64,000 nucleotides of DNA. It comes from Candidatus Saccharimonadales bacterium. Its GTDB lineage: Bacteria > Patescibacteriota > Saccharimonadia > Saccharimonadales > JACQNP01. The stretch lies in assembly GCA_046350695.1 (NCBI GenBank), contig JAXLZX010000003.1, positions 2,236 to 66,235 on the forward strand, read 5' to 3'. A program made the position numbers and the translations under genes. This document shows positions 1 to 64,000 of the stretch, in pieces. The notes below the pieces were generated by a model, which worked only from the letters and a program-made list of their open reading frames with translations, was not told the origin of the DNA and did not search any database. Every line of letters begins with the position of its first letter. Within the stretch, counting starts at the first letter, position 1.

Positions 1-7
1 CAACCAT

Positions 8-601
8 ATGCAACCAGAACATGAAATGGATCCCAAGAATCTTACTGCATTGGGAAAAAACCTATTAAATTTAATTGAGTTTGACGAAAACGAAGTGCTT
101 GTCGACGAAATCCGCAAGCATTGGTTTGGCCTTTTCGTTATTTACTTTTTTGGCATTACGGCATCTTTTATAACTATTATTATTTTTGCAATCTTGCCAG
201 GTACATTTAAGAGCGAGGAACTTCAAATTAATCTTACTGCTTATGCACCCCTATTGGCTGTCATCGGCCTGATATTCGTCACTATGTTAGTAATTTCAAC
301 ATTCATCGCGTCGTACCTTTATAAAAATGATGTGATAATTGTTACCAATGAGAAAATTGCACAGGTCTTATACAAGACTATTTTTAACCGCAAAATTTCT
401 CAATTAAGCATAGGTGATGTGCAGGACGTATCTGTAGCGCAGGTAGGTATATTCCCGAGGATTTTTAAGTACGGTACCATTGTTATAGAGACAGCCGGCG
501 AGCAAGAGAACTATAAATTTACATATGTTCCCGATCCTTATAGAAGAGCTAAGCACATCGTCGGTTCTCACGAAAAGAATCTTGTACGTTACGGAAATTA
601 G
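8..601 (+). CDS. membrane protein with C-terminal bacterial PH-like (bPH_2/DUF304, YdbT-like) domain
   Basis: 197-aa ORF. Two N-terminal hydrophobic helices (FGLFVIYFFGITASFITIIIFAIL and LLAVIGLIFVTMLVISTFIASYL) are followed by a soluble domain of about 90 aa, the usual layout of this family. Confidence 0.5.
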   Translation: MQPEHEMDPKNLTALGKNLLNLIEFDENEVLVDEIRKHWFGLFVIYFFGITASFITIIIFAILPGTFKSEELQINLTAYAPLLAVIGLIFVTMLVISTFIASYLYKNDVIIVTNEKIAQVLYKTIFNRKISQLSIGDVQDVSVAQVGIFPRIFKYGTIVIETAGEQENYKFTYVPDPYRRAKHIVGSHEKNLVRYGN

Positions 602-603
602 AC

Positions 604-882
604 TTATTCACTAAAGGGATTATTGCGAGCATCTTCAAACAAACTCTGAACTTCGACATTCTGATCCTTAAGTTGTTGAATTTTGGCTATAGCATCTTCA
701 TCGAGTTTTGGAATCTGCGCTTGTTGGTACTCTGGCTCAGCAGTAGAATATCTTCCAATTTGTATTATAAGAAAACTAAAAATCAAAACTAAAAATACCA
801 AGAAAAATTCGAGCTTATATCTTTTGAAAATGTCAGTTATTTTTGGTATTAGCTTGGTTATGTTGTTTACATCTATATTCAT
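604..882 (-). CDS. small single-pass membrane protein, last gene of the pilus operon
   Basis: 92-aa ORF with one TM helix (FFLVFLVLIFSFLIIQI). Its start overlaps the stop of the pilO-like gene by 4 nt (translational coupling). No recognisable family. Confidence 0.4.
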   Translation of the reverse strand: MNIDVNNITKLIPKITDIFKRYKLEFFLVFLVLIFSFLIIQIGRYSTAEPEYQQAQIPKLDEDAIAKIQQLKDQNVEVQSLFEDARNNPFSE

Positions 883-1523
883 GGCTTTATAAATACGTTA
901 ATTTTCACTGTGAAGGTTAAGGTTTCTAGGTTATTGGTACTTGGTGAGATATCAAGAGATGATACTTGGGCAGTTCTCCTATTGTTCTCCAGGGCAGTTA
1001 AGAAATTAATTAGGCTGGCGTATGTAATTGTCGAGTTTGTTTTCTCCGACTCAATTGTGAGTTCAAGCTTGTAGACTCCTTTCAGGCCATCTGCTGGTAA
1101 AACCTGTGATATAGGTGGAGCTGCAGGTTTTTGTGTGCTTTGATCTGAAGACTCGCCTTCGGTTGTAGTTGTCTTTGGGGGTGTTATCCCCAGGGTAGAA
1201 GTTGGAAAATCAATGCTTGAAATTTTTATTCCGTTTTGTTCGGCAATATTAATGATTTCCCTGATAGATTTTGCTTGGTCTTTATCTTTTGGAACTATTT
1301 TCTTAGAGATGCTATCTAGCTCTGCGTATTTTTCTATGTCTTTTTTGGCTAGAGTCAGTGCTTTTTTTTGCTCATCTATTGTGTTTTTCTCTAACTTTAA
1401 TTGCACCAAACTATCTGAAGTTTTCTTCAGTAAGATATTTCCACTATAAACAGCTGCTCCTGTTCCTATGACAAGTAGCACAATGAGTCCAAGTAGGCCA
1501 AAATATACTTTTTTTGCACTCAT
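879..1523 (-). CDS. pilO: type IV pilus assembly protein PilO-like
   Basis: 214 aa with an N-terminal TM helix, a coiled-coil segment and a C-terminal globular part. It sits immediately after pilM-pilN with 4-nt overlaps. Confidence 0.5.
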   Translation of the reverse strand: MSAKKVYFGLLGLIVLLVIGTGAAVYSGNILLKKTSDSLVQLKLEKNTIDEQKKALTLAKKDIEKYAELDSISKKIVPKDKDQAKSIREIINIAEQNGIKISSIDFPTSTLGITPPKTTTTEGESSDQSTQKPAAPPISQVLPADGLKGVYKLELTIESEKTNSTITYASLINFLTALENNRRTAQVSSLDISPSTNNLETLTFTVKINVFIKP

Positions 1524-2125
1524 TTCTTATCCTTATCTATGAATAAAAACGAATTATTTTTAGCAAACAAAGCCCTGACAGTTACTTTGCATGGATAGGT
1601 AGTTTCAACTAGATTGTCAGTTGTTGGAGTACTGCTACATTCAGTGCTTACAATATCTGCTTTTTCAAAGATTTTATTATTTGGGTCCTGTAGATTTAGC
1701 TGAACCTGGGATGCGGTATTATAATCTTTTGCTCTTGCAATTAGGTCAATGCCTCCCGATAATTGATTAATACTAAGGCCTGTTAGCACTGTTCCATCTG
1801 GCATTACTTTACCGATCTGGGTCACTACTTTAGAAAATAAAATTTGTTTAGACAGAACATTAACTGCGAGCTTTACGTTGTCGCTAATTTCTTGAGCACG
1901 CGCCTGGGTTTCTTCTAATTTTTGTTCTTTAAGTTGCGTTTTTCCTTCGTCAATCTGACTGGCGTAGGTTTTTTTTGACTGATTAAGATATAGCTGCCCT
2001 ACTAGTACCACGAAGAAGACGCCGATAATGACAAAAGCAAAAGCCGTAACCCAACTAATTAAAACAGTATTTTTTCGAGCGTAAGCTATGTCAGATTTAA
2101 TATCAGGAGGTAACAGGTTTATCAT
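1520..2125 (-). CDS. pilN: type IV pilus assembly protein PilN
   Basis: Starts MINLLPPDIK (the PilN INLLP motif), followed by a TM helix and a coiled coil. It is coupled to pilM by a 4-nt overlap. Confidence 0.65.
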   Translation of the reverse strand: MINLLPPDIKSDIAYARKNTVLISWVTAFAFVIIGVFFVVLVGQLYLNQSKKTYASQIDEGKTQLKEQKLEETQARAQEISDNVKLAVNVLSKQILFSKVVTQIGKVMPDGTVLTGLSINQLSGGIDLIARAKDYNTASQVQLNLQDPNNKIFEKADIVSTECSSTPTTDNLVETTYPCKVTVRALFAKNNSFLFIDKDKK

Positions 2126-3183
2126 TTATAAACCTCCTTAGAATCGATTAAGGCAAGTCCGGCTACGGAAACATACATTGATTTTTCTATAGTATTTGGT
2201 GGCTGAAGTTTGCTAAAGTCCAGATGTTGCCAAGGGTCGCACATCCGTGTGGGTAATCTTAGCTTATCTGTTATGTACTCGGAGAGACCCGGTAAATTTG
2301 CACCACCACCCATGGTTACTACTTGGCTGATTTTGCTTTTTGTTGCTGACCTATCTTCGTAATACCGGATTATTCTCTTAATCTCTCTTAAAAGCTGGTC
2401 TAGTAGTGGGGTCAGTGCTTCAGTTATTTCATTTTGTTTCTTGCTTTTACCTAGGCCATATTTGGTTTTAACAATGTGGGATTCCTGGTGACTAATTTTA
2501 AGTTTTTTCGCAATCGAGTCAGTAAAGTTATCCCCTCCACCACTCACTGTGCCAGTTACAATCAATCCTTTATCATAGATAGTAATGTCCGACGAAAGAG
2601 ATCCAAAATCAATTAGTATTGAAGGTAAGTCACTTTGTTCAGCTTGCACAAATAATCTACTGGCGGCGCTTATAGATGTCTCTAGGGTGACTGGCTCGAG
2701 ACCCGAGATATTCATTAGGTCAACGTATGAATTTGATATAATTTTTGGTACAGCAACTACAAACACCTCTAGACCTTTATCACTCTCACTTATTATGTGA
2801 TAATCCATATAAAGATCATCTATTGGCATAGGGATGTACTGCTCCGCCTCTAACAATAATGCTTCATCCAAGTCTTTTTTGCTAAGTTTTGGCAGTGTAA
2901 TCGTCCGATTAAAAGTACGACTAGCTGGAATGGTTGCTGATACTCGCCTAGTACTGATTTCGCCGATTAAATTGTGCTCAAAAAGATCCTTTAGTGCTTT
3001 TGCAATTATCTCGGGCTCAACAATAACACCATTCTTTATGGCCTTAGAGTCAAAATTAGTTGCACCATATCCTGTTATTAATTTATTTTTACCCGTGTTG
3101 TCAACCTGCATTACCTTTAAGCTACTGAATCCTATGTCCAGCCCAAAAATAGGTTTGTCTTGGTAAAAATATGTGTTACTCAT
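2122..3183 (-). CDS. pilM: type IV pilus assembly ATPase-fold protein PilM
   Basis: 353 aa, actin/HSP70-like fold. Motifs GLDIGFSSLKV, LIDFGSLSSD and VVTMGGGANLPGL are typical of PilM. Confidence 0.85.
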   Translation of the reverse strand: MSNTYFYQDKPIFGLDIGFSSLKVMQVDNTGKNKLITGYGATNFDSKAIKNGVIVEPEIIAKALKDLFEHNLIGEISTRRVSATIPASRTFNRTITLPKLSKKDLDEALLLEAEQYIPMPIDDLYMDYHIISESDKGLEVFVVAVPKIISNSYVDLMNISGLEPVTLETSISAASRLFVQAEQSDLPSILIDFGSLSSDITIYDKGLIVTGTVSGGGDNFTDSIAKKLKISHQESHIVKTKYGLGKSKKQNEITEALTPLLDQLLREIKRIIRYYEDRSATKSKISQVVTMGGGANLPGLSEYITDKLRLPTRMCDPWQHLDFSKLQPPNTIEKSMYVSVAGLALIDSKEVYK

Positions 3184-3298
3184 GCCACCCGAAATTAAGC
3201 ATCATTATAATGATTATAGTATAACAGATGTACAGCTGATTGTCCTGAATTCATTCTAAGTTAGTTATATTGATATTTGTAATGTTTATATAGCATAT

Positions 3299-4933
3299 TT
3301 ATGGTGTAGTTAAGACCTCTCTCCAAGCTAGGATGTTATATGTGCTTGTCACAGGGAATTTAGGAGGTGGTGCATATAGTAAGTAATTATCATAGTTTGT
3401 GTCATTTTGCTGGATACCTACACTGGTACTACCGCAGGCTGCAGCGCGTTGAGCGTCGCCACTTGGTGTTATCCAAGTCCATCGCCAGCCATTGACTGCC
3501 ACAGACCCATAAAAATCGAGTACTCGACTAGCACTATTCCAATAGTTAGTCCCAGATGTCATGCAGTTTCCGTTGTATCTATATGGAAATCTGGCTGCTC
3601 CAGTAGTAATTATCGCGGCATGAAGTTTTAGTGGCCATGATCCAACTTTTGGCGCATAAGGTGCAATGAAAAAGTCACTCTGTGCTATCAGCCCAATTAC
3701 ACTTGTTCCGTTTTTCGCTGAATACTCAATATCATCTGCCTGTACAATTCTAGCTGTATTGGTTGTACTTGTAGACTGGCACGATGCGACTATTGTGACA
3801 CGGCCCGTAAAAGGGGATGAAGTTCTTACCCAGACGTTGTCTTCGACAAAAATTACTCCAGAGGGTGGGATGGGATTGTTGGTTCCAGCTCCTTTGGTTA
3901 GCACAGTAGACCAGGTGGAATTGGTCGACACTTCATTAGTAACAGTGTAGCGGTTATAAGTATTCCCGGTAAGCTCAATCAGGTATCCGTTTTTGGAGTC
4001 ACTATTATTATCATGATTAGGATTATTGCTGCCACAGTTTCCGTCTGGTTTTATATATGCAGCGGTGGGAGCAACAGATGTTTGCGTTGCGCAGTCTGTT
4101 ATTCCGCTAGTTGATGGGTAATCGGCAGTAGCTACAAGTTTTAGCTTACACCTGTCTGCTTGGAGTTTATTGAAGTCTACGCTGGCAGCAGGAAAGCGCC
4201 AGAGTCCGTATCCGTTACCCGTGGTTTTCGTTGCGCAGTTAGTTGCGCTATCTGAGCACCACACACCTTTATGAATAGTAGAAGCTCCGCCATTATTACA
4301 TGACCCTAGAGAGTAATCTGGGTCAGTCATCTGTCTCGGAACGCAGTACGTCGAATTCGAACTAGTAATTTCATCAGTAAAGCCACCTTCTTTCCTAATA
4401 CCAACATTAGAATGGACTCTTCCGTTTGAATCTTCACCATTGGCAAACCATATGGCTATGTTAGCTGTTAGGGCGTTTGCTGCAAACGATGGTGCGCCAA
4501 GGTCAGCCTCTATAGTACGGGTGGAGTCTCCCGATGCGGTTGTCCCTATAGAACGAACCGTTGCTATTGTAGAACCAGCCGACTTAGGCTTAACATACAG
4601 CGTGTACTTGCCAACGACGTTTCCATTATCGTCCTTATAGTCATGTGCAAACGGCCCATAAAAACCAGCATATTTGCCGCTTGCTATCATTGTTGCCGAT
4701 GGGTTACCATCTTTGAAATCAGAGCCATCATGACTTAGGTGCCATAAGTAGTAATTGATACCTGCATCAGAGATATTAAACGCGAGCTGACTCTGATTAT
4801 TTCTGACAGCAGCACCTAAGTTTAAATGGATGACACTTAGAGCTGAACTTATTATTATGCCCATAGCTACCATTACACCAATTACCCACATGAGAACCGC
4901 GCCTGAGCTGTCGTGTTTGATTTTGTGTTTCAT
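3299..4933 (-). CDS. large pilus-associated protein with PilX-like N-terminal hydrophobic segment
   Basis: 544 aa. The N-terminus GAVLMWVIGVMVAMGIIISSALSV resembles PilX/pseudopilin anchors but lacks Glu at +5. The rest is Cys-, Asn- and Thr-rich and looks extracellular. It overlaps the upstream minor pilin gene by 4 nt. Confidence 0.5.
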   Translation of the reverse strand: MKHKIKHDSSGAVLMWVIGVMVAMGIIISSALSVIHLNLGAAVRNNQSQLAFNISDAGINYYLWHLSHDGSDFKDGNPSATMIASGKYAGFYGPFAHDYKDDNGNVVGKYTLYVKPKSAGSTIATVRSIGTTASGDSTRTIEADLGAPSFAANALTANIAIWFANGEDSNGRVHSNVGIRKEGGFTDEITSSNSTYCVPRQMTDPDYSLGSCNNGGASTIHKGVWCSDSATNCATKTTGNGYGLWRFPAASVDFNKLQADRCKLKLVATADYPSTSGITDCATQTSVAPTAAYIKPDGNCGSNNPNHDNNSDSKNGYLIELTGNTYNRYTVTNEVSTNSTWSTVLTKGAGTNNPIPPSGVIFVEDNVWVRTSSPFTGRVTIVASCQSTSTTNTARIVQADDIEYSAKNGTSVIGLIAQSDFFIAPYAPKVGSWPLKLHAAIITTGAARFPYRYNGNCMTSGTNYWNSASRVLDFYGSVAVNGWRWTWITPSGDAQRAAACGSTSVGIQQNDTNYDNYLLYAPPPKFPVTSTYNILAWREVLTTP

Positions 4934-5538
4934 AGATTAGTTTTCTTATTCCTTAGGTTAACTGTTAGAGTTGTGCTGTTGATGTTCGTAGAGTTTGTAC
5001 CATAGGGCTTAACATTTAAGTTAATTCTAACACTGCGAATCGCGTTAATACTTGTTGAATCTATAGGCAGAGGAATCTTTGTTCCGTTAGCATCCAGGTA
5101 TTCGAATGTATCAACGCCGGACTTTTTGTAAAAACTATTAACAATTGGAACAACTTTTGTTTGAGCTGTTAGTAGTGTGCCTGTCGGGTAGTCGGCGGTC
5201 ATTGGCACCACAGTTGCACGGAGCAGAGTGTTGGTATTAGTTAAATCGTAAGTAATTTTCGAAGTGTATTGTTCATTTGGTGCAAAGTATGAGTAGCCAA
5301 CAATTCTATCGGCTTCTGCCGTTTCTATAAATTTGATACCTCTGACTACGCTCGCAATTCTCTGTGAGTTATTAGTTATCTCGTTATATGCGATTCCATC
5401 GGCCTGTAACTTAAAGAACTGATTAGTGGTTGACCCAAAAAAACTGAATATGACCATACTTATTATTGCTACACCGATAATAACAACAAGCAATTCAGTG
5501 ATCGAGAATCCATTTTGATCCAAACTACGGTGAGACAT
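4930..5538 (-). CDS. minor pilin / pseudopilin (prepilin-type N-terminal cleavage/methylation domain)
   Basis: Contains NGFSITELLVVIIGVAIISMVIF, i.e. a G|FxxxE prepilin signal followed by a hydrophobic helix. Confidence 0.7.
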   Translation of the reverse strand: MSHRSLDQNGFSITELLVVIIGVAIISMVIFSFFGSTTNQFFKLQADGIAYNEITNNSQRIASVVRGIKFIETAEADRIVGYSYFAPNEQYTSKITYDLTNTNTLLRATVVPMTADYPTGTLLTAQTKVVPIVNSFYKKSGVDTFEYLDANGTKIPLPIDSTSINAIRSVRINLNVKPYGTNSTNINSTTLTVNLRNKKTNL

Positions 5539-7063
5539 TTATCCCTCCTTTGGTGTCACTCCAGAAGGGTATAGTTAGTGCTCCTCCAGAATTTGATATT
5601 TCGAGATACTTCATGCCGGTAGTGGCGCCAGAAAGATCAATGTTGCAGTCCATTTGTGTCCCTCCAGACGAGGAGGAATCGAGACAACTTGCAGTATAAG
5701 TTGGACCTGATTCAACACGGAAAGATACGCTGGTCGCGCAGCTAGATACAGAACAGGTGAGGTTTTGTCCTCTGAGTGTGAAGTCTATGTTACTTAAGTC
5801 AGATGAGGAACTTATATCACTTGGAGAAAGAGTAGAAACTACAGGCAGGTTCATGTTTGTTGTGAGTATTAGTCTAACGTACTGAGTATAACCACTGAAT
5901 AGGGGAAGTGAAGAGGTATAGTTCGGTATCATAATATTATCGAAAGAATGATCACCAGAGCTTGCTACGGCTGCCACTAACCTGTAGCCTGAACAACCTG
6001 TTGTTCTGTCATCCCCGCAAAAGAAATAGGGTCCAGGCGTAAGATCGTTGTAATAAGCAAGGCCAGTGGTAGGGTCAGTAACCTTGGCAGTGTCACTGTA
6101 ATAATATTCGGTGTCGTACGGTGGATCGGTATCATTATATTTTTTGTAGCCGCCCTTAATATTGATACTAACGCCACCTATTGGATTTCCGCTCGTATCC
6201 ACTGTACTTACGATTAAACTGTTGTTTGTTTTCGGCCTCAGAGTAAGAGTAACGGAAGATCCTGTTTGTGTCAGTACGCTTTGATTTTCGTAGTAAGGAG
6301 TTAAACCTCCCGACGAAGCTATTGTCTGTAGTGAAGAAAAACCAGACTTACTAGCAGTCACGATGTAATCTTTGGCGGTATCTGGAGGAAGTCCGTAGAA
6401 TATAGCGTTACCACTAGAGTCTGTGCTGTCAGATACATTTACCGCTGGTGCAGTAGTAGAGTTTTGAACTTGAACGGTTGCTCCGCTTATGGGGCTACCG
6501 CTATCGTCAACTACTAGAACGCTCAATGCACCGGTCGTGCTGTTTGTTTCAGCGACGCGCGCCGATATCTGTGTGTCGAGTTCTGATAATTTTTTATCTT
6601 GAAGGCCGTAGACCTTAACATTTACTATTTTATAGTCAGCTGGATTGAGGTCGGTTGCAGGTGCAGTTGCAGGGGCTGGATAGTTACGACATAGCTGCTG
6701 TTTGATTGTTTCGTTAGCATAGTTACCGCAGCCATCAAATGCGTCATCTATATAATTAATACTTGTTTTTACGGTATATGTGTAACTGTTTATAGCAATA
6801 CTTTCTGAATTTGGAAGTGGTGAAGCGTGCACAATCGAACCACCCGCAACAGCTAAGTTGTCATATGGCAATCCTTTTAGTTTTTCTATTTGGTTGGTGG
6901 CAAGTTCGGTTGCGATTGACTTGTGTTTTGCGATGATGGCAGTAGATTGAAGAGTGGTGTATGTGCTGAGTGTAGCGACAGCAATAATGGCTAATACGAC
7001 ACTCGCAACGAGTATTTCAATAATTGTAAACCCAGCGTTCTCCTCGCCCTCTATCTGTTTCAT
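5525..7063 (-). CDS. large minor pilin with carboxypeptidase-regulatory-like (Ig-like) repeats
   Basis: Prepilin signal AGFTIIEILVASVVLAI. Two repeats resemble the carboxypeptidase-regulatory fold (VLVVDDSGSPISGATVQV... and VSTVDTSGNPIGGVSINI...). The start is moved to MKQIEG (7063), because the ORF-track start at 7123 runs into the pilA terminator. Confidence 0.65.
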   Translation of the reverse strand: MKQIEGEENAGFTIIEILVASVVLAIIAVATLSTYTTLQSTAIIAKHKSIATELATNQIEKLKGLPYDNLAVAGGSIVHASPLPNSESIAINSYTYTVKTSINYIDDAFDGCGNYANETIKQQLCRNYPAPATAPATDLNPADYKIVNVKVYGLQDKKLSELDTQISARVAETNSTTGALSVLVVDDSGSPISGATVQVQNSTTAPAVNVSDSTDSSGNAIFYGLPPDTAKDYIVTASKSGFSSLQTIASSGGLTPYYENQSVLTQTGSSVTLTLRPKTNNSLIVSTVDTSGNPIGGVSINIKGGYKKYNDTDPPYDTEYYYSDTAKVTDPTTGLAYYNDLTPGPYFFCGDDRTTGCSGYRLVAAVASSGDHSFDNIMIPNYTSSLPLFSGYTQYVRLILTTNMNLPVVSTLSPSDISSSSDLSNIDFTLRGQNLTCSVSSCATSVSFRVESGPTYTASCLDSSSSGGTQMDCNIDLSGATTGMKYLEISNSGGALTIPFWSDTKGGINVSP

Positions 7064-7121
7064 GAAATGCTTATCCTTATATAAGTATATCAAAAAGGCT
7101 GATTTGCGGTAAGTCGAATAC

Positions 7122-7155
7122 AAAAACAGCCCTTGATTGAAAAGGCTGTTTTTGT
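7122..7155 (-). terminator. intrinsic terminator downstream of pilA (hairpin is symmetric, A-run and T-run on either side)
   Basis: AAAAACAGCC-(11-12 nt loop)-GGCTGTTTTT lies 26 nt after the pilA stop codon. Confidence 0.6.
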
Positions 7156-7180
7156 TTAACTTATTAACTAGGCTTTTTTA

Positions 7181-7621
7181 CTAGTTCTTCTCACTTGAAG
7201 AAACAGTAGTAGTTGCACCAGAAACCTCGCTCCAGTAAGTGATTGTTAGCTTTGGAGCCCCTGCCGTAGAGCTAAGTGTATATTGATATACATCACTTGT
7301 TGCCGATGGTGCTGTTGTTGCACAGTTACTACCAGATGCTCCTTTTGGCGCATGAACGCTACTCGCATTTAGACCCGATATAGCTGTAAGCGTAGCACAG
7401 TCAGCGGGGTATGTACCGGCGTTTGTTGCATCAGACGCATAATATGCTTCTGCGGTTGACATCATTGCTTTAGTGTCTGCGGCACGCTCTGTGTCACGAG
7501 CTTTTCGGGTCACGTTCCCATAAGAAACGAAAGCAATCATCGCTAATATACCAATGACCACAATCACTATCAAAAGCTCAACGATTGTAAAACCTTTGCC
7601 ATTTAATCTTTTAATTTTCAT
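7181..7621 (-). CDS. pilA: major type IV pilin
   Basis: MKIKRLNGKGFTIVELLIVIVVIGILAMIAF is a classic G|FTxxE prepilin leader. The gene is short (146 aa), has its own promoter and terminator, and has the SD GGGGGTGG upstream of the ATG at 7621. Confidence 0.8.
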   Translation of the reverse strand: MKIKRLNGKGFTIVELLIVIVVIGILAMIAFVSYGNVTRKARDTERAADTKAMMSTAEAYYASDATNAGTYPADCATLTAISGLNASSVHAPKGASGSNCATTAPSATSDVYQYTLSSTAGAPKLTITYWSEVSGATTTVSSSEKN

Positions 7622-7722
7622 AAGTGTTGCCACCCCCTATGTTTTATATTTACATGATTAATTATTTTTAACTATTACATGTTTGCTGCGATAAGCAAAT
7701 TACAGCATGTAACTTGCTTATG

Positions 7723-7750
7723 ATTATAGCTCAGGAAACCCCTAAGTCAA
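7723..7750 (-). promoter_or_regulatory. sigma70-type promoter for pilA
   Basis: The minus strand reads TTGACT (7750-7745), a 16-nt spacer, then TATAAT (7728-7723). This gives a leader of about 95 nt containing the hairpin ATAAGCAA-N15-TTGCTTAT (7691-7721). Confidence 0.5.
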
Positions 7751-7789
7751 CAATAACTTTTATCCATATTAATTAGTAAGTATAGTTTG

Positions 7790-9007
7790 TTATTTAATAT
7801 TACTACTAAGAGACGCTATTGGGCCCATAACGCTAGCGGCAACTAATCCGACCATACCACCCAATACCACAATCATTAATGGCTCGATTATAGAGCTTAG
7901 GCCGTCAATCGTAGCGTCTACTTCTTCTTCGTAGAAATCGGCAACTTTCACTAAAATTATATCGATCTCCCCAGTTTCTTCTCCGATTGCAATCATTTGG
8001 CTTACAATCTTCGGAAAGTGTGGGCTTTGACTTAACGGTTCCGAAAGTTGATGACCAGCTTTAACTTCTGCCGCTGCCTCTAGGAGTTCCTTTTCGATTA
8101 CTTTATTGCCAATAGCTCCTGCGGTTACTTGCAATGAGTCAAGTATTGTCACGCCTGCAGCTAGCAGACTAGAGAAAGTTCTGGCAAACCGGGCGATTGC
8201 GATTTTCGAAATAACTTCTTTCAACACAGGTATTCTTAATAGCAGGGAGTGAAGTTGGTACTTTCCTTTAGGGGTTTTTACATATCTATTTAATACGTAG
8301 ATTATTATTGCCGTAAGGATAATTATTGGGATAGCATATTTTTTTGAGAACGCGCTTATGATTAACATGGCTTGTGTCAGAGGAGGGAGTTTTGCGTCCG
8401 GTCCCCCGAGATCCAGTAGAATTGCGCCAATTTTCGGTACGATGACATTCATTACACCAAAGAATGCTATTAGTGTTATACCACCTACGACTTTAGGATA
8501 AGTTGACGCACTTTTAATCTTTTTTCTGATTGTTTCATTTTTTTCCATTTGAGTGGCCAAACGTTTAAGGATTTCATCCAAAATACCGCCTTCTTCTCCA
8601 GCTTTTACCATATTAACGAAAACATCATTGAATACATTCGGAAACTTTTCCAAGGACTCACCGATTGATTGACCGCCTTCAACGTCATGCTGTACGCTGT
8701 TTATCACTTTCTTGAAGTATTTGTTTTCACTTTGGTCTTCAAGTGTAGCTAGGGCCCCTGTAAGTGGCACGCCAGCGGACACCATAGTAGATAGCTGACG
8801 AGTAAAAATGACTAAGTCTCTAGAGGTTACCTTTTTTTTGGTGAGAAGCTTAAGCCCGGCTCCTTTCGGTGTACTCAAGGACACCGAAAGTGGTGACATT
8901 TCCAATTTTTTTAGTCTATCAAGAACTACTTGTTTCGAGGAGGCTTCTATAACACCGGTTTTCTTTTTCCCGTCGCTAGTTACTGCGCTGTATTTGTAGG
9001 TTGCCAT
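7790..9007 (-). CDS. pilC: type IV pilus platform protein PilC (GspF family)
   Basis: 405 aa with two repeated GspF-type domains and three TM segments. It lies directly downstream of pilB. Confidence 0.9.
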   Translation of the reverse strand: MATYKYSAVTSDGKKKTGVIEASSKQVVLDRLKKLEMSPLSVSLSTPKGAGLKLLTKKKVTSRDLVIFTRQLSTMVSAGVPLTGALATLEDQSENKYFKKVINSVQHDVEGGQSIGESLEKFPNVFNDVFVNMVKAGEEGGILDEILKRLATQMEKNETIRKKIKSASTYPKVVGGITLIAFFGVMNVIVPKIGAILLDLGGPDAKLPPLTQAMLIISAFSKKYAIPIIILTAIIIYVLNRYVKTPKGKYQLHSLLLRIPVLKEVISKIAIARFARTFSSLLAAGVTILDSLQVTAGAIGNKVIEKELLEAAAEVKAGHQLSEPLSQSPHFPKIVSQMIAIGEETGEIDIILVKVADFYEEEVDATIDGLSSIIEPLMIVVLGGMVGLVAASVMGPIASLSSNIK

Positions 9008-9008
9008 T

Positions 9009-10820
9009 TCATCCTTCTGTCGTTACTCTTAGTACTTCTTCAATCGTAGTCTGCCCTCGGAGTGCTTTAACAAATCCATCGAGCTGCATAGTTATCATAC
9101 CTTCGTTGATTGCCTGTTCTTGAATAGATTCGCTGGTTGCTCCGCCAACGATTAGCTTTTGAATACTTTCAGAATTTGCAAGTACTTCGTATATACCAAC
9201 TCTGCCCTTGTAGCCAGTGTGGCCACAACTTTCACAGCCGTCTTCTTTAGCTTTCCAGATTCTAACTATTTTAGTATCTGTAGTGGATAATTCTTCTGTA
9301 GAAGATTTACTTTTTCCGATATTTGACTTTCCGATACCATCGCTAAGTGCAGACTCTTCGAGCATATGGGTGGTTTTCATTATTATGGCTCTATTCGTTT
9401 TAAAAATATCATCAATCTTCTTAATAGAAGTGCTATCGGGGGTTACCGATTCTCTACAATCGACACAGAGTTTTCGTACTAGACGCTGCCCAATAACTGC
9501 GCGAACAGTACTAGCAATCAGGAATGGCTCTATTTCCATATCTAGAAGTCTTGGCAAGCTTGTTGCGGCGTTATTAGTATGGAGTGTTGAAAATACTAAG
9601 TGCCCAGTAAGTGCTGCCTGCACTGCTAGTCCTGCAGTTTCACCATCACGAATCTCCCCCACCATGATAATGTTTGGATCTTGCCTTAGCAGAGCTCTAA
9701 GCCCATTTGCAAATGTCATGCCAGCTTTCGGGTTAACTTGTGTTTGATTTGCTCCAATAACTTTGTACTCGACGGGGTCTTCGACAGTAGAAATATTAAC
9801 GCTAGGCTTATTAAGTAAACTCAAAATACTAAATAAGCTCGTTGACTTACCGGAACCAGTAGGGCCGGTTACCAGAATCATTCCATGGGGCTGTTTTATT
9901 GCTGCATTGATACTCTCCAGGGCAAACCCCCAATAGCCTAGCTCTTCTAAGGTCTGCGCTTTGGAACCTTCGCTCAGAATACGCATTACAACTTTTTCGC
10001 CATCAACAATTGGTAGTGTTGAAACACGAAGGGCATGAAGTTCGCCACCGATCTGCACTTTGAATCTACCGTCTTGAGGGGCTCTACGCTCATCAATCTT
10101 TAGGTTTGCTAGAATTTTTATCCTAGAAACTAATGATCTTGACACCTTTTTAGGCAGTTTATTGGCTTCTTTCAGCATTCCATCAATTCGGTATCGCACA
10201 GAAACAAAATCTTCTCTGGGTTCTATGTGTATATCGCTGGCTCCTGATTTTACGGCGTATTCAATCAAGAGGTTAACGGTTTGAGCTATGGGAGAGTCTT
10301 CGGCTAAGTCCTCTTCATTAATCTCTATCTCTTCATCCTCTGGCTCATCCTCTGGCGTCATAACCTTTGTTAACTCAGTACTAATACTTCCTTTGTACTG
10401 ATCAAGAGCTTGTTTAATGTTCAATGATGTAGCTATGTGGACTTTTATTTTATTACCAAGCTGTTTCTGGAGGAAGTTTATTGCCTGTATATCGTCTGGG
10501 TCTTCCATAGCCAATAGCTGAGCCCCATCATCTTCTATGCCAAACAAAACAACGTTATACTGTTTGGCAATTCTTTCTGGAATCAAGTTTAAAACTTCTC
10601 GTTTGAGATCTTTAGTGTTTATATCAGTAAATGGCACATCAATCTCTTTAGCATACAACTTAGTTAGCTCTGTATCGTTGGTTAACCCTTCGTTAACCAC
10701 TATGTCTTGAAGTGGTTTTTTTTCGTTTGTGCTTTGTGATTGGAGTTTTTTTAGCTTTTCGGTAGTGACTTTTTCCGAATCAACTAAAAGCTTTTCCACC
10801 AACGAATCAGAAATACGCAT
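9009..10820 (-). CDS. pilB: type IV pilus assembly ATPase PilB (GspE family)
   Basis: 603 aa. Walker A is VTGPTGSGKST. Asp/His boxes and a tetracysteine motif (CVDC...CESCGHTGYKGR) are present, together with an N-terminal GspE_N domain. Confidence 0.9.
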   Translation of the reverse strand: MRISDSLVEKLLVDSEKVTTEKLKKLQSQSTNEKKPLQDIVVNEGLTNDTELTKLYAKEIDVPFTDINTKDLKREVLNLIPERIAKQYNVVLFGIEDDGAQLLAMEDPDDIQAINFLQKQLGNKIKVHIATSLNIKQALDQYKGSISTELTKVMTPEDEPEDEEIEINEEDLAEDSPIAQTVNLLIEYAVKSGASDIHIEPREDFVSVRYRIDGMLKEANKLPKKVSRSLVSRIKILANLKIDERRAPQDGRFKVQIGGELHALRVSTLPIVDGEKVVMRILSEGSKAQTLEELGYWGFALESINAAIKQPHGMILVTGPTGSGKSTSLFSILSLLNKPSVNISTVEDPVEYKVIGANQTQVNPKAGMTFANGLRALLRQDPNIIMVGEIRDGETAGLAVQAALTGHLVFSTLHTNNAATSLPRLLDMEIEPFLIASTVRAVIGQRLVRKLCVDCRESVTPDSTSIKKIDDIFKTNRAIIMKTTHMLEESALSDGIGKSNIGKSKSSTEELSTTDTKIVRIWKAKEDGCESCGHTGYKGRVGIYEVLANSESIQKLIVGGATSESIQEQAINEGMITMQLDGFVKALRGQTTIEEVLRVTTEG

Positions 10821-11002
10821 ATTTAGTTAGATTATACATTAATAAACATAAGCAATACATCAATTGATAAGTAAAATTAAAAAGTTTAACTAATTACAGA
10901 TGTACGTATCGAGTAAGTATGGCAATAAAAGCGTCAGCTCTTTTACGGGCAAAAAATTTTGTTTATACTGGCCGTACAGGTTTATAAACGAAGGGGAAGG
11001 TA

Positions 11003-12022
11003 GTGGCACAGGCGAAGCAATCAAAGGGTGAGGAAGAAAAGGGCGGCAAGAGCAAGGCTCTGGGATTGGCACTGGAATCAATCGAAAAACAGTTTGGCAA
11101 GGGCTCGATTATGAAGCTTGGAGAAGCACATAAAGTACAAGTCGAGTGTATTCCTACTGGTAGTGTGTCTCTTGATTTGGCTCTTGGTGGCGGTATTCCC
11201 AAAGGAAGGATAATTGAAATTTATGGACCAGAAAGCTCTGGTAAGACAACTCTAACTCTCCACGCAATTGCAGAGGTACAAAAGCAAGGGGGAACAGCAG
11301 CTTTTATTGATGCTGAGCATGCTCTAGATCCAGCCTATGCTAAGAAAATTGGTGTTGATGTTGAGAATCTACTGCTTTCGCAACCAGACAATGGCGAACA
11401 AGCTCTGGAAATTGCAGAGACATTAGTACGTTCTAATGCTGTTGATTTGGTTGTCGTAGACTCAGTTGCTGCGTTGGTGCCGCGTGCTGAAATCGAAGGA
11501 GATATGGGCGATAGCCATATGGGGTTACAGGCTCGTTTGATGAGTCAGGCGCTTCGTAAGTTGACGGGCGTAATTAACAAGTCCAAGACGACAGTGATAT
11601 TTATCAACCAAATTCGTATGAAGATTGGTGTCATGTTCGGAAATCCAGAAACGACGACAGGTGGGAATGCTCTGAAGTTTTATGCCTCGGTAAGAATGGA
11701 CATCCGTCGAATCTCACAAATTAAGCAAGGCGAAGAAATAATTGGTAATCGAACAAGGGTAAAAGTAGTAAAGAACAAAATAGCTCCTCCGTTTCGTGTC
11801 GCGGAATTCGACATCATGTACAACCAGGGTATAAGTACGTCAGGTGATGTACTTGATCTCGCTGCAGACAGGGGGATAGTTGAGAAGTCTGGCGCTTGGT
11901 ACGCTTATAACGATCAAAAAATTGGTCAGGGACGGGAAGCAACGAAGAAATATCTAGAAGAAAATCCAAAAGTCTTAGATGAAATTGCCAAAAAGGTTCA
12001 AGAATTGCCCGATAAAGAATGA
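11003..12022 (+). CDS. recA: recombinase RecA
   Basis: Full-length RecA. Motifs [19 protein letters not shown] and VVDSVAAL are present. GTG start with an AAGGGGAAGG SD. Confidence 0.97.
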
Positions 12023-12028
12023 GTTGAA

Positions 12029-12445
12029 ATGATATACAGGCCAATATTGACTGTTGACGAAAAAGACAACCCTATAGGTAGCGCCTCCAAGGCAGATATA
12101 CAGCGGATGGGGCTTTGGCATCGTATTGTACAAGTAATGATTATGGATAAGCATGGGCGATATTTATTGCAGAGACGATCAAAAAACGTAAGTGTACCTG
12201 GCCTATGGAACCATTCTGCGGCAGGTCATGTAGACGAGGGAGAAGGTTATTTACAGGCAGCAGTCAGAGAGACCAAAGAAGAGTTAGGTATAGATATACA
12301 AGATTTAGTTGAGGTTGAATCGTGGCAATCTAATACAGAATCTGTGGGGGAATTAATTGTAGTAAAAGGTGGCCATCATTTGTGGAGTTCATCGCAACTG
12401 ACAGAAATACCAGAAATGGTTGAGGCGCTTAATAGAATCCTATGA
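12029..12445 (+). CDS. Nudix hydrolase
   Basis: Nudix box GHVDEGEGYLQAAVRETKEELGI. It is a paralogue of the frameshifted Nudix gene at 26483-27060. Confidence 0.7.
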   Translation: MIYRPILTVDEKDNPIGSASKADIQRMGLWHRIVQVMIMDKHGRYLLQRRSKNVSVPGLWNHSAAGHVDEGEGYLQAAVRETKEELGIDIQDLVEVESWQSNTESVGELIVVKGGHHLWSSSQLTEIPEMVEALNRIL

Positions 12446-13116
12446 GAACAGATTATGAAGTTTTTTGGATTTTCACTGCCCTATTAGTCCTATTGTGGTT
12501 TATCAGGGGCATTATAGCCCGAAAATTTAGTTTTTATTGGTTTATTGTTTGGAATATTTTCTTAGCAATTTTACCACTGTTACCTTTGCTATGTCTTGTT
12601 AGTTTGCGGCAGCCCCAACTTTTTGTTTCATTATTGCTTAGTGGGTTATTTTTATTGTTTTTGCCCAATACTTATTATCTGATAACAGATTTAATGCATT
12701 TAAACCCAGATGTATTAGTGAATGAAAGAAACAATTCAGCTAAGCCTAGTTTGAAGTATACGAGAGGTGATGCTTGGTTTGTGGTTGATGGATTCCTTTT
12801 GTTTTTAACGGTGCTTTTGTCTAGTATTGTTGGCGGATTTGCGCTAAACAGATACTACCTTTTCTTGCAAAATAACTACTCTAATATAGCAAATTTAACA
12901 ATGTTATTTGTGGTAGTTGCCTGTGCGATTGGAGTTTATATCGGCAGATATGGCAGATGGAATAGCTGGGATGTATTTATAAAACCACATAAGATAATTG
13001 TAGATTTACTTCACCTTCTGAAAGACAAAGCAGAGAGTTCAAGACTAGTAGTTTTTGTCGGCTGTATTATTGTTTTTGAGCTGTTCAGTTGGGTATTTGT
13101 TGCTAAAATAATATGA
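12442..13116 (+). CDS. DUF1361-like integral membrane protein
   Basis: 224 aa with about 6 TM helices and a VWNIFLAILPLL motif resembling DUF1361. Confidence 0.45.
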   Translation: MRTDYEVFWIFTALLVLLWFIRGIIARKFSFYWFIVWNIFLAILPLLPLLCLVSLRQPQLFVSLLLSGLFLLFLPNTYYLITDLMHLNPDVLVNERNNSAKPSLKYTRGDAWFVVDGFLLFLTVLLSSIVGGFALNRYYLFLQNNYSNIANLTMLFVVVACAIGVYIGRYGRWNSWDVFIKPHKIIVDLLHLLKDKAESSRLVVFVGCIIVFELFSWVFVAKII

Positions 13117-13709
13117 AAATTACAGATATAAAGCAACAAGTAAAACGACACGATCGTTATTCAATATATGTTGATGGAAAATATTCGTTTAGCCTTTCAG
13201 GGAGCGAGCTATTGACGCAAGGTTTGAAGATTGACCAAGAATTTAGCTCCCAAGAGTTCAAGACTATACAATCAGCTGCGCAGGCAGATAAGGCATACTC
13301 CAGGGCGATTGACCTACTTGCCAGGAGGGCTCGTTCTACATGGGAGATGGCTGAATATCTGAGACGCAAGGGCTATGAGCAAAACTTAATAGACAGAATA
13401 CTTAGCAAGTTAAGCAATAGGGGATTACTCGATGATAAGCAATTTGCCAAAAGTTGGGTTTCTAGCCGTCGCATGTTAAAACCCATAAGCCAACGTAGAT
13501 TGGTGCAGGAATTACAACAAAAGAGAATTTCACAAGATATTATTGCTGCAGTTTTGGCGGCTGATGAGATAGATGAAAAAGAAGTATTAAAACAATTAAT
13601 TGCAAAAAAACGTGGCCAATCACGATACCAAGATGAACAAAAACTTACTGCTTATCTTATGCGCCAAGGCTTCAATTATGAAGATATAAAGACCGCTATA
13701 AATGGCTAG
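13113..13709 (+). CDS. recX: RecA regulator RecX
   Basis: 198 aa with three-helix repeats and DLLARRARSTWEMAEYLRRKGY, typical of RecX. It sits in the recA neighbourhood. Confidence 0.8.
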   Translation: MKITDIKQQVKRHDRYSIYVDGKYSFSLSGSELLTQGLKIDQEFSSQEFKTIQSAAQADKAYSRAIDLLARRARSTWEMAEYLRRKGYEQNLIDRILSKLSNRGLLDDKQFAKSWVSSRRMLKPISQRRLVQELQQKRISQDIIAAVLAADEIDEKEVLKQLIAKKRGQSRYQDEQKLTAYLMRQGFNYEDIKTAING

Positions 13710-14269
13710 GCAGTAGCAGGAGCGCCGACCGGTTGATTATTATCGGCGTACACATCAGGATTATTAACAACGATTTTTTTATCAGTTATTTCAATAATCT
13801 GAGATCTATCTATGCTTAATTGACCTCCCTTAAGAGACTTCATAATTGGCTGAGTAATATACATTTTCTGGATATACATATTGTCTGAGTTTACTGAGTA
13901 ATCATTGACCTTTCCGAGAACGACACGGTGTTTTGTAACCACCTTTTTACCCAAAATATTGAAGTTTATATCTATAATTTTGCGTAGTCGCACTAAATCA
14001 CCTTCGGGCGTCATTGCATCGTGATCGTTAACAATTATCCCGTCGCCTATCACTTCCCTTATTTCTTGTGATAATAGGATAAGTTGTTTCTTGCTAAACC
14101 TATCATTACAATAAAAGCCTTCTATATGGAGGTTGTTGGGGTTGATTATCGGCCCTAGTGTCTTACCGATTTCTCCTCCGGATCTCAATGAAAGTATTGG
14201 CTTGTTTATGAACGAAACCGATAGTTGAAGCATAACTACATTATACCCTACGCGTAGAGATGACTTCAT
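13706..14269 (-). CDS. PRC-barrel domain protein (two repeats)
   Basis: 187 aa with two similar halves carrying ...ILSLRSGGEIGKT... and ...LGKVNDYSV... PRC-barrel-like patterns. Confidence 0.4.
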   Translation of the reverse strand: MKSSLRVGYNVVMLQLSVSFINKPILSLRSGGEIGKTLGPIINPNNLHIEGFYCNDRFSKKQLILLSQEIREVIGDGIIVNDHDAMTPEGDLVRLRKIIDINFNILGKKVVTKHRVVLGKVNDYSVNSDNMYIQKMYITQPIMKSLKGGQLSIDRSQIIEITDKKIVVNNPDVYADNNQPVGAPATA

Positions 14270-14365
14270 AGGAATCCTTACAAAATATCCATGTTTAAAC
14301 TGCAGTTTTAAAATGTTGCAAAAACTACATAATTATTATAAGAATGAGCACTTTCTGTTGAAGAA

Positions 14366-15838
14366 ATGGGGAGTACAATTCAAACCAATATGAAGTTGTT
14401 AAGAGGGTTAACATACTTAATCACAGCAATAATGCTAGCTGTCCCTGTTGGAATATTTGCAGAAACAGAATTGCCAAAAATCAAAATTGCAGAGGTTCAA
14501 ACAACCGGTGAAAATGGCGAGACAGACCAAGAATTTGTGGAGCTATTTAATGATTCCAACACTTCTGTTGATATTACTGATTGGAAAATGCAATATGCTT
14601 CAAGTAGTGGGACGTCTTGGCAGACGAAAGCAGTGTTCAGTGGCTTAATCTATCCTAGGGGGCGAATGTTGATTGCCAGTACTGGCTATTTAGTCGACGC
14701 TGCCGACGGAAGTTTCGCGCCGGGCTTAAAACTGGATGCCGGGCATTTGAGAATCGTAATGCCCGATCCAAGCGATAATACAAAAGTTATAGGAGTAGAT
14801 CTTTTGGGCTGGGGCGCAGCCCAAAAAGCGGAAGTTTCACCAGCCGTTTATCCGCCTGCAGGGAAGAGTCTTGCAAGAAAGGTGATAAATAACAATGATT
14901 CTTATTATCAGGATTCCGATAACAACGATGGTGATTTTGAGCTTACAGTACCTTCTCCAGTTAGTCGCAACGAAGTAACTGATCCTGAGTCAACGGTCTC
15001 GGCTGAGCCAATGACCGAAGCAATAGATGAAGAAAATGCTAAAGCACCAATTGAAGACATCGTCACCGAACAACAACTAGGCACAGAAACCTATTCAATG
15101 ATTCAAATTACTGAACTTCTACCCAACCCTGCCTCTCCCGCTACAGATGACAATGATGAGTATGTCGAGATATATAATCCAAATGATTTGCCCGTAAACC
15201 TTTCAGGTTACAGTATAGAAACTGGAAACAAATTCAGTTACAGGTATGTGTTTGGGGATAGTGAAATCGCCCCCGGTGAATATATAAGTCTGTTTAGTCG
15301 CAATACTACTCTCACACTGTCAAATACATCAGGAGTAGCTAGGGTAGTTGATCCAAATGGAGAAGTGATTTTTATTACTGATAGCTACGAAGATGCAAAA
15401 GACGGACAAGCTTGGGCATATATAAATGGAATCTGGCATTGGACAATAAATCCTACGCCAAACCTACAGAATATTTTAGCGCTCGAATCCATACAGGGTG
15501 CCGCAACTAAAAAGTCTCAACCAACAAAAAGGAAGGCTGCTAAAAAGGCTACAACTAAAAAGGCTGTAAAACAGAAGGCTGCTAAAGCAAAAAAGACGAC
15601 AAAAAAATCCCCAAGTGATAAAGATGACGGGGCTGCGCTAGGTATGACGGATGACGAAGATACTTCTGGCGGATTTTCACCACAAGCATGGATGATTGCA
15701 GGAGTTGCTATAATCGCGGTAGGATATCTATTGTATGAGTACAAAGACGACATTCGAAATAAATTCCTCCAGCTCCGTAGAAACAGAAAAACTAGGCCAG
15801 GAATTGGGGAGACTACTCAGGGGTGGGGAAGTAATTGA
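14366..15838 (+). CDS. lamin-tail-domain (LTD) surface protein with Lys-rich linker and C-terminal TM anchor
   Basis: Signal/TM segment at the N-terminus. Two LTD-like units (IAEVQTTGENGETDQEFVELFN...W and ITELLPNPASPATDDNDEYVEIYN...). A KKAAKKATTKKAVKQKAAKAKK tract and a C-terminal helix AWMIAGVAIIAVGYLLY follow. Confidence 0.65.
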   Translation: MGSTIQTNMKLLRGLTYLITAIMLAVPVGIFAETELPKIKIAEVQTTGENGETDQEFVELFNDSNTSVDITDWKMQYASSSGTSWQTKAVFSGLIYPRGRMLIASTGYLVDAADGSFAPGLKLDAGHLRIVMPDPSDNTKVIGVDLLGWGAAQKAEVSPAVYPPAGKSLARKVINNNDSYYQDSDNNDGDFELTVPSPVSRNEVTDPESTVSAEPMTEAIDEENAKAPIEDIVTEQQLGTETYSMIQITELLPNPASPATDDNDEYVEIYNPNDLPVNLSGYSIETGNKFSYRYVFGDSEIAPGEYISLFSRNTTLTLSNTSGVARVVDPNGEVIFITDSYEDAKDGQAWAYINGIWHWTINPTPNLQNILALESIQGAATKKSQPTKRKAAKKATTKKAVKQKAAKAKKTTKKSPSDKDDGAALGMTDDEDTSGGFSPQAWMIAGVAIIAVGYLLYEYKDDIRNKFLQLRRNRKTRPGIGETTQGWGSN

Positions 15839-16205
15839 ACTTTTGAGCGACCTTGGTGGTGGCAAAACTACTTTTGTGAGAGGTCTTGCTAGGGGTGTGG
15901 GTAGTAAGGACCATGTTAGTAGTCCTACTTTTAAAATCTGTAATAGCTATAAAACTGACGATGGCCTTACGATCAATCATTTTGATTTTTACAGGTTACG
16001 TGACGCTGGGTTAATAGAGTTTGAAATGCAAGATTATCTAGATGACCCTAAATCAATTATTGTGATTGAATGGGGAGGAGTAGTATCTAGCGTTATCCCA
16101 GATAAAAAAGTAGAAATCAATATAGTAAAGACGGGTGAGGGCAGGATTATTAAGTGTGAAATTCCACATGAGTTTGAATATTTAGCAAAAGGACTTAATA
16201 GTTGA
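15735..16205 (+). CDS. tsaE: tRNA t6A37 biosynthesis ATPase TsaE
   Basis: The pattern ETEKLGQELGRLLRGGEVIELLSDLGGGKTTFVRGLA is the TsaE signature. The start overlaps the preceding ORF by 104 nt. Confidence 0.85.
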   Translation: MSTKTTFEINSSSSVETEKLGQELGRLLRGGEVIELLSDLGGGKTTFVRGLARGVGSKDHVSSPTFKICNSYKTDDGLTINHFDFYRLRDAGLIEFEMQDYLDDPKSIIVIEWGGVVSSVIPDKKVEINIVKTGEGRIIKCEIPHEFEYLAKGLNS

Positions 16206-16594
16206 TGATATTGACGATTAGAACAGATAAACCAGTATCAGAAGTTGGGTTATTTGATGGCGAAGAACAGTTAGATTATTATACTTGGCAAGCACACAGG
16301 GAGCTGGCGGAGACTATTCACCAAAAGCTCGAAGACCTTCTAGTAAAGAACAACAATAAGTTATCGGACATACAGGGGGTTGTAGTATTTAAGGGGCCTG
16401 GTAGTTTTACGGGGCTTCGAATAGGGATTAGTTTGGCAAACGCTCTTGCCGCGGGTCTCGAAATTCCTATTATTGGAGAAGTTGGCGACGACTGGATTGC
16501 ATCCGGCATTAAAAAGTTAGGCGACGGCACTAATGATAAAAGCGTAGTACCTCATTATGGTGCGCCAGTACACATAACTACACCCAAGAAATAG
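16202..16594 (+). CDS. tsaB: tRNA t6A37 biosynthesis protein TsaB (short form)
   Basis: Carries the GPGSFTGLRIGISLANALA signature. At 130 aa it contains only the N-terminal ASKHA half. Confidence 0.7.
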   Translation: MMILTIRTDKPVSEVGLFDGEEQLDYYTWQAHRELAETIHQKLEDLLVKNNNKLSDIQGVVVFKGPGSFTGLRIGISLANALAAGLEIPIIGEVGDDWIASGIKKLGDGTNDKSVVPHYGAPVHITTPKK

Positions 16595-16736
16595 CCATAA
16601 AATAGTTGACATAACACGGTTATGCTAGTACTGTAAAGTAGTTAGTACTTTTAACAACAAAAAGAGGTTAAGATAAGAATAGATAAAATTCCGATTTTTG
16701 AGTTATAAATAAAAACAAATAAATCAAGGGCCAATA

Positions 16737-17603
16737 ATGTCCAGAAGAGAAAGAATTAGCGATTTTCAAACGCGCTCCGGCAGGGTTAATACCAGGCCTG
16801 TTAGTCGTAGGCAATATTCGGGAACTTCGGGAGGGCCTTCAATAGATTTTGAACCAAGCGTTAGGGGCGCGTCTCCTGTCAAGATCATTAGGGATAATGT
16901 CAAACGGACGTCGCCAAAGACACACCCAGTACAACCGAAACAAACTAAATCATATGTACTTAGGCGTAACGGACTAAAGAAATTACCAACATTTAAGCCA
17001 CAAAAACCTTCGAGACGTCGAGTTCTTGTTAAGTATGGTGCTGCTTTAGTTGTGATGTTCCTAATAGTTATCTCGCCATTTTTACTATACAAAAACTTTC
17101 ATAGCAAAACTGACGGCGTTGTTATGGGTGTTAAGAAGTTAATCGATAGTAGTTATTCTAATCCTCGATATTTGATTGCTAGTGGTATGATGGATGTTCC
17201 TGCAAAGATTGAAATAGTTGGTAGTATTGATAATTATAATCGTGCACTACAGGACACCAATAAATTAGGTTGGTATGAAAAAAGTTCAAAACCTGGAGAA
17301 GACGGTGTCATGGTGTTCGTTGGATATGTCTCTGGAGAAGGTAATACTGGAGCCTTGAGAGAAATAAAAGCCTTGAAATCAGAAGATTTTATACAGATTG
17401 AAACTGGCGATGGCAGGATTTTAAGATTTAAGGTTAAGAATATATCAACGCGCGATACTAATGAAACAAATTTTGATGATTTATTAAAACCGACCAATGA
17501 CCAAGATAAAGAAGCGATTAATATTATCACGTATAGCGATATAGATGGTTCCGACAAGGAACTCGCAGCTAAGCGTTACGTGGTTTATGCTGTGAAAGAA
17601 TAA
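16737..17603 (+). CDS. membrane-anchored sortase-fold protein lacking catalytic His and Cys
   Basis: Basic N-terminal tail, one TM helix and a C-terminal domain that aligns to the active sortase at 48035-48634. GVMVFVGYV aligns with GVTFIYGHN, and INIITYSD with LALQTCSG. The Arg is retained (KRYVVYA vs NRTIYVF). Confidence 0.45.
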   Translation: MSRRERISDFQTRSGRVNTRPVSRRQYSGTSGGPSIDFEPSVRGASPVKIIRDNVKRTSPKTHPVQPKQTKSYVLRRNGLKKLPTFKPQKPSRRRVLVKYGAALVVMFLIVISPFLLYKNFHSKTDGVVMGVKKLIDSSYSNPRYLIASGMMDVPAKIEIVGSIDNYNRALQDTNKLGWYEKSSKPGEDGVMVFVGYVSGEGNTGALREIKALKSEDFIQIETGDGRILRFKVKNISTRDTNETNFDDLLKPTNDQDKEAINIITYSDIDGSDKELAAKRYVVYAVKE

Positions 17604-17771
17604 ATTGACCTCTAGTAATAAATGAGCGTATAGTAATTATTAGGATTATTTGCAGGTTTTTGAGGGCAGAATCCGATTTTGATTTTAATTTTCGATATTC
17701 AGATTATTGTTTCAACTAATGAAGTGATAGTGATTGTTGTATAGTAATCTGCACCGATAGAAAGGAATGAC

Positions 17772-19286
17772 ATGGATCCAATTACCATTGTTCTGGCTAT
17801 TGCTGGAATTGGTGTAGGTTTTGGTGCAAGTACCGTTGTAACCAAGAAAAAAATAGGAACAGCCGAAGCTGAGGCAGACAAAAAACTAGAAAAAGCAAAG
17901 AAAGAGGCCGCAAAGCTTGTAGAGCAGGCCAAGAGCGAGGCTAGTGAATTGGCCGAGCAGGCAAGGAAAGACGATAATGCTAGGCGGAAAGAGTTCAAAG
18001 ATATTGAAAATCGTCTGCTTAAGAGAGAAGAGACTCTCGACTCCAAATTAGATGATCTTGATAAAAGGACAGAAAAACTTCGCAAGGGCGAAGATGAGGT
18101 TGAATCATTAAAAAATGAGATTCGTGAAATCAGGGTTAAGCAGCAAGAAAAATTGGAAAAAATTGCTAAGCTGACCAAGAAAGATGCCGCAGATAAACTT
18201 TTACAAATGACCGAGCGAGACATACGAGGTGATTTGACTGGGCTTATAGCTAAGCTTCAGGACGAAGCTAAAGATCTTGCCGAAGAGAAAGCGGCATACG
18301 TAATAACTTCCGCTATGGAACGAATGGCTAGTGAGGTTACGGCTGATCGAACAATCGCTTCTTTGAAGTTGGAAGATGACGAAATGAAAGGACGAATAAT
18401 TGGCAAGGAAGGCCGTAATATCCAGGCGTTACAACGTGCGACCGGCGTAGATATTATGGTTGACGATACTCCCGGAATGATAATACTTTCAAGTTTCGAC
18501 CCAGTTAGACGTGAAGTAGCCCGGCAAACTCTTGAGATGTTGATGAAGGACGGCAGAATTCACCCAGGACGTATAGAGGAAGTTGTGGAAAAAGCGCAAA
18601 AGAATGTACAGAAAGATGTTATGCGCGCTGGTGAAGATGCAGCCAGAGAAGTTGGTATTATCGGTATTCCAAAAGAAATTTTACAACTCCTTGGAGAGCT
18701 AAAATACAGAACTAGTTATGGGCAAAACGTTCTAAAGCATAGTACCGAAATGGCCCACATCGCTGGGATTATTGCAGAAGAAGTTGGTGCAGATGTAAAA
18801 ACATCAAAGTATGCAGCACTAGTCCACGATTTAGGAAAGGCTTTAACGCACAAAGTCGAGGGCAAACATCACCATATCAGCGGCGAAGTGTTGCGTAAAT
18901 ATGGCGCACCAGAAGCAGTAGCTCTGGCGGCAGAACAGCACCACGATGATGTCGAGGCGACAACTGTAGAGGCCCTTATTGTAAGGGTAGTTGATGCTAT
19001 TAGTGCTGCTCGTCCAGGTGCTAGGAATATCAGTGCTGAAAACTTTGCAGAGCGAATGAAGGAATTAGAGAACGTGGCTAATGGATTTAAGGGTGTTGAA
19101 AAATCATACGCCATTAGCGCCGGTCGCGAAGTTAGAGTTTTTGTAAAACCAACCGATATTGATGACCTTGGCGCAATCAAGCTTGCTCGTGATATAGCCA
19201 CGAAGGTTGAAAGTAGTATGCAGTACCCAGGCACAATCAAGGTTAATGTTATACGCGAGACTCGAGCAGTAGAGTTCGCTAAATAG
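17772..19286 (+). CDS. rny: ribonuclease Y
   Basis: N-terminal TM helix, coiled coil, KH domain (GRIIGKEGRNIQALQRATGVD) and HD domain (HSTEMAHIAGIIAEE...LVHDLGK). Confidence 0.95.
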   Translation: MDPITIVLAIAGIGVGFGASTVVTKKKIGTAEAEADKKLEKAKKEAAKLVEQAKSEASELAEQARKDDNARRKEFKDIENRLLKREETLDSKLDDLDKRTEKLRKGEDEVESLKNEIREIRVKQQEKLEKIAKLTKKDAADKLLQMTERDIRGDLTGLIAKLQDEAKDLAEEKAAYVITSAMERMASEVTADRTIASLKLEDDEMKGRIIGKEGRNIQALQRATGVDIMVDDTPGMIILSSFDPVRREVARQTLEMLMKDGRIHPGRIEEVVEKAQKNVQKDVMRAGEDAAREVGIIGIPKEILQLLGELKYRTSYGQNVLKHSTEMAHIAGIIAEEVGADVKTSKYAALVHDLGKALTHKVEGKHHHISGEVLRKYGAPEAVALAAEQHHDDVEATTVEALIVRVVDAISAARPGARNISAENFAERMKELENVANGFKGVEKSYAISAGREVRVFVKPTDIDDLGAIKLARDIATKVESSMQYPGTIKVNVIRETRAVEFAK

Positions 19287-19307
19287 TATTAATTTTCTAG
19301 GTAACTT

Positions 19308-19471
19308 ATGATTGCGATTTGGTTTGAATCTCATGCAATAACCACAGACGATGAAGCGAGGTTGGTGAGTTGTTGGAACGATGTCGATTTGTTCGAACTT
19401 TAAGAAAGGCCGACCTTGCAAACAGGCTAGGAGTGCATTTTACGATAGTAAGCTCAAATTTAAGTTGTTAA
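19308..19471 (+). pseudogene. decayed remnant of a histidine-phosphatase (phosphoglycerate-mutase family) gene
   Basis: A 31-codon ORF, MIAIWFESHAITTDDEARLVSCWNDVDLFEL*, resembles the N-terminus of this family (RHG-type start, ...GW.DV.LSELG). A shifted frame continues ...ANRLGVHFTIVSSNL. There are several frame breaks. Confidence 0.3.
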
Positions 19472-19535
19472 AATATTAGTATGCAAGGAAATGTGAGGTG
19501 TTTTCAGGCGTTAAGTCTACTTAGAAGGGAGAAGG

Positions 19536-20174
19536 ATGAAGCTGACTAAATTTGTACATTCATGTGTTCTAGTGGAGCATAGCGGGAAGGCAGTTTTGTT
19601 TGATCCTGGAATATTTAGTTGGGGCAGCGGTACTGTTGACGTATCTGTATTGCCGGGCCTGGATGCTGTTGTAGTTAGCCATAAACATGCCGATCACTTT
19701 CACAAGCCGTTTGTGAAAGAATTAATACGAAAATTCCCTGATGCTCAATGGGCCGCACCGTTAGATATGCATGCTGACCTGCAATCATGGGGGGCGAAAA
19801 AAATAACGAATCAGTCGGTCAATGACTTAGATATCAATGAGATAGAGCACGCAGTTGTCGAACCGTTTGGCATACAGGTACACAATCTAATTACACATTT
19901 TATGGATCTAGTAACGCATCCTGGCGATACGCATAATTTTACAGAAACCAAAGACATACTATTATTGCCAGTGCAGGCACCTTGGGGGACAACAATCAGA
20001 GCTATTGAATTAGTAAACCAACTGAAGCCGAAATATATTCTTCCTATACACGATTGGATGTGGAATAACGATTGGCGAGAGAACGCCTATAATAGGTTTG
20101 AAGATCTCTTTGCTAATTCTGTAACAACTTTCTTGAGGCCTGTTGACGGCCAGTCGATTGAGGTTAGTTTGTGA
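19536..20174 (+). CDS. MBL-fold metallo-hydrolase
   Basis: HxHxDH motif (SHKHADHF). 212 aa. Confidence 0.65.
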   Translation: MKLTKFVHSCVLVEHSGKAVLFDPGIFSWGSGTVDVSVLPGLDAVVVSHKHADHFHKPFVKELIRKFPDAQWAAPLDMHADLQSWGAKKITNQSVNDLDINEIEHAVVEPFGIQVHNLITHFMDLVTHPGDTHNFTETKDILLLPVQAPWGTTIRAIELVNQLKPKYILPIHDWMWNNDWRENAYNRFEDLFANSVTTFLRPVDGQSIEVSL

Positions 20175-20953
20175 AATTCTTATATATAGGTGATGTTATG
20201 GCGGGGCCAGGTATTCAATCTGTAAGCGAGAACTTACCTAGGGCAAAGAAAATTTATGAACCCGATTTTGTTATTGTGCAAGCCGAGAACGTAAGTGATG
20301 GCAAAGGTATGACAGTTGCCGACATGAAACATCTGCAAAAAGTAGGAGTCGACTTTTTTACAGGGGGTAATCATACTCCAGCAAAAATTGAAATCGAAAG
20401 CTTGCTAACAGATCCAAATTCTCCAGTCATAGGCCCTGCCAACATGCCTGATTGCCCAGGTCTTGGCTACAAGTACGTCGGTGCTAAGGGTAAGAAGATA
20501 ATGATAATAACTCTTATGGGTAGCAAGGTGGGCAGGGAGATCAATATAACAAACCCATTACAAAAGATTGATGAGATTCTAAGTTTGCGTGATGATGGCA
20601 CGGATTTTACTATTGTAAATTTTCATGGAGATTTCAGTAGTGAAAAACGTATTATCGGATATTATTTAGATGGTAAAGTAACAGCTGTAGTCGGTGATCA
20701 TTGGCATGTCCCGACGGCCGATGCAATGATCTTGCCGCAAGGCACAGCGCACGTCACGGATGTAGGTATGTGTGGTAGTCTTCATTCCAGTCTAGGTGTC
20801 ACCCTAGAATCGGTTGTTCCTAGATGGAAGGACGGTACAATAACTACAAATGAAATTGCTACCAAACGACCATTTCAGTTTAATGCAGTCTTGTTTGAGG
20901 CGAATAATAAAGGCCTGGCTAATTCTATCAAAAGAATCCAGAATATAAACTAA
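20171..20953 (+). CDS. ymdB: YmdB-like metallophosphoesterase (TIGR00282 family)
   Basis: Motifs GDVMAGPG, QAENVSDGKGMT, GGNHT, NFHGDFSSEK and GDHWHVPTAD. Linkage to rny resembles that in Firmicutes. Confidence 0.8.
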   Translation: MKFLYIGDVMAGPGIQSVSENLPRAKKIYEPDFVIVQAENVSDGKGMTVADMKHLQKVGVDFFTGGNHTPAKIEIESLLTDPNSPVIGPANMPDCPGLGYKYVGAKGKKIMIITLMGSKVGREINITNPLQKIDEILSLRDDGTDFTIVNFHGDFSSEKRIIGYYLDGKVTAVVGDHWHVPTADAMILPQGTAHVTDVGMCGSLHSSLGVTLESVVPRWKDGTITTNEIATKRPFQFNAVLFEANNKGLANSIKRIQNIN

Positions 20954-21015
20954 CTGGTAAAAATCGTATTAATTTTGTATAATCTACTCCTGATAACAAA
21001 TTGTCAGCAAATTTG

Positions 21016-21131
21016 AAAACCAAGCAGAGCTGTTTACGAATTTGATAGGAGTTGGCTTTGTAAGTTTGCTTTTGATGATTGCAAATTTATTTTACAATCA
21101 TCTAGGTAAACTTACTATTACACAACGACGA
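21016..21131 (+). repeat. conserved leader, copy A (paralogue of 35595-35714), includes probable tRNA promoter
   Basis: Shared blocks with copy B: AGGAGTTGGCTTTGT (21047-21061), GCAAATTTATTTT, ACTATTACA and CGACGA. TTTACA-16-TACTAT is a candidate promoter. Confidence 0.6.
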
Positions 21132-21208
21132 CGGGGTGTGGCGCAGTTGGCTAGCGCGCGCGGTTTGGGACCGTGAGGTCGAAGGTTCGAGTCCTTTCAC
21201 CCCGACCA
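21132..21208 (+). tRNA. tRNA-Pro (anticodon TGG), CCA encoded
   Basis: Manual cloverleaf: acceptor CGGGGTG/CACCCCG, D stem GCGC/GCGC, anticodon stem CGCGG/CCGTG, loop TTTGGGA, T arm GAAGG-TTCGAGT-CCTTT. Confidence 0.9.
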
Positions 21209-22770
21209 TTCAAGACAGCTTGAGCCTTTTCCAGTTTGGAGAAGGCTTTTGTCATCTGATAGGACACTACTTTTTGTTCGTCTACGACTAGGTTCAAAAA
21301 GATTATTCGACATATACGGTCTTTTGCGACTTCATTGGCTGCCTTCACCTTAGAACCAGCGTTTTTAGCTAGGTTCAAAAATTGTTCAATGCTTAGCAGC
21401 TCTTCCTCTGGATCGTTTAAGGTGTCTCTTGAATCTTTAATTTGTTGCTCTAGGTCTTTGCGTTCTGCTTCCAATTTTTCAAGCTGCTCATTATTCACTT
21501 TCCAGACAGGGCTGTCCTGTTTGTAGTCAATGAGCCTTAACCCAATGTTTTTAATCCTTCGTTTGGTTGCTTTTAATGCACCCTCTTTGCTGTTTATTTC
21601 AGTTCTAAGTTCGAGCCGTCTTTTATCTGCTTGAATCGTTAGGTTGTCATGATAATACTGATAATCCTTTTCTGTAAGTTCTATCCCTTTTTCCAAGAGC
21701 TTGTAAATGAAATTAAATATCACAATCGCTCGTATAGACTTCTTCTTGCGAGGACAACTTTCACTATTACATCGGTAGTACAAATAGCGTTTACCAGCTC
21801 TAGCTTTCGAAGCAGCAGGACCCATACCTAGACCACAAAATGAGCATTTAATGAGCCCACGAAGCGGGTAGTACGTTTTTCGCCTATTAGTAACAAGTGG
21901 TGATTTGGTGGCTCTGTTGATACGTTGAACTTCATTGAAGTCTTCTTCACTTACTGCTGGCTTAAAATCGTATGCGTCCAACAGCGAAACATTTTTCTTA
22001 GTTTGAATTAGAACGCCGTAATAAAATGGGTCTCGGAAAACATCACTCAAAATCTGAAAGGTCATAGTGATTTTTTCGCCATACTTCTTTGACTTCGTAC
22101 TTTTAATTACACGACCATAACCTTGCTCATTCATGTACTCTGCAATTTCCCGTAAGCCAGTCCCGTTCTTTCGTAGCTGCCATGCTTCTACAATGAGGTC
22201 GTAGTTTTTACCGTCAGGAACATATATGCCCTCATCAGTACGGACATATCCATGCTTGGGCGTTCCTGATGATTTACCCTCTTTCAATGCTCGTTTATGA
22301 CCACGTTTTACGTTTTGAGATAAATTAGCGGAATAGTAAGTAGACAGTGTAAATGAAATTCCAAGTAGCATTTTGCCACTGGCATCGTTGGTAAAGTAAT
22401 GAGTACAGAACTTGAGGTCTTGAATGTATTTATCATCAATCAAGCCAAAAATTTTGCCACCGTCTTGCATGTTTCGTGCCAATCGGTCAGGGTGCCAAGC
22501 TATGATGCCATTCACCTTTCCTGCTTGTAGGTCGTTGAGCATATCTTTGAAACGATCCCGCTTAGGATTGTCAGGTATTTTTGCCGAAGCCTTATCTTCG
22601 TAGTAGGGCTTAGCTAGTCTAATCCCAAGTTTTGCAGCTAGTTCCTCACACTCGGCAATTTGGTCCTCAACAGAACGTTGTTGGCGTTCTTTATCGTCTG
22701 TAGATTTACGAACATAAAGAGCATATTTCAGTTTTGTTATGTCTACCTGTTCTTCTTGCTCGTTCTCCAT
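21151..22770 (-). CDS. large serine recombinase (resolvase/invertase N-domain + recombinase domain + zinc ribbon + coiled coil)
   Basis: N-terminus YALYVRKSTDDKERQQRSVEDQ carries the catalytic Ser context. DRLARN is present, and the zinc ribbon is CSFCG...YYRCNSESC. The last ~19 codons are antisense to tRNA-Pro, so the true C-terminus is uncertain. Confidence 0.9.
   Translation of the reverse strand: MENEQEEQVDITKLKYALYVRKSTDDKERQQRSVEDQIAECEELAAKLGIRLAKPYYEDKASAKIPDNPKRDRFKDMLNDLQAGKVNGIIAWHPDRLARNMQDGGKIFGLIDDKYIQDLKFCTHYFTNDASGKMLLGISFTLSTYYSANLSQNVKRGHKRALKEGKSSGTPKHGYVRTDEGIYVPDGKNYDLIVEAWQLRKNGTGLREIAEYMNEQGYGRVIKSTKSKKYGEKITMTFQILSDVFRDPFYYGVLIQTKKNVSLLDAYDFKPAVSEEDFNEVQRINRATKSPLVTNRRKTYYPLRGLIKCSFCGLGMGPAASKARAGKRYLYYRCNSESCPRKKKSIRAIVIFNFIYKLLEKGIELTEKDYQYYHDNLTIQADKRRLELRTEINSKEGALKATKRRIKNIGLRLIDYKQDSPVWKVNNEQLEKLEAERKDLEQQIKDSRDTLNDPEEELLSIEQFLNLAKNAGSKVKAANEVAKDRICRIIFLNLVVDEQKVVSYQMTKAFSKLEKAQAVLNGRGERTRTFDLTVPNRAR
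21223..21250 (+). terminator. intrinsic terminator after tRNA-Pro (embedded antisense in the recombinase ORF)
   Basis: AGCCTTTTCC-AGTTT-GGAGAAGGCT followed by TTTT (9 of 10 bp paired). Confidence 0.5.
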
Positions 22771-23001
22771 ATTCTAATTGTACCGTAAAGAGTTTTGACG
22801 GGCTGAAGTTATCGTCATTACAACATTACCTCAGAAAAAAATTTGGGAGCGGTTGCTAAGCATTTACAGATACAAAAAGATGAACGAGAATACCCTCTGG
22901 AACGCACGTAGAGCGTCTATGACGAGCTTTAACGCAGGAGTTAAAGAAACCCCCACCTGTCATAATTAGAGTAGGGGTTATTCAAATAAATAAGGAGATT
23001 T

Positions 23002-23232
23002 ATGACTGCGAAAAAAGCCATAGGCAGACCACTAAAAATGGACTCTAGAGTTATAACTAAGCTGATAGCAGCGATACAAACCAACTCTAATATTACAGAC
23101 GCTTGTAGATATGCGGGTATTAGTAGGGACACGTTCTATCGACACATGAGTAACAAAGTATTCGCCGAAAAAATGGCAACAGCTAAAGCGAATCAGAACA
23201 AGTTGATGATGAGTTTTCTGACAGTCTGGTGA
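23002..23232 (+). CDS. small helix-turn-helix protein (candidate recombination directionality factor or regulator)
   Basis: 76 aa, divergent from the recombinase. NITDACRYAGISRDTFYRHM is an HTH. A paralogue lies at 37303-37535. Confidence 0.6.
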   Translation: MTAKKAIGRPLKMDSRVITKLIAAIQTNSNITDACRYAGISRDTFYRHMSNKVFAEKMATAKANQNKLMMSFLTVW

Positions 23233-23357
23233 CCTAACTAGTTCCGTTTGCTGTATTTTTAAGAGTTTTACTGTAAGAAAATTTGTGCCGATCCATAATC
23301 CTCATGCTTGCAGTTTTGTAAATGACGGTGATAATAAGTAGTAGATTGGAGAAATAT

Positions 23358-23921
23358 ATGGCATCAGGTGAACAATTATCAGTTAGTACAGAACAATTCG
23401 AAGCACAGACCTTAGCATTAGTGGCAGAGCAAGCTCAAGTAACACGTGACTATGTGGCAGGTCAGGTTGATGACTGGCAACAGCTACCACTGCTCGCACT
23501 AAGGGCTAATGGGAAAAATGGTTGGAGTTCCCAACTTTCTATGACATCTGAGTATGGAGTTGTTAGAGTTGGGAGTGGTAAGCATTTTGCTGACAATCCT
23601 GAACAGCGTCCTGTAGGTTTATATGGAGTTTATGTAGATTGTTCTTCTGGTAACTTATTGCGTTTATTCGGTGACAGAGTTGCAATTTCATCACCAGAGG
23701 CACTTGCAGATGACAATGAAGTGTTCCACCTATGGGCTACGCAAGCTGCACTCGGCAAGCTCAGTGTATTGTCGGCAAAGACACATATTGAATCTTTGGA
23801 CAGACAGATTAGAGAGCCATTAGGAAGCTGGCGAACACTGGAAGAGGAAGATACAAGACTTGCAGGTATCACGGAAGAAATCTCAAGACGAGGGCTGACA
23901 AGCCGTTTCGTTCGTGGCTAG
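23358..23921 (+). CDS. hypothetical protein (island cargo, no family recognised)
   Basis: 187 aa counted from MASGEQ. GGAG lies 8 nt upstream. Composition looks coding. Confidence 0.5.
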   Translation: MASGEQLSVSTEQFEAQTLALVAEQAQVTRDYVAGQVDDWQQLPLLALRANGKNGWSSQLSMTSEYGVVRVGSGKHFADNPEQRPVGLYGVYVDCSSGNLLRLFGDRVAISSPEALADDNEVFHLWATQAALGKLSVLSAKTHIESLDRQIREPLGSWRTLEEEDTRLAGITEEISRRGLTSRFVRG

Positions 23922-23978
23922 AGTGTTCCTTACAGCCGTTATTAAGATAAAAATCCAATTATTTTATAATATGTAAAA

Positions 23979-24004
23979 TAACAGGGGTGGGCGAAAATAA
24001 CATA
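23979..24004 (+). repeat. 26-nt perfect direct repeat, copy 1 (TAACAGGGGTGGGCGAAAATAACATA), preceded by TATAAT
   Basis: Identical to 27070-27095. In both copies TATAATA lies 8-9 nt upstream. Confidence 0.8.
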
Positions 24005-24134
24005 AGCACTTGACAAGCGTCTTTGTCGCTAAAAAATACACTCTACCCCTGTTAGGGTACGACCGACAACGTATATTGTGCGACATATACTGCTTATGCT
24101 CGCAACCTACTCCTCTTAGCTATAAAATAGGGTT

Positions 24135-24740
24135 ATGAATCCCCGATGCAGCCAATGCTCACGACCAGCAGTAGCAAGTATGAGCAATCAGAACCTTTGT
24201 GTTGAACATGCAGCTATGATGGCAAACATGGTGCAGCGACAACAGGCACAGTCCGCTGCCATGATTAACTACCTAACCGAGCAGATTGAATGGACAATGG
24301 GTGTCCCGTCTTCTGGACCACGAATCGCAATACCACAACCACCCCCTACTGTCGTCCATCGTGGCAACGTAACAAACAACCAGTTTAGGATCGACAGAAG
24401 TGTTATAGGTGCTGTAAATACAGCAGAAGTAGCTAAGATTGAAGTCTCAATGAATAATATCCAAAATCAGGACTCAACAGCTTTTACTACTGCCATTAAA
24501 GAGCTTACAGAGGCGTTTGCTGCAAATGCAGAACTACAAGACAGCAAAAAAGAAGAACTGCTTGAGATTCTTTCATATCTATCGAGTCAGGCAACGTTAC
24601 CTGAACAGCAACAGCAAAAAACACTTATCAAGCGAATGATAAGTAGAGTCCCACAAATTATCACTACTGCTGCTGACCTCACTACGCTCTGGGTTGCTCA
24701 CCACCAAGCACTAAGCAGTTTCTTTAATCTGCCACACTAG
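24135..24740 (+). CDS. hypothetical protein with N-terminal Cys-rich (CxxC...CxxH) motif
   Basis: 201 aa. The start MNPRCSQCSRPAVASMSNQNLCVEH suggests a small zinc-binding element. The rest is helical and Gln-rich. Confidence 0.5.
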   Translation: MNPRCSQCSRPAVASMSNQNLCVEHAAMMANMVQRQQAQSAAMINYLTEQIEWTMGVPSSGPRIAIPQPPPTVVHRGNVTNNQFRIDRSVIGAVNTAEVAKIEVSMNNIQNQDSTAFTTAIKELTEAFAANAELQDSKKEELLEILSYLSSQATLPEQQQQKTLIKRMISRVPQIITTAADLTTLWVAHHQALSSFFNLPH

Positions 24741-24886
24741 AGCGTTATACGCCCACCGTTGTTATCTGATATTGTTGTTTCGTTAAGCTGAGCAAGAGTG
24801 CTCTTTTCATCAACCTCTTGAAGTAGCTTCATAAGCTCTGCTAAGGTTTGACCTTGCTCAACCAGAGTAGACTGGGCTTTACCCAT
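24737..24886 (-). CDS. possible 49-aa ORF (hypothetical)
   Basis: MGKAQSTLVEQGQTLAELMKLLQEVDEKSTLAQLNETTISDNNGGRITL. It is convergent with 24135-24740, and the two stop codons overlap at CTAG. Confidence 0.25.
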   Translation of the reverse strand: MGKAQSTLVEQGQTLAELMKLLQEVDEKSTLAQLNETTISDNNGGRITL

Positions 24887-25074
24887 ATACAACCCCAGCC
24901 GATGTTTTGGTTCGGCTCGTTAGTTTATATATGGGTGACCAAGACTAGTGTCTTACTGGTCGCTGCATCGCACCCTGATGCAATCGTTCTCATCTATAAT
25001 TATACTCTTTTTGCTTATGTTTTGCAAGAGCAAATACAATATAGCTGGTTCAAACGCAAGCTGGTTAATGATTA

Positions 25075-25332
25075 TTAGTAAGTATATATCTTGCCACTTA
25101 TCTGATTAGCAGACTCGCTGTCGTCAATCGTTGCCATTACTGGTGCAGTGTTTCGTTCATACTTCACGGTGTCCCAAGTTTCGTTTAAGGTGTTAAGTAT
25201 ACCCGCAAAAATTGGTTCAACATTATTCGCCTTTGAGCGACCATGATCGAAATCATTGGATTTAAGGAAACCTGCATAGGGTTCTTTTAATTTGAAGTCA
25301 GTTACTTCAATTTGGTAATAGTATTTTTGGGT
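25075..25332 (-). pseudogene. start-less 85-codon open frame (gene remnant)
   Basis: The frame ...YYQIEVTDFKLKEPYAGFLKSNDFDHGRSKANNVEPIFAGILNTLNETWDTVKYERNTAPVMATIDDSE... is bounded upstream by TAG. There is no ATG, GTG or TTG in the first two thirds. Confidence 0.3.
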
Positions 25333-25396
25333 CTAATTGAGCATTTGTGCTATCCCTGTGGATTTTGCTATTTATCCCTGTTATTATTTAGTATAC

Positions 25397-26338
25397 ATGA
25401 AAGCATTTATTTTTGACCCTCTTTGGGACGACCTAGTAACACCCGACCTACTGGAAGTACTCAAGCAAGCTAATGTAGATATTGTGGTTACTAAAGTCAT
25501 TGCTCCGTTAAGTGATTGCAAAGAGTTGTTTGAGGGTGATGAGGACAGGTTTTTATGTGTGAACCCTGACTATGTTGGCTGGAAGCTGAAAAGCGAAGAC
25601 TATGAAAAGATTCCTAACTTAAAGGGTATATTCACTGAATCCACTGGTTATGAGTGGGTTGAACCAAAAGCAGCTAATAGACTTGGTATACCGATTTGTA
25701 ACATAGTGGCTTTCAATACTCAGGCAGTTGCTGAATGGGCAGTTATGATGATGTTCAACTTAGCACGTCAGACGCCACGCTTAATCAAAGATGGTTTCCC
25801 GTTAGATTTTGATAAGGACTTCTCTAAGTATCGAGGCATACAGCTTAAGGGCAAAACAGCAGGTATTATCGGACTAGGAAACATTGGTTCAGCCATTGCA
25901 GAACGCTGTGCGGGACTGGGCATGAATGTAGTGTATTGGTCACGCTCCTCAACCAACGACAAGTATAAGAAGCTGTCATTGGAAGAGTTGCTGTCTACAG
26001 CAGACGTTATACTTCCTGCCACTGCTAAGAATGACGAAACTGTAAAGCTTGTTAATGACGATATGATTCGCACCATAAAGAAAGACGCTATGGTAGTAGA
26101 TATTGTTCACGCTATGTTTAATCATCAGCTACTCGTTGATATGGTGGCTTCTGGTGATTTGTATGGCTATGGTTTTGAGGGCGAACCAAAAGACTTTGCT
26201 AAGTTTGAAGGCAATGTCTGGGCCGCCCCTGCTTACGCTTGGGCTACTTATGAGTCTATGTATAACAGCGTAGCTAAATTGGTTGATAATATCGTAAGTG
26301 CCAGTAAGGGCGAGTTTCCAACAAGGGTAAATAAGTGA
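25397..26338 (+). CDS. D-isomer-specific 2-hydroxyacid dehydrogenase family protein
   Basis: NAD-binding GKTAGIIGLGNIGSAIAERCAGLGMNV. The start is set at MKAFIFD, because the TTG start in the ORF track looks like a spurious extension. Confidence 0.8.
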   Translation: MKAFIFDPLWDDLVTPDLLEVLKQANVDIVVTKVIAPLSDCKELFEGDEDRFLCVNPDYVGWKLKSEDYEKIPNLKGIFTESTGYEWVEPKAANRLGIPICNIVAFNTQAVAEWAVMMMFNLARQTPRLIKDGFPLDFDKDFSKYRGIQLKGKTAGIIGLGNIGSAIAERCAGLGMNVVYWSRSSTNDKYKKLSLEELLSTADVILPATAKNDETVKLVNDDMIRTIKKDAMVVDIVHAMFNHQLLVDMVASGDLYGYGFEGEPKDFAKFEGNVWAAPAYAWATYESMYNSVAKLVDNIVSASKGEFPTRVNK

Positions 26339-26475
26339 AACTTTTACTTACATCGGGGGGACTAACAAACCCAAGTATTTGTAAGGCTCTAGAAGACTTG
26401 GTTGGCAAACCTGCTAAAGAAACCAAAATTGGTTTTATCCCAACGACTGATAAATTTAATTGGTTAAAATCTTAG
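26335..26475 (+). pseudogene. N-terminal fragment of a peptidase S51 (PepE-like) gene
   Basis: VKLLLTSGGLTNPSICKALEDLVGKPAKETKIGFIPTT matches the family N-terminus, and a stop follows after 46 aa. GTGA overlaps the upstream stop. Confidence 0.5.
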
Positions 26476-26482
26476 TTCAAGT

Positions 26483-27060
26483 ATGATTGATTGGCAAGTA
26501 TACACAGCGTTTGGCACACGGGTATCGCAAAAAGGAACAAATCACGACAGTGCATTCTCTAACGGTACGCCTCATGGTGCATCACATATATGGATTTGGA
26601 AAAGAGAAAATGACCAAATCTATCTTCTATTTCAAGTAAGCTCTAGGAATGTCTCCTATAAGGGGGGATGTTAGATATATCAGCAGCAGGACACGTTGAT
26701 TTAGGCGAGACTGAGTTAGAAGCAGCAAAACGAGAGACGGCAGAAGAATTGGGTGTCCAGTTGAAAGATGATGATTTATATTTTGCTGGTGTCGAACACT
26801 ATCAACGAAAGACTGAAGACAGTCATAAGGATGAGTTTAGATTTGTTTACACAGTTGAATATCACGATGGAATGGAGTTCGTATTCCCAGACGGTGAAGT
26901 GGATGGAGTTGAATGGATTGAAGCAAGCTCTCCAGTAGAAATACTCAGTCGGGGTGACTTTACTGAGCGATTTGTGCAACACACAGAACACTACTTCAAT
27001 ATAGTGTTTTCAGGTATTAGTGGGCAGTCTTTAGTTGGTACAAATCACGACATTGTATAA
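26483..27060 (+). pseudogene. Nudix hydrolase gene split by a -1 shift in a G6 run
   Basis: ORF 26483-26674 (...LFQVSSRNVSYKGG) and ORF 26668-27060 (MLDISAAGHVDLGETELEAAKRETAEELGV, the Nudix box) join into one protein if the run at 26662-26667 were G7. The join mirrors the paralogue 12029-12445 (...RRSKNVSVPGLWNHSAAGHVD). Confidence 0.6.
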
Positions 27061-27069
27061 TAGGTTTTT

Positions 27070-27095
27070 TAACAGGGGTGGGCGAAAATAACATA
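27070..27095 (+). repeat. 26-nt perfect direct repeat, copy 2
   Basis: Identical to 23979-24004. Confidence 0.8.
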
Positions 27096-27443
27096 TCACG
27101 ATATATGGCAGGTCAGGGCTTTGACGGTCCAACTGTCTATAAACAGAGCAAAGTAGCAGGCGATACTGGACCAGGTTACACTGAAATAAGTAAGAACGAC
27201 AAAGTGCTAGTCTACAAAGACATTAATAATTATCCTGTAAAAGCTAGTAGTGATGGCGAGGGCTGTAGCCCAATAACGCAAGCACAAGCAGACGAGGCTA
27301 ATGCTTTTGCAAACTTCTTTCATCTTGCCGTAAATTATTCTAATGACAAAGTAAAAGGTGTAAATGGGCAGTTTGACGCTCGTAAGGGTGACTATACCAC
27401 TGTAAGAGAGCAACTCATAGATACTTTGAACACCATAAAATAA
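27078..27443 (+). CDS. hypothetical protein (start uncertain: GTG 27078 inside the repeat, or ATG 27106)
   Basis: ORF of 112-121 aa. No family recognised and no clear SD. Confidence 0.35.
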   Translation: MGENNISRYMAGQGFDGPTVYKQSKVAGDTGPGYTEISKNDKVLVYKDINNYPVKASSDGEGCSPITQAQADEANAFANFFHLAVNYSNDKVKGVNGQFDARKGDYTTVREQLIDTLNTIK

Positions 27444-27735
27444 TCTATGTCGGTAAAATAACATACAACTTTTAGTCAAATCTTCCACTTGGTCATTTCG
27501 TCAAGACCGAACATGGGTAATTAATTATAGCTGTGTAATTCAAGTTTCATTTAGTTAGCTTTTTAGATTCCGCAGAGCTTGAGATACACCTGTTTGCGCT
27601 GGTACGTCTAGTATCACGACTATTTAATTATATTTAGAATTTGCTGTCAGTTCAATTTTGCTCTGTTGATATTATTGTAACGAGCAGCCTTAAGTTATAT
27701 TTGCGGCATACTTAATTCAACCATACTTATGTATG

Positions 27736-28194
27736 TTAAATTAAGCTGTCAATGGATTCATGTAAGTTATATAGCCACCATATTATGTATATACAAATTC
27801 CAACACCTATGTAGTCCATAGCGAATAAATTTGTAACACCCTCACCGACCATCAACATTCCGGTTAGTATTACTGTCCATTTTGCGATTATTACATTACT
27901 GGTATTCAATAGAATAAACCCTACAGTAATCAGTATTAAGAATCCGACTAACTTGATAAAATCTTGGTAATGCACTGTTTCGGTAACAATACCCATTGAT
28001 TTAGCGATATATGCTTTAAAGAACTGAGTGTAGATTATTCCTACTACAGATAGACCGATAATGATATATGCAATTTTCTTTAAATCAGGCACTCGTTCTG
28101 CGATCTTCTTTTTTCTTTCAATTTCTTGGGTGGCTAAAAGTAGAGAAACATCAGGATTGTAGTACTTGTTTTGGTTTTGATTTTTGTCATCCAC
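27736..28194 (-). CDS. integral membrane protein (4 TM), unknown function
   Basis: 152 aa with four hydrophobic helices. Confidence 0.45.
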   Translation of the reverse strand: MDDKNQNQNKYYNPDVSLLLATQEIERKKKIAERVPDLKKIAYIIIGLSVVGIIYTQFFKAYIAKSMGIVTETVHYQDFIKLVGFLILITVGFILLNTSNVIIAKWTVILTGMLMVGEGVTNLFAMDYIGVGICIYIIWWLYNLHESIDSLI

Positions 28195-28262
28195 AGAACT
28201 ATTTTACCAGACAATAAGTAATATGATTTTCCATTACCTAGAATTTAACTATAATATTAACA

Positions 28263-28772
28263 ATGGCAGGGTGGAAAGGGCATATTGTTGGAGCGGTAGC
28301 AGTAAATACAGTTTATATTGCCGGAATACAGTTTGCACCAGGCAACACATTTGCGACAACAGACGTACTACTTGCGGACTGGCAGTTTATAACGGCATTA
28401 TATGTAGTTGCTATTTTATTTGGGCTTTGGCCTGATGTAGATACCAACAGCAAAGGACAGGACATATTTATTGGAACGGCATTTATTGCCGACATCCTTC
28501 TTATTTTGAGTGGACGATTCGAGGCAGCAGCATACTTAGGTCTTGTAGCGATGACGCCAATTGTTGGTAAACATAGGGGTTGGACACACAGTAAATGGGC
28601 GATGCTTATTGTTCCTTTGCCACTCTTTCTTTTGCCATATTTTAATAATTTGAATTATCCCTCAGTGCCGTTTCTTATATACTGGGCAGCGGTTGGCGGT
28701 TACTTTAGTCATTTATTGCTCGACGGTAGAATAACTAAAAAAATAAGAGTTAAATCGAAACAATCCTGGTAG
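28263..28772 (+). CDS. membrane-bound metal-dependent hydrolase (YdjM/DUF457-like)
   Basis: Starts MAGWKGHIVGA. Multiple TM helices with conserved His and Asp (HRGWTHS, HLLLDG). Confidence 0.5.
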   Translation: MAGWKGHIVGAVAVNTVYIAGIQFAPGNTFATTDVLLADWQFITALYVVAILFGLWPDVDTNSKGQDIFIGTAFIADILLILSGRFEAAAYLGLVAMTPIVGKHRGWTHSKWAMLIVPLPLFLLPYFNNLNYPSVPFLIYWAAVGGYFSHLLLDGRITKKIRVKSKQSW

Positions 28773-28775
28773 TCT

Positions 28776-30380
28776 CTACTGTGTTTTATCGACTCTATAT
28801 TTTACTGTTATATACGCGATCGTTAAGATTGCTACGACAATACAACAGTACAAAATCCATTCGCCAAATATTGTATAAAGTGTTTTGGAGTTATTTTTAT
28901 AGAACGAAAAGTCTGTAAATTTTGAATCAATATTACCTGGTCTTACAATATAATCACCATTATTATCTAGTACAAATGCCGGTGCACCTCTCGATGCCTG
29001 AATATAAGTTCTTTGATTTGCGATTGAATGGAATCGTGCCATAGATAATGATTGTTCGAAGTAAGCTTTTGACTGATTAAAAATTACTAATGAGGCACTA
29101 TTTGTGAGAACCTCTGCACCATCATTAACTAGCTTTCTATAATCGTTCCTGCTGAGTATTCCCGAGCATGCCACAGGTCCGATTACTAATTTATCTGACA
29201 CGTGTGTTTTTACAGCCAATCCTTTTGACAGTTTCCTAGTTAGATTAAAATTGTCTACATACTTTGATTTACCGATGACAGCGTATATAGCGCTAACAAC
29301 ATTTGGCATATATTCACCGGTGGGTATAAGTAATTTTTTAGTTTGACTTTCCCTAACGATTCCAGAGCCATCTCGGAATCTAAGGGTACCATATCGTTGT
29401 GATTTCTCACCACCGTCTACATCAACACTGATGCCGTTGTCTGAAAGCCGATTATTCACAAATTTTTGGACAGTACGACCGTTACCTTTATTAAAGAGTT
29501 CAGAATATTCGGTCAACACGATCAGGTCTTTCGGATTGGGATTTTCATTTTCTATCCAATTTTCTTCAAAATAGTTATCATTCTGAGCCGTACTGCTCTG
29601 TACACTGCCCCATCTAAGGTCTGTTTGGTTATTTTGGGTATGTGAAGTAAAATAACCAAGACCAATCAATAATATGAAAATAGATCCATATAATACTAAT
29701 TGTTGATATGATTTATAAAAAATAACAGAAGTAAGCATTACGGATAAACTTATAACAATAAAGCTCAATCCATACATTCCAATGAATTGACTTAATTTCG
29801 AGAGAGGGGATTGCATGACCGAAAGTCCAAGGCTGCCAAAATTCCAATAGTCGCCTATACTCCCTCCTTTTCCATATGCATAAATCGAAAAAACTATACT
29901 TCTGAAATATTCACATACAACCCAAATGATAGGCAGTAATATTATACTTACTCTCCTGTCGTTAAAATTGAGTTTACACAAATAAATAAAAATTCCTACC
30001 CACAACATGGGAACTGTAATAATCAATGAAGTCAAACAAAGTATAAAGCCAGATGCAAATATTGCTGTTTTTTCAGATATACCTGTAAGCCCATGGATGT
30101 TAGCATTGAGAAACCAAACGTAAACACTAGAATGGAAGGCTACATAAAATAATAAAGCCGATAAAATATGTTGTTTTAATGTTTGTATTTCTGATAAAAA
30201 AATTAAGCAATAAATGAATGGAATCAATAATACGGGCAGCAAGTAACTAGGGATAATTCCGCTAAATGTACAGCCTGAAAGTAACCCACTTAGAATTAAT
30301 GTATAGTTAGCTATGGATTTTCTATTTAATAACGAATCAAAGTTTACGCGTCGCTCTTTTTTATATTCACTGTGCGACAT
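28776..30380 (-). CDS. lnt: apolipoprotein N-acyltransferase-like protein (Lnt; polytopic N-domain + CN-hydrolase domain)
   Basis: 534 aa with about 7-8 TM helices, then a periplasmic-type domain with candidate Glu (VLTEYSE) and Cys (GPVACSG) residues, and a final TM helix. Confidence 0.6.
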   Translation of the reverse strand: MSHSEYKKERRVNFDSLLNRKSIANYTLILSGLLSGCTFSGIIPSYLLPVLLIPFIYCLIFLSEIQTLKQHILSALLFYVAFHSSVYVWFLNANIHGLTGISEKTAIFASGFILCLTSLIITVPMLWVGIFIYLCKLNFNDRRVSIILLPIIWVVCEYFRSIVFSIYAYGKGGSIGDYWNFGSLGLSVMQSPLSKLSQFIGMYGLSFIVISLSVMLTSVIFYKSYQQLVLYGSIFILLIGLGYFTSHTQNNQTDLRWGSVQSSTAQNDNYFEENWIENENPNPKDLIVLTEYSELFNKGNGRTVQKFVNNRLSDNGISVDVDGGEKSQRYGTLRFRDGSGIVRESQTKKLLIPTGEYMPNVVSAIYAVIGKSKYVDNFNLTRKLSKGLAVKTHVSDKLVIGPVACSGILSRNDYRKLVNDGAEVLTNSASLVIFNQSKAYFEQSLSMARFHSIANQRTYIQASRGAPAFVLDNNGDYIVRPGNIDSKFTDFSFYKNNSKTLYTIFGEWILYCCIVVAILTIAYITVKYRVDKTQ

Positions 30381-30390
30381 TGATTAATTG

Positions 30391-31548
30391 TTAGTTACAT
30401 CTTGGATATCTTGCGAAAATAGCAACATGAAAATTCTTGCCATCACTGGTTCTCGTCCAGACTCCGTGACCAACACAATTCGCTCTGCTATCTAGGATGT
30501 TTGCTCTGTGACCGGGGCTCTTCATGTAAGCTGCTTCAAGTCCCTGTACTGAGCCTGGGTGCATTCCTACATTTTCGGCACCTAGTGTCCAATATCCAAG
30601 CGATAATCCACACTCATTGAGTTTTGCGGTCATGGTTGCAGGAAGAGTATGAAAAATATTGCCTGCATCCATCATTTCTTTTGCATGATTCTGGGCGACA
30701 GTATTTAAACAATTACTTCGCGTTAAAAGAGCCCTACCGTTTAAGCCCCTATCCCAGTTTGTCCAATCAGCCATTTGGTCTGCATAACTATTATTTTGTG
30801 ATCCAATTGCGGATGTAGGGGCTGCAGCAGCCTGGACTTTGGGGAGAAGCACACTAGCTATATTTTCTTGAATAGCTGGAACGTATGCTGAGTATTTTTT
30901 CTTTTTTTTGGGTATAGAAATAGTTTTCAAATTTGATCGCTGACTAGTCTGTCGTACTTCTTGGCTACATACTTTCGAAAGTATTTTTTCTACTTTGTCG
31001 GCTGAGTTGGCCTTTGGCTTTGCTTTTGAATGCAGAGTTGTATTTGACTTATTTTTGGCGGTGAACATAACCCTATCTATGTTACCAACAGACGCTTCAT
31101 CACTGTTTTCGCTAACCTGATTCTTCTGTTTATTGTAATTAGTTTTCTCTAGTTCCTTTATTATTTTAGAGTATTTTGACTTATCGAGTGTGGTTGTTTT
31201 TGCGGTACCTACTGAATTGCCATCATCACAGATAACCGTGCCATCTGCGGTGACAACTTTATAGTTTGAGAATGATTCGTATGCAATAGTGTTTTTTGCT
31301 TGGTCTCTGGTGAGAGTCGTGGGCTTATAACTATAAACTCCCGCTACAATATCAGAAGAACGCAAGTCAATTTCGATAGTGTTTGCTGCATTAGCCCCGA
31401 TTAGTAAAAACACTCCAATAACTCCGAATGCTGCCATGGTTAGAATTAACGCTTTGTGTTTATTGACGAAAGTGAAGTTTTTGGGCTTTTTTCGAGTCAT
31501 CTTTAAAGCTTTTGTAGTAGACTTAGTTTTTGATATTTTTGTTGCCAT
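30391..31548 (-). CDS. secreted or anchored CAP/SCP-domain protein
   Basis: N-terminal TM/signal segment. The C-terminal CAP domain carries AQNHAKEMMDAG...SPGHRANILDSRANCVGHGV. Confidence 0.65.
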   Translation of the reverse strand: MATKISKTKSTTKALKMTRKKPKNFTFVNKHKALILTMAAFGVIGVFLLIGANAANTIEIDLRSSDIVAGVYSYKPTTLTRDQAKNTIAYESFSNYKVVTADGTVICDDGNSVGTAKTTTLDKSKYSKIIKELEKTNYNKQKNQVSENSDEASVGNIDRVMFTAKNKSNTTLHSKAKPKANSADKVEKILSKVCSQEVRQTSQRSNLKTISIPKKKKKYSAYVPAIQENIASVLLPKVQAAAAPTSAIGSQNNSYADQMADWTNWDRGLNGRALLTRSNCLNTVAQNHAKEMMDAGNIFHTLPATMTAKLNECGLSLGYWTLGAENVGMHPGSVQGLEAAYMKSPGHRANILDSRANCVGHGVWTRTSDGKNFHVAIFARYPRCN

Positions 31549-32102
31549 TTTGTTTTATTCCTTGATGTTTTACTATGTGCTCATGGTAGTATAGTAGTCT
31601 TTATTTGTAAAATAGCAATGTTTTTCTTATCAAAGAAAGTCATACTCGTTTGATATTATTTGATATTATATGAATATAATGAGCAATTTTAGTGCGAAGA
31701 TTATAGGTAAAGTGCATAGAATCGGTACCTTCGTACGTGCGGGTAAACCGAATGTAAATTACTCAAGTCTGTCTATTTGGACGGCAGCCATTGCAGCATT
31801 TCCAGTTAGCATTGCTGGAATCGACGCAAATAGTAAGGCAGGGAACTCTTGGTAAATACAGATGGTAGTCCAACTTCATCACTTACTTCAGCTCATAGTC
31901 AGGCAGTGGCCGTGCCAACCAATATAGTAATTAATAAATACATCCCTGCAGGAACAAAACATTACGGCGTTTTGAATAAGTAAGTGACGAAAATTAATCC
32001 TACATAATACTGTTTATTTCATTATTGCAATAGATAAAATTTTGTTGTGATTATAGAAATTGTTTATATTGATTATGCTTATTAATTGGTATAATTGAGT
32101 AA

Positions 32103-32744
32103 ATGGAAAAACTTGGACATAATGACGGTAAACAAGTTGGATCTTTTAAGGAGTTTATTGTTCCGTCAATAAATGAGCTGATACTTTACTGTACAATTTC
32201 TGTTACGTTTCTATTAGTCTTTAACTACTCAATTATTTGGAGTTTTTTAAATAATTTTTCTGGTATTAGCATCTCAGAATCGAATGAAGCTATAAGTACT
32301 CAACTTAATGAGCTCTACCAGTTTAATTTTGCATCAGATTTCTTTGCAAAAGTAGCCGTGTTTGTTTTCTGGGGTATGGTCGGTTCGGTTACCTATATGT
32401 TAGTTTGGGCATTATGGCATTTTATACTTAGGTTAAAGGAAGACGTTGAAGACGGTGAACGCGCTAAAAATAAGTCAACCTTTTGGCAGTCAACATTTGC
32501 TAAGCATACGATAGTATTTATCAGCACGCTAGCTGGAATACTTTATGTCATGATTGCTTTTTATTTGTTTCCAACAGTTATGTCGTTGAGCAGAATGACT
32601 CTTTACCATATAAATGACATGGGATATTATGCGTATTTTTTGTCCGCCTTATTGATAATAGTTGTCTATATGTATATTTTTCCTCGTTTATGGCAAACAA
32701 TCAAATACATTTACGAGATTTATTTTGCTGGGCTTGACGATTAG
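32103..32744 (+). CDS. integral membrane protein, unknown function
   Basis: 213 aa with 4-5 TM helices. Confidence 0.4.
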   Translation: MEKLGHNDGKQVGSFKEFIVPSINELILYCTISVTFLLVFNYSIIWSFLNNFSGISISESNEAISTQLNELYQFNFASDFFAKVAVFVFWGMVGSVTYMLVWALWHFILRLKEDVEDGERAKNKSTFWQSTFAKHTIVFISTLAGILYVMIAFYLFPTVMSLSRMTLYHINDMGYYAYFLSALLIIVVYMYIFPRLWQTIKYIYEIYFAGLDD

Positions 32745-32776
32745 ACTTTGTTTAAAAGTAGGGTTAGAGTAAGTTT

Positions 32777-33430
32777 ATGGTTCAGGTTCTGCTGTCTATT
32801 ATCTCAATAGGTATAATTGTGATAATCTCGGAACTATTGCTTTACGAGAAGCTTTTTCACGGAGAGTTAGCAAGAAAATTTGTTCATATTTCTACTGGAT
32901 TAGTTATTGCCAGTTGGGCATTTTATTTAAGTATAGGCCAAATCCAGTTCATTAGTTTAGTTCTACTGGTAGGCGTCATACTGTCTAAGTATTTCAATAT
33001 CTTCAAATCAGTCCACGGGGTTAAGAGAAAGACGTGGGGAGAGGCATTTTTTGCTATTGGAATAGGGTTAGTTGCTACCTTTGCTCCAAATGCATGGGTC
33101 TATGCAATTGCAATATTACACATGAGTTTGGCTGATGGAATAGCAGCTATTATAGGTTCGGCACACGGTAGGACCACATCCTATGAGGTTTTTGGCCATA
33201 AAAAAAGTATAATAGGCAGTCTGGCTTTTTATATAACGTCAGTCGTCATTACTCTTACTTTTGTGATCTTGAGCCCCTCAGGTACATTCGAAAATATTGG
33301 GCTTATACTTTTCTTGGTACCACTCACGACCACAATTACAGAAAATATTGCATACAATGGCGTTGATAATGTGGTTGTTCCTATGGCTGTCCTGGGTGTT
33401 ATACAGATGATAAGCAAAATATCAGTCTAG
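32777..33430 (+). CDS. polyprenol/dolichol-kinase-like membrane protein (CTP_transf_1 superfamily)
   Basis: 217 aa, polytopic. Patterns RKFVHISTG and SLADGIAAIIG are typical of this superfamily. Confidence 0.45.
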   Translation: MVQVLLSIISIGIIVIISELLLYEKLFHGELARKFVHISTGLVIASWAFYLSIGQIQFISLVLLVGVILSKYFNIFKSVHGVKRKTWGEAFFAIGIGLVATFAPNAWVYAIAILHMSLADGIAAIIGSAHGRTTSYEVFGHKKSIIGSLAFYITSVVITLTFVILSPSGTFENIGLILFLVPLTTTITENIAYNGVDNVVVPMAVLGVIQMISKISV

Positions 33431-35292
33431 GAAATCTGCGCCTGAAGCGCTGCATTTGATTTCTTGGTACCGTGAGCCCGAAGAGCATAGATGATAACTG
33501 TTATATCAACTAGTTCCTGAATAGCAGCACCCTGAACTGCCTTAAATTTACCCGTGGCAAAAATGAGCATTAAGCCTACGCTAATGGATATTCCGATGAA
33601 AATAGCTTGGCGAGCAACCTTAAACGTTTGTTTGGCGATTCCTACGCTTGTTGCAACACGCGACACATCATCTTGTAGTATTACTACGTCAGCGGCTTCG
33701 CTAGCGGCAGTTGAGCCTCTGGCCCCTAGTGCTATTCCTACATCAGCAGCCGTTAGTACGGGCGCGTCATTCACTCCGTCGCCTACAAATGCCACTGGCT
33801 TATTTTTAACACCTTCAACAATATGTATTTTATCGCCTGGAAGGCAGTTAGCTAAAACTTCTTCAATGCCAACATCTTTGGCAATTTTTTCGGCAGTTGC
33901 TTTGTTGTCACCGGTAACCATAAGAGTATACTTAACTCCAAACTTCTTTAAAGCCCTCAACATCGATTTGCTTTCTTTGCGGACCTGGTCGGTAAACGTA
34001 ATATACCCGGCAAACTCATTATTTATAGCGATAAATGTGGCTGTTTGACCAATGTTTTTAGGTGTAATATTGCTTGGAATTTCTATGCCATTTTCTTCAA
34101 GCATGCTTAGTCGGCCCAGTAAAACAGTTTTGCCGTTTACGTTTCCTTGAATGCCGTTACCGGCAAACTCATTAACCTTTTTAGTTTTGGCTATTTTAAC
34201 TTTTTTTTCTAAGGCAAACTTGGATATGGAGCTTGATAGTGTATGGGTGGAGTTAGTCGAAAGCGCTGCTGCGTGTGCCAAAATCTGATCCTTTTTGAAT
34301 AAACCACTTGAGACGATTTTATCTATCTTGGGGATTCCGACTGTAAGTGTCCCGGTTTTATCGAAGGCGATTGTTTTGGTTTCGGCAAGAACCTCTAAAC
34401 TGGTTCCATTTTTAACAATAATCCCATGTTTAGCCGAACGACTCATTCCGGAAACTAGTGCTATAGGTGCACCTAGTAATAATGGGCAAGGTGTCGCTAC
34501 CACAATTACTTCAAGGAATCTAACCGGATCTCCCGATAAAACCCAAGCCGTGCCAGCAATCATGAAGGCAATTGCAGTAAAGGGGATGCTATATCGATCG
34601 GCAAGGCGTACGAATGGCGATTGACTATTTGCAGCTGATTTTACCAATTTAATTATTTGCTGGTACTGGCTATCTTCTGCATTGTGTAGTGCGCGAATCA
34701 CTACCCTTCCCTCGGTATTTACTGACCCGCTAAGGATATTATCGCCTTCTGATTTTTCGACAGGTAAACTTTCTCCAGTTAGGCTGGATTCGTCAAAACT
34801 ACTTTTACCTTCCAGAATTTCACCATCCACTGGGACTACCTCGCCTGGCAAAACGACAACCCTGTCGCCAACATTTATCTCAGCAGCTTTTATGTCGATA
34901 GTTTTATTCCCCTTAATAATATGAGCACTTGTGGGTTTATTCTCCATGAGCGAGGTAAGCTCGGTTTTCGCTCTACCAGCTGCGTAATCCTCGAGCGCCT
35001 CTCCACCGGTGAGCATCAAAACAATCACCATTCCAGCCCAGTATTCACCGAGGGCTACTGATGTGACAATTGCGGTGATTGCGAGTAAATCAACACCAAA
35101 CATTCCTGATCTTAATGTCTGAATCATGCCCCATACCAGTGGCAATGTCGCTATGATTGAACTTACACCAAGCACCCAATGTGCCGCGGTGTCATAACCG
35201 GACAGATCTAGGGCGAGGCCAGTAACGAATACTAGCACCACGAAAGAAAGTGCAGTGTAGTCTTTAACAAATCTTATTAATTTTTTAAACAT
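33427..35292 (-). CDS. heavy-metal P1B-type ATPase with TPCP transmembrane motif, no N-terminal metal-binding domain
   Basis: Motifs DKTGTLT, TGDN, GDGVNDAP and TGES, plus TM motif VVATPCPLLLGAP. The start is set at MFKKLIRF, because the ORF-track start at 35370 runs into the tRNA-Gly promoter. Confidence 0.9.
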   Translation of the reverse strand: MFKKLIRFVKDYTALSFVVLVFVTGLALDLSGYDTAAHWVLGVSSIIATLPLVWGMIQTLRSGMFGVDLLAITAIVTSVALGEYWAGMVIVLMLTGGEALEDYAAGRAKTELTSLMENKPTSAHIIKGNKTIDIKAAEINVGDRVVVLPGEVVPVDGEILEGKSSFDESSLTGESLPVEKSEGDNILSGSVNTEGRVVIRALHNAEDSQYQQIIKLVKSAANSQSPFVRLADRYSIPFTAIAFMIAGTAWVLSGDPVRFLEVIVVATPCPLLLGAPIALVSGMSRSAKHGIIVKNGTSLEVLAETKTIAFDKTGTLTVGIPKIDKIVSSGLFKKDQILAHAAALSTNSTHTLSSSISKFALEKKVKIAKTKKVNEFAGNGIQGNVNGKTVLLGRLSMLEENGIEIPSNITPKNIGQTATFIAINNEFAGYITFTDQVRKESKSMLRALKKFGVKYTLMVTGDNKATAEKIAKDVGIEEVLANCLPGDKIHIVEGVKNKPVAFVGDGVNDAPVLTAADVGIALGARGSTAASEAADVVILQDDVSRVATSVGIAKQTFKVARQAIFIGISISVGLMLIFATGKFKAVQGAAIQELVDITVIIYALRAHGTKKSNAALQAQIS

Positions 35293-35381
35293 TCTCTCTC
35301 CTGTATGTTTATTACGATTTAGTGCTATTATAACAGATATAATCTGGTATAATAGGCAAGTTCCTTCCATTTATGCATTAA

Positions 35382-35456
35382 GCGGGTGTCGTATAACGGT
35401 TAATATACAAGTTTTCCAAACTTGCGATGGCGGTTCGATTCCGCCCACCCGCACCA
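35382..35456 (+). tRNA. tRNA-Gly (anticodon TCC), CCA encoded
   Basis: Acceptor GCGGGTG/CACCCGC, anticodon stem CAAGT/ACTTG with loop TTTCCAA, T arm GGCGG-TTCGATT-CCGCC. TGGTATAAT lies upstream. Confidence 0.85.
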
Positions 35457-35473
35457 CGTCGTAGTACGCTTCA

Positions 35474-35520
35474 ACCTTGCAAAGTTTTTAGCCACTTGTT
35501 TGCTAAAAACTCTACAAGGT
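35474..35520. repeat. 19-bp-stem hairpin flanked by direct repeats (GTCGTAGTACG / GTCTAGTACG)
   Basis: ACCTTGCAAAGTTTTTAGC, a 9-nt loop, then GCTAAAAACTCTACAAGGT (17 of 19 bp paired). No T-run follows. Confidence 0.6.
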
Positions 35521-35594
35521 CTAGTACGACTACTCCTTACGCTCGGTAAACTTTAATTATAATTAACTGGTTTATCTCGCACTATACAGTCTAT

Positions 35595-35714
35595 TAAACT
35601 AAGCGAAGCTGTTTGATAGATTTAGAGGAGTGGGCTTTGTTTGGTAAAAACCCTTGTTGGGCAAATTCATTTTGTCGACAATTGGTTTATCAAACTATTA
35701 CAAATCGACGATGC
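35595..35714 (+). repeat. conserved leader, copy B (paralogue of 21016-21131)
   Basis: Blocks AGGAGTGGGCTTTGT (35626-35640), GCAAATTCATTTT, ACTATTACA and CGACGA lie at almost the same spacing from the tRNA 5' end as in copy A. Confidence 0.6.
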
Positions 35715-35791
35715 GCCCCGGTAGCTCAGCTGGATAGAGCAAGTGGGTTCTAACCATTAGGTCGGGGGTTCGAATCCCTCCCGGGGTACCA
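35715..35791 (+). tRNA. tRNA-Arg (anticodon TCT), CCA encoded
   Basis: Acceptor GCCCCGG/CCGGGGT (G1 opposite T72), D arm GCTC-AGCTGGATA-GAGC, anticodon stem AGTGG/CCATT with loop GTTCTAA, T arm GGGGG-TTCGAAT-CCCTC. Confidence 0.85.
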
Positions 35792-37008
35792 TTCTAGACG
35801 GAGAGCCTCAAGAAGGCTCTTTTTCATCTGTTGAGATATTGTTCTAACCTCATTTAATTGTGCTACGAAGTGTTTTGTATTATCACGCAAGGGTAGCAAC
35901 CATTCGTAAGGTGTTATTTGGAGTTTGCCATCTATTAGCACTGGGTTCTGACCAAGTGCCAGCAAGATTTCCTTTTTATCAGCAATATCGCCGTTTATGA
36001 ACTTAGAGTTAGCGTTCATGAACTTACTTATCAGGTTAGTCATGTAGTCATACCAGCCTTCGGTATTCTAATTACTAGTAGCCTGTTGCTTGTGCAGCTC
36101 TTTTAATTTAGCCTTGAGTTTGGCGGATTTCTCAATAAATGTATCTTCGTCTACGAGCTTGCGAGTAGACATGTCTAACAGGGTATCAAGCTGGTCTTTT
36201 AAGCCCTTTATAGCCTGTTCCTGCATAGTTTCTACACTCTTGCGTTCTGGTATGTCAGCTTGAGCCATTTGGTTAATAGCGTCCATGCTCCAATCGTAAA
36301 GTTCTGGTATTAGCTCCCAGTTATTGAGTTCATCTACACATTCCTTGAATAGTTCATCTTCCGTTTTATAGCCATACTTCTTAATCTGACTGCATGGGCG
36401 TTCTCCAGTACAGTGATAGTAGGTATTTACATGCGTAACACCCTTAGAGTTAGTACGTTCCTTACTTTGAGCCGTAATCATACAGCCACATTCACCACAG
36501 CGTATAAAGCCACGTAGTACGAACTGTTTACGGGTAGCGAAACGCTTGCCACCATGACGACCTAGTAATAGTTGGATTTTGTCGTATTCTTCCATTGTCA
36601 TTAAGGCTGGAAAGTCTGCTGGATACATTTTGTCTTCATCATAGGGATCGGCACCCAACCAGCGTAGCGGACGTTACGGAACATATAGTAGAGCGATGAA
36701 CGGCCTATTGGCTTACCGCCAACCTTCTTGATTATATCTCTCGTAGAGGCTTTGAGCACATCAAAACGTTTCCATATTGGCTGTGGCTCTATTGCAGCCA
36801 ATTCAGGGTTTTTTTCGTACAGTTTCTGAAGCTCGTTAACCAATAGTATGTAGGCTCGGTTAATTTCTTGTATGTCTTCGTTTGGTGAAAGCCCAGCATT
36901 ATCAACCAAGTAGATATTCATAATCATACCCATGACAAGTAAATTCAGTTCACGAGCTACAGCGTAGTCGTTAACAGCCCCATCGTGTTTGGTTGCAGCA
37001 TCTCTCAT
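35750..37008 (-). pseudogene. large serine recombinase pseudogene (three frame fragments, catalytic N-domain missing)
   Basis: Fragments 36601-37008 (recombinase domain, ...SSLYYMFRNVRYAGWV), 36068-36658 (zinc ribbon FIRCGECGCMITAQ...YYHCTGERPC plus coiled coil) and 35750-36043 (C-terminal part) are collinear with the 21151-22770 protein. No resolvase-type Ser domain is present upstream. Confidence 0.75.
35802..35824 (+). terminator. intrinsic terminator after tRNA-Arg(TCT)
   Basis: AGAGCCT-CAAGA-AGGCTCT followed by TTTT. Confidence 0.6.
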
Positions 37009-37082
37009 TGGTTGCTGATTATAGGGTATTGGCTGTAGAGAGGTATATAGGCACTGGTGGTTGGTGGTAGGATGGAGTTGTT

Positions 37083-37235
37083 ATGATTCTGCTAATAATT
37101 CCGCTAATTGCATGTCTTCTGGTGGTTATTACTAGTTTTAGCAAAAAGCATCCATCGCCGAGAAACACAGCCCAGCACCAGCAAGATGACGAGCTAGTGG
37201 CCGTGATTTTGCCGACTGTCACCAAAGAGAACTGA
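37083..37235 (+). CDS. possible 50-aa single-pass membrane peptide
   Basis: MILLIIPLIACLLVVITSFSKKHPSPRNTAQHQQDDELVAVILPTVTKEN, with GGAG 4-5 nt upstream. It occupies the place where the recombinase catalytic domain should be encoded on the other strand. Confidence 0.3.
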   Translation: MILLIIPLIACLLVVITSFSKKHPSPRNTAQHQQDDELVAVILPTVTKEN

Positions 37236-37302
37236 CCAGCCCGAAAAACGCTCGTCTGTCATAATAGTAAGAGAGGGGCTAATACAAAAAGAAGGAGTTT
37301 TT

Positions 37303-37535
37303 ATGGCTATAAGTAACCCTGTGGGACGACCACAGTATTAAATATCAGAACCTTGCTGAGGCTGACTGATGCTTTGAAAAATAACTACAACGTCACTGAC
37401 AGTTGCAAATGGGTGGGTATCTCAAGGAATACGTACTACAGACACCTGGACAATGACATGGCGTTCGAAGCACGAGTGAATTACGCAATAGAGTGCAGAA
37501 ATAAAGTGTCTTTTAATTTTGACACAATTTTCTAG
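37303..37535 (+). pseudogene. frameshifted paralogue of the island-1 small HTH gene
   Basis: MAISNPVGRPQY* in frame 0, then ...LNIRTLLRLTDALKNNYNVTDSCKWVGISRNTYYRHL... in another frame. This is collinear with MTAKKAIGRPLKMDSRVITKLIAAIQTNSNITDACRYAGISRDTFYRHM. The promoter and SD regions are also homologous (CTGTCATAAT...AAGGAG). Confidence 0.65.
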
Positions 37536-37843
37536 GTTAACTTGTGATTTTGCACAAGATTTCAAGAAATTGGTGTCACTTAATTAAGGGGAGAAAATTG
37601 GCGTTATGGGTCAAAAATCTGGCGGAAAATTATATACGGCATGACCCTCGTTATATATCGTGCTCTAGATGAACGGGCTTTAATACCCTCTGTAAGCTAT
37701 CCAGGGGTCACAGGAGAGGTTTTAGGACAAAAGTTAGGTAAGGTTACACGTTGAAAATAAGTTGTGCTTTGACATCATTTTGTTCATTGACAAGCTTATG
37801 CTTGGGTTTCCCGTAACAAGTGTTTATAATTCTCTCTAAGAAT

Positions 37844-38536
37844 ATGAGTGAGAGCCTACACAAACCTACTATTGCTATATTAGCCTCAGGAAGTGGCTCT
37901 ACCGCCGAGGCATTTATTCACGCAACTCAAGACGGCCGTGTTTCGGCAGAAGTTGGTCTAATCGTATGCAACAACCCACCTGAAAAGGCTGGAATCTTTG
38001 CTAGGGCTGCTAAGTTAAATGCACTCTATGGACTTGATATTGAAACTGTAGAGATTAGTGGTCGTACACACCCCGATGGGAATGTTGGTCGTGGACAAAC
38101 ACTTAGCGAATCATCTGCTATTTGCAAACGTATTAGTGACGGTGGCTTTGCTCACGTAGCTCTTATGGGTTATATGAAAATGGTTCGTGGTGAACTTATT
38201 GAGGAGTACGGCTGGCAGCCGACCTATGATTCCATCTACCAAGCTAGAATGACCAATACCCACCCAGGTCCATTGCCAGAAACAGAAGACACGTACGGTA
38301 TACATACTTCTGAACGAGTTTTAGAACTAGGTATGCCAGCTTCACGCCACACTGTTCACTTAGTGGCTGACGGTATTGATAGAGGCCCAAAGATTGCCGA
38401 ACACCCAGTTGAAGTGATTGAGGGCGATACGGCACAAAGTTTGTTTGACAGAGTTCAGATAGTAGAAAAAGTAGCGTTGCCATACGTTATAGGTAAATTC
38501 ATAGACGAACAAGGAGACTATCTTGGCAATTCATGA
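37844..38536 (+). CDS. purN: phosphoribosylglycinamide formyltransferase
   Basis: Motifs IAILASGSGSTAEAF and NTHPGPLP, with a Asp-containing ADGIDRGPKI segment. The start is set at MSESLHK. Confidence 0.75.
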   Translation: MSESLHKPTIAILASGSGSTAEAFIHATQDGRVSAEVGLIVCNNPPEKAGIFARAAKLNALYGLDIETVEISGRTHPDGNVGRGQTLSESSAICKRISDGGFAHVALMGYMKMVRGELIEEYGWQPTYDSIYQARMTNTHPGPLPETEDTYGIHTSERVLELGMPASRHTVHLVADGIDRGPKIAEHPVEVIEGDTAQSLFDRVQIVEKVALPYVIGKFIDEQGDYLGNS

Positions 38537-41360
38537 GATTAGGGTCACGCCGATTGAGGGTGACCCAACTGGTCACGAAGTTCAGCAAGAAGCGGAACGC
38601 ACACTAGGTTTGGACAGTTTAGAAGCTGTTAGGACAGCAAGAGTATATCGTGTTCAGGGAGTTAGCGAAGAAGAAGCTCACACACTAGCAGGACAACTTT
38701 TTACAGACCCAGTGAGTGAGCAATACAGTTTAGACCAACCAGTAGGTTTTGAAACTCCTCACGTTGTTGAAGTAGCGTATAAGCCTGGCGTTATGAACCC
38801 AGAGGTATCTTCAATTATGAAAGCCGCTCAAGACCTAGGCATTAGCCCACAAGCAGTTGATTCTTCAAGAGAATATGCGTTTTTCGGTAATGTAGAACCA
38901 GCTCAAGTTGATGGTGTAGTTGGACGATTACTGATGAATAAGACCGTGGAACAGGTTGTTACCGAAAAGCCATCATCACTAACCTTTGAAGGAAGTGTTG
39001 GACCCGTCAATATTGTACCGATTAGAGAAGCTTCAGTTTCGCAATTAGCAGAGTTATCAAAAGATAAGCTATTCCTTAACGATGAAGAAATGGTTGTTGT
39101 CCAAAAACACTTCCGAAAGCTTGACCGTGACCCAACAGATGCTGAACTTGAAATTATCGCTGCACGTTGGAGTGAACACTGTGGACACAAGACATTCAAC
39201 GCAAAAGTTGTAGTTGATGGTGTCGAGAAAGAGCCGTTATACACACGAATCAAGAATGCAGCCGAAGAGCAATTCGGGGACTTAGTCGTTTCTGCATTTG
39301 GGGACAATTCGGGCGTTATGAGGTTTTATGACGGTCAAGCTATATGTGGCAAGGTAGAAACACACAATAGCCCGTCAGCTATTGAGCCTTATGGTGGTGC
39401 GATGACGGGTAGTGGTGGTGTGTTCCGTGACATTATGGGGACTGGTCAAGGTGCCAAGACAATCATATCTACCGACATGTTCTGTTTTGCCCTACCTGAC
39501 CTTGATGAGGGTCTTTTACCTTCTGGTACTTTGCACCCTGATTACCTACAGCGGCGAGTTGTACAAGGAGTGCGGGATTACGGCAATCGTATGGGTATCC
39601 CAACGGGCAATGGCTCTGTACATTATCACGAAGACTTTAGGGCTAAGCCTACTGTAATAGTCGGAGCATACGGCATTATGCCTGAGGCACGTGCTGAAAA
39701 GGGCGAACCACTCGTTGGCGACCTAGTTGTTATTATTGGTGGCAAAACAGGTCGTGATGGTATACACGGTGCGACTTTCTCATCAGGCGAAATGACTGAC
39801 CGTACAGCCAACGTGAATTCAAGTGCAGTACAAATCGGAAACGCTATTGAAGAAAAGCGTATGTTTGATGCCCTAATTGAAGCAAGAGATTTGGGATACA
39901 TTCGTGCATTAACCGATTGCGGTGCTGCTGGATTCTCATCTGCTATCGGTGAAATTGGTGAGAACGTAGGTTTAACCGTAGACATCAGCAAGGCACCGCT
40001 TAAATATCCAGGTCTAGCTCCTTGGGAAATTTGGCTTAGTGAATCACAAGAACGTATGGTTGCAGCAATATCACCCGACAACATAGAGGAGTTTCTTGCT
40101 GTTAGCCGTAAATACAATGTTGAATCTACCGTACTTGGCGTATTTGACGGTAGCCATACTCTAACCGTGAACTACGGCGAGCAAAATGTTGCAGAACTTG
40201 ACTATGAGTTTTTGTCTGACGGTCTACCGCAACGTGTTATGCAAGCACATTGGGAACGGGTTGATGTACCTGAAGTAACACCTGATATTCCACAAAACGA
40301 ACAAGAGTGGGTTGATAGAATTAAAGCTGTTTTGTCCCACGGTAACGTGTGTTCCAAAGAACCTATAGTCAGACAATACGACCACGGAGTTCAAGGTGGC
40401 AATGTTGTTTCGCCATTTGGCGGAATAAAGCAAGATGGACCAAATGACGCCTTGGTTGTACGACCAATACTTGATAAGCCTTATGGTGTAGTTCAATCTC
40501 ACGGCATGAACCCAATACTTAATAGATTAGACCCGTTTGAAGGGACAGTTTGGGCGATTGCAGAGGCGGCTGCAAATTATGTTTCTGCTGGCGGTAACAT
40601 TGACGAAGCGGCAGCAGTCGGTAATTACATCTGGCCATTTCCAGATGAAGAAGCCATGGGTTCGCTAGACCGTTCGGTTGACGCTGCCGTAGAAATGATG
40701 CACAGGTTAAAGCTTCCTGTTATATCGGGCAAAGATAGCCTTTCATCAACATACCGAGGTAAAGAAGGACAAGTTATCAAGATTCCACCTGTCTACACAA
40801 TGTCTATATTTGGTCGTATTCCTGACGTAGAAAAGACTATGACAAGCGACATAAAGCAAGCTGGTTCAACCTTGGTATTAGTAGGAAATCTAGGTGAAGG
40901 CATGGCAGGGTCGGCTTATTATGACGTTGTAGGCGGAAGTAGCAACAACATACCACTTGTTGATAAAGAAACTTTACCAGCCGTGCTTGGTTCAGTACAT
41001 CAAGCTATAGTCGGCGGTAAAGTCCTTGCGTGTCATGATGTGAGCGAGGGTGGTGTAATCTCGGCTGTTGCAGAAATGTGCTTTGGTGGCAATGTTGGCG
41101 TAGAACTCGAACCTAGTAATGTGTCAGCTGCTCGAATGGATAAGTTCCTGTTTAATGAAACGGCTGGCTGTTTTGTAGTCGAAGTTGAAAGTGACGAAGT
41201 AGCACACGAACTATTTGGCAATGTTCCATATCAAAAGCTAGGTCAAACAACTGCTGATAAAACTATAGAGGTGCGTCAGCAAAATGGAGTTGTCTTTAGC
41301 GTAGCAACAGACGAACTTAAGGGTGCGTGGCAAGCACCTATGAAAGGTATTTTTCACTAA
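38523..41360 (+). CDS. purL: phosphoribosylformylglycinamidine synthase subunit PurL with two N-terminal PurS-like repeats
   Basis: The core carries VETHNSPSAIEPYGGAMTGSGGV and GKTGRDGIHGATFSS, and is duplicated as in AIR-synthase-related folds. An extra ~165 aa at the N-terminus form two units of about 80 aa. Apparent TTG start, overlapping purN by 14 nt. Confidence 0.85.
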   Translation: MAIHEIRVTPIEGDPTGHEVQQEAERTLGLDSLEAVRTARVYRVQGVSEEEAHTLAGQLFTDPVSEQYSLDQPVGFETPHVVEVAYKPGVMNPEVSSIMKAAQDLGISPQAVDSSREYAFFGNVEPAQVDGVVGRLLMNKTVEQVVTEKPSSLTFEGSVGPVNIVPIREASVSQLAELSKDKLFLNDEEMVVVQKHFRKLDRDPTDAELEIIAARWSEHCGHKTFNAKVVVDGVEKEPLYTRIKNAAEEQFGDLVVSAFGDNSGVMRFYDGQAICGKVETHNSPSAIEPYGGAMTGSGGVFRDIMGTGQGAKTIISTDMFCFALPDLDEGLLPSGTLHPDYLQRRVVQGVRDYGNRMGIPTGNGSVHYHEDFRAKPTVIVGAYGIMPEARAEKGEPLVGDLVVIIGGKTGRDGIHGATFSSGEMTDRTANVNSSAVQIGNAIEEKRMFDALIEARDLGYIRALTDCGAAGFSSAIGEIGENVGLTVDISKAPLKYPGLAPWEIWLSESQERMVAAISPDNIEEFLAVSRKYNVESTVLGVFDGSHTLTVNYGEQNVAELDYEFLSDGLPQRVMQAHWERVDVPEVTPDIPQNEQEWVDRIKAVLSHGNVCSKEPIVRQYDHGVQGGNVVSPFGGIKQDGPNDALVVRPILDKPYGVVQSHGMNPILNRLDPFEGTVWAIAEAAANYVSAGGNIDEAAAVGNYIWPFPDEEAMGSLDRSVDAAVEMMHRLKLPVISGKDSLSSTYRGKEGQVIKIPPVYTMSIFGRIPDVEKTMTSDIKQAGSTLVLVGNLGEGMAGSAYYDVVGGSSNNIPLVDKETLPAVLGSVHQAIVGGKVLACHDVSEGGVISAVAEMCFGGNVGVELEPSNVSAARMDKFLFNETAGCFVVEVESDEVAHELFGNVPYQKLGQTTADKTIEVRQQNGVVFSVATDELKGAWQAPMKGIFH

Positions 41361-42143
41361 ATGAGTAACCCAGAAGTATGTGTGCTAAAAACAGATGGCA
41401 TTAACTGTGATGAAGAAATGGCAAATGCTTTTCAAGTAGCTGGAGCTACACCTGAAACAGTACACGTCAATCAACTGCGTAGTGGCGAGCGTCAGCTTGA
41501 CCAGTACGGGGTTTTAGCAATACCTGGCGGCTTCTCTTACGGTGATGATATTGCTTCGGGTAAGGTGCTAGCAACGGAACTTACATCTTATCTATCCGAC
41601 CAGCTACAAGACTTTGTTGATAAAGGTAAGCCTATTATTGGAATCTGTAATGGGTTTCAAGTGCTTGTTAGGACTGGATTGCTACCAAATCGTAGGCTAA
41701 ATGAACAGCAAGTAACACTTGCCGATAATGAAGTTGGAAGATTTGAATGTCGTTGGATTGACCTAGCTGTTGGTCAATCGGCTTGTAAGTTTGTAAGCCC
41801 AGAAGACTTTGCCGAGCAACCCATTCCAATGCAAACGGCTCATGGTGAAGGCAGATTCTTTGGTAGTGATGACGATATTCGCCAGCTAAAAGAAAACGGG
41901 CAAGTTGTTTTTCGTTATACTACTCCTGATTTAGGACAGCCGAATGGGTATCCTGAAAATCCAAACGGTGCGGTGGACGATATTGCAGGTATCTGTGACC
42001 CTGGTGGGCTAGTTCTTGGAATGATGCCTCACCCCGAACGGTCAGTGGCTGCTTTTCACCCACACCGAGTACGCACAGGAACTGCACGAAACGCAGCAAA
42101 CACAATTTTTAGTAATATCGTTGCTTACGCTAAGGAGATGTAA
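41361..42143 (+). CDS. purQ: phosphoribosylformylglycinamidine synthase glutaminase subunit
   Basis: Catalytic Cys at GICNGFQ and the His/Glu pair at MPHPER. The ATG lies directly after the purL stop. Confidence 0.9.
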   Translation: MSNPEVCVLKTDGINCDEEMANAFQVAGATPETVHVNQLRSGERQLDQYGVLAIPGGFSYGDDIASGKVLATELTSYLSDQLQDFVDKGKPIIGICNGFQVLVRTGLLPNRRLNEQQVTLADNEVGRFECRWIDLAVGQSACKFVSPEDFAEQPIPMQTAHGEGRFFGSDDDIRQLKENGQVVFRYTTPDLGQPNGYPENPNGAVDDIAGICDPGGLVLGMMPHPERSVAAFHPHRVRTGTARNAANTIFSNIVAYAKEM

Positions 42144-43276
42144 TGGCTGAACAAAGACTACCCATACAAGACGTCAATATAGAGCTTGGCGATGATGTTT
42201 CAAGAATGCTTTATGAAGCTTCAAAGCAAACCCACGACAACCGACCTGGCTTACTTGTTGAGTTTCACGAGTCATTTTCTGGGCTACGAGCAATTCCAGG
42301 TACAATGCTTAAAGATGTAGATAATATGTATCTTAATCTGGCTTTTGACGGAGTCGGTACAAAAGTTGAAGTGTCAGAAAGGCTTGATGACCACTCGGTT
42401 GTCGCACACGATTTGTTTGCAATGGTATGTGATGACGCAGTTGTGCGAGGGGCTGAACCCGTTGCAATAGGCTCAATCTTGGACGTACGGCAACTTAACG
42501 ACACAGAACATACGAGAACGGCAGTTAGACAGTTATCACAGGGCTATGTTGAAGCAGCTAGGGCTGCTGGGGTAGTCGTTGTTAATGGTGAAGTTGCAGA
42601 GCTTGGTGACAGAGTTGGTGGTTACGGTGATTTCAATTACAACTGGGGCGCAACAGTACTTTGGTTTGCTCATAAAGACAGGATTCTAACTGGACATCAG
42701 ATACAACCTGGGGATTCATTGGTTGGACTTGCCGAACATGGCTTTCGCTCAAATGGCATAACTGATGTACGAAAGGCTATGCTGGAACACTACGGACCAC
42801 AATGGCAAGATGTAGTGGTTCAAGAACTTGGCGAACTTTCACTAGGAAAACTTGTACAAAAACCGTCAATTATCTACTCACGCTTTGTATCGGAACTTAC
42901 TGGTGGCTATGATATTGAAAAAGAACCCAAGGCTACCGTAAGTGGCGTGGCACATATTACTGGTGGCGGTCAGCCAAGTAAACTAGGAAGAATGCTTGAA
43001 CCGTCTGGGCTTGGTGTCACGATTGACACACCTATTGAACCACCCCGCATAATGACAGAAGTACAAAAGCTACGTGGGTTCTCTGACGAAACTGCGTACG
43101 GTAAATGGCATTTGGGTTCAGGAATGGTAATTGCTACCTCTGAACCAGAAAAAGTACTCGCAGAAGCAGGAAGTCAAGGGCTAGTTGCCCAAACTATTGG
43201 TCAGGTCACAGATGAGCCAGGCATTCGTATCAAGAACCGTGGTGCAGTTCAAGACGCCGAGTGGCTTAATTTCTAG
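42143..43276 (+). CDS. purM: phosphoribosylformylglycinamidine cyclo-ligase (AIR synthase)-like
   Basis: Motifs LAFDGVGTKVEV and DLFAMVCDDAVVRGAEP, with a C-terminal AIRS_C-like half. ATGA overlap with purQ. At 377 aa it is slightly longer than typical PurM. Confidence 0.75.
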   Translation: MAEQRLPIQDVNIELGDDVSRMLYEASKQTHDNRPGLLVEFHESFSGLRAIPGTMLKDVDNMYLNLAFDGVGTKVEVSERLDDHSVVAHDLFAMVCDDAVVRGAEPVAIGSILDVRQLNDTEHTRTAVRQLSQGYVEAARAAGVVVVNGEVAELGDRVGGYGDFNYNWGATVLWFAHKDRILTGHQIQPGDSLVGLAEHGFRSNGITDVRKAMLEHYGPQWQDVVVQELGELSLGKLVQKPSIIYSRFVSELTGGYDIEKEPKATVSGVAHITGGGQPSKLGRMLEPSGLGVTIDTPIEPPRIMTEVQKLRGFSDETAYGKWHLGSGMVIATSEPEKVLAEAGSQGLVAQTIGQVTDEPGIRIKNRGAVQDAEWLNF

Positions 43277-43277
43277 T

Positions 43278-43472
43278 CTATAAATCTGCAAGCTTATCAC
43301 AGTTCACCCCACTAGCTGCCTTTTGTTGCTGATCCATTTGTATAAGGACATCAAAATAATTTACTAGATTATAAATGGCTTCTTGGTATTCTTCGTCAGT
43401 GTCGTATGTAATACCAGACTTAGCAAAAGCAACTTTCCAGCTTTCTAAGTCTTTACCTGTGATTGTACGCAT
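43278..43472 (-). CDS. hypothetical 64-aa protein
   Basis: MRTITGKDLESWKVAFAKSG..., with GGGAG 6-7 nt upstream. The longer ORF-track start looks spurious. Confidence 0.4.
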   Translation of the reverse strand: MRTITGKDLESWKVAFAKSGITYDTDEEYQEAIYNLVNYFDVLIQMDQQQKAASGVNCDKLADL

Positions 43473-43665
43473 AATTTGCTCCCATATTATTGTGATAGGA
43501 GTATAGACTATATAGGTAGGCACGGTGGGTGGGTAGTTCATAGAGCATTTGACCTATGATAAGCAAGGAATAATGGCCTAACCTGCTCTATAATGCTGTA
43601 CCAAAATACAACATTTTTCCGTAAAATAGATGTGAGCGTAGTTACAGCACTCTACTAATAAAAGT

Positions 43666-43690
43666 ATCAGTCTTATTGACTGATTTTTTT
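43666..43690 (+). terminator. intrinsic terminator with no obvious gene directly upstream on the plus strand
   Basis: ATCAGTC-TTATT-GACTGAT followed by T7. An A-rich tract lies upstream, so it could work in both directions. Confidence 0.55.
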
Positions 43691-43794
43691 ACTGGGGGAA
43701 TACTTCAAAGTGAAATATAATTTACAAAGTAAAATTATTATGCTATAATTGGGAACAGTTTTACATATCTCTTTAGGAAATTTAGTAGAATTCG

Positions 43795-43854
43795 GATGAA
43801 TGCTCTCTTTTAGCAATAGCGATTCATCAAATTGATGAATGAAAGGTATTCATG
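43795..43854 (+). promoter_or_regulatory. 5' leader of the DEAD-box helicase gene with four alternating copies of a 7-mer (alternative hairpins around SD and AUG)
   Basis: GATGAAT (43795), ATTCATC (43822), GATGAAT (43834) and ATTCATG (43848, which includes the start codon). The SD GAAAGG lies between the last two copies. Confidence 0.4.
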
Positions 43855-45054
43855 TCATATTCAAAAAAACGCTCTTTTGGTGAGCGTAAAAATAATGTGC
43901 GTTATCGCGGTAATAAATCTAGCCGTAATGGCCGTAAAAAACAATCTATAAATCCATCGAGATTTATTAATAAGAACATCAAAGAAAAGACGATTAATTT
44001 AGCTCAGGGTGTTGATCATGAGTTTACTGATTTTAACTTTACAGAAAAGCTAGAAAATAATCTGGCTTCAGCCGGATTAGTTACGCCTAGCCCAATACAG
44101 GATAAAACTATCCCTCTAGCAATGAATAAGGCAGATGTTATCGGCCTCGCAAATACTGGTACGGGTAAGACGGCCGCATTCTTGCTGCCAGTTCTGGAGA
44201 AACTACAGAAAAGCCGTAAATATAACTCAGTACTCATAATGGCTCCAACGCGCGAGCTTGCACAGCAAATAGATACTGAGTTTAAGAAATTTGCATTCGG
44301 AATGAAACTGTTTGCCGGAGTCTGTGTTGGTGGAGTTAATATAAATGGCCAGATTAGACAACTTAAGCGTGGTCAACATGTAATAATAGGTACGCCAGGT
44401 AGGTTAAAGGACTTGCTTGACAGGGGAATTTTAGAAACGACCCAAATTGATACTTTGGTTCTAGACGAGGCCGACAGAATGTTAGACATGGGATTTATTA
44501 ATGATATTCGATACATAGTTAGTCGACTACCTGAACGTCGTCAGACACTTTGTTTTAGCGCAACAATGAGTCCTGCGGTCGAGGTGCTTACTAGGGATTT
44601 CATGGTTAATCCGGTAGTGGTGTCTGTTAAGGTCACGGAAACCAGTGATCACATCTATCAAGATATTGTGACTTTTCAAGATGATGAGCATAAAAAGGAT
44701 CAATTAATCGAAATGCTCAGAACAAATGAATTTGAAAAGGTTATTGTCTTCGGCGAGACGAAATTTGGTGTTCAAAGGTTATCTGACAGGCTTTTAAAAG
44801 AGGGAATTACCTCTAATGCTATACATGGAAACAAGAACCAGGGACAGCGAACAAAGGCACTTAACTCCTTTAGGTCAAATCAATCTAGTGTGTTAGTCGC
44901 AACAGATGTAGCGGCACGTGGGCTCGATATTCCAAACGTTACACATGTTATCAACTATGACGTGCCACAAAGCTATGATGACTACATACATCGAATAGGT
45001 AGAACAGGTCGTGGGGGCAAGACTGGGATAGCACTGACGTTTATTAAAGAATAG
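43852..45054 (+). CDS. DEAD-box ATP-dependent RNA helicase
   Basis: Q motif, AxTGTGKT (NTGTGKTAAF), DEAD (VLDEADRM), SAT and HRIGRTGR, with a basic N-terminal tail. Confidence 0.92.
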   Translation: MSYSKKRSFGERKNNVRYRGNKSSRNGRKKQSINPSRFINKNIKEKTINLAQGVDHEFTDFNFTEKLENNLASAGLVTPSPIQDKTIPLAMNKADVIGLANTGTGKTAAFLLPVLEKLQKSRKYNSVLIMAPTRELAQQIDTEFKKFAFGMKLFAGVCVGGVNINGQIRQLKRGQHVIIGTPGRLKDLLDRGILETTQIDTLVLDEADRMLDMGFINDIRYIVSRLPERRQTLCFSATMSPAVEVLTRDFMVNPVVVSVKVTETSDHIYQDIVTFQDDEHKKDQLIEMLRTNEFEKVIVFGETKFGVQRLSDRLLKEGITSNAIHGNKNQGQRTKALNSFRSNQSSVLVATDVAARGLDIPNVTHVINYDVPQSYDDYIHRIGRTGRGGKTGIALTFIKE

Positions 45055-45152
45055 TGAGACCAAAAGCATTTTAGTGATATCCACAGGTTGCGTGGGCGAT
45101 TATCTGAAAAGTTTGCAAAAATAAACTTTAGTATAATATAGTTACTAGTACT

Positions 45153-45719
45153 ATGGTAAATAAATCAAAAAATAAAAAGTCCAAAGAATCAGAAACAATG
45201 ATTAAATGGCTCAAGTCATTGCTCTTAGTACTAATATTTATATTTATTGGAGTACTTATCTCGTACTTGGTATTACTAGTAAACGTCGACACAAATGACC
45301 ATAATACTACTACTTCGAAGGTAACCCTTTCAGTTACACCATTATCTGAAAAGCTAAGTTTGAATCAAGACTTTACATTTAATGTATATGTAGATACTGA
45401 TAATCAATCAGTTAACGTAGTGACTGCAAAATTAAATTACCCATCTGATAAATTTGAATTCGTTAATATAGATACATCAGAAAGTGAATTTGGAGTCCAG
45501 GCAGTTAGTACGGGTGGATCTGGTAATATTGAAATAACAAGAGGGAGTGTAACTCCAATAAATAGCACCAATGCTTTAGTTGGCAAGGTAACACTCAAGC
45601 CTATAGTATCATCCGAGAAGGCTATTATTGGGTTTACTTCTAGCGCAAATGTCATAAGTTCAACTACAAACACCAACATTTTGAACAAAACAATTAACGG
45701 TTCATTCTCGATACTTTAG
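45153..45719 (+). CDS. membrane-anchored cohesin-like domain protein
   Basis: TM helix (LLLVLIFIFIGVLISYLVLLV), then a beta-rich domain of about 130 aa with the cohesin-like pattern FTFNVYVDTD...VNVVTAKLNYPSDKFEFVNI...ALVGKVTLKP. Confidence 0.45.
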   Translation: MVNKSKNKKSKESETMIKWLKSLLLVLIFIFIGVLISYLVLLVNVDTNDHNTTTSKVTLSVTPLSEKLSLNQDFTFNVYVDTDNQSVNVVTAKLNYPSDKFEFVNIDTSESEFGVQAVSTGGSGNIEITRGSVTPINSTNALVGKVTLKPIVSSEKAIIGFTSSANVISSTTNTNILNKTINGSFSIL

Positions 45720-45772
45720 ATCTGAGTCTATTGAAGTAGTAGAGTTAATAGGGTATAATGACCCCTGTTCTT

Positions 45773-45850
45773 GGCGGGCGTAGCTCAGTTGGTTAGAGCG
45801 TCTGATTGTGGTCCAGAAGGTCGTGGGTTCAATTCCCATCGTTCGCCCCA
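45773..45850 (+). tRNA. tRNA-His (anticodon GTG) with encoded G-1 and CCA
   Basis: G-1 (45773) lies opposite discriminator C73. Acceptor GCGGGCG/CGTTCGC, anticodon loop TTGTGGT, T arm GTGGG-TTCAATT-CCCAT. TATAAT lies about 15 nt upstream. Confidence 0.85.
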
Positions 45851-45895
45851 AGAAAAACTTGACAAAACAAATGAACTTATATATAAATATGTATT

Positions 45896-47641
45896 ATGAG
45901 GGCAAAAGCCCTTTTTTTGTTTATGAAAGTATTTTTTAAATATAAATTTCAATTCGTCTTAGCAATATTTAGTTTGTTTAGTGTGCTAACGTTGTGTCAA
46001 ACAAAAGCAGATGCATTAGTATCGAATACTGCGGCTGAGGCAAAAGTATCATTTACGTTTGATGATGGTCTGGCTAGTTCGTATACAAAAGCTGCTCCTG
46101 TTCTTGCCCAGTATGGTTTCAGCGGTACAAGCTATGTGGCTACCGGGTGTATTGACATGGTTACGATTCCCAACAAATGTGCCGCAGATAACGATCTGCC
46201 ATATATGTCCTGGTCACAAGTAACCGAACTCCAGAATACATATGGGTGGGAAATTGGGGCCCACAGTGCGACCCATCCATTAATGTCAGAAATCAATGCT
46301 TCAAAATTAGAAAAAGAGGTTGCTGATAGTAAGAGTGCATTAGTGAGCAGAGGTTTTAGCGCTCAAGCTTTTGCAACTCCATATGGTGACTATAATGACG
46401 CAACGTTAAAAGCGATCGCTAAATACTACACTAGTCATCGTGGATTTGCGGACACTGGTTATAACTCTTGGCCATACAGTAATTACTTATTGCGCGTTCA
46501 ACAGGTTCAATATGGCGTAAGTGTCGACACGGTAAAATCATATATTGACCAGGCTGCAGCAACTAACACATGGCTTATATTGGTTTTTCATGAGGTAAAT
46601 GAAAGTCCGAGTGTTGATCCGGATGACTATCAATACAGTACAACAGATTTAGGAGCAATAGCATCATATGTAAAATCTAGTGGTATTAAAGTTACCAATG
46701 TAAGTGATGGTTTAGTCACTGGCCAGGCCGAAGACAATAAACTTACAGATCCAACCAATGGAACAGTAATTGGTAATGGATGGACAACAGACAGGCCAGG
46801 TAAAGTAAAAGTTGATACAACGTCTAGGGGTAATGCTCCGGAATCCAAGAATTCAATAAAGATTACATCAGTTAAGACAAATGAAACACATTTATTTTCC
46901 CCCACAATTTCAGTAAACCCTAACAGTACATATGTTATTAAAGGCTATGCTGATGTAAAGAATAGTAAAGGGGGAGAATTAGGTATTTATATTGACGAAT
47001 ATAATATTGACGGTGACTGGATTAGTGGTCAATACATGCAGACAATCTCAGTATGGTATAACAACGAGCTAACTTTTGCATATAAATCTACATCAACAAA
47101 AGTAGCAAAGGCCAGACTGCAGCTTATAATATCGGCTGCTTCTGGAATGATTGTATATGTAGATAATATACAGTGGCTAGAAACGACTAGTGGGCCCGCT
47201 CCAGAACCAGAGGAAAATCTTATTAGCAACGGTACTTTTGATATTGATATGAATGGCTGGACAACCGATAATCCTTCAGCAATTACCTGGTCAAGTATTC
47301 CGGGCAATAATACGATAAGGGTAACGAATGCCCCAAATATAAATGCACATTTATTCTCGTCAGTTTTAGACGTTAGTTCTGAAGCATCATACACTGTTAG
47401 TATGGACGTTAATGTCGTAAGTATAGTTGGTGAAATTGGCTATTACGTTGACGAGTATGATGTGTTGGGTAATTGGATTAGTGGACAATATTTATATACA
47501 ATAAATAGTTCTGTTAATCATGTTAATTTTCATTACACTCCAAGTTCTGGTCAGGTCGATAAGGCAAGTTTGCAAATAATCCTTACTCCGGGAACCGGAA
47601 CCGAAGCCTATCTCGATAATGTGCGTTGGACTAAACAGTAA
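45896..47641 (+). CDS. secreted polysaccharide deacetylase (CE4) with two C-terminal CBM_4_9-like repeats
   Basis: NodB-type motifs (FTFDDGLASSY, GWEIGAHSATHP). Two units of about 140 aa each begin NGWTTD and end with ...YVDNIQW / ...YLDNVRW. Confidence 0.75.
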   Translation: MRAKALFLFMKVFFKYKFQFVLAIFSLFSVLTLCQTKADALVSNTAAEAKVSFTFDDGLASSYTKAAPVLAQYGFSGTSYVATGCIDMVTIPNKCAADNDLPYMSWSQVTELQNTYGWEIGAHSATHPLMSEINASKLEKEVADSKSALVSRGFSAQAFATPYGDYNDATLKAIAKYYTSHRGFADTGYNSWPYSNYLLRVQQVQYGVSVDTVKSYIDQAAATNTWLILVFHEVNESPSVDPDDYQYSTTDLGAIASYVKSSGIKVTNVSDGLVTGQAEDNKLTDPTNGTVIGNGWTTDRPGKVKVDTTSRGNAPESKNSIKITSVKTNETHLFSPTISVNPNSTYVIKGYADVKNSKGGELGIYIDEYNIDGDWISGQYMQTISVWYNNELTFAYKSTSTKVAKARLQLIISAASGMIVYVDNIQWLETTSGPAPEPEENLISNGTFDIDMNGWTTDNPSAITWSSIPGNNTIRVTNAPNINAHLFSSVLDVSSEASYTVSMDVNVVSIVGEIGYYVDEYDVLGNWISGQYLYTINSSVNHVNFHYTPSSGQVDKASLQIILTPGTGTEAYLDNVRWTKQ

Positions 47642-47729
47642 ATAATTATATAAAAGCTTGAGAGGACTTTAATTTATAAAAACTTTACAATAACAGAAAA
47701 ACGTAGTAAAATATAAAAGTACAAGCGTT

Positions 47730-47752
47730 GAGGGTCGTTTGACCCTCTTTTT
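47730..47752 (+). terminator. intrinsic terminator after the deacetylase gene
   Basis: GAGGGTC-GTTT-GACCCTC followed by TTTTT. Confidence 0.7.
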
Positions 47753-47801
47753 ATTTGGTCATTCGACTTTCTCCACGATTAATAAGACAAGGAGAGACGG
47801 A

Positions 47802-47969
47802 ATGTACGAAGGTGGTAAAGGAGCAGGTGCTGTGGCTGCAGGAAGTGTTATTTTACCTAACACTGGCGGTAGTCGGGCGTTAACTGCAATAGCTGTCACC
47901 AGCATTGCTGTAGGTGTAATTATTGTCGTAACGACAGTAGCACGCTTTGTAGCAAGCAAGGCTCGATAA
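47802..47969 (+). CDS. 55-aa peptide consisting almost only of an LPXTG-type sorting signal
   Basis: MYEGGKGAGAVAAGSVILPNTGGSRALTAIAVTSIAVGVIIVVTTVARFVASKAR has LPNTG, a hydrophobic helix and a basic tail. Strong SD AAGGAGAG lies 5 nt upstream. There is no N-terminal signal peptide. Confidence 0.55.
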   Translation: MYEGGKGAGAVAAGSVILPNTGGSRALTAIAVTSIAVGVIIVVTTVARFVASKAR

Positions 47970-48034
47970 GGGTCTACTAGTAGGCAGAGGGTAACATCGT
48001 TTTGGTGTTACCTTTTGTTTTTAAGGTGGTCATT

Positions 48035-48634
48035 ATGAGATATTCTAAAACTAAGTTATCAATTATATTTGGTGTATTATTACTTGTTTTTGGGGTGTGT
48101 GTATTTTTGTATAGACAGCAGGGAGATACGGTTAATTTTCCAATAACTACAGACATTATCAACGATAATGTAAGCACTCAAGATGTTGAACTTAAACAAG
48201 AAGGCAACTTAGAAAAATCGTCTATCCCAATAAAGTTGCAGATTGATAGTCTGGGCGTTGATTTGCCTGTCGAGAAAGGTTATTTTAATAAGAATACAGG
48301 GCAGTGGAATATAACCACAACAAGTGCCTTCTGGTCAGTAATGACTTCAAGACCAAATAAAAATAGAGGCGTGACTTTTATTTACGGGCATAATAGAAGC
48401 TCGGTATTTTCAAGTCTTGCGAGGCTGAAGGAGGGAGACTCGGCAGTGTTATATACGGAGAGTGGGCAGCAGTATAACTATCGTTTGAAGTATAGTTTTA
48501 CAACTAAACCAGAAGATACATCAATTTTTCACTATAATGGTTTGCCAATCTTGGCTCTACAAACTTGTAGTGGTGCTGCTTTTCAGAATAGAACCATATA
48601 TGTATTTGAGATAACAGGTAATCAGAATGCTTAA
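48035..48634 (+). CDS. sortase (catalytic His, Cys, Arg present)
   Basis: TM anchor, then FIYGHN (His), LALQTCSG (Cys) and NRTIYVF (Arg). The start is set at MRYSK, with AAGGTGG upstream. Confidence 0.8.
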   Translation: MRYSKTKLSIIFGVLLLVFGVCVFLYRQQGDTVNFPITTDIINDNVSTQDVELKQEGNLEKSSIPIKLQIDSLGVDLPVEKGYFNKNTGQWNITTTSAFWSVMTSRPNKNRGVTFIYGHNRSSVFSSLARLKEGDSAVLYTESGQQYNYRLKYSFTTKPEDTSIFHYNGLPILALQTCSGAAFQNRTIYVFEITGNQNA

Positions 48635-49892
48635 AGATATTCTTTTCTATAGTTTCGCGGTCATTGCAATAATCAATACAGTTCACTTTGGACTGTATAT
48701 AGCTGGAGCCAATATCTATGATATTAAACAATTGAGAAACAAGAAAAACCCTAAGTACAGGAAGGTCAATCCACGTCCTTTAGTTACCGTGATAGTGCCT
48801 GCGCATAATGAAGAGTCGGGTATTGTAAAAACTCTTGAATCTATTAGGAAGAGCACGTATAGGAAGTTACAGATACTTGTTGTTGATGATGCATCTACAG
48901 ACAAAACAAGAAAGTTAGTATGGCGATACATAAAAGATCACCCTAGAATGGACCTGCATTTATTAAGAAAACAAAAAAATGTAGGGAAAGGGGAGGCGAT
49001 TAATCATGCTCTAAAAACTATGACTAAGGGGGAACTATTTATGACTATCGATGCAGACTCAGAAATTGGTAAAAAATCTATAAGTAATGCCGTTAGACAC
49101 TTTGATAATCCTAGTATAATTGGGCTGGCAGCTAATGTTCAGGTTCAGGACGAAGGTTCTGTATTGAGTTTACTCCAAAAATTCGAACATATGATAGGTT
49201 ATAGGTCAAAGAAGTTCTATACTATTTCAAACAGTGAATTTATTATTGGTGGCGTTGCTTCTACGTATCGTACGGATTTAGTCAGGCGTGCAGGGTATTA
49301 TGACACTGACACATTAACTGAAGATATCGGACTTAGTCTAAAGATGGCTAACCATTATGGTAACGTCAACACGAGGTTAATTTATGCATCAGATGTGTTG
49401 GCAATGACTCAAGGGGTGCAGTCGTTTAAAGCTCTTTTCAGACAGCGTTATCGCTGGAAAATGGGGATGCTGCAGAATATGACTAAGTTTGGTCGTCTAG
49501 TTATGAATAATAACCCGACCTACAGTCGCATGCTAACAATGTATAGATTACCAGTTGCAATATTTGGAGAGATGGTGCTTTTGATCGAACCAATACTTTT
49601 GGCTTACATAATTTATTTGAGTGCAATAACTGTCAACCCAGCCTCACTGATCAGTGCCTACGTGGCTATTACTCTGTATATACTATGGAACATATGGCCT
49701 GATGAACACTTAGGTATAAATGAGAAATTACGTTTAAGTTTTTATGCGCCACTTATGTACTTTGTGTTTTATATTATGAATGCAGTCCAGTTGATTGCTA
49801 TTATTAGGTGCTTGAAAAATAATCAGCAAGTATTAAGAAAAAAAGCAACTGGCGGAACTTGGGTGTCCCCCGAGAGGGCTGGGGCTATATAG
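48627..49892 (+). CDS. family-2 glycosyltransferase, processive synthase type (PgaC/cellulose-synthase-like)
   Basis: Motifs VIVPAHNEE, VVDDASTD, TIDADS, TEDIGLS and QRYRWKMG (QxxRW), flanked by TM helices. Confidence 0.8.
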   Translation: MLKDILFYSFAVIAIINTVHFGLYIAGANIYDIKQLRNKKNPKYRKVNPRPLVTVIVPAHNEESGIVKTLESIRKSTYRKLQILVVDDASTDKTRKLVWRYIKDHPRMDLHLLRKQKNVGKGEAINHALKTMTKGELFMTIDADSEIGKKSISNAVRHFDNPSIIGLAANVQVQDEGSVLSLLQKFEHMIGYRSKKFYTISNSEFIIGGVASTYRTDLVRRAGYYDTDTLTEDIGLSLKMANHYGNVNTRLIYASDVLAMTQGVQSFKALFRQRYRWKMGMLQNMTKFGRLVMNNNPTYSRMLTMYRLPVAIFGEMVLLIEPILLAYIIYLSAITVNPASLISAYVAITLYILWNIWPDEHLGINEKLRLSFYAPLMYFVFYIMNAVQLIAIIRCLKNNQQVLRKKATGGTWVSPERAGAI

Positions 49893-49926
49893 GCTACGGT
49901 ATCTTTAGTTGATCGTTACGATCAAT

Positions 49927-50952
49927 TCATTTAGCGTATCCACCGATTAGCGCTAAGGCGACACCTAGTGCTGCGCAAACTTGGGCAATAACCCAAAAAC
50001 GCATAGTAACCTTTGTTTTTGGCCAACCCATGGCTTCAAAATGATGGTGTATAGGCGCTGCTATAAATATTTTTCTATGTAGTATTCTCTTGGAGAGTAT
50101 CTGCACGAGACTAGAGCCAGCTTCGGCTACAAATATAAGGCCGATCAATGGCAAAAGAATCAAAGTATCAGTAAGCATGGCAATTACCCCCAAGGATGTA
50201 CCTAGTGAAAATGACCCTACATCGCCCATAAAAAATCTTGCCGGCGGTATATTGAACCAAACATATGATAAAAGCGCTCCAATTATTGTCATGCAGAAAA
50301 CTGAAATACCAAAATTTCCCTGCAGGGCTGCAATAACGCCGAATGCACCATAAGCACTAATCAGTAGCCCACCGGCTAAACCATCCATTCCATCGCTAAT
50401 GTTTACCGCATTTCCTGTGGCGACTACTACTAGAATAAACAGGGGTATGAGCAGCCATCCAACAGTGAGGTTACCATAAAAAGGTAAATGAATTGTGTCA
50501 TAACCGAGTTTAAAGTAGAAGAACCAGGCGCCAATGGCAGCTACCACGGTAATCATGGCAAATTTTACTTGTGGTCTAATTCCAGCAAAACCGCCACCCT
50601 TTCCCATGACATTCAATACGTCATCAATTAGGCCGACTACGCCCCCGCCGATTAAAGCTGCTAACGGTAGCCAGGTTTGTGCTCGATCTAGATTAAATAG
50701 AACAGTCACTATAGTTGTAGAAATAATAATAACCAGCCCCGCCATTAGTGGTACAGTTCGTTTGATGCGTAATTTACTTATTACTTCGAGTTGTTCACCA
50801 GTTGTGGAATGAGTTCTTGAGCGTTTCCAGAGTTTATGCTTGAATGCGAAATGTGTATAAATTGGTGTTAGGAGCATTGCTATTAGGAATGATGCTATGC
50901 TTAATATTAGACTTACGGTTACTTCATGTATGAACTCTTCGGATGAAAACAT
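49927..50952 (-). CDS. mraY: phospho-N-acetylmuramoyl-pentapeptide transferase
   Basis: 10-TM protein with NAVNISDGMDGLAGG, FMGDVGSFSLG and PIHHHFE. Confidence 0.9.
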   Translation of the reverse strand: MFSSEEFIHEVTVSLILSIASFLIAMLLTPIYTHFAFKHKLWKRSRTHSTTGEQLEVISKLRIKRTVPLMAGLVIIISTTIVTVLFNLDRAQTWLPLAALIGGGVVGLIDDVLNVMGKGGGFAGIRPQVKFAMITVVAAIGAWFFYFKLGYDTIHLPFYGNLTVGWLLIPLFILVVVATGNAVNISDGMDGLAGGLLISAYGAFGVIAALQGNFGISVFCMTIIGALLSYVWFNIPPARFFMGDVGSFSLGTSLGVIAMLTDTLILLPLIGLIFVAEAGSSLVQILSKRILHRKIFIAAPIHHHFEAMGWPKTKVTMRFWVIAQVCAALGVALALIGGYAK

Positions 50953-51090
50953 AAAACCCTTAATATTTTGTTTAATACAGTCTGGATAATTTTAACATAT
51001 GACCAAAGAAAAAGTCTTGATAACAAATTTACTTGGTAGATGAAAATCACCGGAACTTGATGCAGACAGTGTATTATTTAGTAAGTAAGT

Positions 51091-51675
51091 ATGAATAAAA
51101 TAATTGAATCATCACACCCAGTTATAATTTTTATAAGAGGTTTACCAGGTAGCGGCAAGTCTTATTTAGCTCGCGAGTTAGAAAAAGCTATTAGTAACGA
51201 TGTTGTGGCATTAGACCCGGACAGAATCGATTTTGGTAGTCAAGAGTATGCTTCGCATGTAGAAAAATGTAAAAATGAAGGGGTTGATGAAGCGCTACAT
51301 CCTTACAGATTTTTGCGAGGACAAGCATACCAGGCTATTAGAGATAACGGGGTTGTTATATGGAATCAGCCATTCACTAACCTAGAGATTTTTAATAAGA
51401 TGGTAGCAAATTTGCGTATTCAAGCTGATGAAAACAAATCAGAATTGACAATACTAGTTGTTGAGATGGTGATAAATGACAATGTTGCAAAAAAAAGAGT
51501 TATGGTCAGGAAGAGAGAAGGTGGACATGGTCCGTCTAATGATACATTCAATAGGTTCATTAATGACTATAAAAGCTTCAGAAACGATGGCTATAATACG
51601 GTTACGATTTCTGGAGAAGATAATGTGAAAGAATCTGTACAAAAAGTACTAAACGCCTTGTATGGTCTTTTGTGA
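51091..51675 (+). CDS. P-loop kinase-like ATPase (AAA_33-like)
   Basis: Walker A is GLPGSGKS. 194 aa. The substrate cannot be called. Confidence 0.5.
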   Translation: MNKIIESSHPVIIFIRGLPGSGKSYLARELEKAISNDVVALDPDRIDFGSQEYASHVEKCKNEGVDEALHPYRFLRGQAYQAIRDNGVVIWNQPFTNLEIFNKMVANLRIQADENKSELTILVVEMVINDNVAKKRVMVRKREGGHGPSNDTFNRFINDYKSFRNDGYNTVTISGEDNVKESVQKVLNALYGLL

Positions 51676-51684
51676 GTCTACTAG

Positions 51685-52287
51685 CTAAGTTTTAAAATAC
51701 CGTCTTAGATCGCTGATTATTTGAGTTGGGTTTTCCGCCAAAATGGTATGGAATCCCATTGCTATTGCCGGGTCTAAATTCTTTTGTTTATCGTCAATAA
51801 AAATTGATTTATCAGGCGTAGTATCTAGATATTTTAGCGCAAGGTCATAAATTTCTTTTTCGGGCTTGGCAAGACCTACTTTGCAAGAAGCTATTACCAC
51901 ATCGAAGTGTTCATAACACCCGGCTGACATTAAGACGTTGTAAGTCGGCTCGATTACATTAGTTAGGAGGGCTACTTTATAGCCGTTGGCTTTAGACTCA
52001 TTAACTAATGATAAAATCTTTTCGTTAACGATTAGGCCTTTCCATTTTTTGAACTCATCAGATATCGTGTCGTGTACGGAAAGATTATATTTTTGATTTA
52101 GCTGACTCCAGTATTCCTTTTCAGAAATCTCACCTCTCATAAAGCTTATCTTGTAAGTCGCAAGAATATCCTCTATCTGTTTGTGAGTTGCACCAATATT
52201 TATAAGTAGTTTTTCTAAAAAATCATCAGCTGGGTCACCAGCAATAACGCCACCCCAGTCGAAAAAGACGGTGTCTATATTATTCAT
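51685..52287 (-). CDS. HAD-superfamily hydrolase
   Basis: Motif I is FFDWGGV, and motif IV is IFIDDKQKN. Confidence 0.65.
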   Translation of the reverse strand: MNNIDTVFFDWGGVIAGDPADDFLEKLLINIGATHKQIEDILATYKISFMRGEISEKEYWSQLNQKYNLSVHDTISDEFKKWKGLIVNEKILSLVNESKANGYKVALLTNVIEPTYNVLMSAGCYEHFDVVIASCKVGLAKPEKEIYDLALKYLDTTPDKSIFIDDKQKNLDPAIAMGFHTILAENPTQIISDLRRYFKT

Positions 52288-52292
52288 ACAAT

Positions 52293-53816
52293 TTACAGCT
52301 CATGAATTACCGTAATATTTGCCCCTATCGCATTTAGGCGTTCGGCAATGTCTTCGTACCCACGGTTTATGGTGTAAACATTACGAAGCATACTAACTCC
52401 ATTAGCTGCCAGCATGCCTATTAGAAGTAGACTGGCTGGCCTCAGCGCTGGCGGGCAGACAACATCGGCAGATGTGAATTTAGTCGGGCCATTTATATAA
52501 ACCCTATGCGGGTCAGCGAGTTCAACATTCATACCTATTTTAGTCATCTCGGTGAAGTATAAGGCTCGGTTTTCGAATATCCAGTCGTGTATCAGTGTAC
52601 GACCTTTAGCAACTCCACATATTGGCACAAAATATGGTATGCAGTCAGGATTTATTCCTGGCCACAAGTTAGGGTGTAGTTTGTCTATTGGTGCTGTGAG
52701 CTCGCCATTATGTTTTTCGATTACTAAGTCAACCAAATCGATTGCACCATTATCTGACTTATATCTTGCGGTCTTCTTGAATTTTAGTCCCATTTTCTTC
52801 AACTTCAGAAGCTCTAGGGCTATCCAATCAATCGGCACCCTCTTAATTGTTAGTTTAGAGTTGGTTGTAATGGCTGCCGAAATAAAGAACATAGCCTCGA
52901 TTGGATCTTCTGTTGGGGCGAAAGTAACATTTTTCTTTATGTAGGGTACGCCAGTAACCTCTAGATTTGATGCTTTTAGGTCTTTGGTCTTGACACCAAG
53001 TTTATTGAGGAAAAGACATAAATCTTGAACCATGTAATCGGCGCTCGAACCATGAATTGTGGTAACGCCTTTTGTGCGAGCCGCAGCCATGAGCACATTG
53101 TTGGTTACTGTATTGCCAGACTCATACAGAACAACGTGGTCGTCAGGGCGTTTTTTGCTTACTGTGACTTGATAATGCCCCGTGTGGGCGACTACATTTA
53201 GGCCAAATTCTTCTAGTGCAAAGAGATGTGGTGTTACGGTTCTGGTTCCAAGTTTACAGCCACCTGCATAAGGTATTTTAAATTCATTGAATTCATGCAT
53301 TAATGGGCCAAGAAGCATGAGTACACTTCTTGTTTTACGTGCCGATGACGAATTTATATTGCTTAGGTCGAGTTTTTCGGGTCGCCTAATCTCGAGATCG
53401 TTATTTGATGACCAACGAATCTTAACACCAATACTCTCAAGAACCTCTACGATACGGTTAACTTCCTCAATCCTAGGAAAAGATTTAAACTTTGTTACGC
53501 CGTGGTTTAGTAGACTTGCACACAACAAAGCCACGGCGGCATTCTTGCTTTTTTTCAAGACCACTGAGCCGCTCAGTTCCGTACGACCCTCTATACGTAG
53601 GTTTATGCCACCGCCTCCTATAGATATGAGTTGCTTGTTAAGTACATCACTTACTCGTGCTAGAGTTTCAATACTGAGGTTTTGCTTGCCATGCTCCATG
53701 CGGTTTACGGCAGATTGGCTTGTTCCTAGTCTCCTTGCGAACTCAGCTTGGGTAAGGCCTCTTTCTTGCCTAATCTGATAAATAAGGTTACCGATTTTTT
53801 CGTTGTTCGATGACAT
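52293..53816 (-). CDS. murA: UDP-N-acetylglucosamine 1-carboxyvinyltransferase fused to an N-terminal XRE-type HTH domain
   Basis: Residues ~8-62, IGNLIYQIRQERGLTQAEFARRLGTSQSAVNRMEHGKQNLSIETLARV, form an XRE HTH. The remaining ~440 aa are MurA-like, with the active-site loop PYAGGCKLGTRTV (Cys present). Confidence 0.85.
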   Translation of the reverse strand: MSSNNEKIGNLIYQIRQERGLTQAEFARRLGTSQSAVNRMEHGKQNLSIETLARVSDVLNKQLISIGGGGINLRIEGRTELSGSVVLKKSKNAAVALLCASLLNHGVTKFKSFPRIEEVNRIVEVLESIGVKIRWSSNNDLEIRRPEKLDLSNINSSSARKTRSVLMLLGPLMHEFNEFKIPYAGGCKLGTRTVTPHLFALEEFGLNVVAHTGHYQVTVSKKRPDDHVVLYESGNTVTNNVLMAAARTKGVTTIHGSSADYMVQDLCLFLNKLGVKTKDLKASNLEVTGVPYIKKNVTFAPTEDPIEAMFFISAAITTNSKLTIKRVPIDWIALELLKLKKMGLKFKKTARYKSDNGAIDLVDLVIEKHNGELTAPIDKLHPNLWPGINPDCIPYFVPICGVAKGRTLIHDWIFENRALYFTEMTKIGMNVELADPHRVYINGPTKFTSADVVCPPALRPASLLLIGMLAANGVSMLRNVYTINRGYEDIAERLNAIGANITVIHEL

Positions 53817-53950
53817 GTGACTTAGATTATATCACAACTGATATAGAACACAAGCTATTTTTATTAACCATCTCTACTGCTAAAATTAGTAATATGATAT
53901 AACTTGGCTTTTTTATAGACAGAGAATAACTTAAGAATAAAGGAATTGAG

Positions 53951-55222
53951 ATGAGAGATGTAGTAATTGAAAAAATAATAAAAGCCGAAGAAAAAAGACA
54001 AATTGAAGGACTTGAACTCATACCGAGTGAAAACTATGTAAGTGGCGATGTTCGCAAAGCTATGGGTAGTGTTCTAACCAATAAGTATTCCGAAGGCTAT
54101 CCAGGCAAAAGATACTATGGAGGGCAGGAAAACACCGACAAAATAGAACAAATTGCAATTGATCGTGCTAAGCAGCTATTTGGTGCCGATCATGCCAACG
54201 TCCAGCCACATTCCGGAGCACCAGCAAATATTGCCGTATACCAGTCTTGGCTAGAGCCCGGTGATACTGTTATGGCAATGCGTCTTGACCACGGTGGCCA
54301 CCTTACACACGGACATTCCATTACTAGTAGCGCAAAGCTATACAATTTTGTTAGGTACGGGATTAAGGATATAGAAACCGGTGAGATTGATTATGACAAA
54401 ATGTATCAAGTTGCTAAAAAAGAAAAACCAAAAATTATACTAGCAGGATTTTCTGGTTATCCAAGGAATTTAGATTATGCTAAATTTGCTGAGATTGCCA
54501 AGGAAGTTGATGCCGTGTTGATGGCTGACATGGCGCATTTAGCTGGACTAATTGCCGGTAAGGCGTTACCAAATCCGTTTGATTTTGGTTTCCATATTAT
54601 TACATCTACAACTCACAAAACTTTACGCGGGCCAAGGGGTGGCTTGATATTGAGTAAGGGCGCGGTCTCTAATCCATTGAAGGTTCCAGAAAAAACAATT
54701 GAAAATTTACCTACATTAATTGACCGAGAAGTTTTCCCGGGTTTTCAGGGGGGGCCTCATATGCATACGATTGCAGCAAAGGCTGTTGCTTTCGGTGAGG
54801 CACTTGATCCAGGTTTTGAGACATATGCCCAACAGGTGATTGCAAATGCCAGTAGATTGGCCGATGAATTAATGAGAAGAGGCTTTAAGCTAGTTACTAA
54901 TGGTACGGACAATCATCTTATACAGGTAGATATGATGACGAGTTTTGCTATAGATGGAAGGGTGGCACAGAATATACTTGATAAAGTTGGACTCAATGCT
55001 AATTGTAATGCTATTCCAAATGATAAGTTGCCACCATTCAGACCAAGTGGCCTAAGGTTGGGAACTCCAGCAATTACGACCCGTGGATTGGGCGTTGATG
55101 ATATGGAAAAGGTGGCAGAATGGATGTTGCGAACCATAAAAAGTAGAAATGATGAAGTTAAGCTAAAAGTTATAGCAAAAGAAGTTAAAGAATTCGCGAG
55201 CCAATTTCCACTACCGCGTTAA
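53951..55222 (+). CDS. glyA: serine hydroxymethyltransferase
   Basis: Motifs LELIPSENY, GYPGKRYYGG and TSTTHKTLRGPRGG (PLP Lys). Confidence 0.95.
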   Translation: MRDVVIEKIIKAEEKRQIEGLELIPSENYVSGDVRKAMGSVLTNKYSEGYPGKRYYGGQENTDKIEQIAIDRAKQLFGADHANVQPHSGAPANIAVYQSWLEPGDTVMAMRLDHGGHLTHGHSITSSAKLYNFVRYGIKDIETGEIDYDKMYQVAKKEKPKIILAGFSGYPRNLDYAKFAEIAKEVDAVLMADMAHLAGLIAGKALPNPFDFGFHIITSTTHKTLRGPRGGLILSKGAVSNPLKVPEKTIENLPTLIDREVFPGFQGGPHMHTIAAKAVAFGEALDPGFETYAQQVIANASRLADELMRRGFKLVTNGTDNHLIQVDMMTSFAIDGRVAQNILDKVGLNANCNAIPNDKLPPFRPSGLRLGTPAITTRGLGVDDMEKVAEWMLRTIKSRNDEVKLKVIAKEVKEFASQFPLPR

Positions 55223-55236
55223 TGGTAAAACTAGCT

Positions 55237-56310
55237 TTAGGGCTGACTAAACCTTCCCAACATTCTAACTTCAGGTTTTAGCTGGACATGTAGCTTGTGT
55301 TCTACTGTTTCTATAATTTCTTTCGCTACGTTGTAAATCTGTTGAGATGTTGCTCCGCCGGTATTTTCTATTTTAAGTACATGTTCGGGATGTAGACGGA
55401 CAGATCCCCAGCTCTGGCCACGATTGAACCCTGCAGCTAACAGGACATGAGCTGCCGAAATTCTAAATGAATCACCACTATGAAGTAAATTCTGGTTCAG
55501 AATTTCAGATTCAGAAACTCCGAACTCTTCCTTGGAAATTATTTTCTCTGCCTGCTCTCTCGACACCATCGGATTACGGAAGAATGAACCTGCAGTCTTT
55601 TCGTGGTCAGTTTGAGCAGGGTCTAGCAATGACCCAGCACGCTTACGAGACTCCATGATAATTGTACGTCTATTTTCTAAAGTGTCTGGTTCGATATTCA
55701 GCTCGTCACTTATCTTTAGTGCCGAAGCGTAATTAAGAAACATTGTGGAGGAGCGTTGCAATGTGAAAGCAGCTCGCGTAATTATGTGTTTATTAAGAGC
55801 CTCTGTTTGGAAATCAGAATATCTATAGCTCAGTCCCAACTGATCAGCAATAAGTCGCACTGGTTCACTAGAATTGCTTTCTGTGTCTATGGCATCTACC
55901 CAAATTAACGCATCAGACACTGACTGTCCATAAGCTGCAATATTACCTACTACGGCTGCACCTACTGAACCAGGTATACCACTCGTCAACTCCAGTCCCC
56001 ATAAACCGTTTTTAATTAACTCTCTTATTAGGTAGTCCCATTCAATTCCAGCATCAACAACCACGGTTACTGAGTTTGATTCTTCTGTTAACTCTATTTG
56101 AGAGTTTTTGAGTTGGATAGTTGTACCAGGTAGTCCCTCATCAGAAATTAGTGAATTAGCCCCTGAGCCCAATACCCACAAAGGTTTTTTGTGATTAGCA
56201 AGTATTTGGAATAACTCCTCGGTATCGTGGACCTGAATTAGTAGTTCTGCCATTCCACCTGTTCCAAAGGAGGTAATAGTTGATAGCGGGAAGTTTTCTT
56301 GGATATTCAT
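55237..56310 (-). CDS. murB: UDP-N-acetylenolpyruvoylglucosamine reductase
   Basis: FAD-binding N-domain (FGTGGMAELL, LGSGANSL) and a MurB C-domain (GSFFRNP). Confidence 0.85.
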   Translation of the reverse strand: MNIQENFPLSTITSFGTGGMAELLIQVHDTEELFQILANHKKPLWVLGSGANSLISDEGLPGTTIQLKNSQIELTEESNSVTVVVDAGIEWDYLIRELIKNGLWGLELTSGIPGSVGAAVVGNIAAYGQSVSDALIWVDAIDTESNSSEPVRLIADQLGLSYRYSDFQTEALNKHIITRAAFTLQRSSTMFLNYASALKISDELNIEPDTLENRRTIIMESRKRAGSLLDPAQTDHEKTAGSFFRNPMVSREQAEKIISKEEFGVSESEILNQNLLHSGDSFRISAAHVLLAAGFNRGQSWGSVRLHPEHVLKIENTGGATSQQIYNVAKEIIETVEHKLHVQLKPEVRMLGRFSQP

Positions 56311-56373
56311 TTATGTACATTATAACTTGGTTTTGCTTGCATGTTGCAATTTATCCGAGTAACATAATTATTA

Positions 56374-56943
56374 GTGAGTGAGATGAATAATACCAAGCAA
56401 CCTTTTGAGTCTTTGGGTCGTGAGCTAAAGAAGTTACGCAACCAACGTCAAGAAAGTCTGATTGAAGTATCTGGTGCGGTTGAGATCGAAAGTGATGAAC
56501 TATCCAAATACGAGGAGGGCAAGTCTCGTCCTAGTGAAGAAATTTTAGCGTTACTAATAAGCTATTTTGATATTAAAGAGTCAGAGTCGAAAAATCTTTG
56601 GAAGTTGGCTGGTTACGAAAATGTTGATTCACCTGAGGGTTTTACTGTGGGTGATGATTTACCTTTCCAAACCCAGCAAATCATGGTTATGCCTATGGAT
56701 GTGCGTGTCATTTATACGGACTTAGTACACGTAATGGTCAATAATTACGGGGTCGTGATTAACTTTATGCAGGGTGCAGGACCGAACAGTCAACCTATAG
56801 CTGTCTCTAGAATTGGTATGAGTAAAGAGCATGCCTACAGTTTGTTAAATGTACTCCAGGAGACACTGGAAAAGTCTTCTGAGCCAAAACAGATAAAGCA
56901 ACTTCCGGCACCCAAAAAATCTAAAAAAGAGAAAGAGAGTTAG
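56374..56943 (+). CDS. XRE-family HTH protein with C-terminal uncharacterised domain
   Basis: LGRELKKLRNQRQESLIEVSGAVEIESDELSKYEEGKSRPSEEIL is an HTH_XRE-like segment. The gene is divergent from murB. Confidence 0.55.
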   Translation: MSEMNNTKQPFESLGRELKKLRNQRQESLIEVSGAVEIESDELSKYEEGKSRPSEEILALLISYFDIKESESKNLWKLAGYENVDSPEGFTVGDDLPFQTQQIMVMPMDVRVIYTDLVHVMVNNYGVVINFMQGAGPNSQPIAVSRIGMSKEHAYSLLNVLQETLEKSSEPKQIKQLPAPKKSKKEKES

Positions 56944-57279
56944 TTGACAGAGCAAATTTCAAACACAGAAGATACAGAAACAAAATTGAGATATTCAGGG
57001 TTAAAACGGGCAGCACGTCTTGCGGGTAGGGCTGCTCTGTGTACGTTCACCGTGTGTGTTGTTGCGACTCCGTTTGTATCGCATTGGGCGAATATAATGT
57101 CTGAAGAAATACGGCCTGTTAAAGATCAGCTCGAGAATGTAGGTAATCAGGCTGGCGACCTAAGGCAGTCTTTAGATAAGGGGTTACCAAAATTATCCGA
57201 ACCGCTAGAAGGTCTTAATGATACTCTGTCTCCGCTAGCGTTTGGGGGTGAAGCTATGACCACTACTACAACTCCGTAA
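56944..57279 (+). CDS. hypothetical protein with one hydrophobic segment
   Basis: 111 aa with a TTG start directly after the upstream stop. No family recognised. Confidence 0.35.
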   Translation: MTEQISNTEDTETKLRYSGLKRAARLAGRAALCTFTVCVVATPFVSHWANIMSEEIRPVKDQLENVGNQAGDLRQSLDKGLPKLSEPLEGLNDTLSPLAFGGEAMTTTTTP

Positions 57280-57362
57280 TAATTGATATATAAAATAGTC
57301 CATCGAACCAATATCGACAAACTATCTTTATTCTGTTACGATATATATCTGTTGTTAGTTAA

Positions 57363-57439
57363 GCACCGGTAGCTCAGCGGATTAGAGCATCTGTCTTCGG
57401 AACAGAGGGTCGGGGGTTCGAATCCCTCCCGGTGTACCA
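57363..57439 (+). tRNA. tRNA-Arg (anticodon TCG), CCA encoded
   Basis: Acceptor GCACCGG/CCGGTGT (G1 opposite T72), anticodon stem TCTGT/ACAGA with loop CTTCGGA, T arm GGGGG-TTCGAAT-CCCTC. Confidence 0.85.
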
Positions 57440-57498
57440 TGTCGCTAATGCTTAAATTCCTTGTAACTGAGGAGTTTTTTTATTGGTATACTTTTTAC

Positions 57499-58143
57499 AT
57501 GAAGTTAGAAATTCCGTTTTACTCATCTTTTGCAGTTCCAGGTCACCCACTTGGCGTTCATTGTGTCGAGACATCTTTAAGGATGATACTGGGTTATTTT
57601 GAGCCAAGCGAAAGCTACAATATTGAGGACTTAGAGAAAATTTCAGGCAAACAACCAGGCAAAGGTAGTTGGAGCTTTCGGTGGTCTCTTTGGTTTGTTG
57701 AACATGGTTATGAGGTGAAGCACTACACAATTTTTGATTTCAATGCATTTATTAAAAGCGGTGTTGATTATATTCGCCAAGAGTACGGAGATGATGTAGC
57801 TAATTTTCAGGAGCAAACCTCAGACGTTGAAGGTGCGCGAAAACTTGCCAAAGACTACGTAGCGAAAATTAACATTGTTCACAAACAACCAACAATCGAT
57901 GATATTCGTTCAGAAATGAGTCGAGGATTCGTGGTTAAACCGATGGTGAACAGCATGGTTCTAAACGACAAAGAAGGGTATGAGGGGCACTCTGTAGTAG
58001 TACTCGATATTGATGATTCGCATATTCGGTTTCACGACCCAGGATTACCAGCTTTTAAGGATAGAAGAATGAGACATGCTAGGTTCCAAGAAGCTATGGA
58101 TAGTTTTGGTGGCGAGATGGACGCCATAAGGCAACATAAATAG
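57499..58143 (+). CDS. papain-fold / peptidase C39-like protein
   Basis: 214 aa counted from MKLEIPFY. A candidate nucleophile lies in GVHCVETSLRMILGYF and a later His in GYEGHSVVVLD. The ORF-track start overlaps the tRNA and is rejected. Confidence 0.35.
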   Translation: MKLEIPFYSSFAVPGHPLGVHCVETSLRMILGYFEPSESYNIEDLEKISGKQPGKGSWSFRWSLWFVEHGYEVKHYTIFDFNAFIKSGVDYIRQEYGDDVANFQEQTSDVEGARKLAKDYVAKINIVHKQPTIDDIRSEMSRGFVVKPMVNSMVLNDKEGYEGHSVVVLDIDDSHIRFHDPGLPAFKDRRMRHARFQEAMDSFGGEMDAIRQHK

Positions 58144-58173
58144 TTCTAACCGCCTGGATAATACTGTACCACG

Positions 58174-58203
58174 CATATACCCGACCAATTGGTCGGGTAT
58201 ATG
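58174..58203. terminator. 30-nt perfect palindrome between convergent genes (hairpin, no T-run)
   Basis: CATATACCCGACC-AATT-GGTCGGGTATATG. Confidence 0.4.
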
Positions 58204-58334
58204 TACCTGTGTCTCTAAAGTCCTTTTCGGTACATTTGTATATGCAAATAAATAAAATAAATAAAACAAAAGTAGACACAATACTTTAATTACAATAGTG
58301 ACAGTCGATGAAATTTTGGTAGCAGGTAGTCTAT

Positions 58335-59360
58335 TTACTTGTGGTTAGCATTTTGGTGAGGGTCTTCAACAAAAAGCGAGACCAGAACTCCAACCAGCAA
58401 TATTGAGAACAATAGACCTAGACTCAAATATATTGAGGGGTGAACGCCTAGAGGTGTAATTACCATCTTAACGCCAATCCATAATAAAATTAGTGCTAAT
58501 GACCAGTCAATTGCCCAGAATTTGGATGAAACAGAATCATAAACAAAGAAAAGTGACCTGAGGCCCAATAGTGCAAAGATATTGCTGGCATATGCAATAT
58601 AACGATCAGGGCTAACGGCCAAAACTGCCGGCACGCTATCAACGGCGAAAATAATATCGGTTAATTCGATGAGAATAATCACTCCCGCCATTAATGTGAG
58701 CATTTTTTTGCCATCAACTTTAGTTGTTAGCTTATGGCCGTCAAATTCGTGGTGGATTGGTAGGATCTTGTTAAGAATAATCCATATTTTAGAATGTTTA
58801 AAATCTTGTTTTTGAGAATGTGGTCCGTTTTTGGCATGCTCATAGGCATGCCATGCAGCACGTAGTAAAACTATACCGAAAATAATACTAACCCAGGCAA
58901 ATCTCTTAAGTAGCTCGAATCCTAGAAGTATGAATATTAACCTAAATATTATTGCCCCCGTAATTCCATAGTTAAGGATTCTGCGACGGTATTTGTTATC
59001 AACTCGGAATGCTGTAAAAATCATGCCGAAAACGAATAAGTTGTCGAGACTTAGGGCTTTTTCTATTGACCAAGCTGCTAGATATTCGGCGGCAGCTTTA
59101 TGGCTTATGAAATAATACACTGGAATAGTAAAAAGTAGAGCTAGTGATATATAAAAAACAGACCACTTAATAGCTTCGCGTACGCCAATTTTATGGTCGT
59201 GTCGCCCGTGAAATGCTTCTATAATCGCATAGAGCACGAGTATGCCAACAATTGCGACATACATAAACCAGGGCACATTATAAGAGACATGCGTTAAACT
59301 TTCCGAAGAAAATGTCGTAAAAAAATCTATCACTCGGTAACCATTATAAATTAATACCAA
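58335..59360 (-). CDS. terC: TerC-family integral membrane protein
   Basis: EKALSLDNLFVFGMIF and a second DSVPAVLAVS repeat motif. About 9 TM helices. Confidence 0.8.
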   Translation of the reverse strand: MVLIYNGYRVIDFFTTFSSESLTHVSYNVPWFMYVAIVGILVLYAIIEAFHGRHDHKIGVREAIKWSVFYISLALLFTIPVYYFISHKAAAEYLAAWSIEKALSLDNLFVFGMIFTAFRVDNKYRRRILNYGITGAIIFRLIFILLGFELLKRFAWVSIIFGIVLLRAAWHAYEHAKNGPHSQKQDFKHSKIWIILNKILPIHHEFDGHKLTTKVDGKKMLTLMAGVIILIELTDIIFAVDSVPAVLAVSPDRYIAYASNIFALLGLRSLFFVYDSVSSKFWAIDWSLALILLWIGVKMVITPLGVHPSIYLSLGLLFSILLVGVLVSLFVEDPHQNANHK

Positions 59361-59379
59361 GAATTATCTAACTGGTAGT

Positions 59380-59691
59380 TTATTTTCGAGATTTCCGCTC
59401 TTTTATGTTAATATAGCGGCGTTTTAATAGTAGGTTAGCAAAAGTTGCAAATAATCCGATACCGATTACTATCAAGATCATTGCACCCACTTTGCCAAGA
59501 TCTGTCTGAGGGGTAAAATCTCCATACCCGACAGTTGCTATTGTAACAACGCTGAAATATACAGAATCAAGCCATTTCCATCCTTCGACTTCGTGAAAAA
59601 ATAGAGTACTAAAACTGAGCAGGATAATTAGTAATACAGCTACAGCCCTGAATGCTCTTACGACCTTTTTATCTTCAATTTCATCTACCAT
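59380..59691 (-). CDS. minimal two-TM potassium channel
   Basis: 103 aa with an M1 helix, a pore helix with the TVGYGD selectivity filter, and an M2 helix. Confidence 0.8.
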   Translation of the reverse strand: MVDEIEDKKVVRAFRAVAVLLIILLSFSTLFFHEVEGWKWLDSVYFSVVTIATVGYGDFTPQTDLGKVGAMILIVIGIGLFATFANLLLKRRYINIKERKSRK

Positions 59692-60160
59692 TATTAGTAT
59701 TCTAGTTTAGAAACAAGATTGTGCAAAGCAATTACTACACTTTCTATTTTGATTTATTCACACAAAGTCTTTGAAAGTTTTAACTATTATCATTGCATGT
59801 TCGTATCTAGCTCGTACTCTTTCTTGAGCCAGTCAACAATTTGTCGAACCCTTGCATTCGGCTCCGAAAACCTAAGCTACCGTACTAGCTGACTAAAGTC
59901 TTCTAGGGCTTTTCTTGTTTTGGCGTAAATGTTATCTATGTGGGTTTGAAATAAAGTAGTTATTAACTTAATAGTTTCGCTGTGAAAGGTAAAAGATAGT
60001 TATATATGTCTTCAGCTTCCTCTAAGTTTATTTAAATAATATATGAATGTCATTCTTTGTGAGTGATAGTATGGATCGAGATATTTTTGCGAGGATTCTC
60101 GATCCGCGTACCCACCTTCTATTAACAAACAGGTAAAATTTAAGTTTTAAGAGGTTAAAA

Positions 60161-60194
60161 AACCGCCATAACTTTAGGGTGAGGGCGGTTTTTT
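60161..60194 (+). terminator. intrinsic terminator upstream of the response-regulator gene (orphan)
   Basis: AAAAAACCGCC, a 16-nt loop, then GGCGGTTTTTT. Confidence 0.55.
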
Positions 60195-60238
60195 ATTTAA
60201 GCAAATTCTCAGTTCAAAAGTGGTATTCTAAAAATAGT

Positions 60239-60922
60239 ATGAGAATTTTAGTTGTTGAAGATGAAGTAAAACTAGCAAATGTTATAAAAAAAGGATTAGA
60301 GCAAGAGTCCTTTGCGGTTGATGTTGTTTACGACGGTGATGATGGATTAGCATATGCAACTACTGAAGACTACGACCTGATAGTGTTAGACAGAATGTTA
60401 CCGGGTGATGTGGATGGTATGGGGATTTTGGAGGAAATGCGTCGTCAGTCTATTCAGACTCCGGTGATATTCCTGACAGCCAAAGATAAAACAACCGACA
60501 AGATCTATGGTCTTAATATTGGCGCCGACGATTATCTAGTAAAACCATTTGCCTTTGACGAACTAGTAGCCAGGATTAAAGCATTATTACGGAGACCCAA
60601 GAGTAATCTACCTACAATACTTGAGTACAAAGATTTAAACCTAAATCTTATAAATTATGAAGTCAGTAGGGGTGGTAAAAATATAAACTTAAGTCGAAAG
60701 GAATTCGCTCTATTAGAATATTTTATGAGAAACATTGGTCGACCCCTATCTAAAGATGCCATTATCGAGCATGTCTGGGACTTTGACGCTGACATTCTGC
60801 CGAATACCGTTGAAGTATATGTTGGCTATTTAAGAAATAAAATTGATAAACCATTTGAAGAAGATTACATAAACACAAAACGCGGATTTGGTTATGTTTT
60901 CGGCGCAGGCGGCAATGTTTAA
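60239..60922 (+). CDS. OmpR-family response regulator
   Basis: MRILVVEDE, the phospho-acceptor context LIVLDRMLPG, and a C-terminal winged helix (RGFGYVF). The start is moved out of the terminator. Confidence 0.9.
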   Translation: MRILVVEDEVKLANVIKKGLEQESFAVDVVYDGDDGLAYATTEDYDLIVLDRMLPGDVDGMGILEEMRRQSIQTPVIFLTAKDKTTDKIYGLNIGADDYLVKPFAFDELVARIKALLRRPKSNLPTILEYKDLNLNLINYEVSRGGKNINLSRKEFALLEYFMRNIGRPLSKDAIIEHVWDFDADILPNTVEVYVGYLRNKIDKPFEEDYINTKRGFGYVFGAGGNV

Positions 60923-61922
60923 ACAGACAACATTTAGGTTGACAGGCCTATATGTTCTGGTCCTTTTTTTAATATGCGGATTTTTTAGCACGACACTTTA
61001 CAGAGTGTACATTCAGCAGTTAAATAGTAGTTACAATCGTCAAATGGGAATTATTGGCTCTACCCCAGAACTTAGCTATTTATTAAATAGTAGTAAATTT
61101 AGAGCTTCTATACAGGATTCATATAATAAGGCTACCGACGAAATCATCAAGAATTTATTCTTGATGAATATGTTTGTTATGAGCTTGGGTGGCATCCTGA
61201 GCTATTCATTAGCCAAGAAGACACTAGAACCAATTGAAAGGGTGCATCAGTCACAGGCAAGATTTTCGTCCGATGCTTCACACGAACTCAGAACTCCAAT
61301 TAGTGTAATGAGAACCGAAATTGAAGTTGCGTTAAAGAATAAAAGCCTAAGTTTGAATGATGCCAAAGAAGTGTTAACTAGCAACCTGGAAGAAGTTGAT
61401 AGGCTATCCAGGATGATTGATACACTACTGAGTTTGTCTAGGTTGCAGGCAGAAGAGGTGCAATTGACAAAATTTAGTTTAAATAAATTGTCTGACGAAA
61501 TTATTTCAGATTACGCAAATCTATCAAAAGGAAAAGACATAAAGATCGTCAAAGATCTAGAACTAATTACTATGAAAAGCAACAAAGACTACTTAGGTCG
61601 GGCGATATCAATTTTAATCGATAATGCAATTAAATACAGTCCGGAAGGTTCAACTGTAACAATAAAATCATCGATTGAGTCAAATCATAAAGTACATATT
61701 TCGGTTACAGACCAGGGCTCTGGAATTAAGCCAAAGGACCAAGCAAAAATTTTCGATAGATTTTATCGTGGTGAAGAATCGCGTACAAAAAATAATGTTG
61801 ATGGTGTTGGCCTTGGTCTGTCACTAGCTAAGGAGATCGTTACTAGATTAAAAGGCCAGATTGTTTTACAGGAGACATCAACTAAGGGGTCGACTTTTGC
61901 TATTTACCTGCCTAAAGCTTAG
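60915..61922 (+). CDS. sensor histidine kinase
   Basis: Two TM helices, an H-box SHELRTPIS, an N box DNAIKYS and G boxes DQGSGI / GLGLSLAK. The ATG overlaps the regulator stop (ATGTTTAA). Confidence 0.88.
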   Translation: MFKQTTFRLTGLYVLVLFLICGFFSTTLYRVYIQQLNSSYNRQMGIIGSTPELSYLLNSSKFRASIQDSYNKATDEIIKNLFLMNMFVMSLGGILSYSLAKKTLEPIERVHQSQARFSSDASHELRTPISVMRTEIEVALKNKSLSLNDAKEVLTSNLEEVDRLSRMIDTLLSLSRLQAEEVQLTKFSLNKLSDEIISDYANLSKGKDIKIVKDLELITMKSNKDYLGRAISILIDNAIKYSPEGSTVTIKSSIESNHKVHISVTDQGSGIKPKDQAKIFDRFYRGEESRTKNNVDGVGLGLSLAKEIVTRLKGQIVLQETSTKGSTFAIYLPKA

Positions 61923-62190
61923 GTGCAGAATCTAATTGGTTAACTATCTTCTCAACAAAGGGGCCAATTAATGGTACATCATCAAAAAGCCCGAGAATAC
62001 CAATGATTATGGCAATAACTAGGGTACCAGCAAGAAAAATCCCCAGGCCATAAGCCAAGCCCCTGAGAAAGCTAAACCATAAAACTTTTGGTGCGCCTGA
62101 GGTATTTGCCAAATATGTGTCTTCAAGGAGTTTACCAATAGCTTCGTACTCTGCCTTTGTCCTACGGTTTAATTCGGGTTTAGTTGGCAT
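61912..62190 (-). CDS. small membrane protein (DUF5665-like)
   Basis: 92 aa with two adjacent TM helices after a charged N-terminus. Confidence 0.4.
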   Translation of the reverse strand: MPTKPELNRRTKAEYEAIGKLLEDTYLANTSGAPKVLWFSFLRGLAYGLGIFLAGTLVIAIIIGILGLFDDVPLIGPFVEKIVNQLDSAPKL

Positions 62191-62216
62191 GAGTATATTC
62201 TAGTACAATTGTTCAT

Positions 62217-63484
62217 ATGATTAATAACTTTTCTGAATTAAATATGTATTTGGAACAGTTCCTACCAGGATCTATCCTGAATGGCGATTTTTATAATCCA
62301 GACCGAATGACTGACCTATTACCTTTGGTTGGAAATCCAGAAAAGGAATACGAGGTTATCCATGTCGCAGGCACATCAGGTAAAACATCAACCTGTTACT
62401 ACATTTCCGAACTGCTCGGGGCTCATAATACCAAAGTTGGGTTGTCGGTGTCGCCTCATGTCATCCAAATAAATGAGCGGTTACAAATAAACGGTGTTCC
62501 CTTGGAAGAGCGAAAAATGTGTGAATTATTTAGCGAGTTGGTTTCCACTCCGGGATTAGTTGAACTGAAACCAACTTACTTTGAACTTCTGACTGTCTTT
62601 AGTTTTTGGGCATTTGCCAAGCTCGAATGTACTCATGTAGTCATAGAAGTTGGACTGGGTGGGCTAAAAGATGCTACAAACGTTGTCGAGTCAAAAAACA
62701 AGATATCTGTTGTTACAGATATTGGTCTAGATCATACCAGGATACTTGGAGATACCATAGAAAAGATTGCTCATCAAAAAGTAGGGATAATAAAACCCAA
62801 TAATCATGTTTTTGCTTATGATCAAGAAGAATCGGTTATGGAGATAATGCGTGAAGCTTGTAAGCAAAACAAAGCCGTGCTACATAACTATACACAGGAA
62901 AACCTAGAACAATGCGCAAGTTTTTTGGCACATTTACTCTTATATCAAAAGAGAAATTGGTTACTAGCAAAACAAGTTTCTGATTATGTTGCGGAAAGAG
63001 ATGGTCTATCAAAAATTGGTAGTGATCAACTATTGCAAACTCAAGGAGTGAGCATTCCGGGTAGAATGCAGATTATGAATATTGCAGAAAAGATAATTAT
63101 TCTTGATGGTGCTCATAACCCACAAAAACTAACTGCATTTTGTTCAAGTCTTAGAAATGAGTTTCCGAATGCTAAAATCAAGGCTTTAATTGCCTTCTCG
63201 CAGGCTAAGCAGGAAACTTTAGAAAAATCTGTTAAATTGATTGCCGGAATAACAAGTAATGTAATATGTACTGAGTTTTCTGCTACTACAAACTTACCTC
63301 ACATACCCGTGACTGTATCAAACCTGGCGCAAGTTGCCAAAATCGCGGAATTGATGATGTTGTTCTGCAGAGTGACCCACAAAAAGCATACAATCTACTT
63401 ATTGAAGACGATGATAATGTAGATATTAGGATTATTGTCGGTTCATTTTATTTAATAGCCACTTTATTCGAGAAAATATCATAA
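62217..63484 (+). CDS. folC: folylpolyglutamate synthase / dihydrofolate synthase (Mur-ligase family), reading frame broken near 63347
   Basis: P-loop HVAGTSGKTST. The annotated frame ends at 63422 with an implausible tail (...ELMMLFCRVTHKKHTIYLLKTMIM). The other frame from about 63347 reads IDDVVLQSDPQKAYNLLIEDDDNVDIRIIVGSFYLIATLFEKIS*, the canonical family C-terminus, and ends 4 nt before the DHFR start. Confidence 0.75.
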
Positions 63485-63488
63485 AATC

Positions 63489-63992
63489 ATGATCAGAGCA
63501 ATTGTAGTAATAGACGAAAAGCGTGGCATAGCCGATAATAACGGCATACCTTGGGCCGGTAGAATTCCCTCGGATACAAAATACTATCAGAAGAAAATTT
63601 TAGGCCACGATGTTATTATGGGATTCAATCTATATCAAGAATTAACCAGGCCGTATCCAAACTGCAATAACTATGTAGTAACTCGACAGAGAACTGAGCT
63701 TCGCGAAGGGTTTATCAGTATCAACGACCCCTATGATTTAATTTTGAACTACAAAGGGGATTTATGGAACATTGGTGGGTCGGGCCTTTACGCTAGTACT
63801 TTGGATCTAAATGACGAGCTTTATATTACGCAACTTAGTGGTGAATATGGCTGCACCAAGTTCTTTCCAGAAATCAATAAAAAGTTTAGCCTTGTCAAGG
63901 AATCGAATCCCATAACAGAGGATAAGATTACTTTTACTTTTCAGGTATGGAAAAGAGTTGAAATAAAAACTTTTCAAAGTTTAAGAAATTAG
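63489..63992 (+). CDS. folA: dihydrofolate reductase-like protein
   Basis: MIRAIVVIDEKRGIADNNGIPW..., ...VIMGFNLYQEL and GGSGLY are DHFR-type motifs. Confidence 0.7.
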   Translation: MIRAIVVIDEKRGIADNNGIPWAGRIPSDTKYYQKKILGHDVIMGFNLYQELTRPYPNCNNYVVTRQRTELREGFISINDPYDLILNYKGDLWNIGGSGLYASTLDLNDELYITQLSGEYGCTKFFPEINKKFSLVKESNPITEDKITFTFQVWKRVEIKTFQSLRN

Positions 63993-64000
63993 TTAAAATA

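What the first reader, a model, noticed from the sequence alone, without database searches (positions are those of the whole stretch)
20984..27622. Island 1: an apparently intact serine-recombinase island whose two edges reassemble into an unsplit site seen at 35519-35537
An island lies between ymdB (ends 20953) and a minus-strand membrane-protein gene (ends 27736). It holds:
- a conserved leader and tRNA-Pro(TGG);
- a convergent, full-length large serine recombinase with its catalytic N-domain present;
- a divergent small HTH gene;
- two ORFans, a dehydrogenase and several gene fragments.

The left edge carries CTACTCCT (20984-20991). The right edge carries GTCTAGTATCACGACTA (27606-27622). 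Joined through the CTA present in both, they give GTCTAGTA(TCA)CGACTACTCCT.

This is almost exactly the contiguous 19-mer GTCTAGTACGACTACTCCT at 35519-35537. That 19-mer occupies the equivalent position upstream of the paralogous module of island 2.

This is the attL/attR versus attP relationship expected for a serine recombinase with a very short crossover core (TA or CTA). It would mean the island carries its own tRNA-Pro rather than having inserted into a host tRNA gene.
Basis: partly seen in the sequence, partly recalled or inferred. Interest (0 to 1): 0.75.

Follow-up and report, generated by a model that had tools for sequence, protein, structure and literature searches.

The report
Small serine-recombinase element in tRNA-Pro

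Summary

- **tRNA-Pro is a host gene.** tRNA-Pro(TGG) next to ymdB is conserved across about 60 Saccharibacteria species.
- **The leader is host sequence.** It is present on an empty-site contig.
- **The real element is 4,035 bp (21210-25244).** It is flanked by CGACCA(T), the 3' end of tRNA-Pro. Two metagenome contigs of the same strain show the empty site. The same block, 99.6-100% identical, sits in other host backgrounds and always ends at ...CGACCA.
- **The recombinase ORF crosses attL.** Its last 19 codons are antisense tRNA. Rejoining the ends restores a 576-aa protein with a conserved tail of about 55 aa, encoded at 25242-25078. That tail is under purifying selection.
- **The site geometry fits a large serine recombinase.** The element-side arm carries a (G)GTTC motif 5 bp further from the core than the tRNA T-loop GGTTC. 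All seven elements examined show this.
- **Island 2 has the same architecture.** It spans 35792-43603, sits at tRNA-Arg and carries pur genes.

Whether the tail swap controls directionality is inference.

The parts
20171..20953 (+). ymdB, host left flank
   Evidence: Pfam YmdB hit on the called genes. ymdB followed by tRNA-Pro is conserved synteny in 80 GTDB loci.
20984..20991 (+).
   Evidence: 20951-20999 is conserved with one mismatch in L008, whose ymdB is 81% identical. The 8-mer occurs 7 times in the window.
21000..21131 (+). Host leader upstream of tRNA-Pro, with a long hairpin at 21060-21115; a paralogue lies at 35590-35714
   Evidence: Present on empty-site contig L004. Diverged in L008. 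The two paralogues differ by 10 compensatory pair changes. No Rfam match.
21132..21208 (+). Host tRNA-Pro(TGG); its 3' part is the B arm of attB, with T-loop GGTTC at 21184-21188, 19 nt before the core
   Evidence: ARAGORN and Rfam. Ancestral position next to ymdB. Arm geometry.
21203..21209 (+). Core copy 1 (attL), CGACCAT: last bases of the tRNA including CCA, plus T
   Evidence: L004 and L100 join 21209 directly to 25245 through one copy of this 7-mer.
21210..25244 (.). The mobile element, 4,035 bp
   Evidence: The block 21132-25243 is 99.6-100% identical in L090-L099 and L008 in other host backgrounds. Identity always ends at ...CGACCA. The empty site was seen twice (L004, L100).
21222..21248 (+). 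Hairpin in the P' arm followed by UUUUGU; possible surrogate terminator for tRNA-Pro, and it also encodes KAFSKLEKAQ on the minus strand
   Evidence: Fold energy -21.8 kcal/mol, z = -4.3. Function is inferred.
21151..22770 (-). Large serine recombinase, integrated form (539 aa). Codons 1-520 are element-encoded. The last 19 codons and the stop (21151-21209) are antisense tRNA-Pro.
   Evidence: Pfam PF00239, PF07508 and PF13408. Translations. The same antisense-tRNA tails occur in about 100 of the 120 best homologues.
23002..23232 (+). 76-aa HTH protein divergent from the recombinase; regulator or directionality-factor candidate
   Evidence: Weak Pfam HTH hits. PHROG small-terminase HTH families, E = 2e-11. 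34% identical homologue in island 2.
23322..23921 (+). orfA, 199 aa, unknown function
   Evidence: No Pfam hit. One weak PHROG hit.
23948..24100 (+). Conserved non-coding block (TATAAT...AACAGGGGTGGGCG...TTGACA...ACCCCTGTTAGGG) shared by distantly related elements
24135..24740 (+). orfB, 201 aa, unknown function; the exact protein is indexed in 70 blocks of the contig collection
25075..25242 (-). Split-off C-terminal exon of the recombinase (GRSKANNVEPIFAGILNTLNETWDT...IYTY*). It overlaps the P arm, whose GGTTC at 25214-25218 lies 24 nt before the core.
   Evidence: Translation. Tail HMM E = 1e-12. Homologous tails are contiguous in full-length homologues. dN/dS 0.06-0.37. Arm geometry.
25238..25244 (+). 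Core copy 2 (attR), CGACCAT
25245..27735 (+). Not part of the present element: dehydrogenase, gene fragments, frameshifted NUDIX, and ORF 27078-27443 preceded by a relic of the element-type non-coding block (27039-27095). Probably older accreted material.
   Evidence: Present on the empty-site contig L100 and in L101-L106. Relic block. Pseudogene polymorphisms.
27606..27622 (+).
   Evidence: All nine contigs that span it are collinear with the window; L109 ends at 27613. No tail-exon hit nearby.
35519..35537 (+).
   Evidence: (I19).
35792..43603 (.). Island 2: a decayed element of a second recombinase family at the 3' end of tRNA-Arg(TCT). GTACCA lies at 35786-35791 and 43598-43603. It holds a recombinase pseudogene, an HTH gene, purN, purS/L, purQ, purM, and a tail exon at 43541-43603.
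   Evidence: Boundaries are inferred; no empty site was seen.

Best explanation
**Shown.** A 4,035-bp integrative element (21210-25244) sits at the 3' end of the host tRNA-Pro(TGG) gene of a Candidatus Saccharibacteria genome.
- It encodes a large serine recombinase (LSR), a small HTH protein and two proteins of unknown function.
- It is flanked by one copy each of CGACCA(T), the discriminator base, the CCA end and one further base of the tRNA.
- attB is the tRNA 3' end plus a variable downstream flank.
- attP lies inside the recombinase's own reading frame, at the codons for ..N-G-R...
- Integration therefore separates the last 55 or so codons to the far end of the element, next to attR. The integrated gene instead reads through attL into antisense tRNA, giving 19 unrelated residues. 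Rejoining the ends restores a 576-aa ORF.
- The P arm carries a (G)GTTC motif 24 nt from the core. The tRNA T-loop GGTTC is 19 nt from the core in the B arm.

**Inferred.**
- The recombinase's zinc-ribbon domain reads the T-loop motif. The +5-bp offset is the usual attP/attB distinction for LSRs.
- The crossover dinucleotide is the central AC of CGACCA.
- The full-length enzyme, made only from the excised circle, carries out integration. The tail-less enzyme, made from the integrated copy, carries out excision, with or without the HTH protein. The element would then sense its own state.
- The hairpin in the P' arm replaces the displaced tRNA terminator.
For: **Presence and absence with exact junctions.**
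- L004 and L100 join window 21209 to 25245 at 100% and 99.99% identity.

**Recent spread.**
- The block 21132-25243 is 99.6-100% identical in L008, whose ymdB is 81% identical, and in L090-L099, whose RNase Y gene is 72% identical.
- Six different host flanks start right after ...TTTGAGCGACCA.
- A different element occupies the same site in L102.

**Host status of the tRNA.**
- ymdB followed by tRNA-Pro is conserved, often without a recombinase.

**Split gene.**
- Translations give 539 aa integrated and 576 aa rejoined.
- Thirteen full-length homologues have the same tail contiguous with the gene.
- About 100 of the 120 best homologues end in antisense-tRNA peptides.
- In six independent GTDB loci, a second CGACCA 2.9-7.5 kb downstream restores an in-frame tail.
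- Tail dN/dS is 0.11-0.37, and 0.06-0.34 for the part beyond the att arm.

**Site geometry.**
- (G)GTTC lies at 19 nt in the B arm and 24 nt in the P arm in 7 of 7 elements.

**A second family.**
- The island 2 recombinase family shows the same design.
Against: - No contig with the attP (circle) junction was found in the JGI metagenome or IMG/VR collections. The JGI collection holds only three relatives of the element, so excision is inferred, not observed.
- The crossover position within CGACCA cannot be resolved from sequence.
- The first 8-10 tail residues (NVEP, NEP, LEL) also encode the P-arm GGTTC motif, so part of the tail's conservation is a DNA constraint.
- The structure model of the tail is of low confidence.
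- No recombination directionality factor has been identified.
- A role of the tail in directionality is untested.
Confidence: 0.85

Rival explanations
1. A 6.6-kb island (20984-27622) carries its own leader and tRNA-Pro. Its attL and attR are CTACTCCT and GTCTAGTATCACGACTA, and the unsplit counterpart is the 19-mer at 35519-35537.
For: The motifs exist. The 14 shared bases, with a 3-nt gap, are unlikely for two pre-specified short regions. A TTTAATTATAnTTA run follows both copies.
Against: - The leader and tRNA are present on the empty-site contig.
- The tRNA is ancestral at this locus.
- The left motif is conserved host sequence in a diverged strain, while the leader next to it has diverged.
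- No contig varies at 27622.
- The alignment is not significant once the freedom of search is counted.
- No match to the predicted circle junction.
- The 19-mer lies outside island 2.
Confidence: 0.02
2. The element is immobile. The 'empty' contigs are deletions between chance 7-bp repeats, or assembly artefacts.
For: Only a 7-bp repeat is shared at the junction. No circle junction was found.
Against: - The same two boundaries recur in six or more host backgrounds at 88-100% element identity.
- The junction sits at the tRNA CCA end in seven unrelated elements.
- A k = 141 contig cannot be chimeric across 7 bp.
- The GGTTC +5 geometry is present.
- The split exon is under purifying selection.
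Confidence: 0.04
3. The overlap of attP with the ORF is only genome compaction. The tail is needed for folding or general activity, or is dispensable, and has no role in directionality. The integrated copy may even be inactive, a bacterial 'suicidal' integrase that needs a second copy or a helper to excise.
For: - Archaeal SSV-type integrases are split in this way and are thought to be disabled after integration (PMC8371274).
- Part of the tail's conservation is a DNA-level constraint.
- Decayed copies exist: island 2, and L142.
Against: - Near-identical copies in hosts 72-81% identical to each other imply repeated excision from the integrated state.
- All catalytic and DNA-binding domains remain in the 520 element-encoded residues.
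- The distal tail is under purifying selection.
- The design recurs in two recombinase families.
- None of this discriminates between 'tail controls direction' and 'tail needed only for integration'.
Confidence: 0.35
4. The whole stretch from tRNA-Pro to about 32100 is a stack of successive insertions at the same tRNA, and the 4-kb element is only the newest. This is compatible with the best explanation.
For: - In many relatives tRNA-Pro is followed within 0.2-1.5 kb by tRNA-Pro(CGG) or the homologue of 32777-33430.
- A relic of the element-type non-coding block lies at 27039-27095.
- Pseudogenes and polymorphic frameshifts occur.
- Tandem arrays and hybrid recombinase-tail fusions occur elsewhere: P0179, L110 and L060.
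Against: No older attR or tail exon is detectable in 25245-32100. The closest available genomes (70% aa identity in YmdB) are too distant to define an ancestral flank.
Confidence: 0.5

Closest known systems
Large serine integrases of phages and integrative elements (phiC31, Bxb1, A118/LI, TP901-1)
   Same: - Domain order: resolvase catalytic domain, recombinase domain, zinc ribbon with a long helical insertion.
- Short att sites with a tiny common core.
- A recognition motif placed 5 bp further out in the attP half-site than in the attB half-site. That this offset is typical of the family is from my own knowledge of the LI integrase structural work.
   Different: - The target is the 3' CCA end of a tRNA gene rather than a protein-coding gene.
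- The B' half-site is variable.
- attP lies inside the integrase ORF, so the C-terminal 55 or so residues are exchanged on integration.
- The elements are only 3-8 kb and carry no phage or conjugation genes.
SSV1-type ('suicidal') tyrosine integrases of archaeal viruses and plasmids (PMC8371274)
   Same: The attachment site lies inside the integrase gene. The targets are tRNA genes. Integration splits the gene and excision restores it.
   Different: Those are tyrosine recombinases in archaea, and the split removes a piece required for function. Here the enzyme is a serine recombinase in bacteria (candidate phyla radiation, CPR). Only a small C-terminal domain is detached, and all canonical domains stay together.
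   Same: attP lies inside a coding sequence next to int. Integration into a tRNA gene changes a protein's C-terminus, and this is used as a state sensor.
   Different: There the gene that is cut is the repressor and the integrase is a tyrosine recombinase. Here it is the serine integrase itself.
Streptococcal integrative mobilizable element IME_Spy2096_SNF2 (PMC5357655)
   Same: The element has a serine integrase, and its recombination site was noted to lie within the integrase gene.
   Different: It is a single case mentioned in passing, with its target inside snf2. No conserved detachable tail, tRNA target or family-wide pattern was described.
Classical tRNA-linked genomic islands with tyrosine integrases
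   Same: Integration at the 3' end of a tRNA gene, the tRNA kept intact, and repeated use of the same site as a hotspot.
   Different: Those elements carry a long (about 15-60 bp) copy of the tRNA 3' part as a direct repeat. Here only 6-7 bp are shared, and the P arm imitates the T-loop motif at a shifted position instead of duplicating the tRNA.

Membership tests
Large serine recombinase (serine integrase) | N-terminal resolvase-type catalytic domain with the serine nucleophile | tested here: met
   PF00239, E = 3e-25, residues 17-166. YVRKST motif with invariant R21 and S23 in alignment A4.
Large serine recombinase (serine integrase) | Recombinase domain plus zinc-ribbon domain with a coiled-coil insertion | tested here: met
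   PF07508 and PF13408 above their cut-offs. Long helices at 367-413 and 421-449 in the AF2 model, pLDDT 70-93 there.
Large serine recombinase (serine integrase) | Short attB and attP with a minimal common core and half-site motifs offset by about 5 bp between attP and attB | tested here: met
   6-7 bp core. (G)GTTC at 19 nt (B arm) and 24 nt (P arm) in 7 of 7 elements. Only the left arms show this clearly.
Large serine recombinase (serine integrase) | 2-bp staggered cleavage at a central dinucleotide; unidirectional without a directionality factor | not testable with these tools
   Requires biochemistry. A central AC is predicted from the arm lengths only.
   L004 holds ymdB, the leader and an intact tRNA-Pro joined to 25245. 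The tRNA is ancestral at this locus in about 60 species.
   All 17 contigs that cover 20984 (L001-L007) or 27622 (L100-L109) are collinear with the window there or end.
SSV-type 'suicidal' integrase | attP inside the integrase gene, and the gene is split on integration | tested here: met
SSV-type 'suicidal' integrase | Tyrosine recombinase fold and catalytic residues | tested here: not met
   The only recombinase in the element is a serine recombinase.
Prophage | Capsid, tail, portal, large terminase or lysis genes | tested here: not met
   The 4 kb holds only the LSR, an HTH protein and two ORFans. The only PHROG hits are small-terminase-like HTH families for the 76-aa protein, plus one weak unknown-function hit for orfA. 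Few and distant relatives in IMG/VR.
Integrative mobilizable or conjugative element | Relaxase, oriT or coupling protein | tested here: not met
   No such Pfam or PHROG hit in the element. An oriT cannot be excluded; the conserved non-coding block 23948-24100 has no assigned function.

The most novel reading that the evidence does not exclude
The attP-in-ORF design may be a built-in directionality switch. The excised circle encodes the full-length recombinase, whose C-terminal domain permits attP x attB and blocks attL x attR. The integrated copy encodes a tail-less enzyme with an antisense-tRNA stub that is competent for excision. A 3-5-kb element would then need no separate directionality factor. 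Thousands of such recombinases, in at least two families, would read the universal T-loop/CCA end of tRNA genes.
Probability: 0.3. Interest if true: 0.85.

Novelty: new variant of a known kind. Interest (0 to 1): 0.62.

Why it matters
- **Corrected annotation.** The mobile unit, its att sites and the ownership of the tRNA are now defined for this locus.
- **Misannotated C-termini.** Most database entries of this recombinase family (more than 2,500 homologues) carry spurious C-termini that are translated antisense tRNA.
- **A testable question on directionality.** Here the integrase protein differs between the integrated and excised states. This makes it directly testable how minimal elements control the direction of serine recombination.
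- **Possible tool value.** Recombinases that recognise the conserved T-loop/CCA end of tRNA genes with a relaxed second half-site could serve as tools with ready-made landing sites in many genomes.
- **Gene gain in reduced genomes.** Island 2 suggests that such elements delivered a purine-biosynthesis operon to a reduced-genome episymbiont. This is a concrete route for metabolic gain in bacteria of the candidate phyla radiation.

Tried and rejected
- **Circle junction.** Exact scans for the real attP junction found nothing in the JGI metagenome contigs or IMG/VR. An 18-mer control returned 34 loci, of which only 3 are true relatives, so the negative result is weak.
No match in IMG/VR.
Two tail-exon HMMs searched against the six-frame translation of the window gave no hit near 27606-27622 or 35519-35537.
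- **B' flank as an older recombinase 3' end.** Translating the B' flank gave nothing recombinase-like.
- **Structure of the rejoined recombinase.** The AlphaFold2 model has mean pLDDT 62 and the tail is below 50. It is uninformative about where the tail docks, so no fold search was run.
- **Known RNA families.** Rfam over 20-44 kb found only the three tRNAs.
- **Non-coding block as an RNA.** The stems of the conserved block show no covariation, so an RNA role is unsupported.
- **Dehydrogenase look-up.** The exact dehydrogenase protein is not on record.
- **Variation at island 2.** All five contigs carry the island.
- **Composition.** The profile does not separate island from host.
- **Viral relatives.** Five distant hits only.
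- **Contig breaks inside the tRNA.** The breaks at 21148-21159 were first considered as a crossover point. They are better explained by the tRNA being shared among co-occurring Saccharibacteria in the assembly graphs, because attR holds no displaced tRNA 3' half.

Full report
**1. The observation**

- CTACTCCT at 20984-20991
- GTCTAGTATCACGACTA at 27606-27622
- GTCTAGTACGACTACTCCT at 35519-35537

The listed features are also real. tRNA-Pro(TGG) is at 21132-21208. On the minus strand lies a convergent 539-aa large serine recombinase (LSR) with Resolvase, Recombinase and Zn-ribbon domains. The other genes are a divergent 76-aa HTH gene, two ORFans, a 2-hydroxyacid dehydrogenase and NUDIX fragments.

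The match itself is weak:
- The 8-mer occurs 7 times in the window, mostly inside genes.
- The 17-mer matches the 19-mer only across a 3-nt gap.
- The best local alignment of the two neighbourhoods is an AT-rich 14-mer. Its score is reached by 2.3% of shuffles and by 19 of 899 other windows.

**2. Organism and ancestral locus**

A scan of species-representative genomes with YmdB returned 80 loci, nearly all labelled Candidatus Saccharibacteria or Saccharimonadales. The best is 70% identical at the protein level.

The conserved order across them is:
- ymdB
- tRNA-Pro(TGG)
- sometimes tRNA-Pro(CGG)
- the homologue of 32777-33430
- the P-type ATPase
- tRNA-Gly, tRNA-Arg and tRNA-His

Often only 50-80 nt separate ymdB from the tRNA, and there is no recombinase (for example L047, L053, L082). 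tRNA-Pro next to ymdB is therefore a host gene.

**3. The real element and its junctions**

*Empty site.* Two contigs join window 21209 directly to 25245 through a single CGACCAT. They are L004 (ERZ27268135) and the 32-kb L100 (SRR25435987), at 100% and 99.99% identity. L004 keeps ymdB, the leader and the whole tRNA; L100 begins inside the tRNA at 21144.

*Occupied site in other hosts.*
- L008 carries the recombinase, HTH gene and tRNA at 99.96% identity. Its leader has diverged, with insertions, and its ymdB is only 81% identical.
- L090-L099 carry window 21132-25243 at 99.6-100% identity.
- In L090, L091, L097, L098 and L099 the left flank is a different species. Its RNase Y gene is 72% identical, and there is no lactamase or ymdB before the tRNA.

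*Right boundary.* Identity always stops at ...TTTGAGCGACCA. It is followed by six different host flanks, several of which are tRNA terminators.

*Competing element.* In L102 the window strain carries a different element at the same junction.

The mobile unit is thus 21210-25244 (4,035 bp). Core copies lie at 21203-21209 and 25238-25244. To the left of the attR core there is no displaced tRNA 3' half, so the crossover must lie within the core.

The many contigs that break at 21148-21159 are best explained by the tRNA being shared among co-occurring Saccharibacteria in the assembly graphs.

**4. attP lies inside the recombinase gene**

The integrated ORF stops at 21151, inside the tRNA. Its last 19 residues (GERTRTFDLTVPNRAR...) are antisense tRNA-Pro.

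Rejoining 25244 to 21210 gives a 576-aa ORF. Its last 55 residues (GRSKANNVEPIFAGILNTLNETWDT...IYTY) are encoded at 25242-25078.

A database search with this protein found more than 2,500 homologues. Among the best 120:
- About 100 stop just after the conserved ..[N/S]GR junction with antisense-tRNA peptides (GRGERTRT..., GRGDRI, SRGAGN).
- Thirteen are 552-571 aa long and carry a homologous tail contiguous with the gene (G[A/G/R]PEATKLELFEALCDAILQHWD...Y.Y).
- A tail HMM hits window 25332-25078 at E = 1e-12.

Independent loci show the same thing. In six GTDB loci with recombinases only 30-42% identical to this one, all sitting at tRNA-Pro, a second CGACCA 2.9-7.5 kb downstream restores an in-frame tail of 39-48 aa. 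Four of these tails are clearly homologous to each other (NEPILQTLHSLLLNF...SERASKMQFLL).

The tail exons evolve under purifying selection. dN/dS is 0.11-0.37 overall, and 0.06-0.34 beyond the first 12 codons.

**5. Site geometry**

In all seven elements examined, the tRNA T-loop GGTTC (GGTTT in L062) starts 19 nt before the core in the B arm. A (G)GTTC starts 24 nt before the core in the P arm.

A 5-bp outward shift of the zinc-ribbon recognition motif in attP relative to attB is the accepted basis of site discrimination by LSRs. That statement is my own knowledge of the LI integrase work and was not checked here.

- This supports reading these sequences as true LSR half-sites. It also predicts sites of about 44 bp (attB) and about 54 bp (attP), centred on the AC of CGACCA.
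- It means that the first tail residues (VEP, NEP, LEL) are partly fixed by DNA constraints.
- The B' half-site is not conserved between hosts.

**6. Other contents of the element**

- The HTH protein resembles the HTH of small terminase subunits.
- orfA and orfB have no informative hits.
- The P' arm forms a strong hairpin followed by UUUUGU directly after the tRNA. It may replace the displaced terminator.
- A non-coding block of about 150 nt (23948-24100) is conserved in elements with very different recombinases. Its first half recurs at 27039-27095, outside the element. This suggests an older related insertion to the right.
- No older attR or tail exon is detectable there.

**7. Island 2 and the 19-mer**

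The island 2 recombinase is a pseudogene without its catalytic domain. Its ORF ends ...EALRLEW|YPGRDSNPRPNG, which is antisense tRNA-Arg.

Nearly all of its 58 homologues end in W followed by antisense-tRNA peptides. A few continue W|LAILDEVRTLLL..., W|YAILDQVRTLYL....

The only GTACCA in the 14 kb downstream is at 43598-43603. It restores W|YSIIEQVRPLFLAYHRSNAL, which aligns with those tails.

Island 2 is therefore inferred to span 35792-43603, with purN, purS/L, purQ and purM as cargo. It is present in all five contigs examined.

This removes the puzzle of an 'unsplit site inside an integrated island'.

**8. Mechanism**

*Shown:* site-specific presence and absence, spread between hosts, and the gene split with its restoration.

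*Inferred:* the integrated 539-aa form must support excision, because near-identical copies occur in hosts that are 72-81% identical to each other. The 576-aa form exists only after excision, when integration is the reaction needed. The tail swap is therefore a plausible state sensor or directionality device (probability about 0.3).

The main alternative is that the tail is needed only for integration or stability, or that integrated copies are 'suicidal' like SSV-type archaeal integrases (PMC8371274).

No circle junction was found.

**9. Novelty**

Six full-text searches found no description of tRNA-targeting serine integrases with attP in their own ORF, and none of such elements in the candidate phyla radiation (CPR).

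Precedents for parts of the design:
- archaeal suicidal tyrosine integrases
- one streptococcal IME whose site lies within its serine integrase gene (PMC5357655)
- mycobacteriophage integration-dependent immunity (from memory)

I rate it a new variant of a known kind. The literature check is limited to open-access text.

Noticed in passing
window 35792-43603 (cores at 35786-35791 and 43598-43603): Island 2 appears to be a 7.8-kb element of a second serine-recombinase family at the 3' end of tRNA-Arg(TCT). It carries purN, purS/L, purQ and purM as cargo. Its recombinase is a pseudogene, and a 21-aa tail exon at 43541-43603 matches the tails of intact relatives.
   Followed up: partly
window 21018-21131 and 35598-35714: Two paralogous leaders of about 115 nt lie directly 5' of tRNA-Pro and tRNA-Arg(TCT), the two tRNAs that are recombinase targets. 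They share a conserved 5' block (AGCTGTTT...AGGAGTnGGCTTTGT) and a long hairpin with 10 compensatory pair changes. There is no Rfam family. The leader is absent from most related species, where the ymdB-tRNA spacer is 50-80 nt, and it has diverged in L008.
   Followed up: partly
window 23948-24100; relic at 27039-27095; L057 14058-14185; L066 16958-17090; L119 481-615: A non-coding block is conserved at the DNA level in elements whose recombinases are only 31-42% identical. An AACAGGGGT/ACCCCTGTT inverted repeat brackets a TTGACA-16-AAAAAT promoter-like site. The stems show no covariation, so it looks like a protein-binding or regulatory DNA site.
   Followed up: partly
L102 5900-8451; P0179; L110 2-190 and 2047-3744: A different element, with an L041-type tail exon, HTH_23, SHOCT, MerR-like and nucleotidyltransferase genes, occupies the same tRNA-Pro site in another sample. 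Some recombinases are fused in frame to the tail exon of a different element (P0179, P0007), as expected if an element integrates into the attR of a resident one. This implies tandem arrays and tail swapping.
   Followed up: partly
L060 6268, 6435, 8016, 8202: Four extra copies of the tRNA-Pro 3' end (GTCCTCTATCCCCGACCA) lie downstream of the element in one Saccharibacteria genome.
   Followed up: no
L142 1192-1989: A relative's locus keeps the tRNA-Pro, about 60 nt of the P' arm and the tail exon with its core, but only about 460 nt lie between them. The recombinase and cargo have been deleted.
   Followed up: no
window 25358-26338 and 26483-27060: Pseudogene polymorphism exists within the population. 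The NUDIX gene is frameshifted in the window (63 + 130 aa) but intact (192 aa) in L101-L104 and L106. The dehydrogenase is intact in the window and L100 but split (138 + 145 aa) in L101, L102 and L104.
   Followed up: partly
window 21222-21248: The hairpin plus U-run directly after tRNA-Pro lies inside the recombinase coding sequence, on the opposite strand. Host flanks at empty-type sites in other genomes carry their own terminators right after CCA. Island 2 has an analogous hairpin at 35800-35822.
   Followed up: partly
window 23002-23232: The 76-aa HTH protein next to the recombinase matches PHROG families annotated as small terminase subunit (E = 2e-11). This is a hint, no more, that the element could interact with phage packaging.
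   Followed up: no

Follow-up and report, generated by a model that had tools for sequence, protein, structure and literature searches.

A putative folded tRNA-leader element and serine recombinase islands flank two tRNA genes in a Candidatus Saccharimonadales genome

In this work, a 64,000-nt stretch of Candidatus Saccharimonadales DNA (hereafter the window) was analysed around tRNA-Pro(TGG) and tRNA-Arg(TCT), each of which is preceded by a copy of a leader motif, designated M, and followed by a convergent serine recombinase gene or its remains (Table 1). The tRNA-Pro(TGG) is a host gene that is intact in both the empty and the filled integration site. The extended −10 element TGTATAAT is the probable promoter of a transcript comprising the leader and tRNA-Pro, and it is 100% conserved in L001, where the leader has diverged. 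M copy 1 folds with a predicted energy of −33.5 kcal/mol (z = −5.0). The large serine recombinase LSR1 contains the resolvase (PF00239, E = 3e-25), Recombinase (PF07508), and Zn_ribbon_recom (PF13408) domains, and its YVRKS23T motif, which includes the serine nucleophile, is invariant in 15 LSR1 homologues. The LSR1 ORF passes through the hairpin downstream of tRNA-Pro and runs 58 nt into the tRNA gene in antisense, which gives the protein the tail GRGERTRTFDLTVPNRAR. This hairpin overlaps the LSR1 codons KAFSKLEKA, is conserved in L083, L084, and L087, and has a terminator-like structure that may end the tRNA-Pro transcript. A simple terminator scan called neither of the two downstream hairpins (Pro, Arg). 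The relic beyond the island shares ~75–80% identity with the junction between tRNA-Pro and the recombinase gene in L044; the L044 recombinase is only 34% identical to LSR1.

At the tRNA-Arg(TCT) locus, the TATAAT hexamer is a possible promoter of the second leader, and a two-hexamer promoter scan gave no call for it. M copy 2 is unchanged in L170 and L171 and has a fold energy z of −2.8; it is degenerate because its closing helix P2 no longer pairs (scored xxxx, zero pairs formed). The recombinase LSR2 is broken into three fragments and its catalytic domain is missing. Its relationship to LSR1 is indicated by a Zn-ribbon match (PF13408), 29% identity to LSR1 over 83 aa, and an hhalign probability of 89%, and the same broken copy was found in other samples. 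The 97-aa C-terminal fragment of LSR2 gave no significant match to LSR1 and its family by BLASTP or hhalign, so the protein-level homology of the downstream flank rests on the position of short motif codons. Other members of the recombinase family have conserved C-terminal codons (...SYQ(M/L)K.PF...) at positions that match the junction with island 2. The Arg-side island is a decayed relic with a degraded relative of LSR1.

Table 1. Features of the tRNA-Pro(TGG) and tRNA-Arg(TCT) loci, in window coordinates.
Feature	Position	Strand	Details
Extended −10 TGTATAAT	20976..20983	+	Sequence reading; ~24 nt upstream of leader hairpin
Motif M copy 1, tRNA-Pro leader	21007..21131	+	Covariance model 55.9 bits, E ~2e-9
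H1 of M copy 1	21008-21044	+	Apex AAAC-CA-AGC-AGA-GCU-GUUU
AGGAG of M copy 1	21047-21051	+	
Long nested hairpin of M copy 1			3' of AGGAG; arms GTAAGTTT/AAACTTAC and GATGATTG/CAATCATC
CGACGA of M copy 1	21126-21131	+	Flush with tRNA-Pro +1
tRNA-Pro(TGG)	21132..21208	+	ARAGORN; Rfam 63.6 bits; present in L166
Large serine recombinase LSR1	21151..22770	-	539 aa, intact, convergent with tRNA-Pro
attL core CGACCAT	21203..21209		Last 6 nt of tRNA-Pro plus T; 7-bp direct repeat with 25238-25244
LSR1 island	21210..25244		4,035 bp with a single core copy included; carries the recombinase plus two small ORFs
Island-borne hairpin AGCCTTTTCCA-gtt-TGGAGAAGGCT, then TTT	21223..21247	+	Sequence reading
Small ORFs in LSR1 island	23322-23921 and 24135-24740		
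attR core CGACCAT	25238..25244		
Relic, 3' end of older recombinase gene	25245..25330	+	Different subfamily; directly after original CCA end
TATAAT hexamer	35558..35563	+	~23 nt upstream of leader copy 2; sequence reading only
Motif M copy 2, tRNA-Arg(TCT) leader	35586..35714	+	Covariance model 53.3 bits
H1 of M copy 2	35587-35623		
AGGAG of M copy 2	35626-35630		
CGACGA of M copy 2	35706-35711		Followed by TGC
tRNA-Arg(TCT)	35715..35791	+	ARAGORN; Rfam
Degraded large serine recombinase LSR2	35750..37008	-	Fragments 37008-36601, 36658-36068, 36043-35750
Junction with recombinase island 2	35792..35830	+	TTCTAGAC, compare TTCAAGAC at the Pro site
Hairpin GAGCCT-caaga-AGGCTC	35803-35819	+	Followed by T5 run, then CATCTG (codons QM)

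The upstream flanks of the two tRNA genes had been read by eye as homologous and about two-thirds identical, and this was borne out by alignment. In the global alignment of 21016-21131 with 35595-35714, 81 of 124 columns were identical (65%), with z = 8.3 against 300 shuffles, and local alignment of the upstream flanks of Pro and Arg(TCT) gave z = 7.6–8.8 against dinucleotide shuffles. Each of the shared sequence blocks listed in the sequence-only reading was found at its place. The downstream flanks (21209-21258 and 35792-35830) are also homologous, as proposed, with 34 of 51 positions identical (67%, z = 6.6), and the shared downstream block is indeed a terminator-like hairpin inside recombinase C-terminal codons. 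The leaders of tRNA-Gly, tRNA-His, and tRNA-Arg(TCG), which had been said to lack the shared sequence, scored at chance in the same test (z −2.3 to 0.1) and had no covariance-model match. With the M covariance model and filters off, a scan of the window returned two copies only, and the next match scored 15 bits.

The integration site could be defined from contig L166 of the same strain, in which window positions 20151-21209 are joined directly to 25238-25890 with 100% identity. The heptamer CGACCAT is the sole overlap between the two halves of this contig, and M copy 1 and tRNA-Pro are identical in it. The L166 junction thus shows that the LSR1 island, 4,035 bp in length, was simply inserted at the precise CCA end of tRNA-Pro, contrary to the earlier view that the arrangement is not a standard integration picture. 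When the two junction regions were compared with the window by BLAST at a short word size, to look for partial tRNA repeats as island ends, the matches did not exceed chance; the island boundary was taken from the empty-site contig. The attL and attR sites share the short identical 7-bp core, and the unoccupied attB is known from L166 (positions 1014-1103); the predicted attP joins window positions 25199-25243 to 21209-21253. Furthermore, L001 matches positions 21132-23389 at 99.96% identity, against only 81% for its core genes; left of the leader, L001 and the window are likewise 81% identical, and the L001 leader is diverged and decayed. The island cargo differs among the relatives L084 and L088. 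The Pro island is intact and was acquired recently. Both tRNAs probably served as attB for related LSR islands inserting at the exact CCA end, with CGACCAT as the core for tRNA-Pro integration. With each island come a P' arm (TTC[A/T]AGAC), recombinase 3' codons, which then run antisense into the tRNA, and a hairpin that would take the place of the tRNA terminator.

LSR1 belongs to a family with more than 2,600 homologues, in which antisense-tRNA tails likewise occur. Of 80 Patescibacteria loci, 60 have a family member directly next to a tRNA gene that is convergent with it. The close homologues of LSR1 are all at tRNA-Pro, and the family as a whole covers 12 tRNA identities. The window, L083, L084, L087, and L088 all have the integrase next to a full-length tRNA, and the cargo, which varies, is placed distally. 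A literature search for tRNA-targeting serine recombinases in Patescibacteria returned nothing specific.

Motif M comprises ~100–125 nt. Its 5' hairpin, H1, is followed by AGAGGAG in single-stranded form and by another covarying helix, P2, and its 3' end, GACG(A), lies within 1–4 nt of tRNA +1 in sense orientation. The stem of H1 covaries strongly and its apex has the consensus AAAC-CA-AGC-nnn-GCU-GUUU; the pattern used for the metagenome scan fixed the apex sequence, so the apparent apex invariance is partly due to ascertainment. H1 is 98.3% paired, compared with 79% in shuffles and 35–46% in slid controls, with double changes in 141 cells, and its covariation score is 0.50, compared with 0.13 in shuffles and ≤0.09 in slid controls. 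P2 has four covarying pairs (pair types GC/AU/CG/UA) and is closed by GGAG...CGAC in the form G-C / G.A / A.G / G-C. The ratio of G.U to A.C was 20:3 in sense-type and 9:2 in antisense-type copies (29:5 together), which means that the same M strand folds in both orientations. On the strength of covariation and strand-specific G.U pairs, M is a structured RNA. Minimal versions in L110, L122, and L133 consist of just H1, AGAGGAG, a short P2 hairpin, and GACGA.

Comparison of M copies with Rfam 15 returned no family, whether in 54 kb searched at E ≤ 1 or in 130 kb searched at the gathering score; the families without a match include Drum, GOLLD, ROOL, hammerhead, HDV-like, twister, pistol, hatchet, T-box, and 6S. 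On the window, Rfam 15 at the gathering score returned tRNAs only. Hammerhead, box C/D, and boxA readings of the conserved purines were rejected on inspection, as the core positions do not fit. A small ORF in the leader was also rejected, because the shared blocks fall in different frames in the two leaders.

An exact-pattern scan of metagenomes gathered 73 M loci. In 41 of these, M lies 5' of a sense tRNA, 46–137 nt upstream (most 93–115 nt), with 13 amino-acid identities represented, and in 14 it is flush with the CCA end of an antisense tRNA. The sense junctions contain 1–4 variable extra nucleotides and the antisense junctions are exact. A −10-like hexamer was found within 60 nt upstream of the hairpin in 33 of 37 sense-type copies versus 3 of 12 antisense-type copies. 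The possibility that the leader is simply a lineage-wide tRNA leader, which the sequence-only reading had named as a refutation of its own idea, holds in part: in relatives, no fewer than 13 amino-acid identities are represented among the tRNAs that M precedes. Most tRNAs in M-bearing genomes are without it. Its presence is patchy between genera, including among orthologous tRNA-Pro loci. The recurrent neighbors of M are housekeeping genes and not mobile-element genes, and M is kept beside the same ones (TilS/FtsH with tRNA-Met) in several species. Several contigs carry two M copies each, and partial copies, either truncated or in tandem, are present in L092, L103, L130, and L147. Moreover, copies in one genome share private features (the two window copies, L124, and L105/L161), and copies at different tRNAs within one genome are more alike than same-tRNA copies across genomes. 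A search of the literature for a described tRNA-leader motif like M gave nothing specific. Thus, M is apparently a widespread folded RNA element that adjoins tRNAs in Saccharibacteria and seems to be undescribed.

In sense orientation, M would sit between the tRNA promoter and the tRNA and would therefore be transcribed as the 5' leader of the pre-tRNA, from which RNase P would free it as a discrete folded RNA. The likeness of copies within genomes suggests that M spreads or homogenises in genomes, always landing flush with a tRNA end. M is most likely a repeat-family pre-tRNA leader RNA, for which transcription, release by RNase P, and any function are predicted. The 14 antisense-flush copies are unexplained by a pure leader role; they are mostly promoterless on the folding strand, yet they keep the G.U signature of that strand.

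The sequence-only reading had proposed one leader/terminator/recombinase frame with exchangeable tRNA cassettes. In its general form, the leader, tRNA, terminator, and recombinase would be one recombination module, an attP-like frame or a tRNA-cassette platform, and the leader would travel with the recombinase or serve it. Both recombinase-adjacent tRNAs of the window bear M while the other three do not, and the M–tRNA–recombinase arrangement recurs in L044, L020, and L139, which speaks for such a module. Including the window, the association between M and the recombinase is significant by Fisher's test (p = 0.04); outside the window, it is not (p = 0.21), since M occurs on 2 of 60 recombinase-adjacent tRNAs (L044 and L020). 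A recombinase gene is nearby in only one of the 73 M loci (L139), and 72 have none. Altogether, the five co-occurrences (two in the window, L044, L020, and L139) are more than would be comfortable for pure coincidence. However, the empty site in L166 retains M and the tRNA unaltered, the boundary of near-identity with L001 lies at the tRNA and not upstream of M, and L083, L084, and L087 have the same recombinase/tRNA-Pro junction (79–94% recombinase identity) and no M leader. The M leader is independent of the recombinase island, the upstream and downstream flanks are separate modules, and a single module is highly improbable. The similar flanks of the two tRNAs probably have two unrelated causes, namely a copy of M upstream and a related serine-recombinase island at the 3' end, and the two genes look framed because two independent events befell both of them. 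The shared upstream blocks could also be understood as DNA signals, with a promoter in the 3' half of M (TTTACA-16-TACTAT in the Pro copy, with ACTATTACA as the −10) and with H1 serving either to terminate or insulate the upstream gene or as a palindrome bound by a protein. In the promoter scan, TTTACA/TACTAT was called at 21091-21118, from which the start would be ~7 nt before the tRNA, and both GCAAATT(T/C)ATTTT and ACTATTACA are common to the two window copies. However, these two blocks occur in this genome alone and in none of the other 48 family members, and the scan gives no such call in the Arg copy; across the M family, conserved −35/−10 boxes at a fixed distance from the tRNA were not found. 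In addition, folding of one particular strand is shown by the covariation together with the G.U bias, a far better extended −10 is present ahead of M and stays conserved where M does not, and H1 is AT-rich without a T-run, so that DNA signals are a quite improbable explanation.

If M is instead a catalytic or processing RNA, it could be a leader whose self-cleavage generates the tRNA 5' end, or it could offer a handle to an enzyme of processing or modification, with the tandem G.A helix of GGAG/CGAC stacked on the acceptor stem as the active or recognition site. The invariant GACG(A) end 1–4 nt from a 7-bp helix in both orientations, the conserved purines, and the tandem G.A between covarying pairs would all suit this explanation, as would the minimal versions in L110, L122, and L133. 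On the other hand, no Rfam ribozyme family matches, the core does not fit the hammerhead consensus on inspection, most tRNAs of the same genomes manage without M, and the tRNAs remain intact though the L001 copy and the window Arg copy are degenerate. We therefore regard a catalytic or processing role as improbable. The view of M as first and foremost a selfish and non-autonomous mobile element, with tRNA gene termini as its targets, has more in its favor but is still somewhat unlikely. In one version, sense copies would be transcribed from tRNA promoters and trimmed by RNase P, and a copy of this RNA, or of a single DNA strand, would be inserted where a tRNA-shaped hairpin ends, on either strand, with M-tRNA or tRNA-revcomp(M) as the outcome; the antisense copies would be inactive from the moment of insertion. 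The GACG end is flush with the tRNA end both ways, so the two geometries could be one event on opposite strands, and the variable sense and exact antisense junctions, the scarcity of promoters in antisense copies with the sense-strand G.U bias still retained, the private features of copies of one genome, and the patchy, decayed (L001), or partial copies are all consistent with it. Against it, M has no linked protein, be it a transposase, a reverse transcriptase, or another, and the clustering of 623 ORFs around M loci yielded no partner; neither terminal inverted repeats nor target duplications were seen; viral contigs searched with the leader pattern gave 0 matches; and M stays by the same housekeeping genes in several species. 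No presence/absence polymorphism of M was seen in two populations (around YmdB and HtpX), which argues against high current mobility. Within the favored explanation of a repeat-family pre-tRNA leader, we consider the chances even that M is primarily a selfish tRNA-end-seeking element, as opposed to a leader that serves the tRNA.

A more speculative and rather unlikely possibility is that M represents a new class of small structured RNA element homing to tRNA gene ends, a bacterial, SINE-like, and non-autonomous one, or, as a related variant, a new ribozyme or processing RNA that acts on the adjacent acceptor helix. A SINE-like element would borrow the tRNA promoter for its expression and RNase P for the formation of its 3' end, and it would be copied to a place immediately beside the tRNA-shaped hairpin, on either strand, through reverse transcription or in the form of single-stranded DNA. 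Such copying would account for the flush junctions in both the sense-5' and the antisense-3' arrangement.

The recombinase half of these loci is ordinary in kind and useful in detail, with a fully defined attB/attL/attR set. The LSR1 family is large and previously uncharacterised, and its members insert at the CCA end of Patescibacteria tRNA genes. Serine integrases are sought as tools for genome engineering and as markers of horizontal transfer in bacteria that are hard to culture. M is the more interesting half, as a ~100-nt, strongly covarying motif that is not in Rfam and adjoins, in both orientations, tRNAs of many specificities. Since pre-tRNA leaders are usually short and lack conservation, a folded and conserved leader family points to an unknown step of tRNA expression or processing in Saccharibacteria, or to a new parasite of tRNA genes.

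Among known systems, the recombinase islands resemble the tycheposons of Prochlorococcus, in which the integrase gene lies beside a full-length tRNA and related integrases are found at different tRNAs (bioRxiv 10.1101/2020.12.28.424599). Variable cargo and decayed integrase remnants that accumulate at one tRNA are also common to both, and both target tRNA-Pro(TGG) and tRNA-Arg(TCT) among others. However, tyrosine recombinases were reported in 910 of 937 tycheposons and cryptic elements (bioRxiv 10.1101/2020.12.28.424599). The islands described here differ in having a serine recombinase, hosts among the Patescibacteria, and an ORF that runs antisense into the tRNA; moreover, the repeat of the LSR1 island is 7 bp at the extreme CCA end, compared with a partial tRNA of ~40 nt in tycheposons. 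Phage-type large serine integrases such as Bxb1, phiC31, and A118 mostly target protein-coding genes. LSR1 shares with them the resolvase, recombinase, and zinc-ribbon organization, the short crossover core, and attB and attP sites that are otherwise dissimilar. By contrast, 60 of the 80 loci of the LSR1 family, whose members are predicted integrases, are at tRNA gene 3' ends.

As for M, the conserved folded RNAs Drum, GOLLD, and ROOL also occur near tRNAs, and their co-transcription with tRNAs has been suggested (PMC5737381), while HDV-like theta ribozymes lie 3' of phage tRNAs (PMC10879173). M is like all of these in being folded and conserved, with tRNA proximity as its genomic hallmark. 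It differs from them in having no Rfam 15 match at E ≤ 1, in its small size (100–125 nt), in its position flush 5' of a tRNA or antisense at the CCA, and in belonging to the core genome and not to prophages, with no viral copies. REPs, MITE-like repeats, and REPINs are multi-copy intergenic sequences that form hairpins, are homogeneous within a genome, and include degenerate copies. M is similar to these repeats in its multi-copy intergenic hairpins, its within-genome homogeneity, and the presence of some degenerate copies. However, neither inverted terminal repeats nor a partner transposase was found for M, which is further distinguished from these repeats by its complex two-domain fold, its invariant unpaired purines, and its exact junction with the tRNA end.

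The flanks of tRNA-Pro and tRNA-Arg(TCT), two of the five tRNA genes in the window (all on the + strand), are genuinely similar, well beyond chance expectation. The upstream flanks are 65% identical (z = 8.3) and the downstream flanks 67% (z = 6.6); the other three tRNA leaders lack the shared sequence, the same comparison giving z of 0.1 or lower. The homology noticed in the sequence-only reading thus stands, but the meaning proposed for it, one leader/terminator/recombinase frame with exchanged tRNA cassettes, was wrong in its exotic-seeming part. A single leader/tRNA/recombinase frame is essentially excluded, and the upstream and downstream flanks are two independent modules.

Features at the two tRNA genes (window coordinates)
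Feature	Position	Strand	Remark
tRNA-Pro(TGG)	21132-21208	+	convergent recombinase ORF on the 3' side
LSR1, 539-aa ORF	22770..21151	-	resolvase, recombinase and zinc-ribbon domains
tRNA-Arg(TCT)	35715-35791	+	three ORF fragments on the 3' side
LSR2, three ORF fragments	37008..35750	-	zinc-ribbon region kept, catalytic domain lost
-10-like element, TGTATAAT	20976-20983	+	upstream of M copy 1
Antisense-tRNA-Pro tails	21151-21208		homologues P0005, P0018, P0026, P0043, P0074, P0093, P0095

On the downstream side, LSR1 is a large serine recombinase because of its three domains, and LSR2 is a decayed relative. Their zinc-ribbon regions are 29% identical, and the 97-aa LSR2 fragment is too diverged for homology to be detected by BLASTP or hhalign. 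Both frames traverse the hairpin just beyond the tRNA 3' end and continue into the tRNA antisense. The downstream similarity is made up of the start of the P' arm (TTC(A/T)AGAC), the hairpin, which would take the place of the tRNA's own terminator, and conserved C-terminal codons (...SYQ(M/L)K.PF...) whose spacing from the CCA end is constant family-wide. More than 2,600 homologues of LSR1 were found. In 60 of 80 recombinase loci in species-representative genomes, nearly all of them Patescibacteria, a convergent tRNA (12 tRNA identities) adjoins the 3' end of the recombinase gene, and in 35 of these 60 the protein match ends within the tRNA. The C-terminal tails (GRGERTRTFDL...) of predicted family recombinases are antisense translations of tRNA-Pro.

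The LSR1 island integrates at the CCA end of tRNA-Pro. An empty site was sought via contigs encoding exactly the YmdB protein of the window, which led to L166, from the same strain in another sample. In L166, window 20151-21209 is joined directly to 25238-25890; both parts are 100% identical to the window and overlap by 7 nt, and therefore the window carries a 4,035-bp insertion. The direct repeat CGACCAT, made up of the final six bases of tRNA-Pro and one T, borders the insertion on both sides, and the leader and tRNA are the same in the empty site as in the window. In the excised form the C-terminus of LSR1 would change, reading ...NGRSKANNVEP.... Another contig, L001, shares 99.96% identity with the window over 2,258 nt, from tRNA +1 through LSR1 and past it, but left of the leader the identity drops to 81%, and the leader region itself is strongly diverged; the island has therefore moved recently, with its left boundary at the tRNA. 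Just right of attR, the stretch 25245-25330 shares 75-80% identity with the junction of tRNA-Pro and recombinase in L044 (Candidatus Saccharimonas), where the recombinase has only 34% identity to LSR1. This stretch is a relic of an earlier island at that CCA end, being the 3' end of an older recombinase gene, of a different subfamily, directly after the original CCA end, and it shows that the same attB was used serially. The downstream side is standard integration into a tRNA gene, unusual only in its serine recombinase and 7-bp core.

Five independent assemblies of the window strain (L163, L164, L165, L168, L169) break ~25-30 nt into tRNA-Pro, which fits a mixture of filled and empty island sites within the sampled populations. 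A conserved intergenic element, TTGTATAAT ... TAACAGGGGTGGGCGAAAATAACA ... TTGACA-17-TAGACT-CTACCCCTGTTAG, is repeated in the window (23958-24086 and 27051-27094), is also present in the L084 and L088 islands, and may represent either a pair of promoters or a small RNA.

At three loci with recombinases 79-94% identical to LSR1 (L083, L084, L087), the recombinase/tRNA-Pro junction matches that of the window, but the leaders are short and ordinary, carry a TGnTATAAT promoter and do not resemble the window leader. The upstream module is motif M, a widespread structured repeat abutting tRNAs. Both window leaders and the similar L044 leader fold into a common architecture, in which hairpin H1, with a conserved apex (AAAC-CA-AGC-nnn-GCU-GUUU) and a covarying outer stem, is followed by an unpaired AGAGGAG and a long variable domain that GGAG...CGAC closes; GA then leads into the tRNA. 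A single scan of metagenome contigs for the exact pattern gave 73 loci. In 41, M lies upstream of a sense tRNA (13 amino-acid identities, 22 anticodons) that starts 46-137 nt downstream, mostly 93-115 nt; in 14 it abuts an antisense tRNA at its CCA end, where ...GACG is directly followed by TGG and the tRNA reverse complement. The remainder comprises contig ends, tRNAs carrying insertions, a few contexts without a tRNA and a small number of chance matches. Across 50 distinct sequences H1 is 98.3% paired (column shuffles 79%, slid controls 35-46%), and it shows nine covarying pairs and 141 cells with double changes; because the search pattern fixed the apex, part of the apex invariance is an ascertainment effect. 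The GGAG/CGAC box pairs as G-C, G.A, A.G, G-C, and the next four pairs covary too. The ratio of G.U to A.C pairs is 20:3 in sense-type and 9:2 in antisense-type copies, and therefore the same strand folds in both orientations. With a covariance model of the 5' domain, the window copies score 55.9 and 53.3 bits (60-72 for typical members), and nothing else in the window is found. The Arg(TCT) copy has lost its closing-helix pairing and the L001 copy its apex; a copy can thus decay next to a tRNA that remains intact. In L165 one base of the H1 apex differs (AAAGCC instead of AAAACC). The motif family appears undescribed: there was no match in Rfam 15 at E<=1 or among IMG/VR viral contigs, and no description in the literature searched.

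The neighbours of M are housekeeping genes (FtsH, TilS, HtpX, LemA, slipin, ComF-like), one annotated Candidatus Saccharibacteria, and no protein family among the genes around M loci is linked to it. A nearby recombinase gene occurs at only one metagenomic M locus, L139, and outside the window M occurs at 2/60 recombinase-adjacent tRNAs versus 0/70 other tRNAs (p = 0.21). L139 shows the order M, tRNA, convergent recombinase at 4276-5969, and an antisense-type M between two tRNAs at 2642-2923. On several contigs there are two M copies or truncated tandem pieces. In L095, L114, L125 and L160 the tRNA starts normally right after M and is interrupted in the region of the D arm by an insertion tens of nt long; the ARAGORN call falls 200-280 nt downstream, and these tRNAs may contain introns. 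The rRNA locus L112 (1-10320) has a 16S-23S gap of ~3.7 kb holding a group II intron fragment and an opposite-strand M-tRNA-Ala-tRNA-Ile unit. Complete M-like copies (41-44 bits) with no adjoining tRNA occur in L090, L099 (585-700) and L137 (479-600), contigs that are GC-richer and un-Patescibacteria-like. The L137 copy has inverted copies of an nqrF 3' fragment on both sides, and the L099 copy is followed by putative AbiEi/AbiEii-like genes, as read from translations; these copies hint at a link of M to recombination or inversion sites outside Saccharibacteria. The pattern TGnTATAAT-N5-7-C(C)CTGTT recurs upstream of tRNAs, at many M loci and in the tRNA-His leader (45750-45773, with GGGTATAATGACCCCTGTTCTTG directly before the tRNA), and may be a lineage-specific initial-transcribed motif.

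We hypothesize that, in the common orientation, the tRNA promoter would transcribe M as a structured 5' leader, which RNase P would free from the tRNA, and that new copies would arise via some DNA-level event setting the GACG end 1-4 nt from the acceptor-stem helix. Two readings of M are roughly equally likely. A selfish, tRNA-end-seeking element is favored by the sense-5' and antisense-3' geometries, which are one junction viewed on opposite strands, by the promoterless antisense copies (a -10-like hexamer lies 5-40 nt before 33/37 sense-type copies, but before only 3/12 antisense-type ones), and by homogeneity within a genome, the copies of each single genome (the window pair, L124, L105/L161) having private features in common that are absent elsewhere. 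A leader with a host function is favored to about the same degree by deep conservation, the core-genome context and stability in populations, M being present in every sampled member of two of them. Beside these, the readings of M as a promoter only or as a ribozyme are minor rivals.

The LSR1 island is thus a cleanly delimited member of a large tRNA-targeting serine recombinase family. The closest described analogue is the tycheposons (bioRxiv 10.1101/2020.12.28.424599), although these mostly carry a tyrosine recombinase, whereas the enzyme here is a serine recombinase.

Follow-up and report, generated by a model that had tools for sequence, protein, structure and literature searches.

How four purine biosynthesis genes came to lie among decayed mobility genes beside a tRNA-Arg gene is the question raised by an island in the window, the 64,000-nt stretch of Candidatus Saccharimonadales DNA analysed here. 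The host is a tiny Saccharibacteria genome from wastewater, represented by a MAG of 19 contigs with ~72% estimated completeness. The island spans 35792-43603 (~7.8 kb) with GTACCA on both sides, and is considered, with a probability of about 80%, to be the immobilised remnant of an integrative element of the large serine recombinase (LSR) type that arrived with pur cargo and subsequently lost its recombinase. The first-pass annotation had proposed a captured metabolic module whose vehicle was later inactivated, a reading now supported by several independent tests involving the empty site in relatives, Pur relatedness, the native pur locus, the backbone ends and separate assemblies.

Target tRNA and Element Ends

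The tRNA genes, both confirmed, and the right-hand features that frame the element are as follows:

35382-35456, tRNA-Gly
35715-35791, + strand, tRNA-Arg(TCT), integration target (ARAGORN and Rfam matches)
43278-43541, - strand, orf87, unassigned, right part of the element
43507-43603, right-end backbone (window, L120 and L113 aligned)

The attL core GTACCA forms the last six bases of tRNA-Arg(TCT) (35786-35791), whose acceptor stem is of the native TCT type as in genus mates, and the element sequence (TTCTAGACGG...) begins directly 3′ of the tRNA CCA. This form of attL is identical in the window and in the related loci L106, L108, L113 and L120. At the other end, the attR core GTACCA lies at 43598-43603; the three-way homology of the window, L120 and L113 stops right after GCTGTACCAA, and the island matches L113 with 84% identity over 99 nt (blastn), finishing in GTACCA. 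The end coordinate given earlier, 43690, was therefore within 90 nt of the real one. Identical left and right ends are found at tRNA-Arg(TCT) in the window, tRNA-Arg(TCG) in L120 and tRNA-Arg(GCG) in L113, giving attL and attR sites with a short common core at independent insertion sites, a mark of LSR membership. Relatives have no conserved sequence 3′ of tRNA-Arg(TCT), so that the chromosomal side of attR lacks support from homology. The product of orf87 is 89% identical in L120 and had no match in family profile searches; L113, an intact element, conserves no more of orf87 than the first ~12 codons and the upstream region.

Recombinase Remnant and Left Backbone

The left part of the island contains six features between the target tRNA and the cargo, together with a deletion junction:

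35750-36729, - strand, LSR pseudogene, about residues 220-553 of 553-aa homologues (frame map and tblastn mapping of P0002)
36730-36750, junction of a ~3.3-kb internal deletion (gene order of L106, L108, L112, L113 and L116; homology maps)
36751-37008, - strand, 5′ fragment (~85 codons) of a backbone gene divergent from the HTH gene
37083-37235, + strand, conserved small ORF of 50 aa, 5′ of the HTH gene
37256-37305, + strand, promoter/leader of the HTH gene (CTGTCATAAT, AAGGAG, ATG)
37303-37535, + strand, HTH regulator pseudogene of a 77-aa family (intact homologues; weak HTH Pfam matches)
37669-37741, + strand, conserved ~70-nt motif closing the left backbone

At its 3′ end the recombinase pseudogene overlaps tRNA-Arg(TCT) antisense by 42 nt. 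The remnant shares 85-88% identity with the intact 553-aa homologues P0001-P0007 and is 85-90% identical over residues ~232-544 to homologues carrying PF07508 and PF13408; together with a Zn_ribbon_recom match just below the cutoff (E = 7e-5, 23.6 bits against 25.3), this identity places the Recombinase and zinc-ribbon domains of an LSR in the remnant. Intact relatives have a Resolvase, Recombinase and zinc-ribbon architecture, including Resolvase PF00239, the catalytic domain with the nucleophilic serine that defines an LSR. This domain is absent from every recombinase piece, as the first-pass annotation had noted, and nothing in the window corresponds to residues 1-~220 of the 553-aa homologues. 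Because the catalytic domain lacks a counterpart, the window recombinase is, judged from its sequence, a remnant of an LSR family member and not a working one. The family is far in sequence from solved structures, the only match being 3g13 (E = 2e-4).

Lost in the ~3.3-kb deletion were recombinase codons 1 to ~220, catalytic domain included, four backbone genes of small or medium size, and the greater part of a backbone gene encoding 243-365 aa. The 5′ fragment of this last gene (33-34% identity to residues 1-81 of the 268-aa protein of L106, E about 6-8e-9) is now fused in frame to recombinase codon ~220. The remnant has two further lesions: an in-frame stop codon, TAG, occupies 36068-36070, and one nucleotide is missing between 36649 and 36650 (CCT GAT in L120 versus CC- GAT in the window). 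The gene had been described as three out-of-frame pieces; minus-strand ORF pieces do occupy 35750-37008, but pieces B and C share a frame and are split by the TAG, so that only the A/B junction is a true frameshift, and the N-terminal ~85 codons of piece A (37008-36751) belong to the neighbouring backbone gene. The dN/dS of the remnant is 0.14 versus 0.11 for intact pairs, with no clear relaxation of selection.

The 50-aa ORF, dismissed at first as unrelated sequence, has counterparts with conserved protein sequence in intact elements. It encodes a single hydrophobic helix with a charged tail, and its homologue in the intact element L106 retains the C-terminal half (..DDEL..ILPT..K..*). A single frameshift near 37335 had been reported in the HTH gene, and comparison with intact 77-aa homologues confirms a 1-nt deletion at about 37331-37333 that leaves the N-terminus MAISNPVGRPQY* (12 codons, ending TAA) in a different frame from the remainder. 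The HTH protein is 61-63% identical to those of L106 and L108. The ~70-nt motif, for which neither an Rfam match nor a significant fold was found, is present in all five intact elements.

The Purine Cassette

The cargo starts just 3′ of the ~70-nt motif and consists of four genes with their own promoter:

37787-43287, + strand, pur cassette (Pfam and NCBIfam matches)
37844-38536, + strand, purN
38523-41360, + strand, purS-purL fusion (purSL)
41361-42143, + strand, purQ
42143-43276, + strand, purM

All four genes are intact, and their coordinates reproduce the overlaps of 14, 0 and 1 nt counted previously (from an ORF at 37820-38536 for the first gene); the start of purN is most likely the ATG at 37844, as in homologues, within the ORF that opens at 37820. 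With dN/dS values of 0.014-0.05 the cargo is, on its substitution pattern, under strong purifying selection, and it holds the sole copy of these genes in the genome. PurL and PurQ pass their equivalog cutoffs (TIGR01736, 536 versus 525.75; TIGR01737, 196.2 versus 177.8). PurN and PurM contain their Pfam domains and score below the cutoffs (TIGR00639, 92.3 versus 150.1; TIGR00878, 150.7 versus 236.35), suggesting divergent members whose putative functions are read from operon context; all four enzymes are presumably active. In this ~72% complete assembly, purD, purC, purE, purB and purF were not found, queries with Levyibacteriota PurB, PurE, PurF, PurD and putative PurC gave no match, and neither did PF01071 or PF01259. 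PurD and PurC are likewise absent from the 97% complete genome G017. The steps of purine synthesis found in the assembly are only those from GAR to AIR.

Other genomes carry the cassette in no fewer than seven distinct settings. Its boundaries (37768/37787-43287) are the same in L020 and nearly so in L119, L121 and L125, where the contexts are unrelated. The copy in L020 is part of a tyrosine-integrase element and the one in L119 adjoins a restriction-modification system; the cassette therefore has more than one route of movement.

Evidence for a Foreign Origin of the Island

Close relatives do not have the island at this site. In five of five genus or family mates (G001-G005), tRNA-Arg(TCT) and tRNA-His are separated by 0.6-1.5 kb of unrelated small genes between conserved flanks, compared to 10 kb in the window. 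The synteny comparison suggested by the first-pass annotation thus shows an insertion at a tRNA 3′ end that relatives lack, although the DEAD-box helicase gene it had treated as a fixed flank is likewise missing from the site in relatives, despite lying outside the element.

43852-45054, + strand, DEAD-box RNA helicase, inside the variable tRNA-Arg/tRNA-His interval
45774-45850, + strand, tRNA-His, where synteny with genus mates resumes

This helicase gene (segment GC 36.8%) is a single copy in the assembly, is not shared with L120 or L113, and encodes a product 76% identical to that of G013 and 47-49% identical to those of genus mates.

The relationships of the Pur proteins depart from those of the host lineage. 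PurSL shares 93% identity with its counterpart in a distant relative, G061, whose GlyA is only 68% identical, whereas genus and family mates show 36-56% identity in PurSL and 80-83% in GlyA. In the PurSL tree, the window sequence falls inside a 14-member Saccharibacteria clade without its genus mates. Genus and family mates carry a pur operon of their own adjoining tRNA-Glu(CTC), and the tRNA-Glu(CTC) locus of this genome has no pur genes. Composition deviates from the host as well: a check of GC over the island identifies the cassette as the GC outlier of the genome (45.1% versus 40.2%, z = 3.3, the highest of any 5.5-kb segment), and its tetranucleotide distance lies in the 99th percentile.

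Shared Backbone and Differing Cargo

Five intact elements (L106, L108, L112, L113 and L116) have a common backbone up to the ~70-nt motif and diverge beyond it. L113, at tRNA-Arg(GCG), carries a copper-resistance cluster as cargo, while L120, from another organism, has the same left and right backbone as the window around the pur cassette at tRNA-Arg(TCG). The contrast of backbone-pur-backbone in the window and L120 with backbone-copper in L113 is taken here as the decisive evidence for a vehicle and its cargo. No intact element bearing the pur cassette was found, and both pur copies (window and L120) are without the recombinase N-terminus; one more deletion could in principle turn a window-like state into that of L120, making the copies non-independent.

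Elements of this family take the 3′-terminal GTACCA of tRNA-Arg genes as their insertion site, with the recombinase 3′ end running antisense into the tRNA. Their left backbone comprises the recombinase, four to five small genes, the divergent small ORF and 77-aa HTH regulator, and the ~70-nt motif, and their right backbone a stretch of about 100-300 nt that closes with GTACCA. The interval between the motif and the right end is a cargo slot, occupied here by the self-promoted purN-purSL-purQ-purM and in intact relatives by a copper-resistance cluster. In the history proposed here, the element arrived with the pur cassette on board, after which the ~3.3-kb deletion would have taken the catalytic half of the recombinase; the rest of that gene would then have suffered the 1-nt deletion and nonsense codon, and the HTH gene its frameshift. 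Lacking a cognate recombinase, the island would be unable to excise, and the cargo would have been retained as a permanent part of the chromosome.

Alternative Explanations

The cassette might instead have entered the slot of a resident or dead element, making the LSR element a landing pad and not the vehicle. That the pur-bearing copies already lack the recombinase N-terminus means that such an entry could have occurred, and the absence of an intact pur-bearing element among those found, the cassette's own sharp boundaries in four other loci, and L108, where the copper cluster sits between two copies of the ~70-nt motif as if inserted at the motif, all point the same way; a possible donor is another element residing in the same genome, for instance one like the tyrosine-integrase element in G061. 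Against this stands L120, where the same backbone-pur-backbone arrangement with identical ends occurs at a different tRNA-Arg isoacceptor, which most simply places the cassette on board before at least one integration, and entry into a resident element is judged unlikely. Vertical inheritance of a native pur operon, with a recombinase element inserted alongside and decayed, is contradicted by the present evidence and much less probable still. Operons adjoining tRNA genes are common and pur genes occur in several Saccharimonadales, but backbone with an attR core extends beyond the operon, genus mates have no such operon at this site, theirs being at another locus, the PurSL and GlyA identities are incongruent, and in GC the cassette stands out from the rest of the genome.

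Most remote of all, even for an incomplete MAG in 19 contigs, is an assembly or binning error behind the frame breaks, with a recombinase that is in fact intact. Contigs of four independent metagenome assemblies from separate studies (2015-2025) reproduce all lesions with no indels and one SNP, and so the frame breaks that the first-pass annotation held open to this doubt are genuine; moreover, the catalytic domain is absent altogether and not just frameshifted, and synteny on both flanks agrees with genus mates. One contig spans 35300-46000, 20 runs contain at least 60% of the sampled words, and the contigs examined gave no long-sided joint that bypasses the island. Arrival as cargo of the LSR element, followed by loss of the recombinase, is the preferred reading.

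Relation to Known Systems

The window contains a further island of similar layout, island 1:

21151-22770, recombinase of island 1 (at tRNA-Pro)
23002-23232, HTH gene of island 1

The two had been called the same module, which is accurate for the order of tRNA, antisense recombinase, divergent HTH gene and cargo, and for the leader; the HTH proteins are 34% identical. However, the recombinases are only 29-36% identical, the tRNA targets differ, and intact relatives of the pur island have four to five extra genes between recombinase and HTH gene. The leader CTGTCATAAT..AAGGAG..ATG, in which CTGTCATAAT resembles an extended -10 box, is indeed alignable, being common to island 1 and L106, although in island 1 it occupies 22957-23004 and does not start at 22967 as first given.

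LSR systems include the integrases of phiC31, Bxb1, A118 and TP901-1, the ccr recombinases of SCCmec, and TndX of Tn5397. The present element resembles these in the domain architecture of its intact relatives, its very short attL/attR core, cargo next to the integrase and, presumably, unidirectional recombination; it differs in targeting the last bases of tRNA-Arg, in a recombinase frame that crosses the attachment site into the tRNA, and in the missing catalytic domain of the window copy. tRNA islands with decayed integrases, and the cargo-swapping, tRNA-targeting tycheposons of Prochlorococcus, are built around tyrosine recombinases. Like them, the island sits at the 3′ end of a tRNA gene, belongs to a family whose shared backbone bears varying metabolic or stress cargo, is missing from close relatives and has decayed mobility genes, while its serine recombinase, ultra-small Saccharibacteria epibiont host and partial purine pathway set it apart. 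It is a clear case of a genomic island of an ordinary type, found in a group that has received little study.

Purine biosynthesis genes are otherwise rare in Patescibacteria, and Ca. Lutisaccharimonas, from the activated-sludge Saccharimonadia, has been reported to carry de novo purine genes with near-complete pathways (bioRxiv 10.64898/2026.09.16.751625). Both cases concern wastewater Saccharimonadia with purine genes; unlike Ca. Lutisaccharimonas, the genome described here shows only the GAR-to-AIR steps, located on a mobile-element remnant.

A broader and more tentative reading, one that is possible but given less than even odds, is that the tRNA-Arg LSR family may act as a shuttle with an exchangeable slot, moving cassettes between distant Saccharibacteria, with cargo repeatedly locked in by deletion of the recombinase catalytic half and the orphan purine segment using intermediates of the host bacterium. 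The window, L120 and L121, the last with a left end reduced to a 36-nt relic, could be viewed as three stages of such a lock-in. If this reading is true, ready-made metabolic and stress cassettes, such as the GAR-to-AIR segment and the copper-resistance cluster, would be exchanged among reduced-genome epibionts.

Island 2 and its host locus

Sequence comparisons support the reading of island 2 as a decayed, fixed serine-recombinase island whose cargo is a horizontally acquired purine cassette. The first-pass annotation had proposed a captured metabolic module with an inactivated vehicle, a view supported by the shared element ends, the incongruent cargo and the recombinase lesions, the details of which are corrected here. 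The host is a Saccharimonadales (TM7) bacterium often contained in activated-sludge and wastewater metagenomes; its assembly comprises 0.79 Mb in 19 contigs, the window being positions 2236-66235 of contig C3 (C3:2236-66235).

Features of the island 2 locus
35382-35456, tRNA-Gly
35715-35791, tRNA-Arg(TCT)
37008-36601, minus strand, recombinase-region open piece
36658-36068, minus strand, recombinase-region open piece
36043-35750, minus strand, recombinase-region open piece

The five genus or family mates (G001-G005) conserve the order P-type ATPase, tRNA-Gly, tRNA-Arg(TCT), tRNA-His, PDA/MurA-HTH/GlyA/MurB and tRNA-Arg(TCG). The interval from tRNA-Arg(TCT) to tRNA-His spans 9,982 bp in the window versus 0.6-1.5 kb in these relatives, where it holds small, unrelated genes; the suggested synteny comparison thus finds the block absent from all five. 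Joints of tRNA-Arg and tRNA-His in contig data were considered as empty sites and excluded, their sides being just 20-33 nt long and tRNA look-alikes from other organisms. The gap between tRNA-Gly and tRNA-Arg(TCT) (35457-35714) is 258 nt, against 1-21 nt in G001, G002, G004 and G005, and in G003 a 249-aa metallophosphoesterase gene separates the two tRNAs. A further variable spot in the neighbourhood, 49930-52296, carries a glycosyltransferase-4 gene and a zeta-toxin/AAA_33-like gene, also present in locus L108 and missing at the equivalent position of G003.

At least four tRNA-linked serine-recombinase loci occur in the assembly, islands 1 and 2 included. Further large serine recombinase loci outside the window lie against tRNA-Arg(GCG) (C16:7851-8654) and tRNA-Leu(GAG) (C1:73608-74796), with 28-31% identity to P0002, an intact homologue of the 553-aa type.

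Element ends, backbone and cargo slot

The element sequence, TTCTAGACGG..., follows without a gap on the terminal CCA of tRNA-Arg(TCT), which is of the native type. Left junctions of the same form lie at tRNA-Arg(TCG) in L106, L108 and L120, the last a pur-bearing copy, and at tRNA-Arg(GCG) in L113. At the right end, about 99 nt ending ...CTCTATAATGCTGTACCAA are common to the window, L120 and L113, with divergence starting directly after. Because both ends are shared with relatives at other tRNAs, the element occupies 35792-43603, flanked by GTACCA at 35786-35791 and 43598-43603. This attachment core of just 6 nt was found by comparison, not by repeat search; a 12-mer search for direct repetition of the tRNA-Arg 3′ end matched nothing but the T-arm that tRNA-Arg(TCG) at 57363 has in common with it. 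The region downstream of tRNA-Arg(TCT) in relatives, searched for the chromosomal side of attR, is not conserved, and for the L106 and L108 elements a search for attR with the sequence after native tRNA-Arg(TCG) found nothing convincing.

Five intact elements have a common left backbone as far as a motif of about 70 nt and diverge beyond it. The motif (37669-37741) is present in a single copy in the window and is unique in the studied genome; a riboswitch assignment was dropped because it has no Rfam family match and its folding z-scores are not significant. L113, with an intact recombinase, carries a copper-resistance cluster between the motif and the shared right end, while in L108 the copper cluster sits between two motif copies (L108:1652-1724 and L108:5945-6011). 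L120 retains recombinase residues 240-553 (90% identical) and has the order motif, pur cassette (78.5% nucleotide identity), orf87, shared right end. Since the element ends and motif are shared around different cargo, the purN-purSL-purQ-purM operon occupies the cargo slot, within the element ends.

Near the right end (43507-43535) lies a 26-29-nt sequence, ACTATATAGGTAGGCAYGGTGGGTGGGTAG, with counterparts in L106, L108, L112, L113 and L116 at about 9735-9763. In intact elements it recurs inverted immediately upstream of the recombinase gene, and the two may form an operator or promoter pair.

DNA beyond the right end (43604-45773) comprises a DEAD-box helicase gene, orf188 and sequence of 36.8% GC. 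The helicase is absent here in relatives, but it is placed outside the element because neither L120 nor L113 shares it and its GC content differs; nor can it serve as the fixed flank for which it had been taken, relatives also lacking it at this site. This gene (43852-45054) has no second copy in the assembly, a search for a native one finding none. It has 76% identity to the G013 copy (GlyA of G013 is 82% identical) and only 47-49% to those of genus mates, which occupy three different contexts. It may represent a xenologous replacement in a variable tRNA-Arg-tRNA-His interval.

Decay of the mobility genes

Read through, the recombinase pieces match many intact 541-553-aa proteins (85-88% identity) that contain Resolvase, Recombinase and zinc-ribbon domains. 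Mapping these homologues back represents residues ~220-553 alone, at 36729-35750, and no Resolvase domain was found in the window's pieces. The earlier description of three out-of-frame pieces lacking the catalytic domain therefore stands for the missing domain, but two of the pieces share a frame: between the last two stands a TAG codon (36068-36070), Glu in homologues. At the junction of the first piece, 1 nt has been lost between 36649 and 36650 (CCT GAT in a relative, CC-GAT in the window). The start of that upstream piece, 37008-36751 (~85 codons), is non-recombinase sequence matching the start of a 243-365-aa backbone gene that adjoins the HTH gene in intact elements. Because recombinase sequence is represented only from residue ~220, an internal deletion of about 3.3 kb joined this gene to recombinase codon ~220. 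Judged from the gene order of intact elements, the deletion took out four genes in between as well as the catalytic domain. The remnant of the recombinase was examined for relaxed selection, and none was detectable.

The HTH protein of intact relatives is 77 aa long and starts MTYSKGVGRPTKMNIRT; in the window one frame encodes MAISNPVGRPQY and then a stop, and a second frame TTVLNIRTLLRL..., the mark of a 1-nt deletion around 37331-37333 that bears out the single frameshift reported near 37335. Its leader, CTGTCATAAT..AAGGAG..ATG, is common to the window, island 1 and L106, so the claimed alignability of promoter and SD regions holds, with the island 1 position amended from 22967 to 22957. The sequence carrying the 50-aa ORF at 37083-37235 had been called unrelated; its protein sequence is conserved in L106, which identifies the ORF as a backbone gene rather than filler.

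Assembly error as the source of the frame breaks is ruled out by contigs of the region from four separate studies (2015, 2024, 2025 and 2025), which carry no indels and a single SNP; a 32-kb contig bridges 35300-46000.

Origin and maintenance of the purine cassette

PurSL was found in 12 of 61 relatives, and its similarity to the window protein does not follow that of GlyA.

Percent identity of relatives' proteins to those of the window
Genome, PurSL, GlyA
G061, 93, 68
G017, 78, 55
G060, 73, 72
G005, 56, 83
G002, 50, 82
G001, 36, 82
G003, no PurSL, 80

The PurSL tree, in agreement, places the window within a 14-member Saccharibacteria clade, with G001, G002 and G005 outside; the comparison with the host lineage and the windowed GC proposed earlier both point to foreign origin, the cassette being the highest-GC 5.5-kb window of the assembly. 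G001, G002 and G005 carry purN-SL-Q-M between tRNA-Glu(CTC) and homologues of C2:71204-72481; these operons are strongly divergent from one another though the locus is shared. In the studied genome a 702-aa ORF (C2:72852-74957, outside the window) stands beside tRNA-Glu(CTC), and no pur remnants were found elsewhere in the genome, this locus included. That the distinct pur operon of genus and family mates has its own locus, pur-free here, shows xenologous replacement.

The cargo is being maintained: all four pur genes have dN/dS of 0.014-0.05 against the G061 copy. NCBIfam equivalog cutoffs are exceeded by PurL and PurQ but not by PurN and PurM, which are divergent. No metatranscriptome searched for expression contains the region. 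Genes purD, purC, purE, purB and purF were not found in the studied assembly, itself incomplete, and G017 (97% complete) likewise lacks PurD and PurC. The four genes may form an orphan module for GAR to AIR.

The same cassette is found in seven or more genomic settings, and the backbone also carries different cargo; an intact pur-bearing element was not found, and the cassette probably arrived aboard the element rather than joining it once it had integrated.

Other contexts of the pur cassette
L020, tyrosine-integrase element at a split tRNA-Met
L022 and L026, between genes adjacent in the studied genome
L119, beside a restriction-modification system
L121, with a 36-nt remnant of the island 2 left end 60 nt away
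L124, next to an N-terminal piece of a different serine recombinase

The closest genome-resolved copy, L020:3391-15519 (G061), lies in a different element: a tRNA-Met 5′ half with overlapping tyrosine integrase, an HTH_17 excisionase, two DUF5659 genes and a terminase-small-like HTH precede the cassette, and further non-core genes follow up to the contig end. In G046, L019:9659-10624, ~1.2 kb from tRNA-Gln(CTG), encodes purN (78% identity) and then a PurS fragment (67%) degrading into stop codons, apparently a member of this cassette clade in the course of decay. A cluster for copper resistance outside the window (CsoR, P-type ATPase; C1:85716-88091) lies 1.4 kb from tRNA-Gly(GCC) (C1:84276-84351), its proteins 75-80% identical to cargo of L108-type intact elements, with no element backbone detected beside it.

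Significance

Islands of this type, linked to a tRNA and with a decayed integrase, are already well known; the value here is that of a well-resolved case from an under-studied phylum, and literature searches found nothing specific describing such elements earlier in Saccharibacteria. The locus and its relatives supply natural att sites and intact recombinases open to testing. The genomes of Saccharibacteria and other Patescibacteria are tiny, and purine synthesis is usually impossible for these bacteria (bioRxiv 10.64898/2026.09.16.751625). Their gain of metabolic genes is poorly documented, and this locus offers a concrete, bounded example in which vehicle, cargo slot and cassette are all defined.
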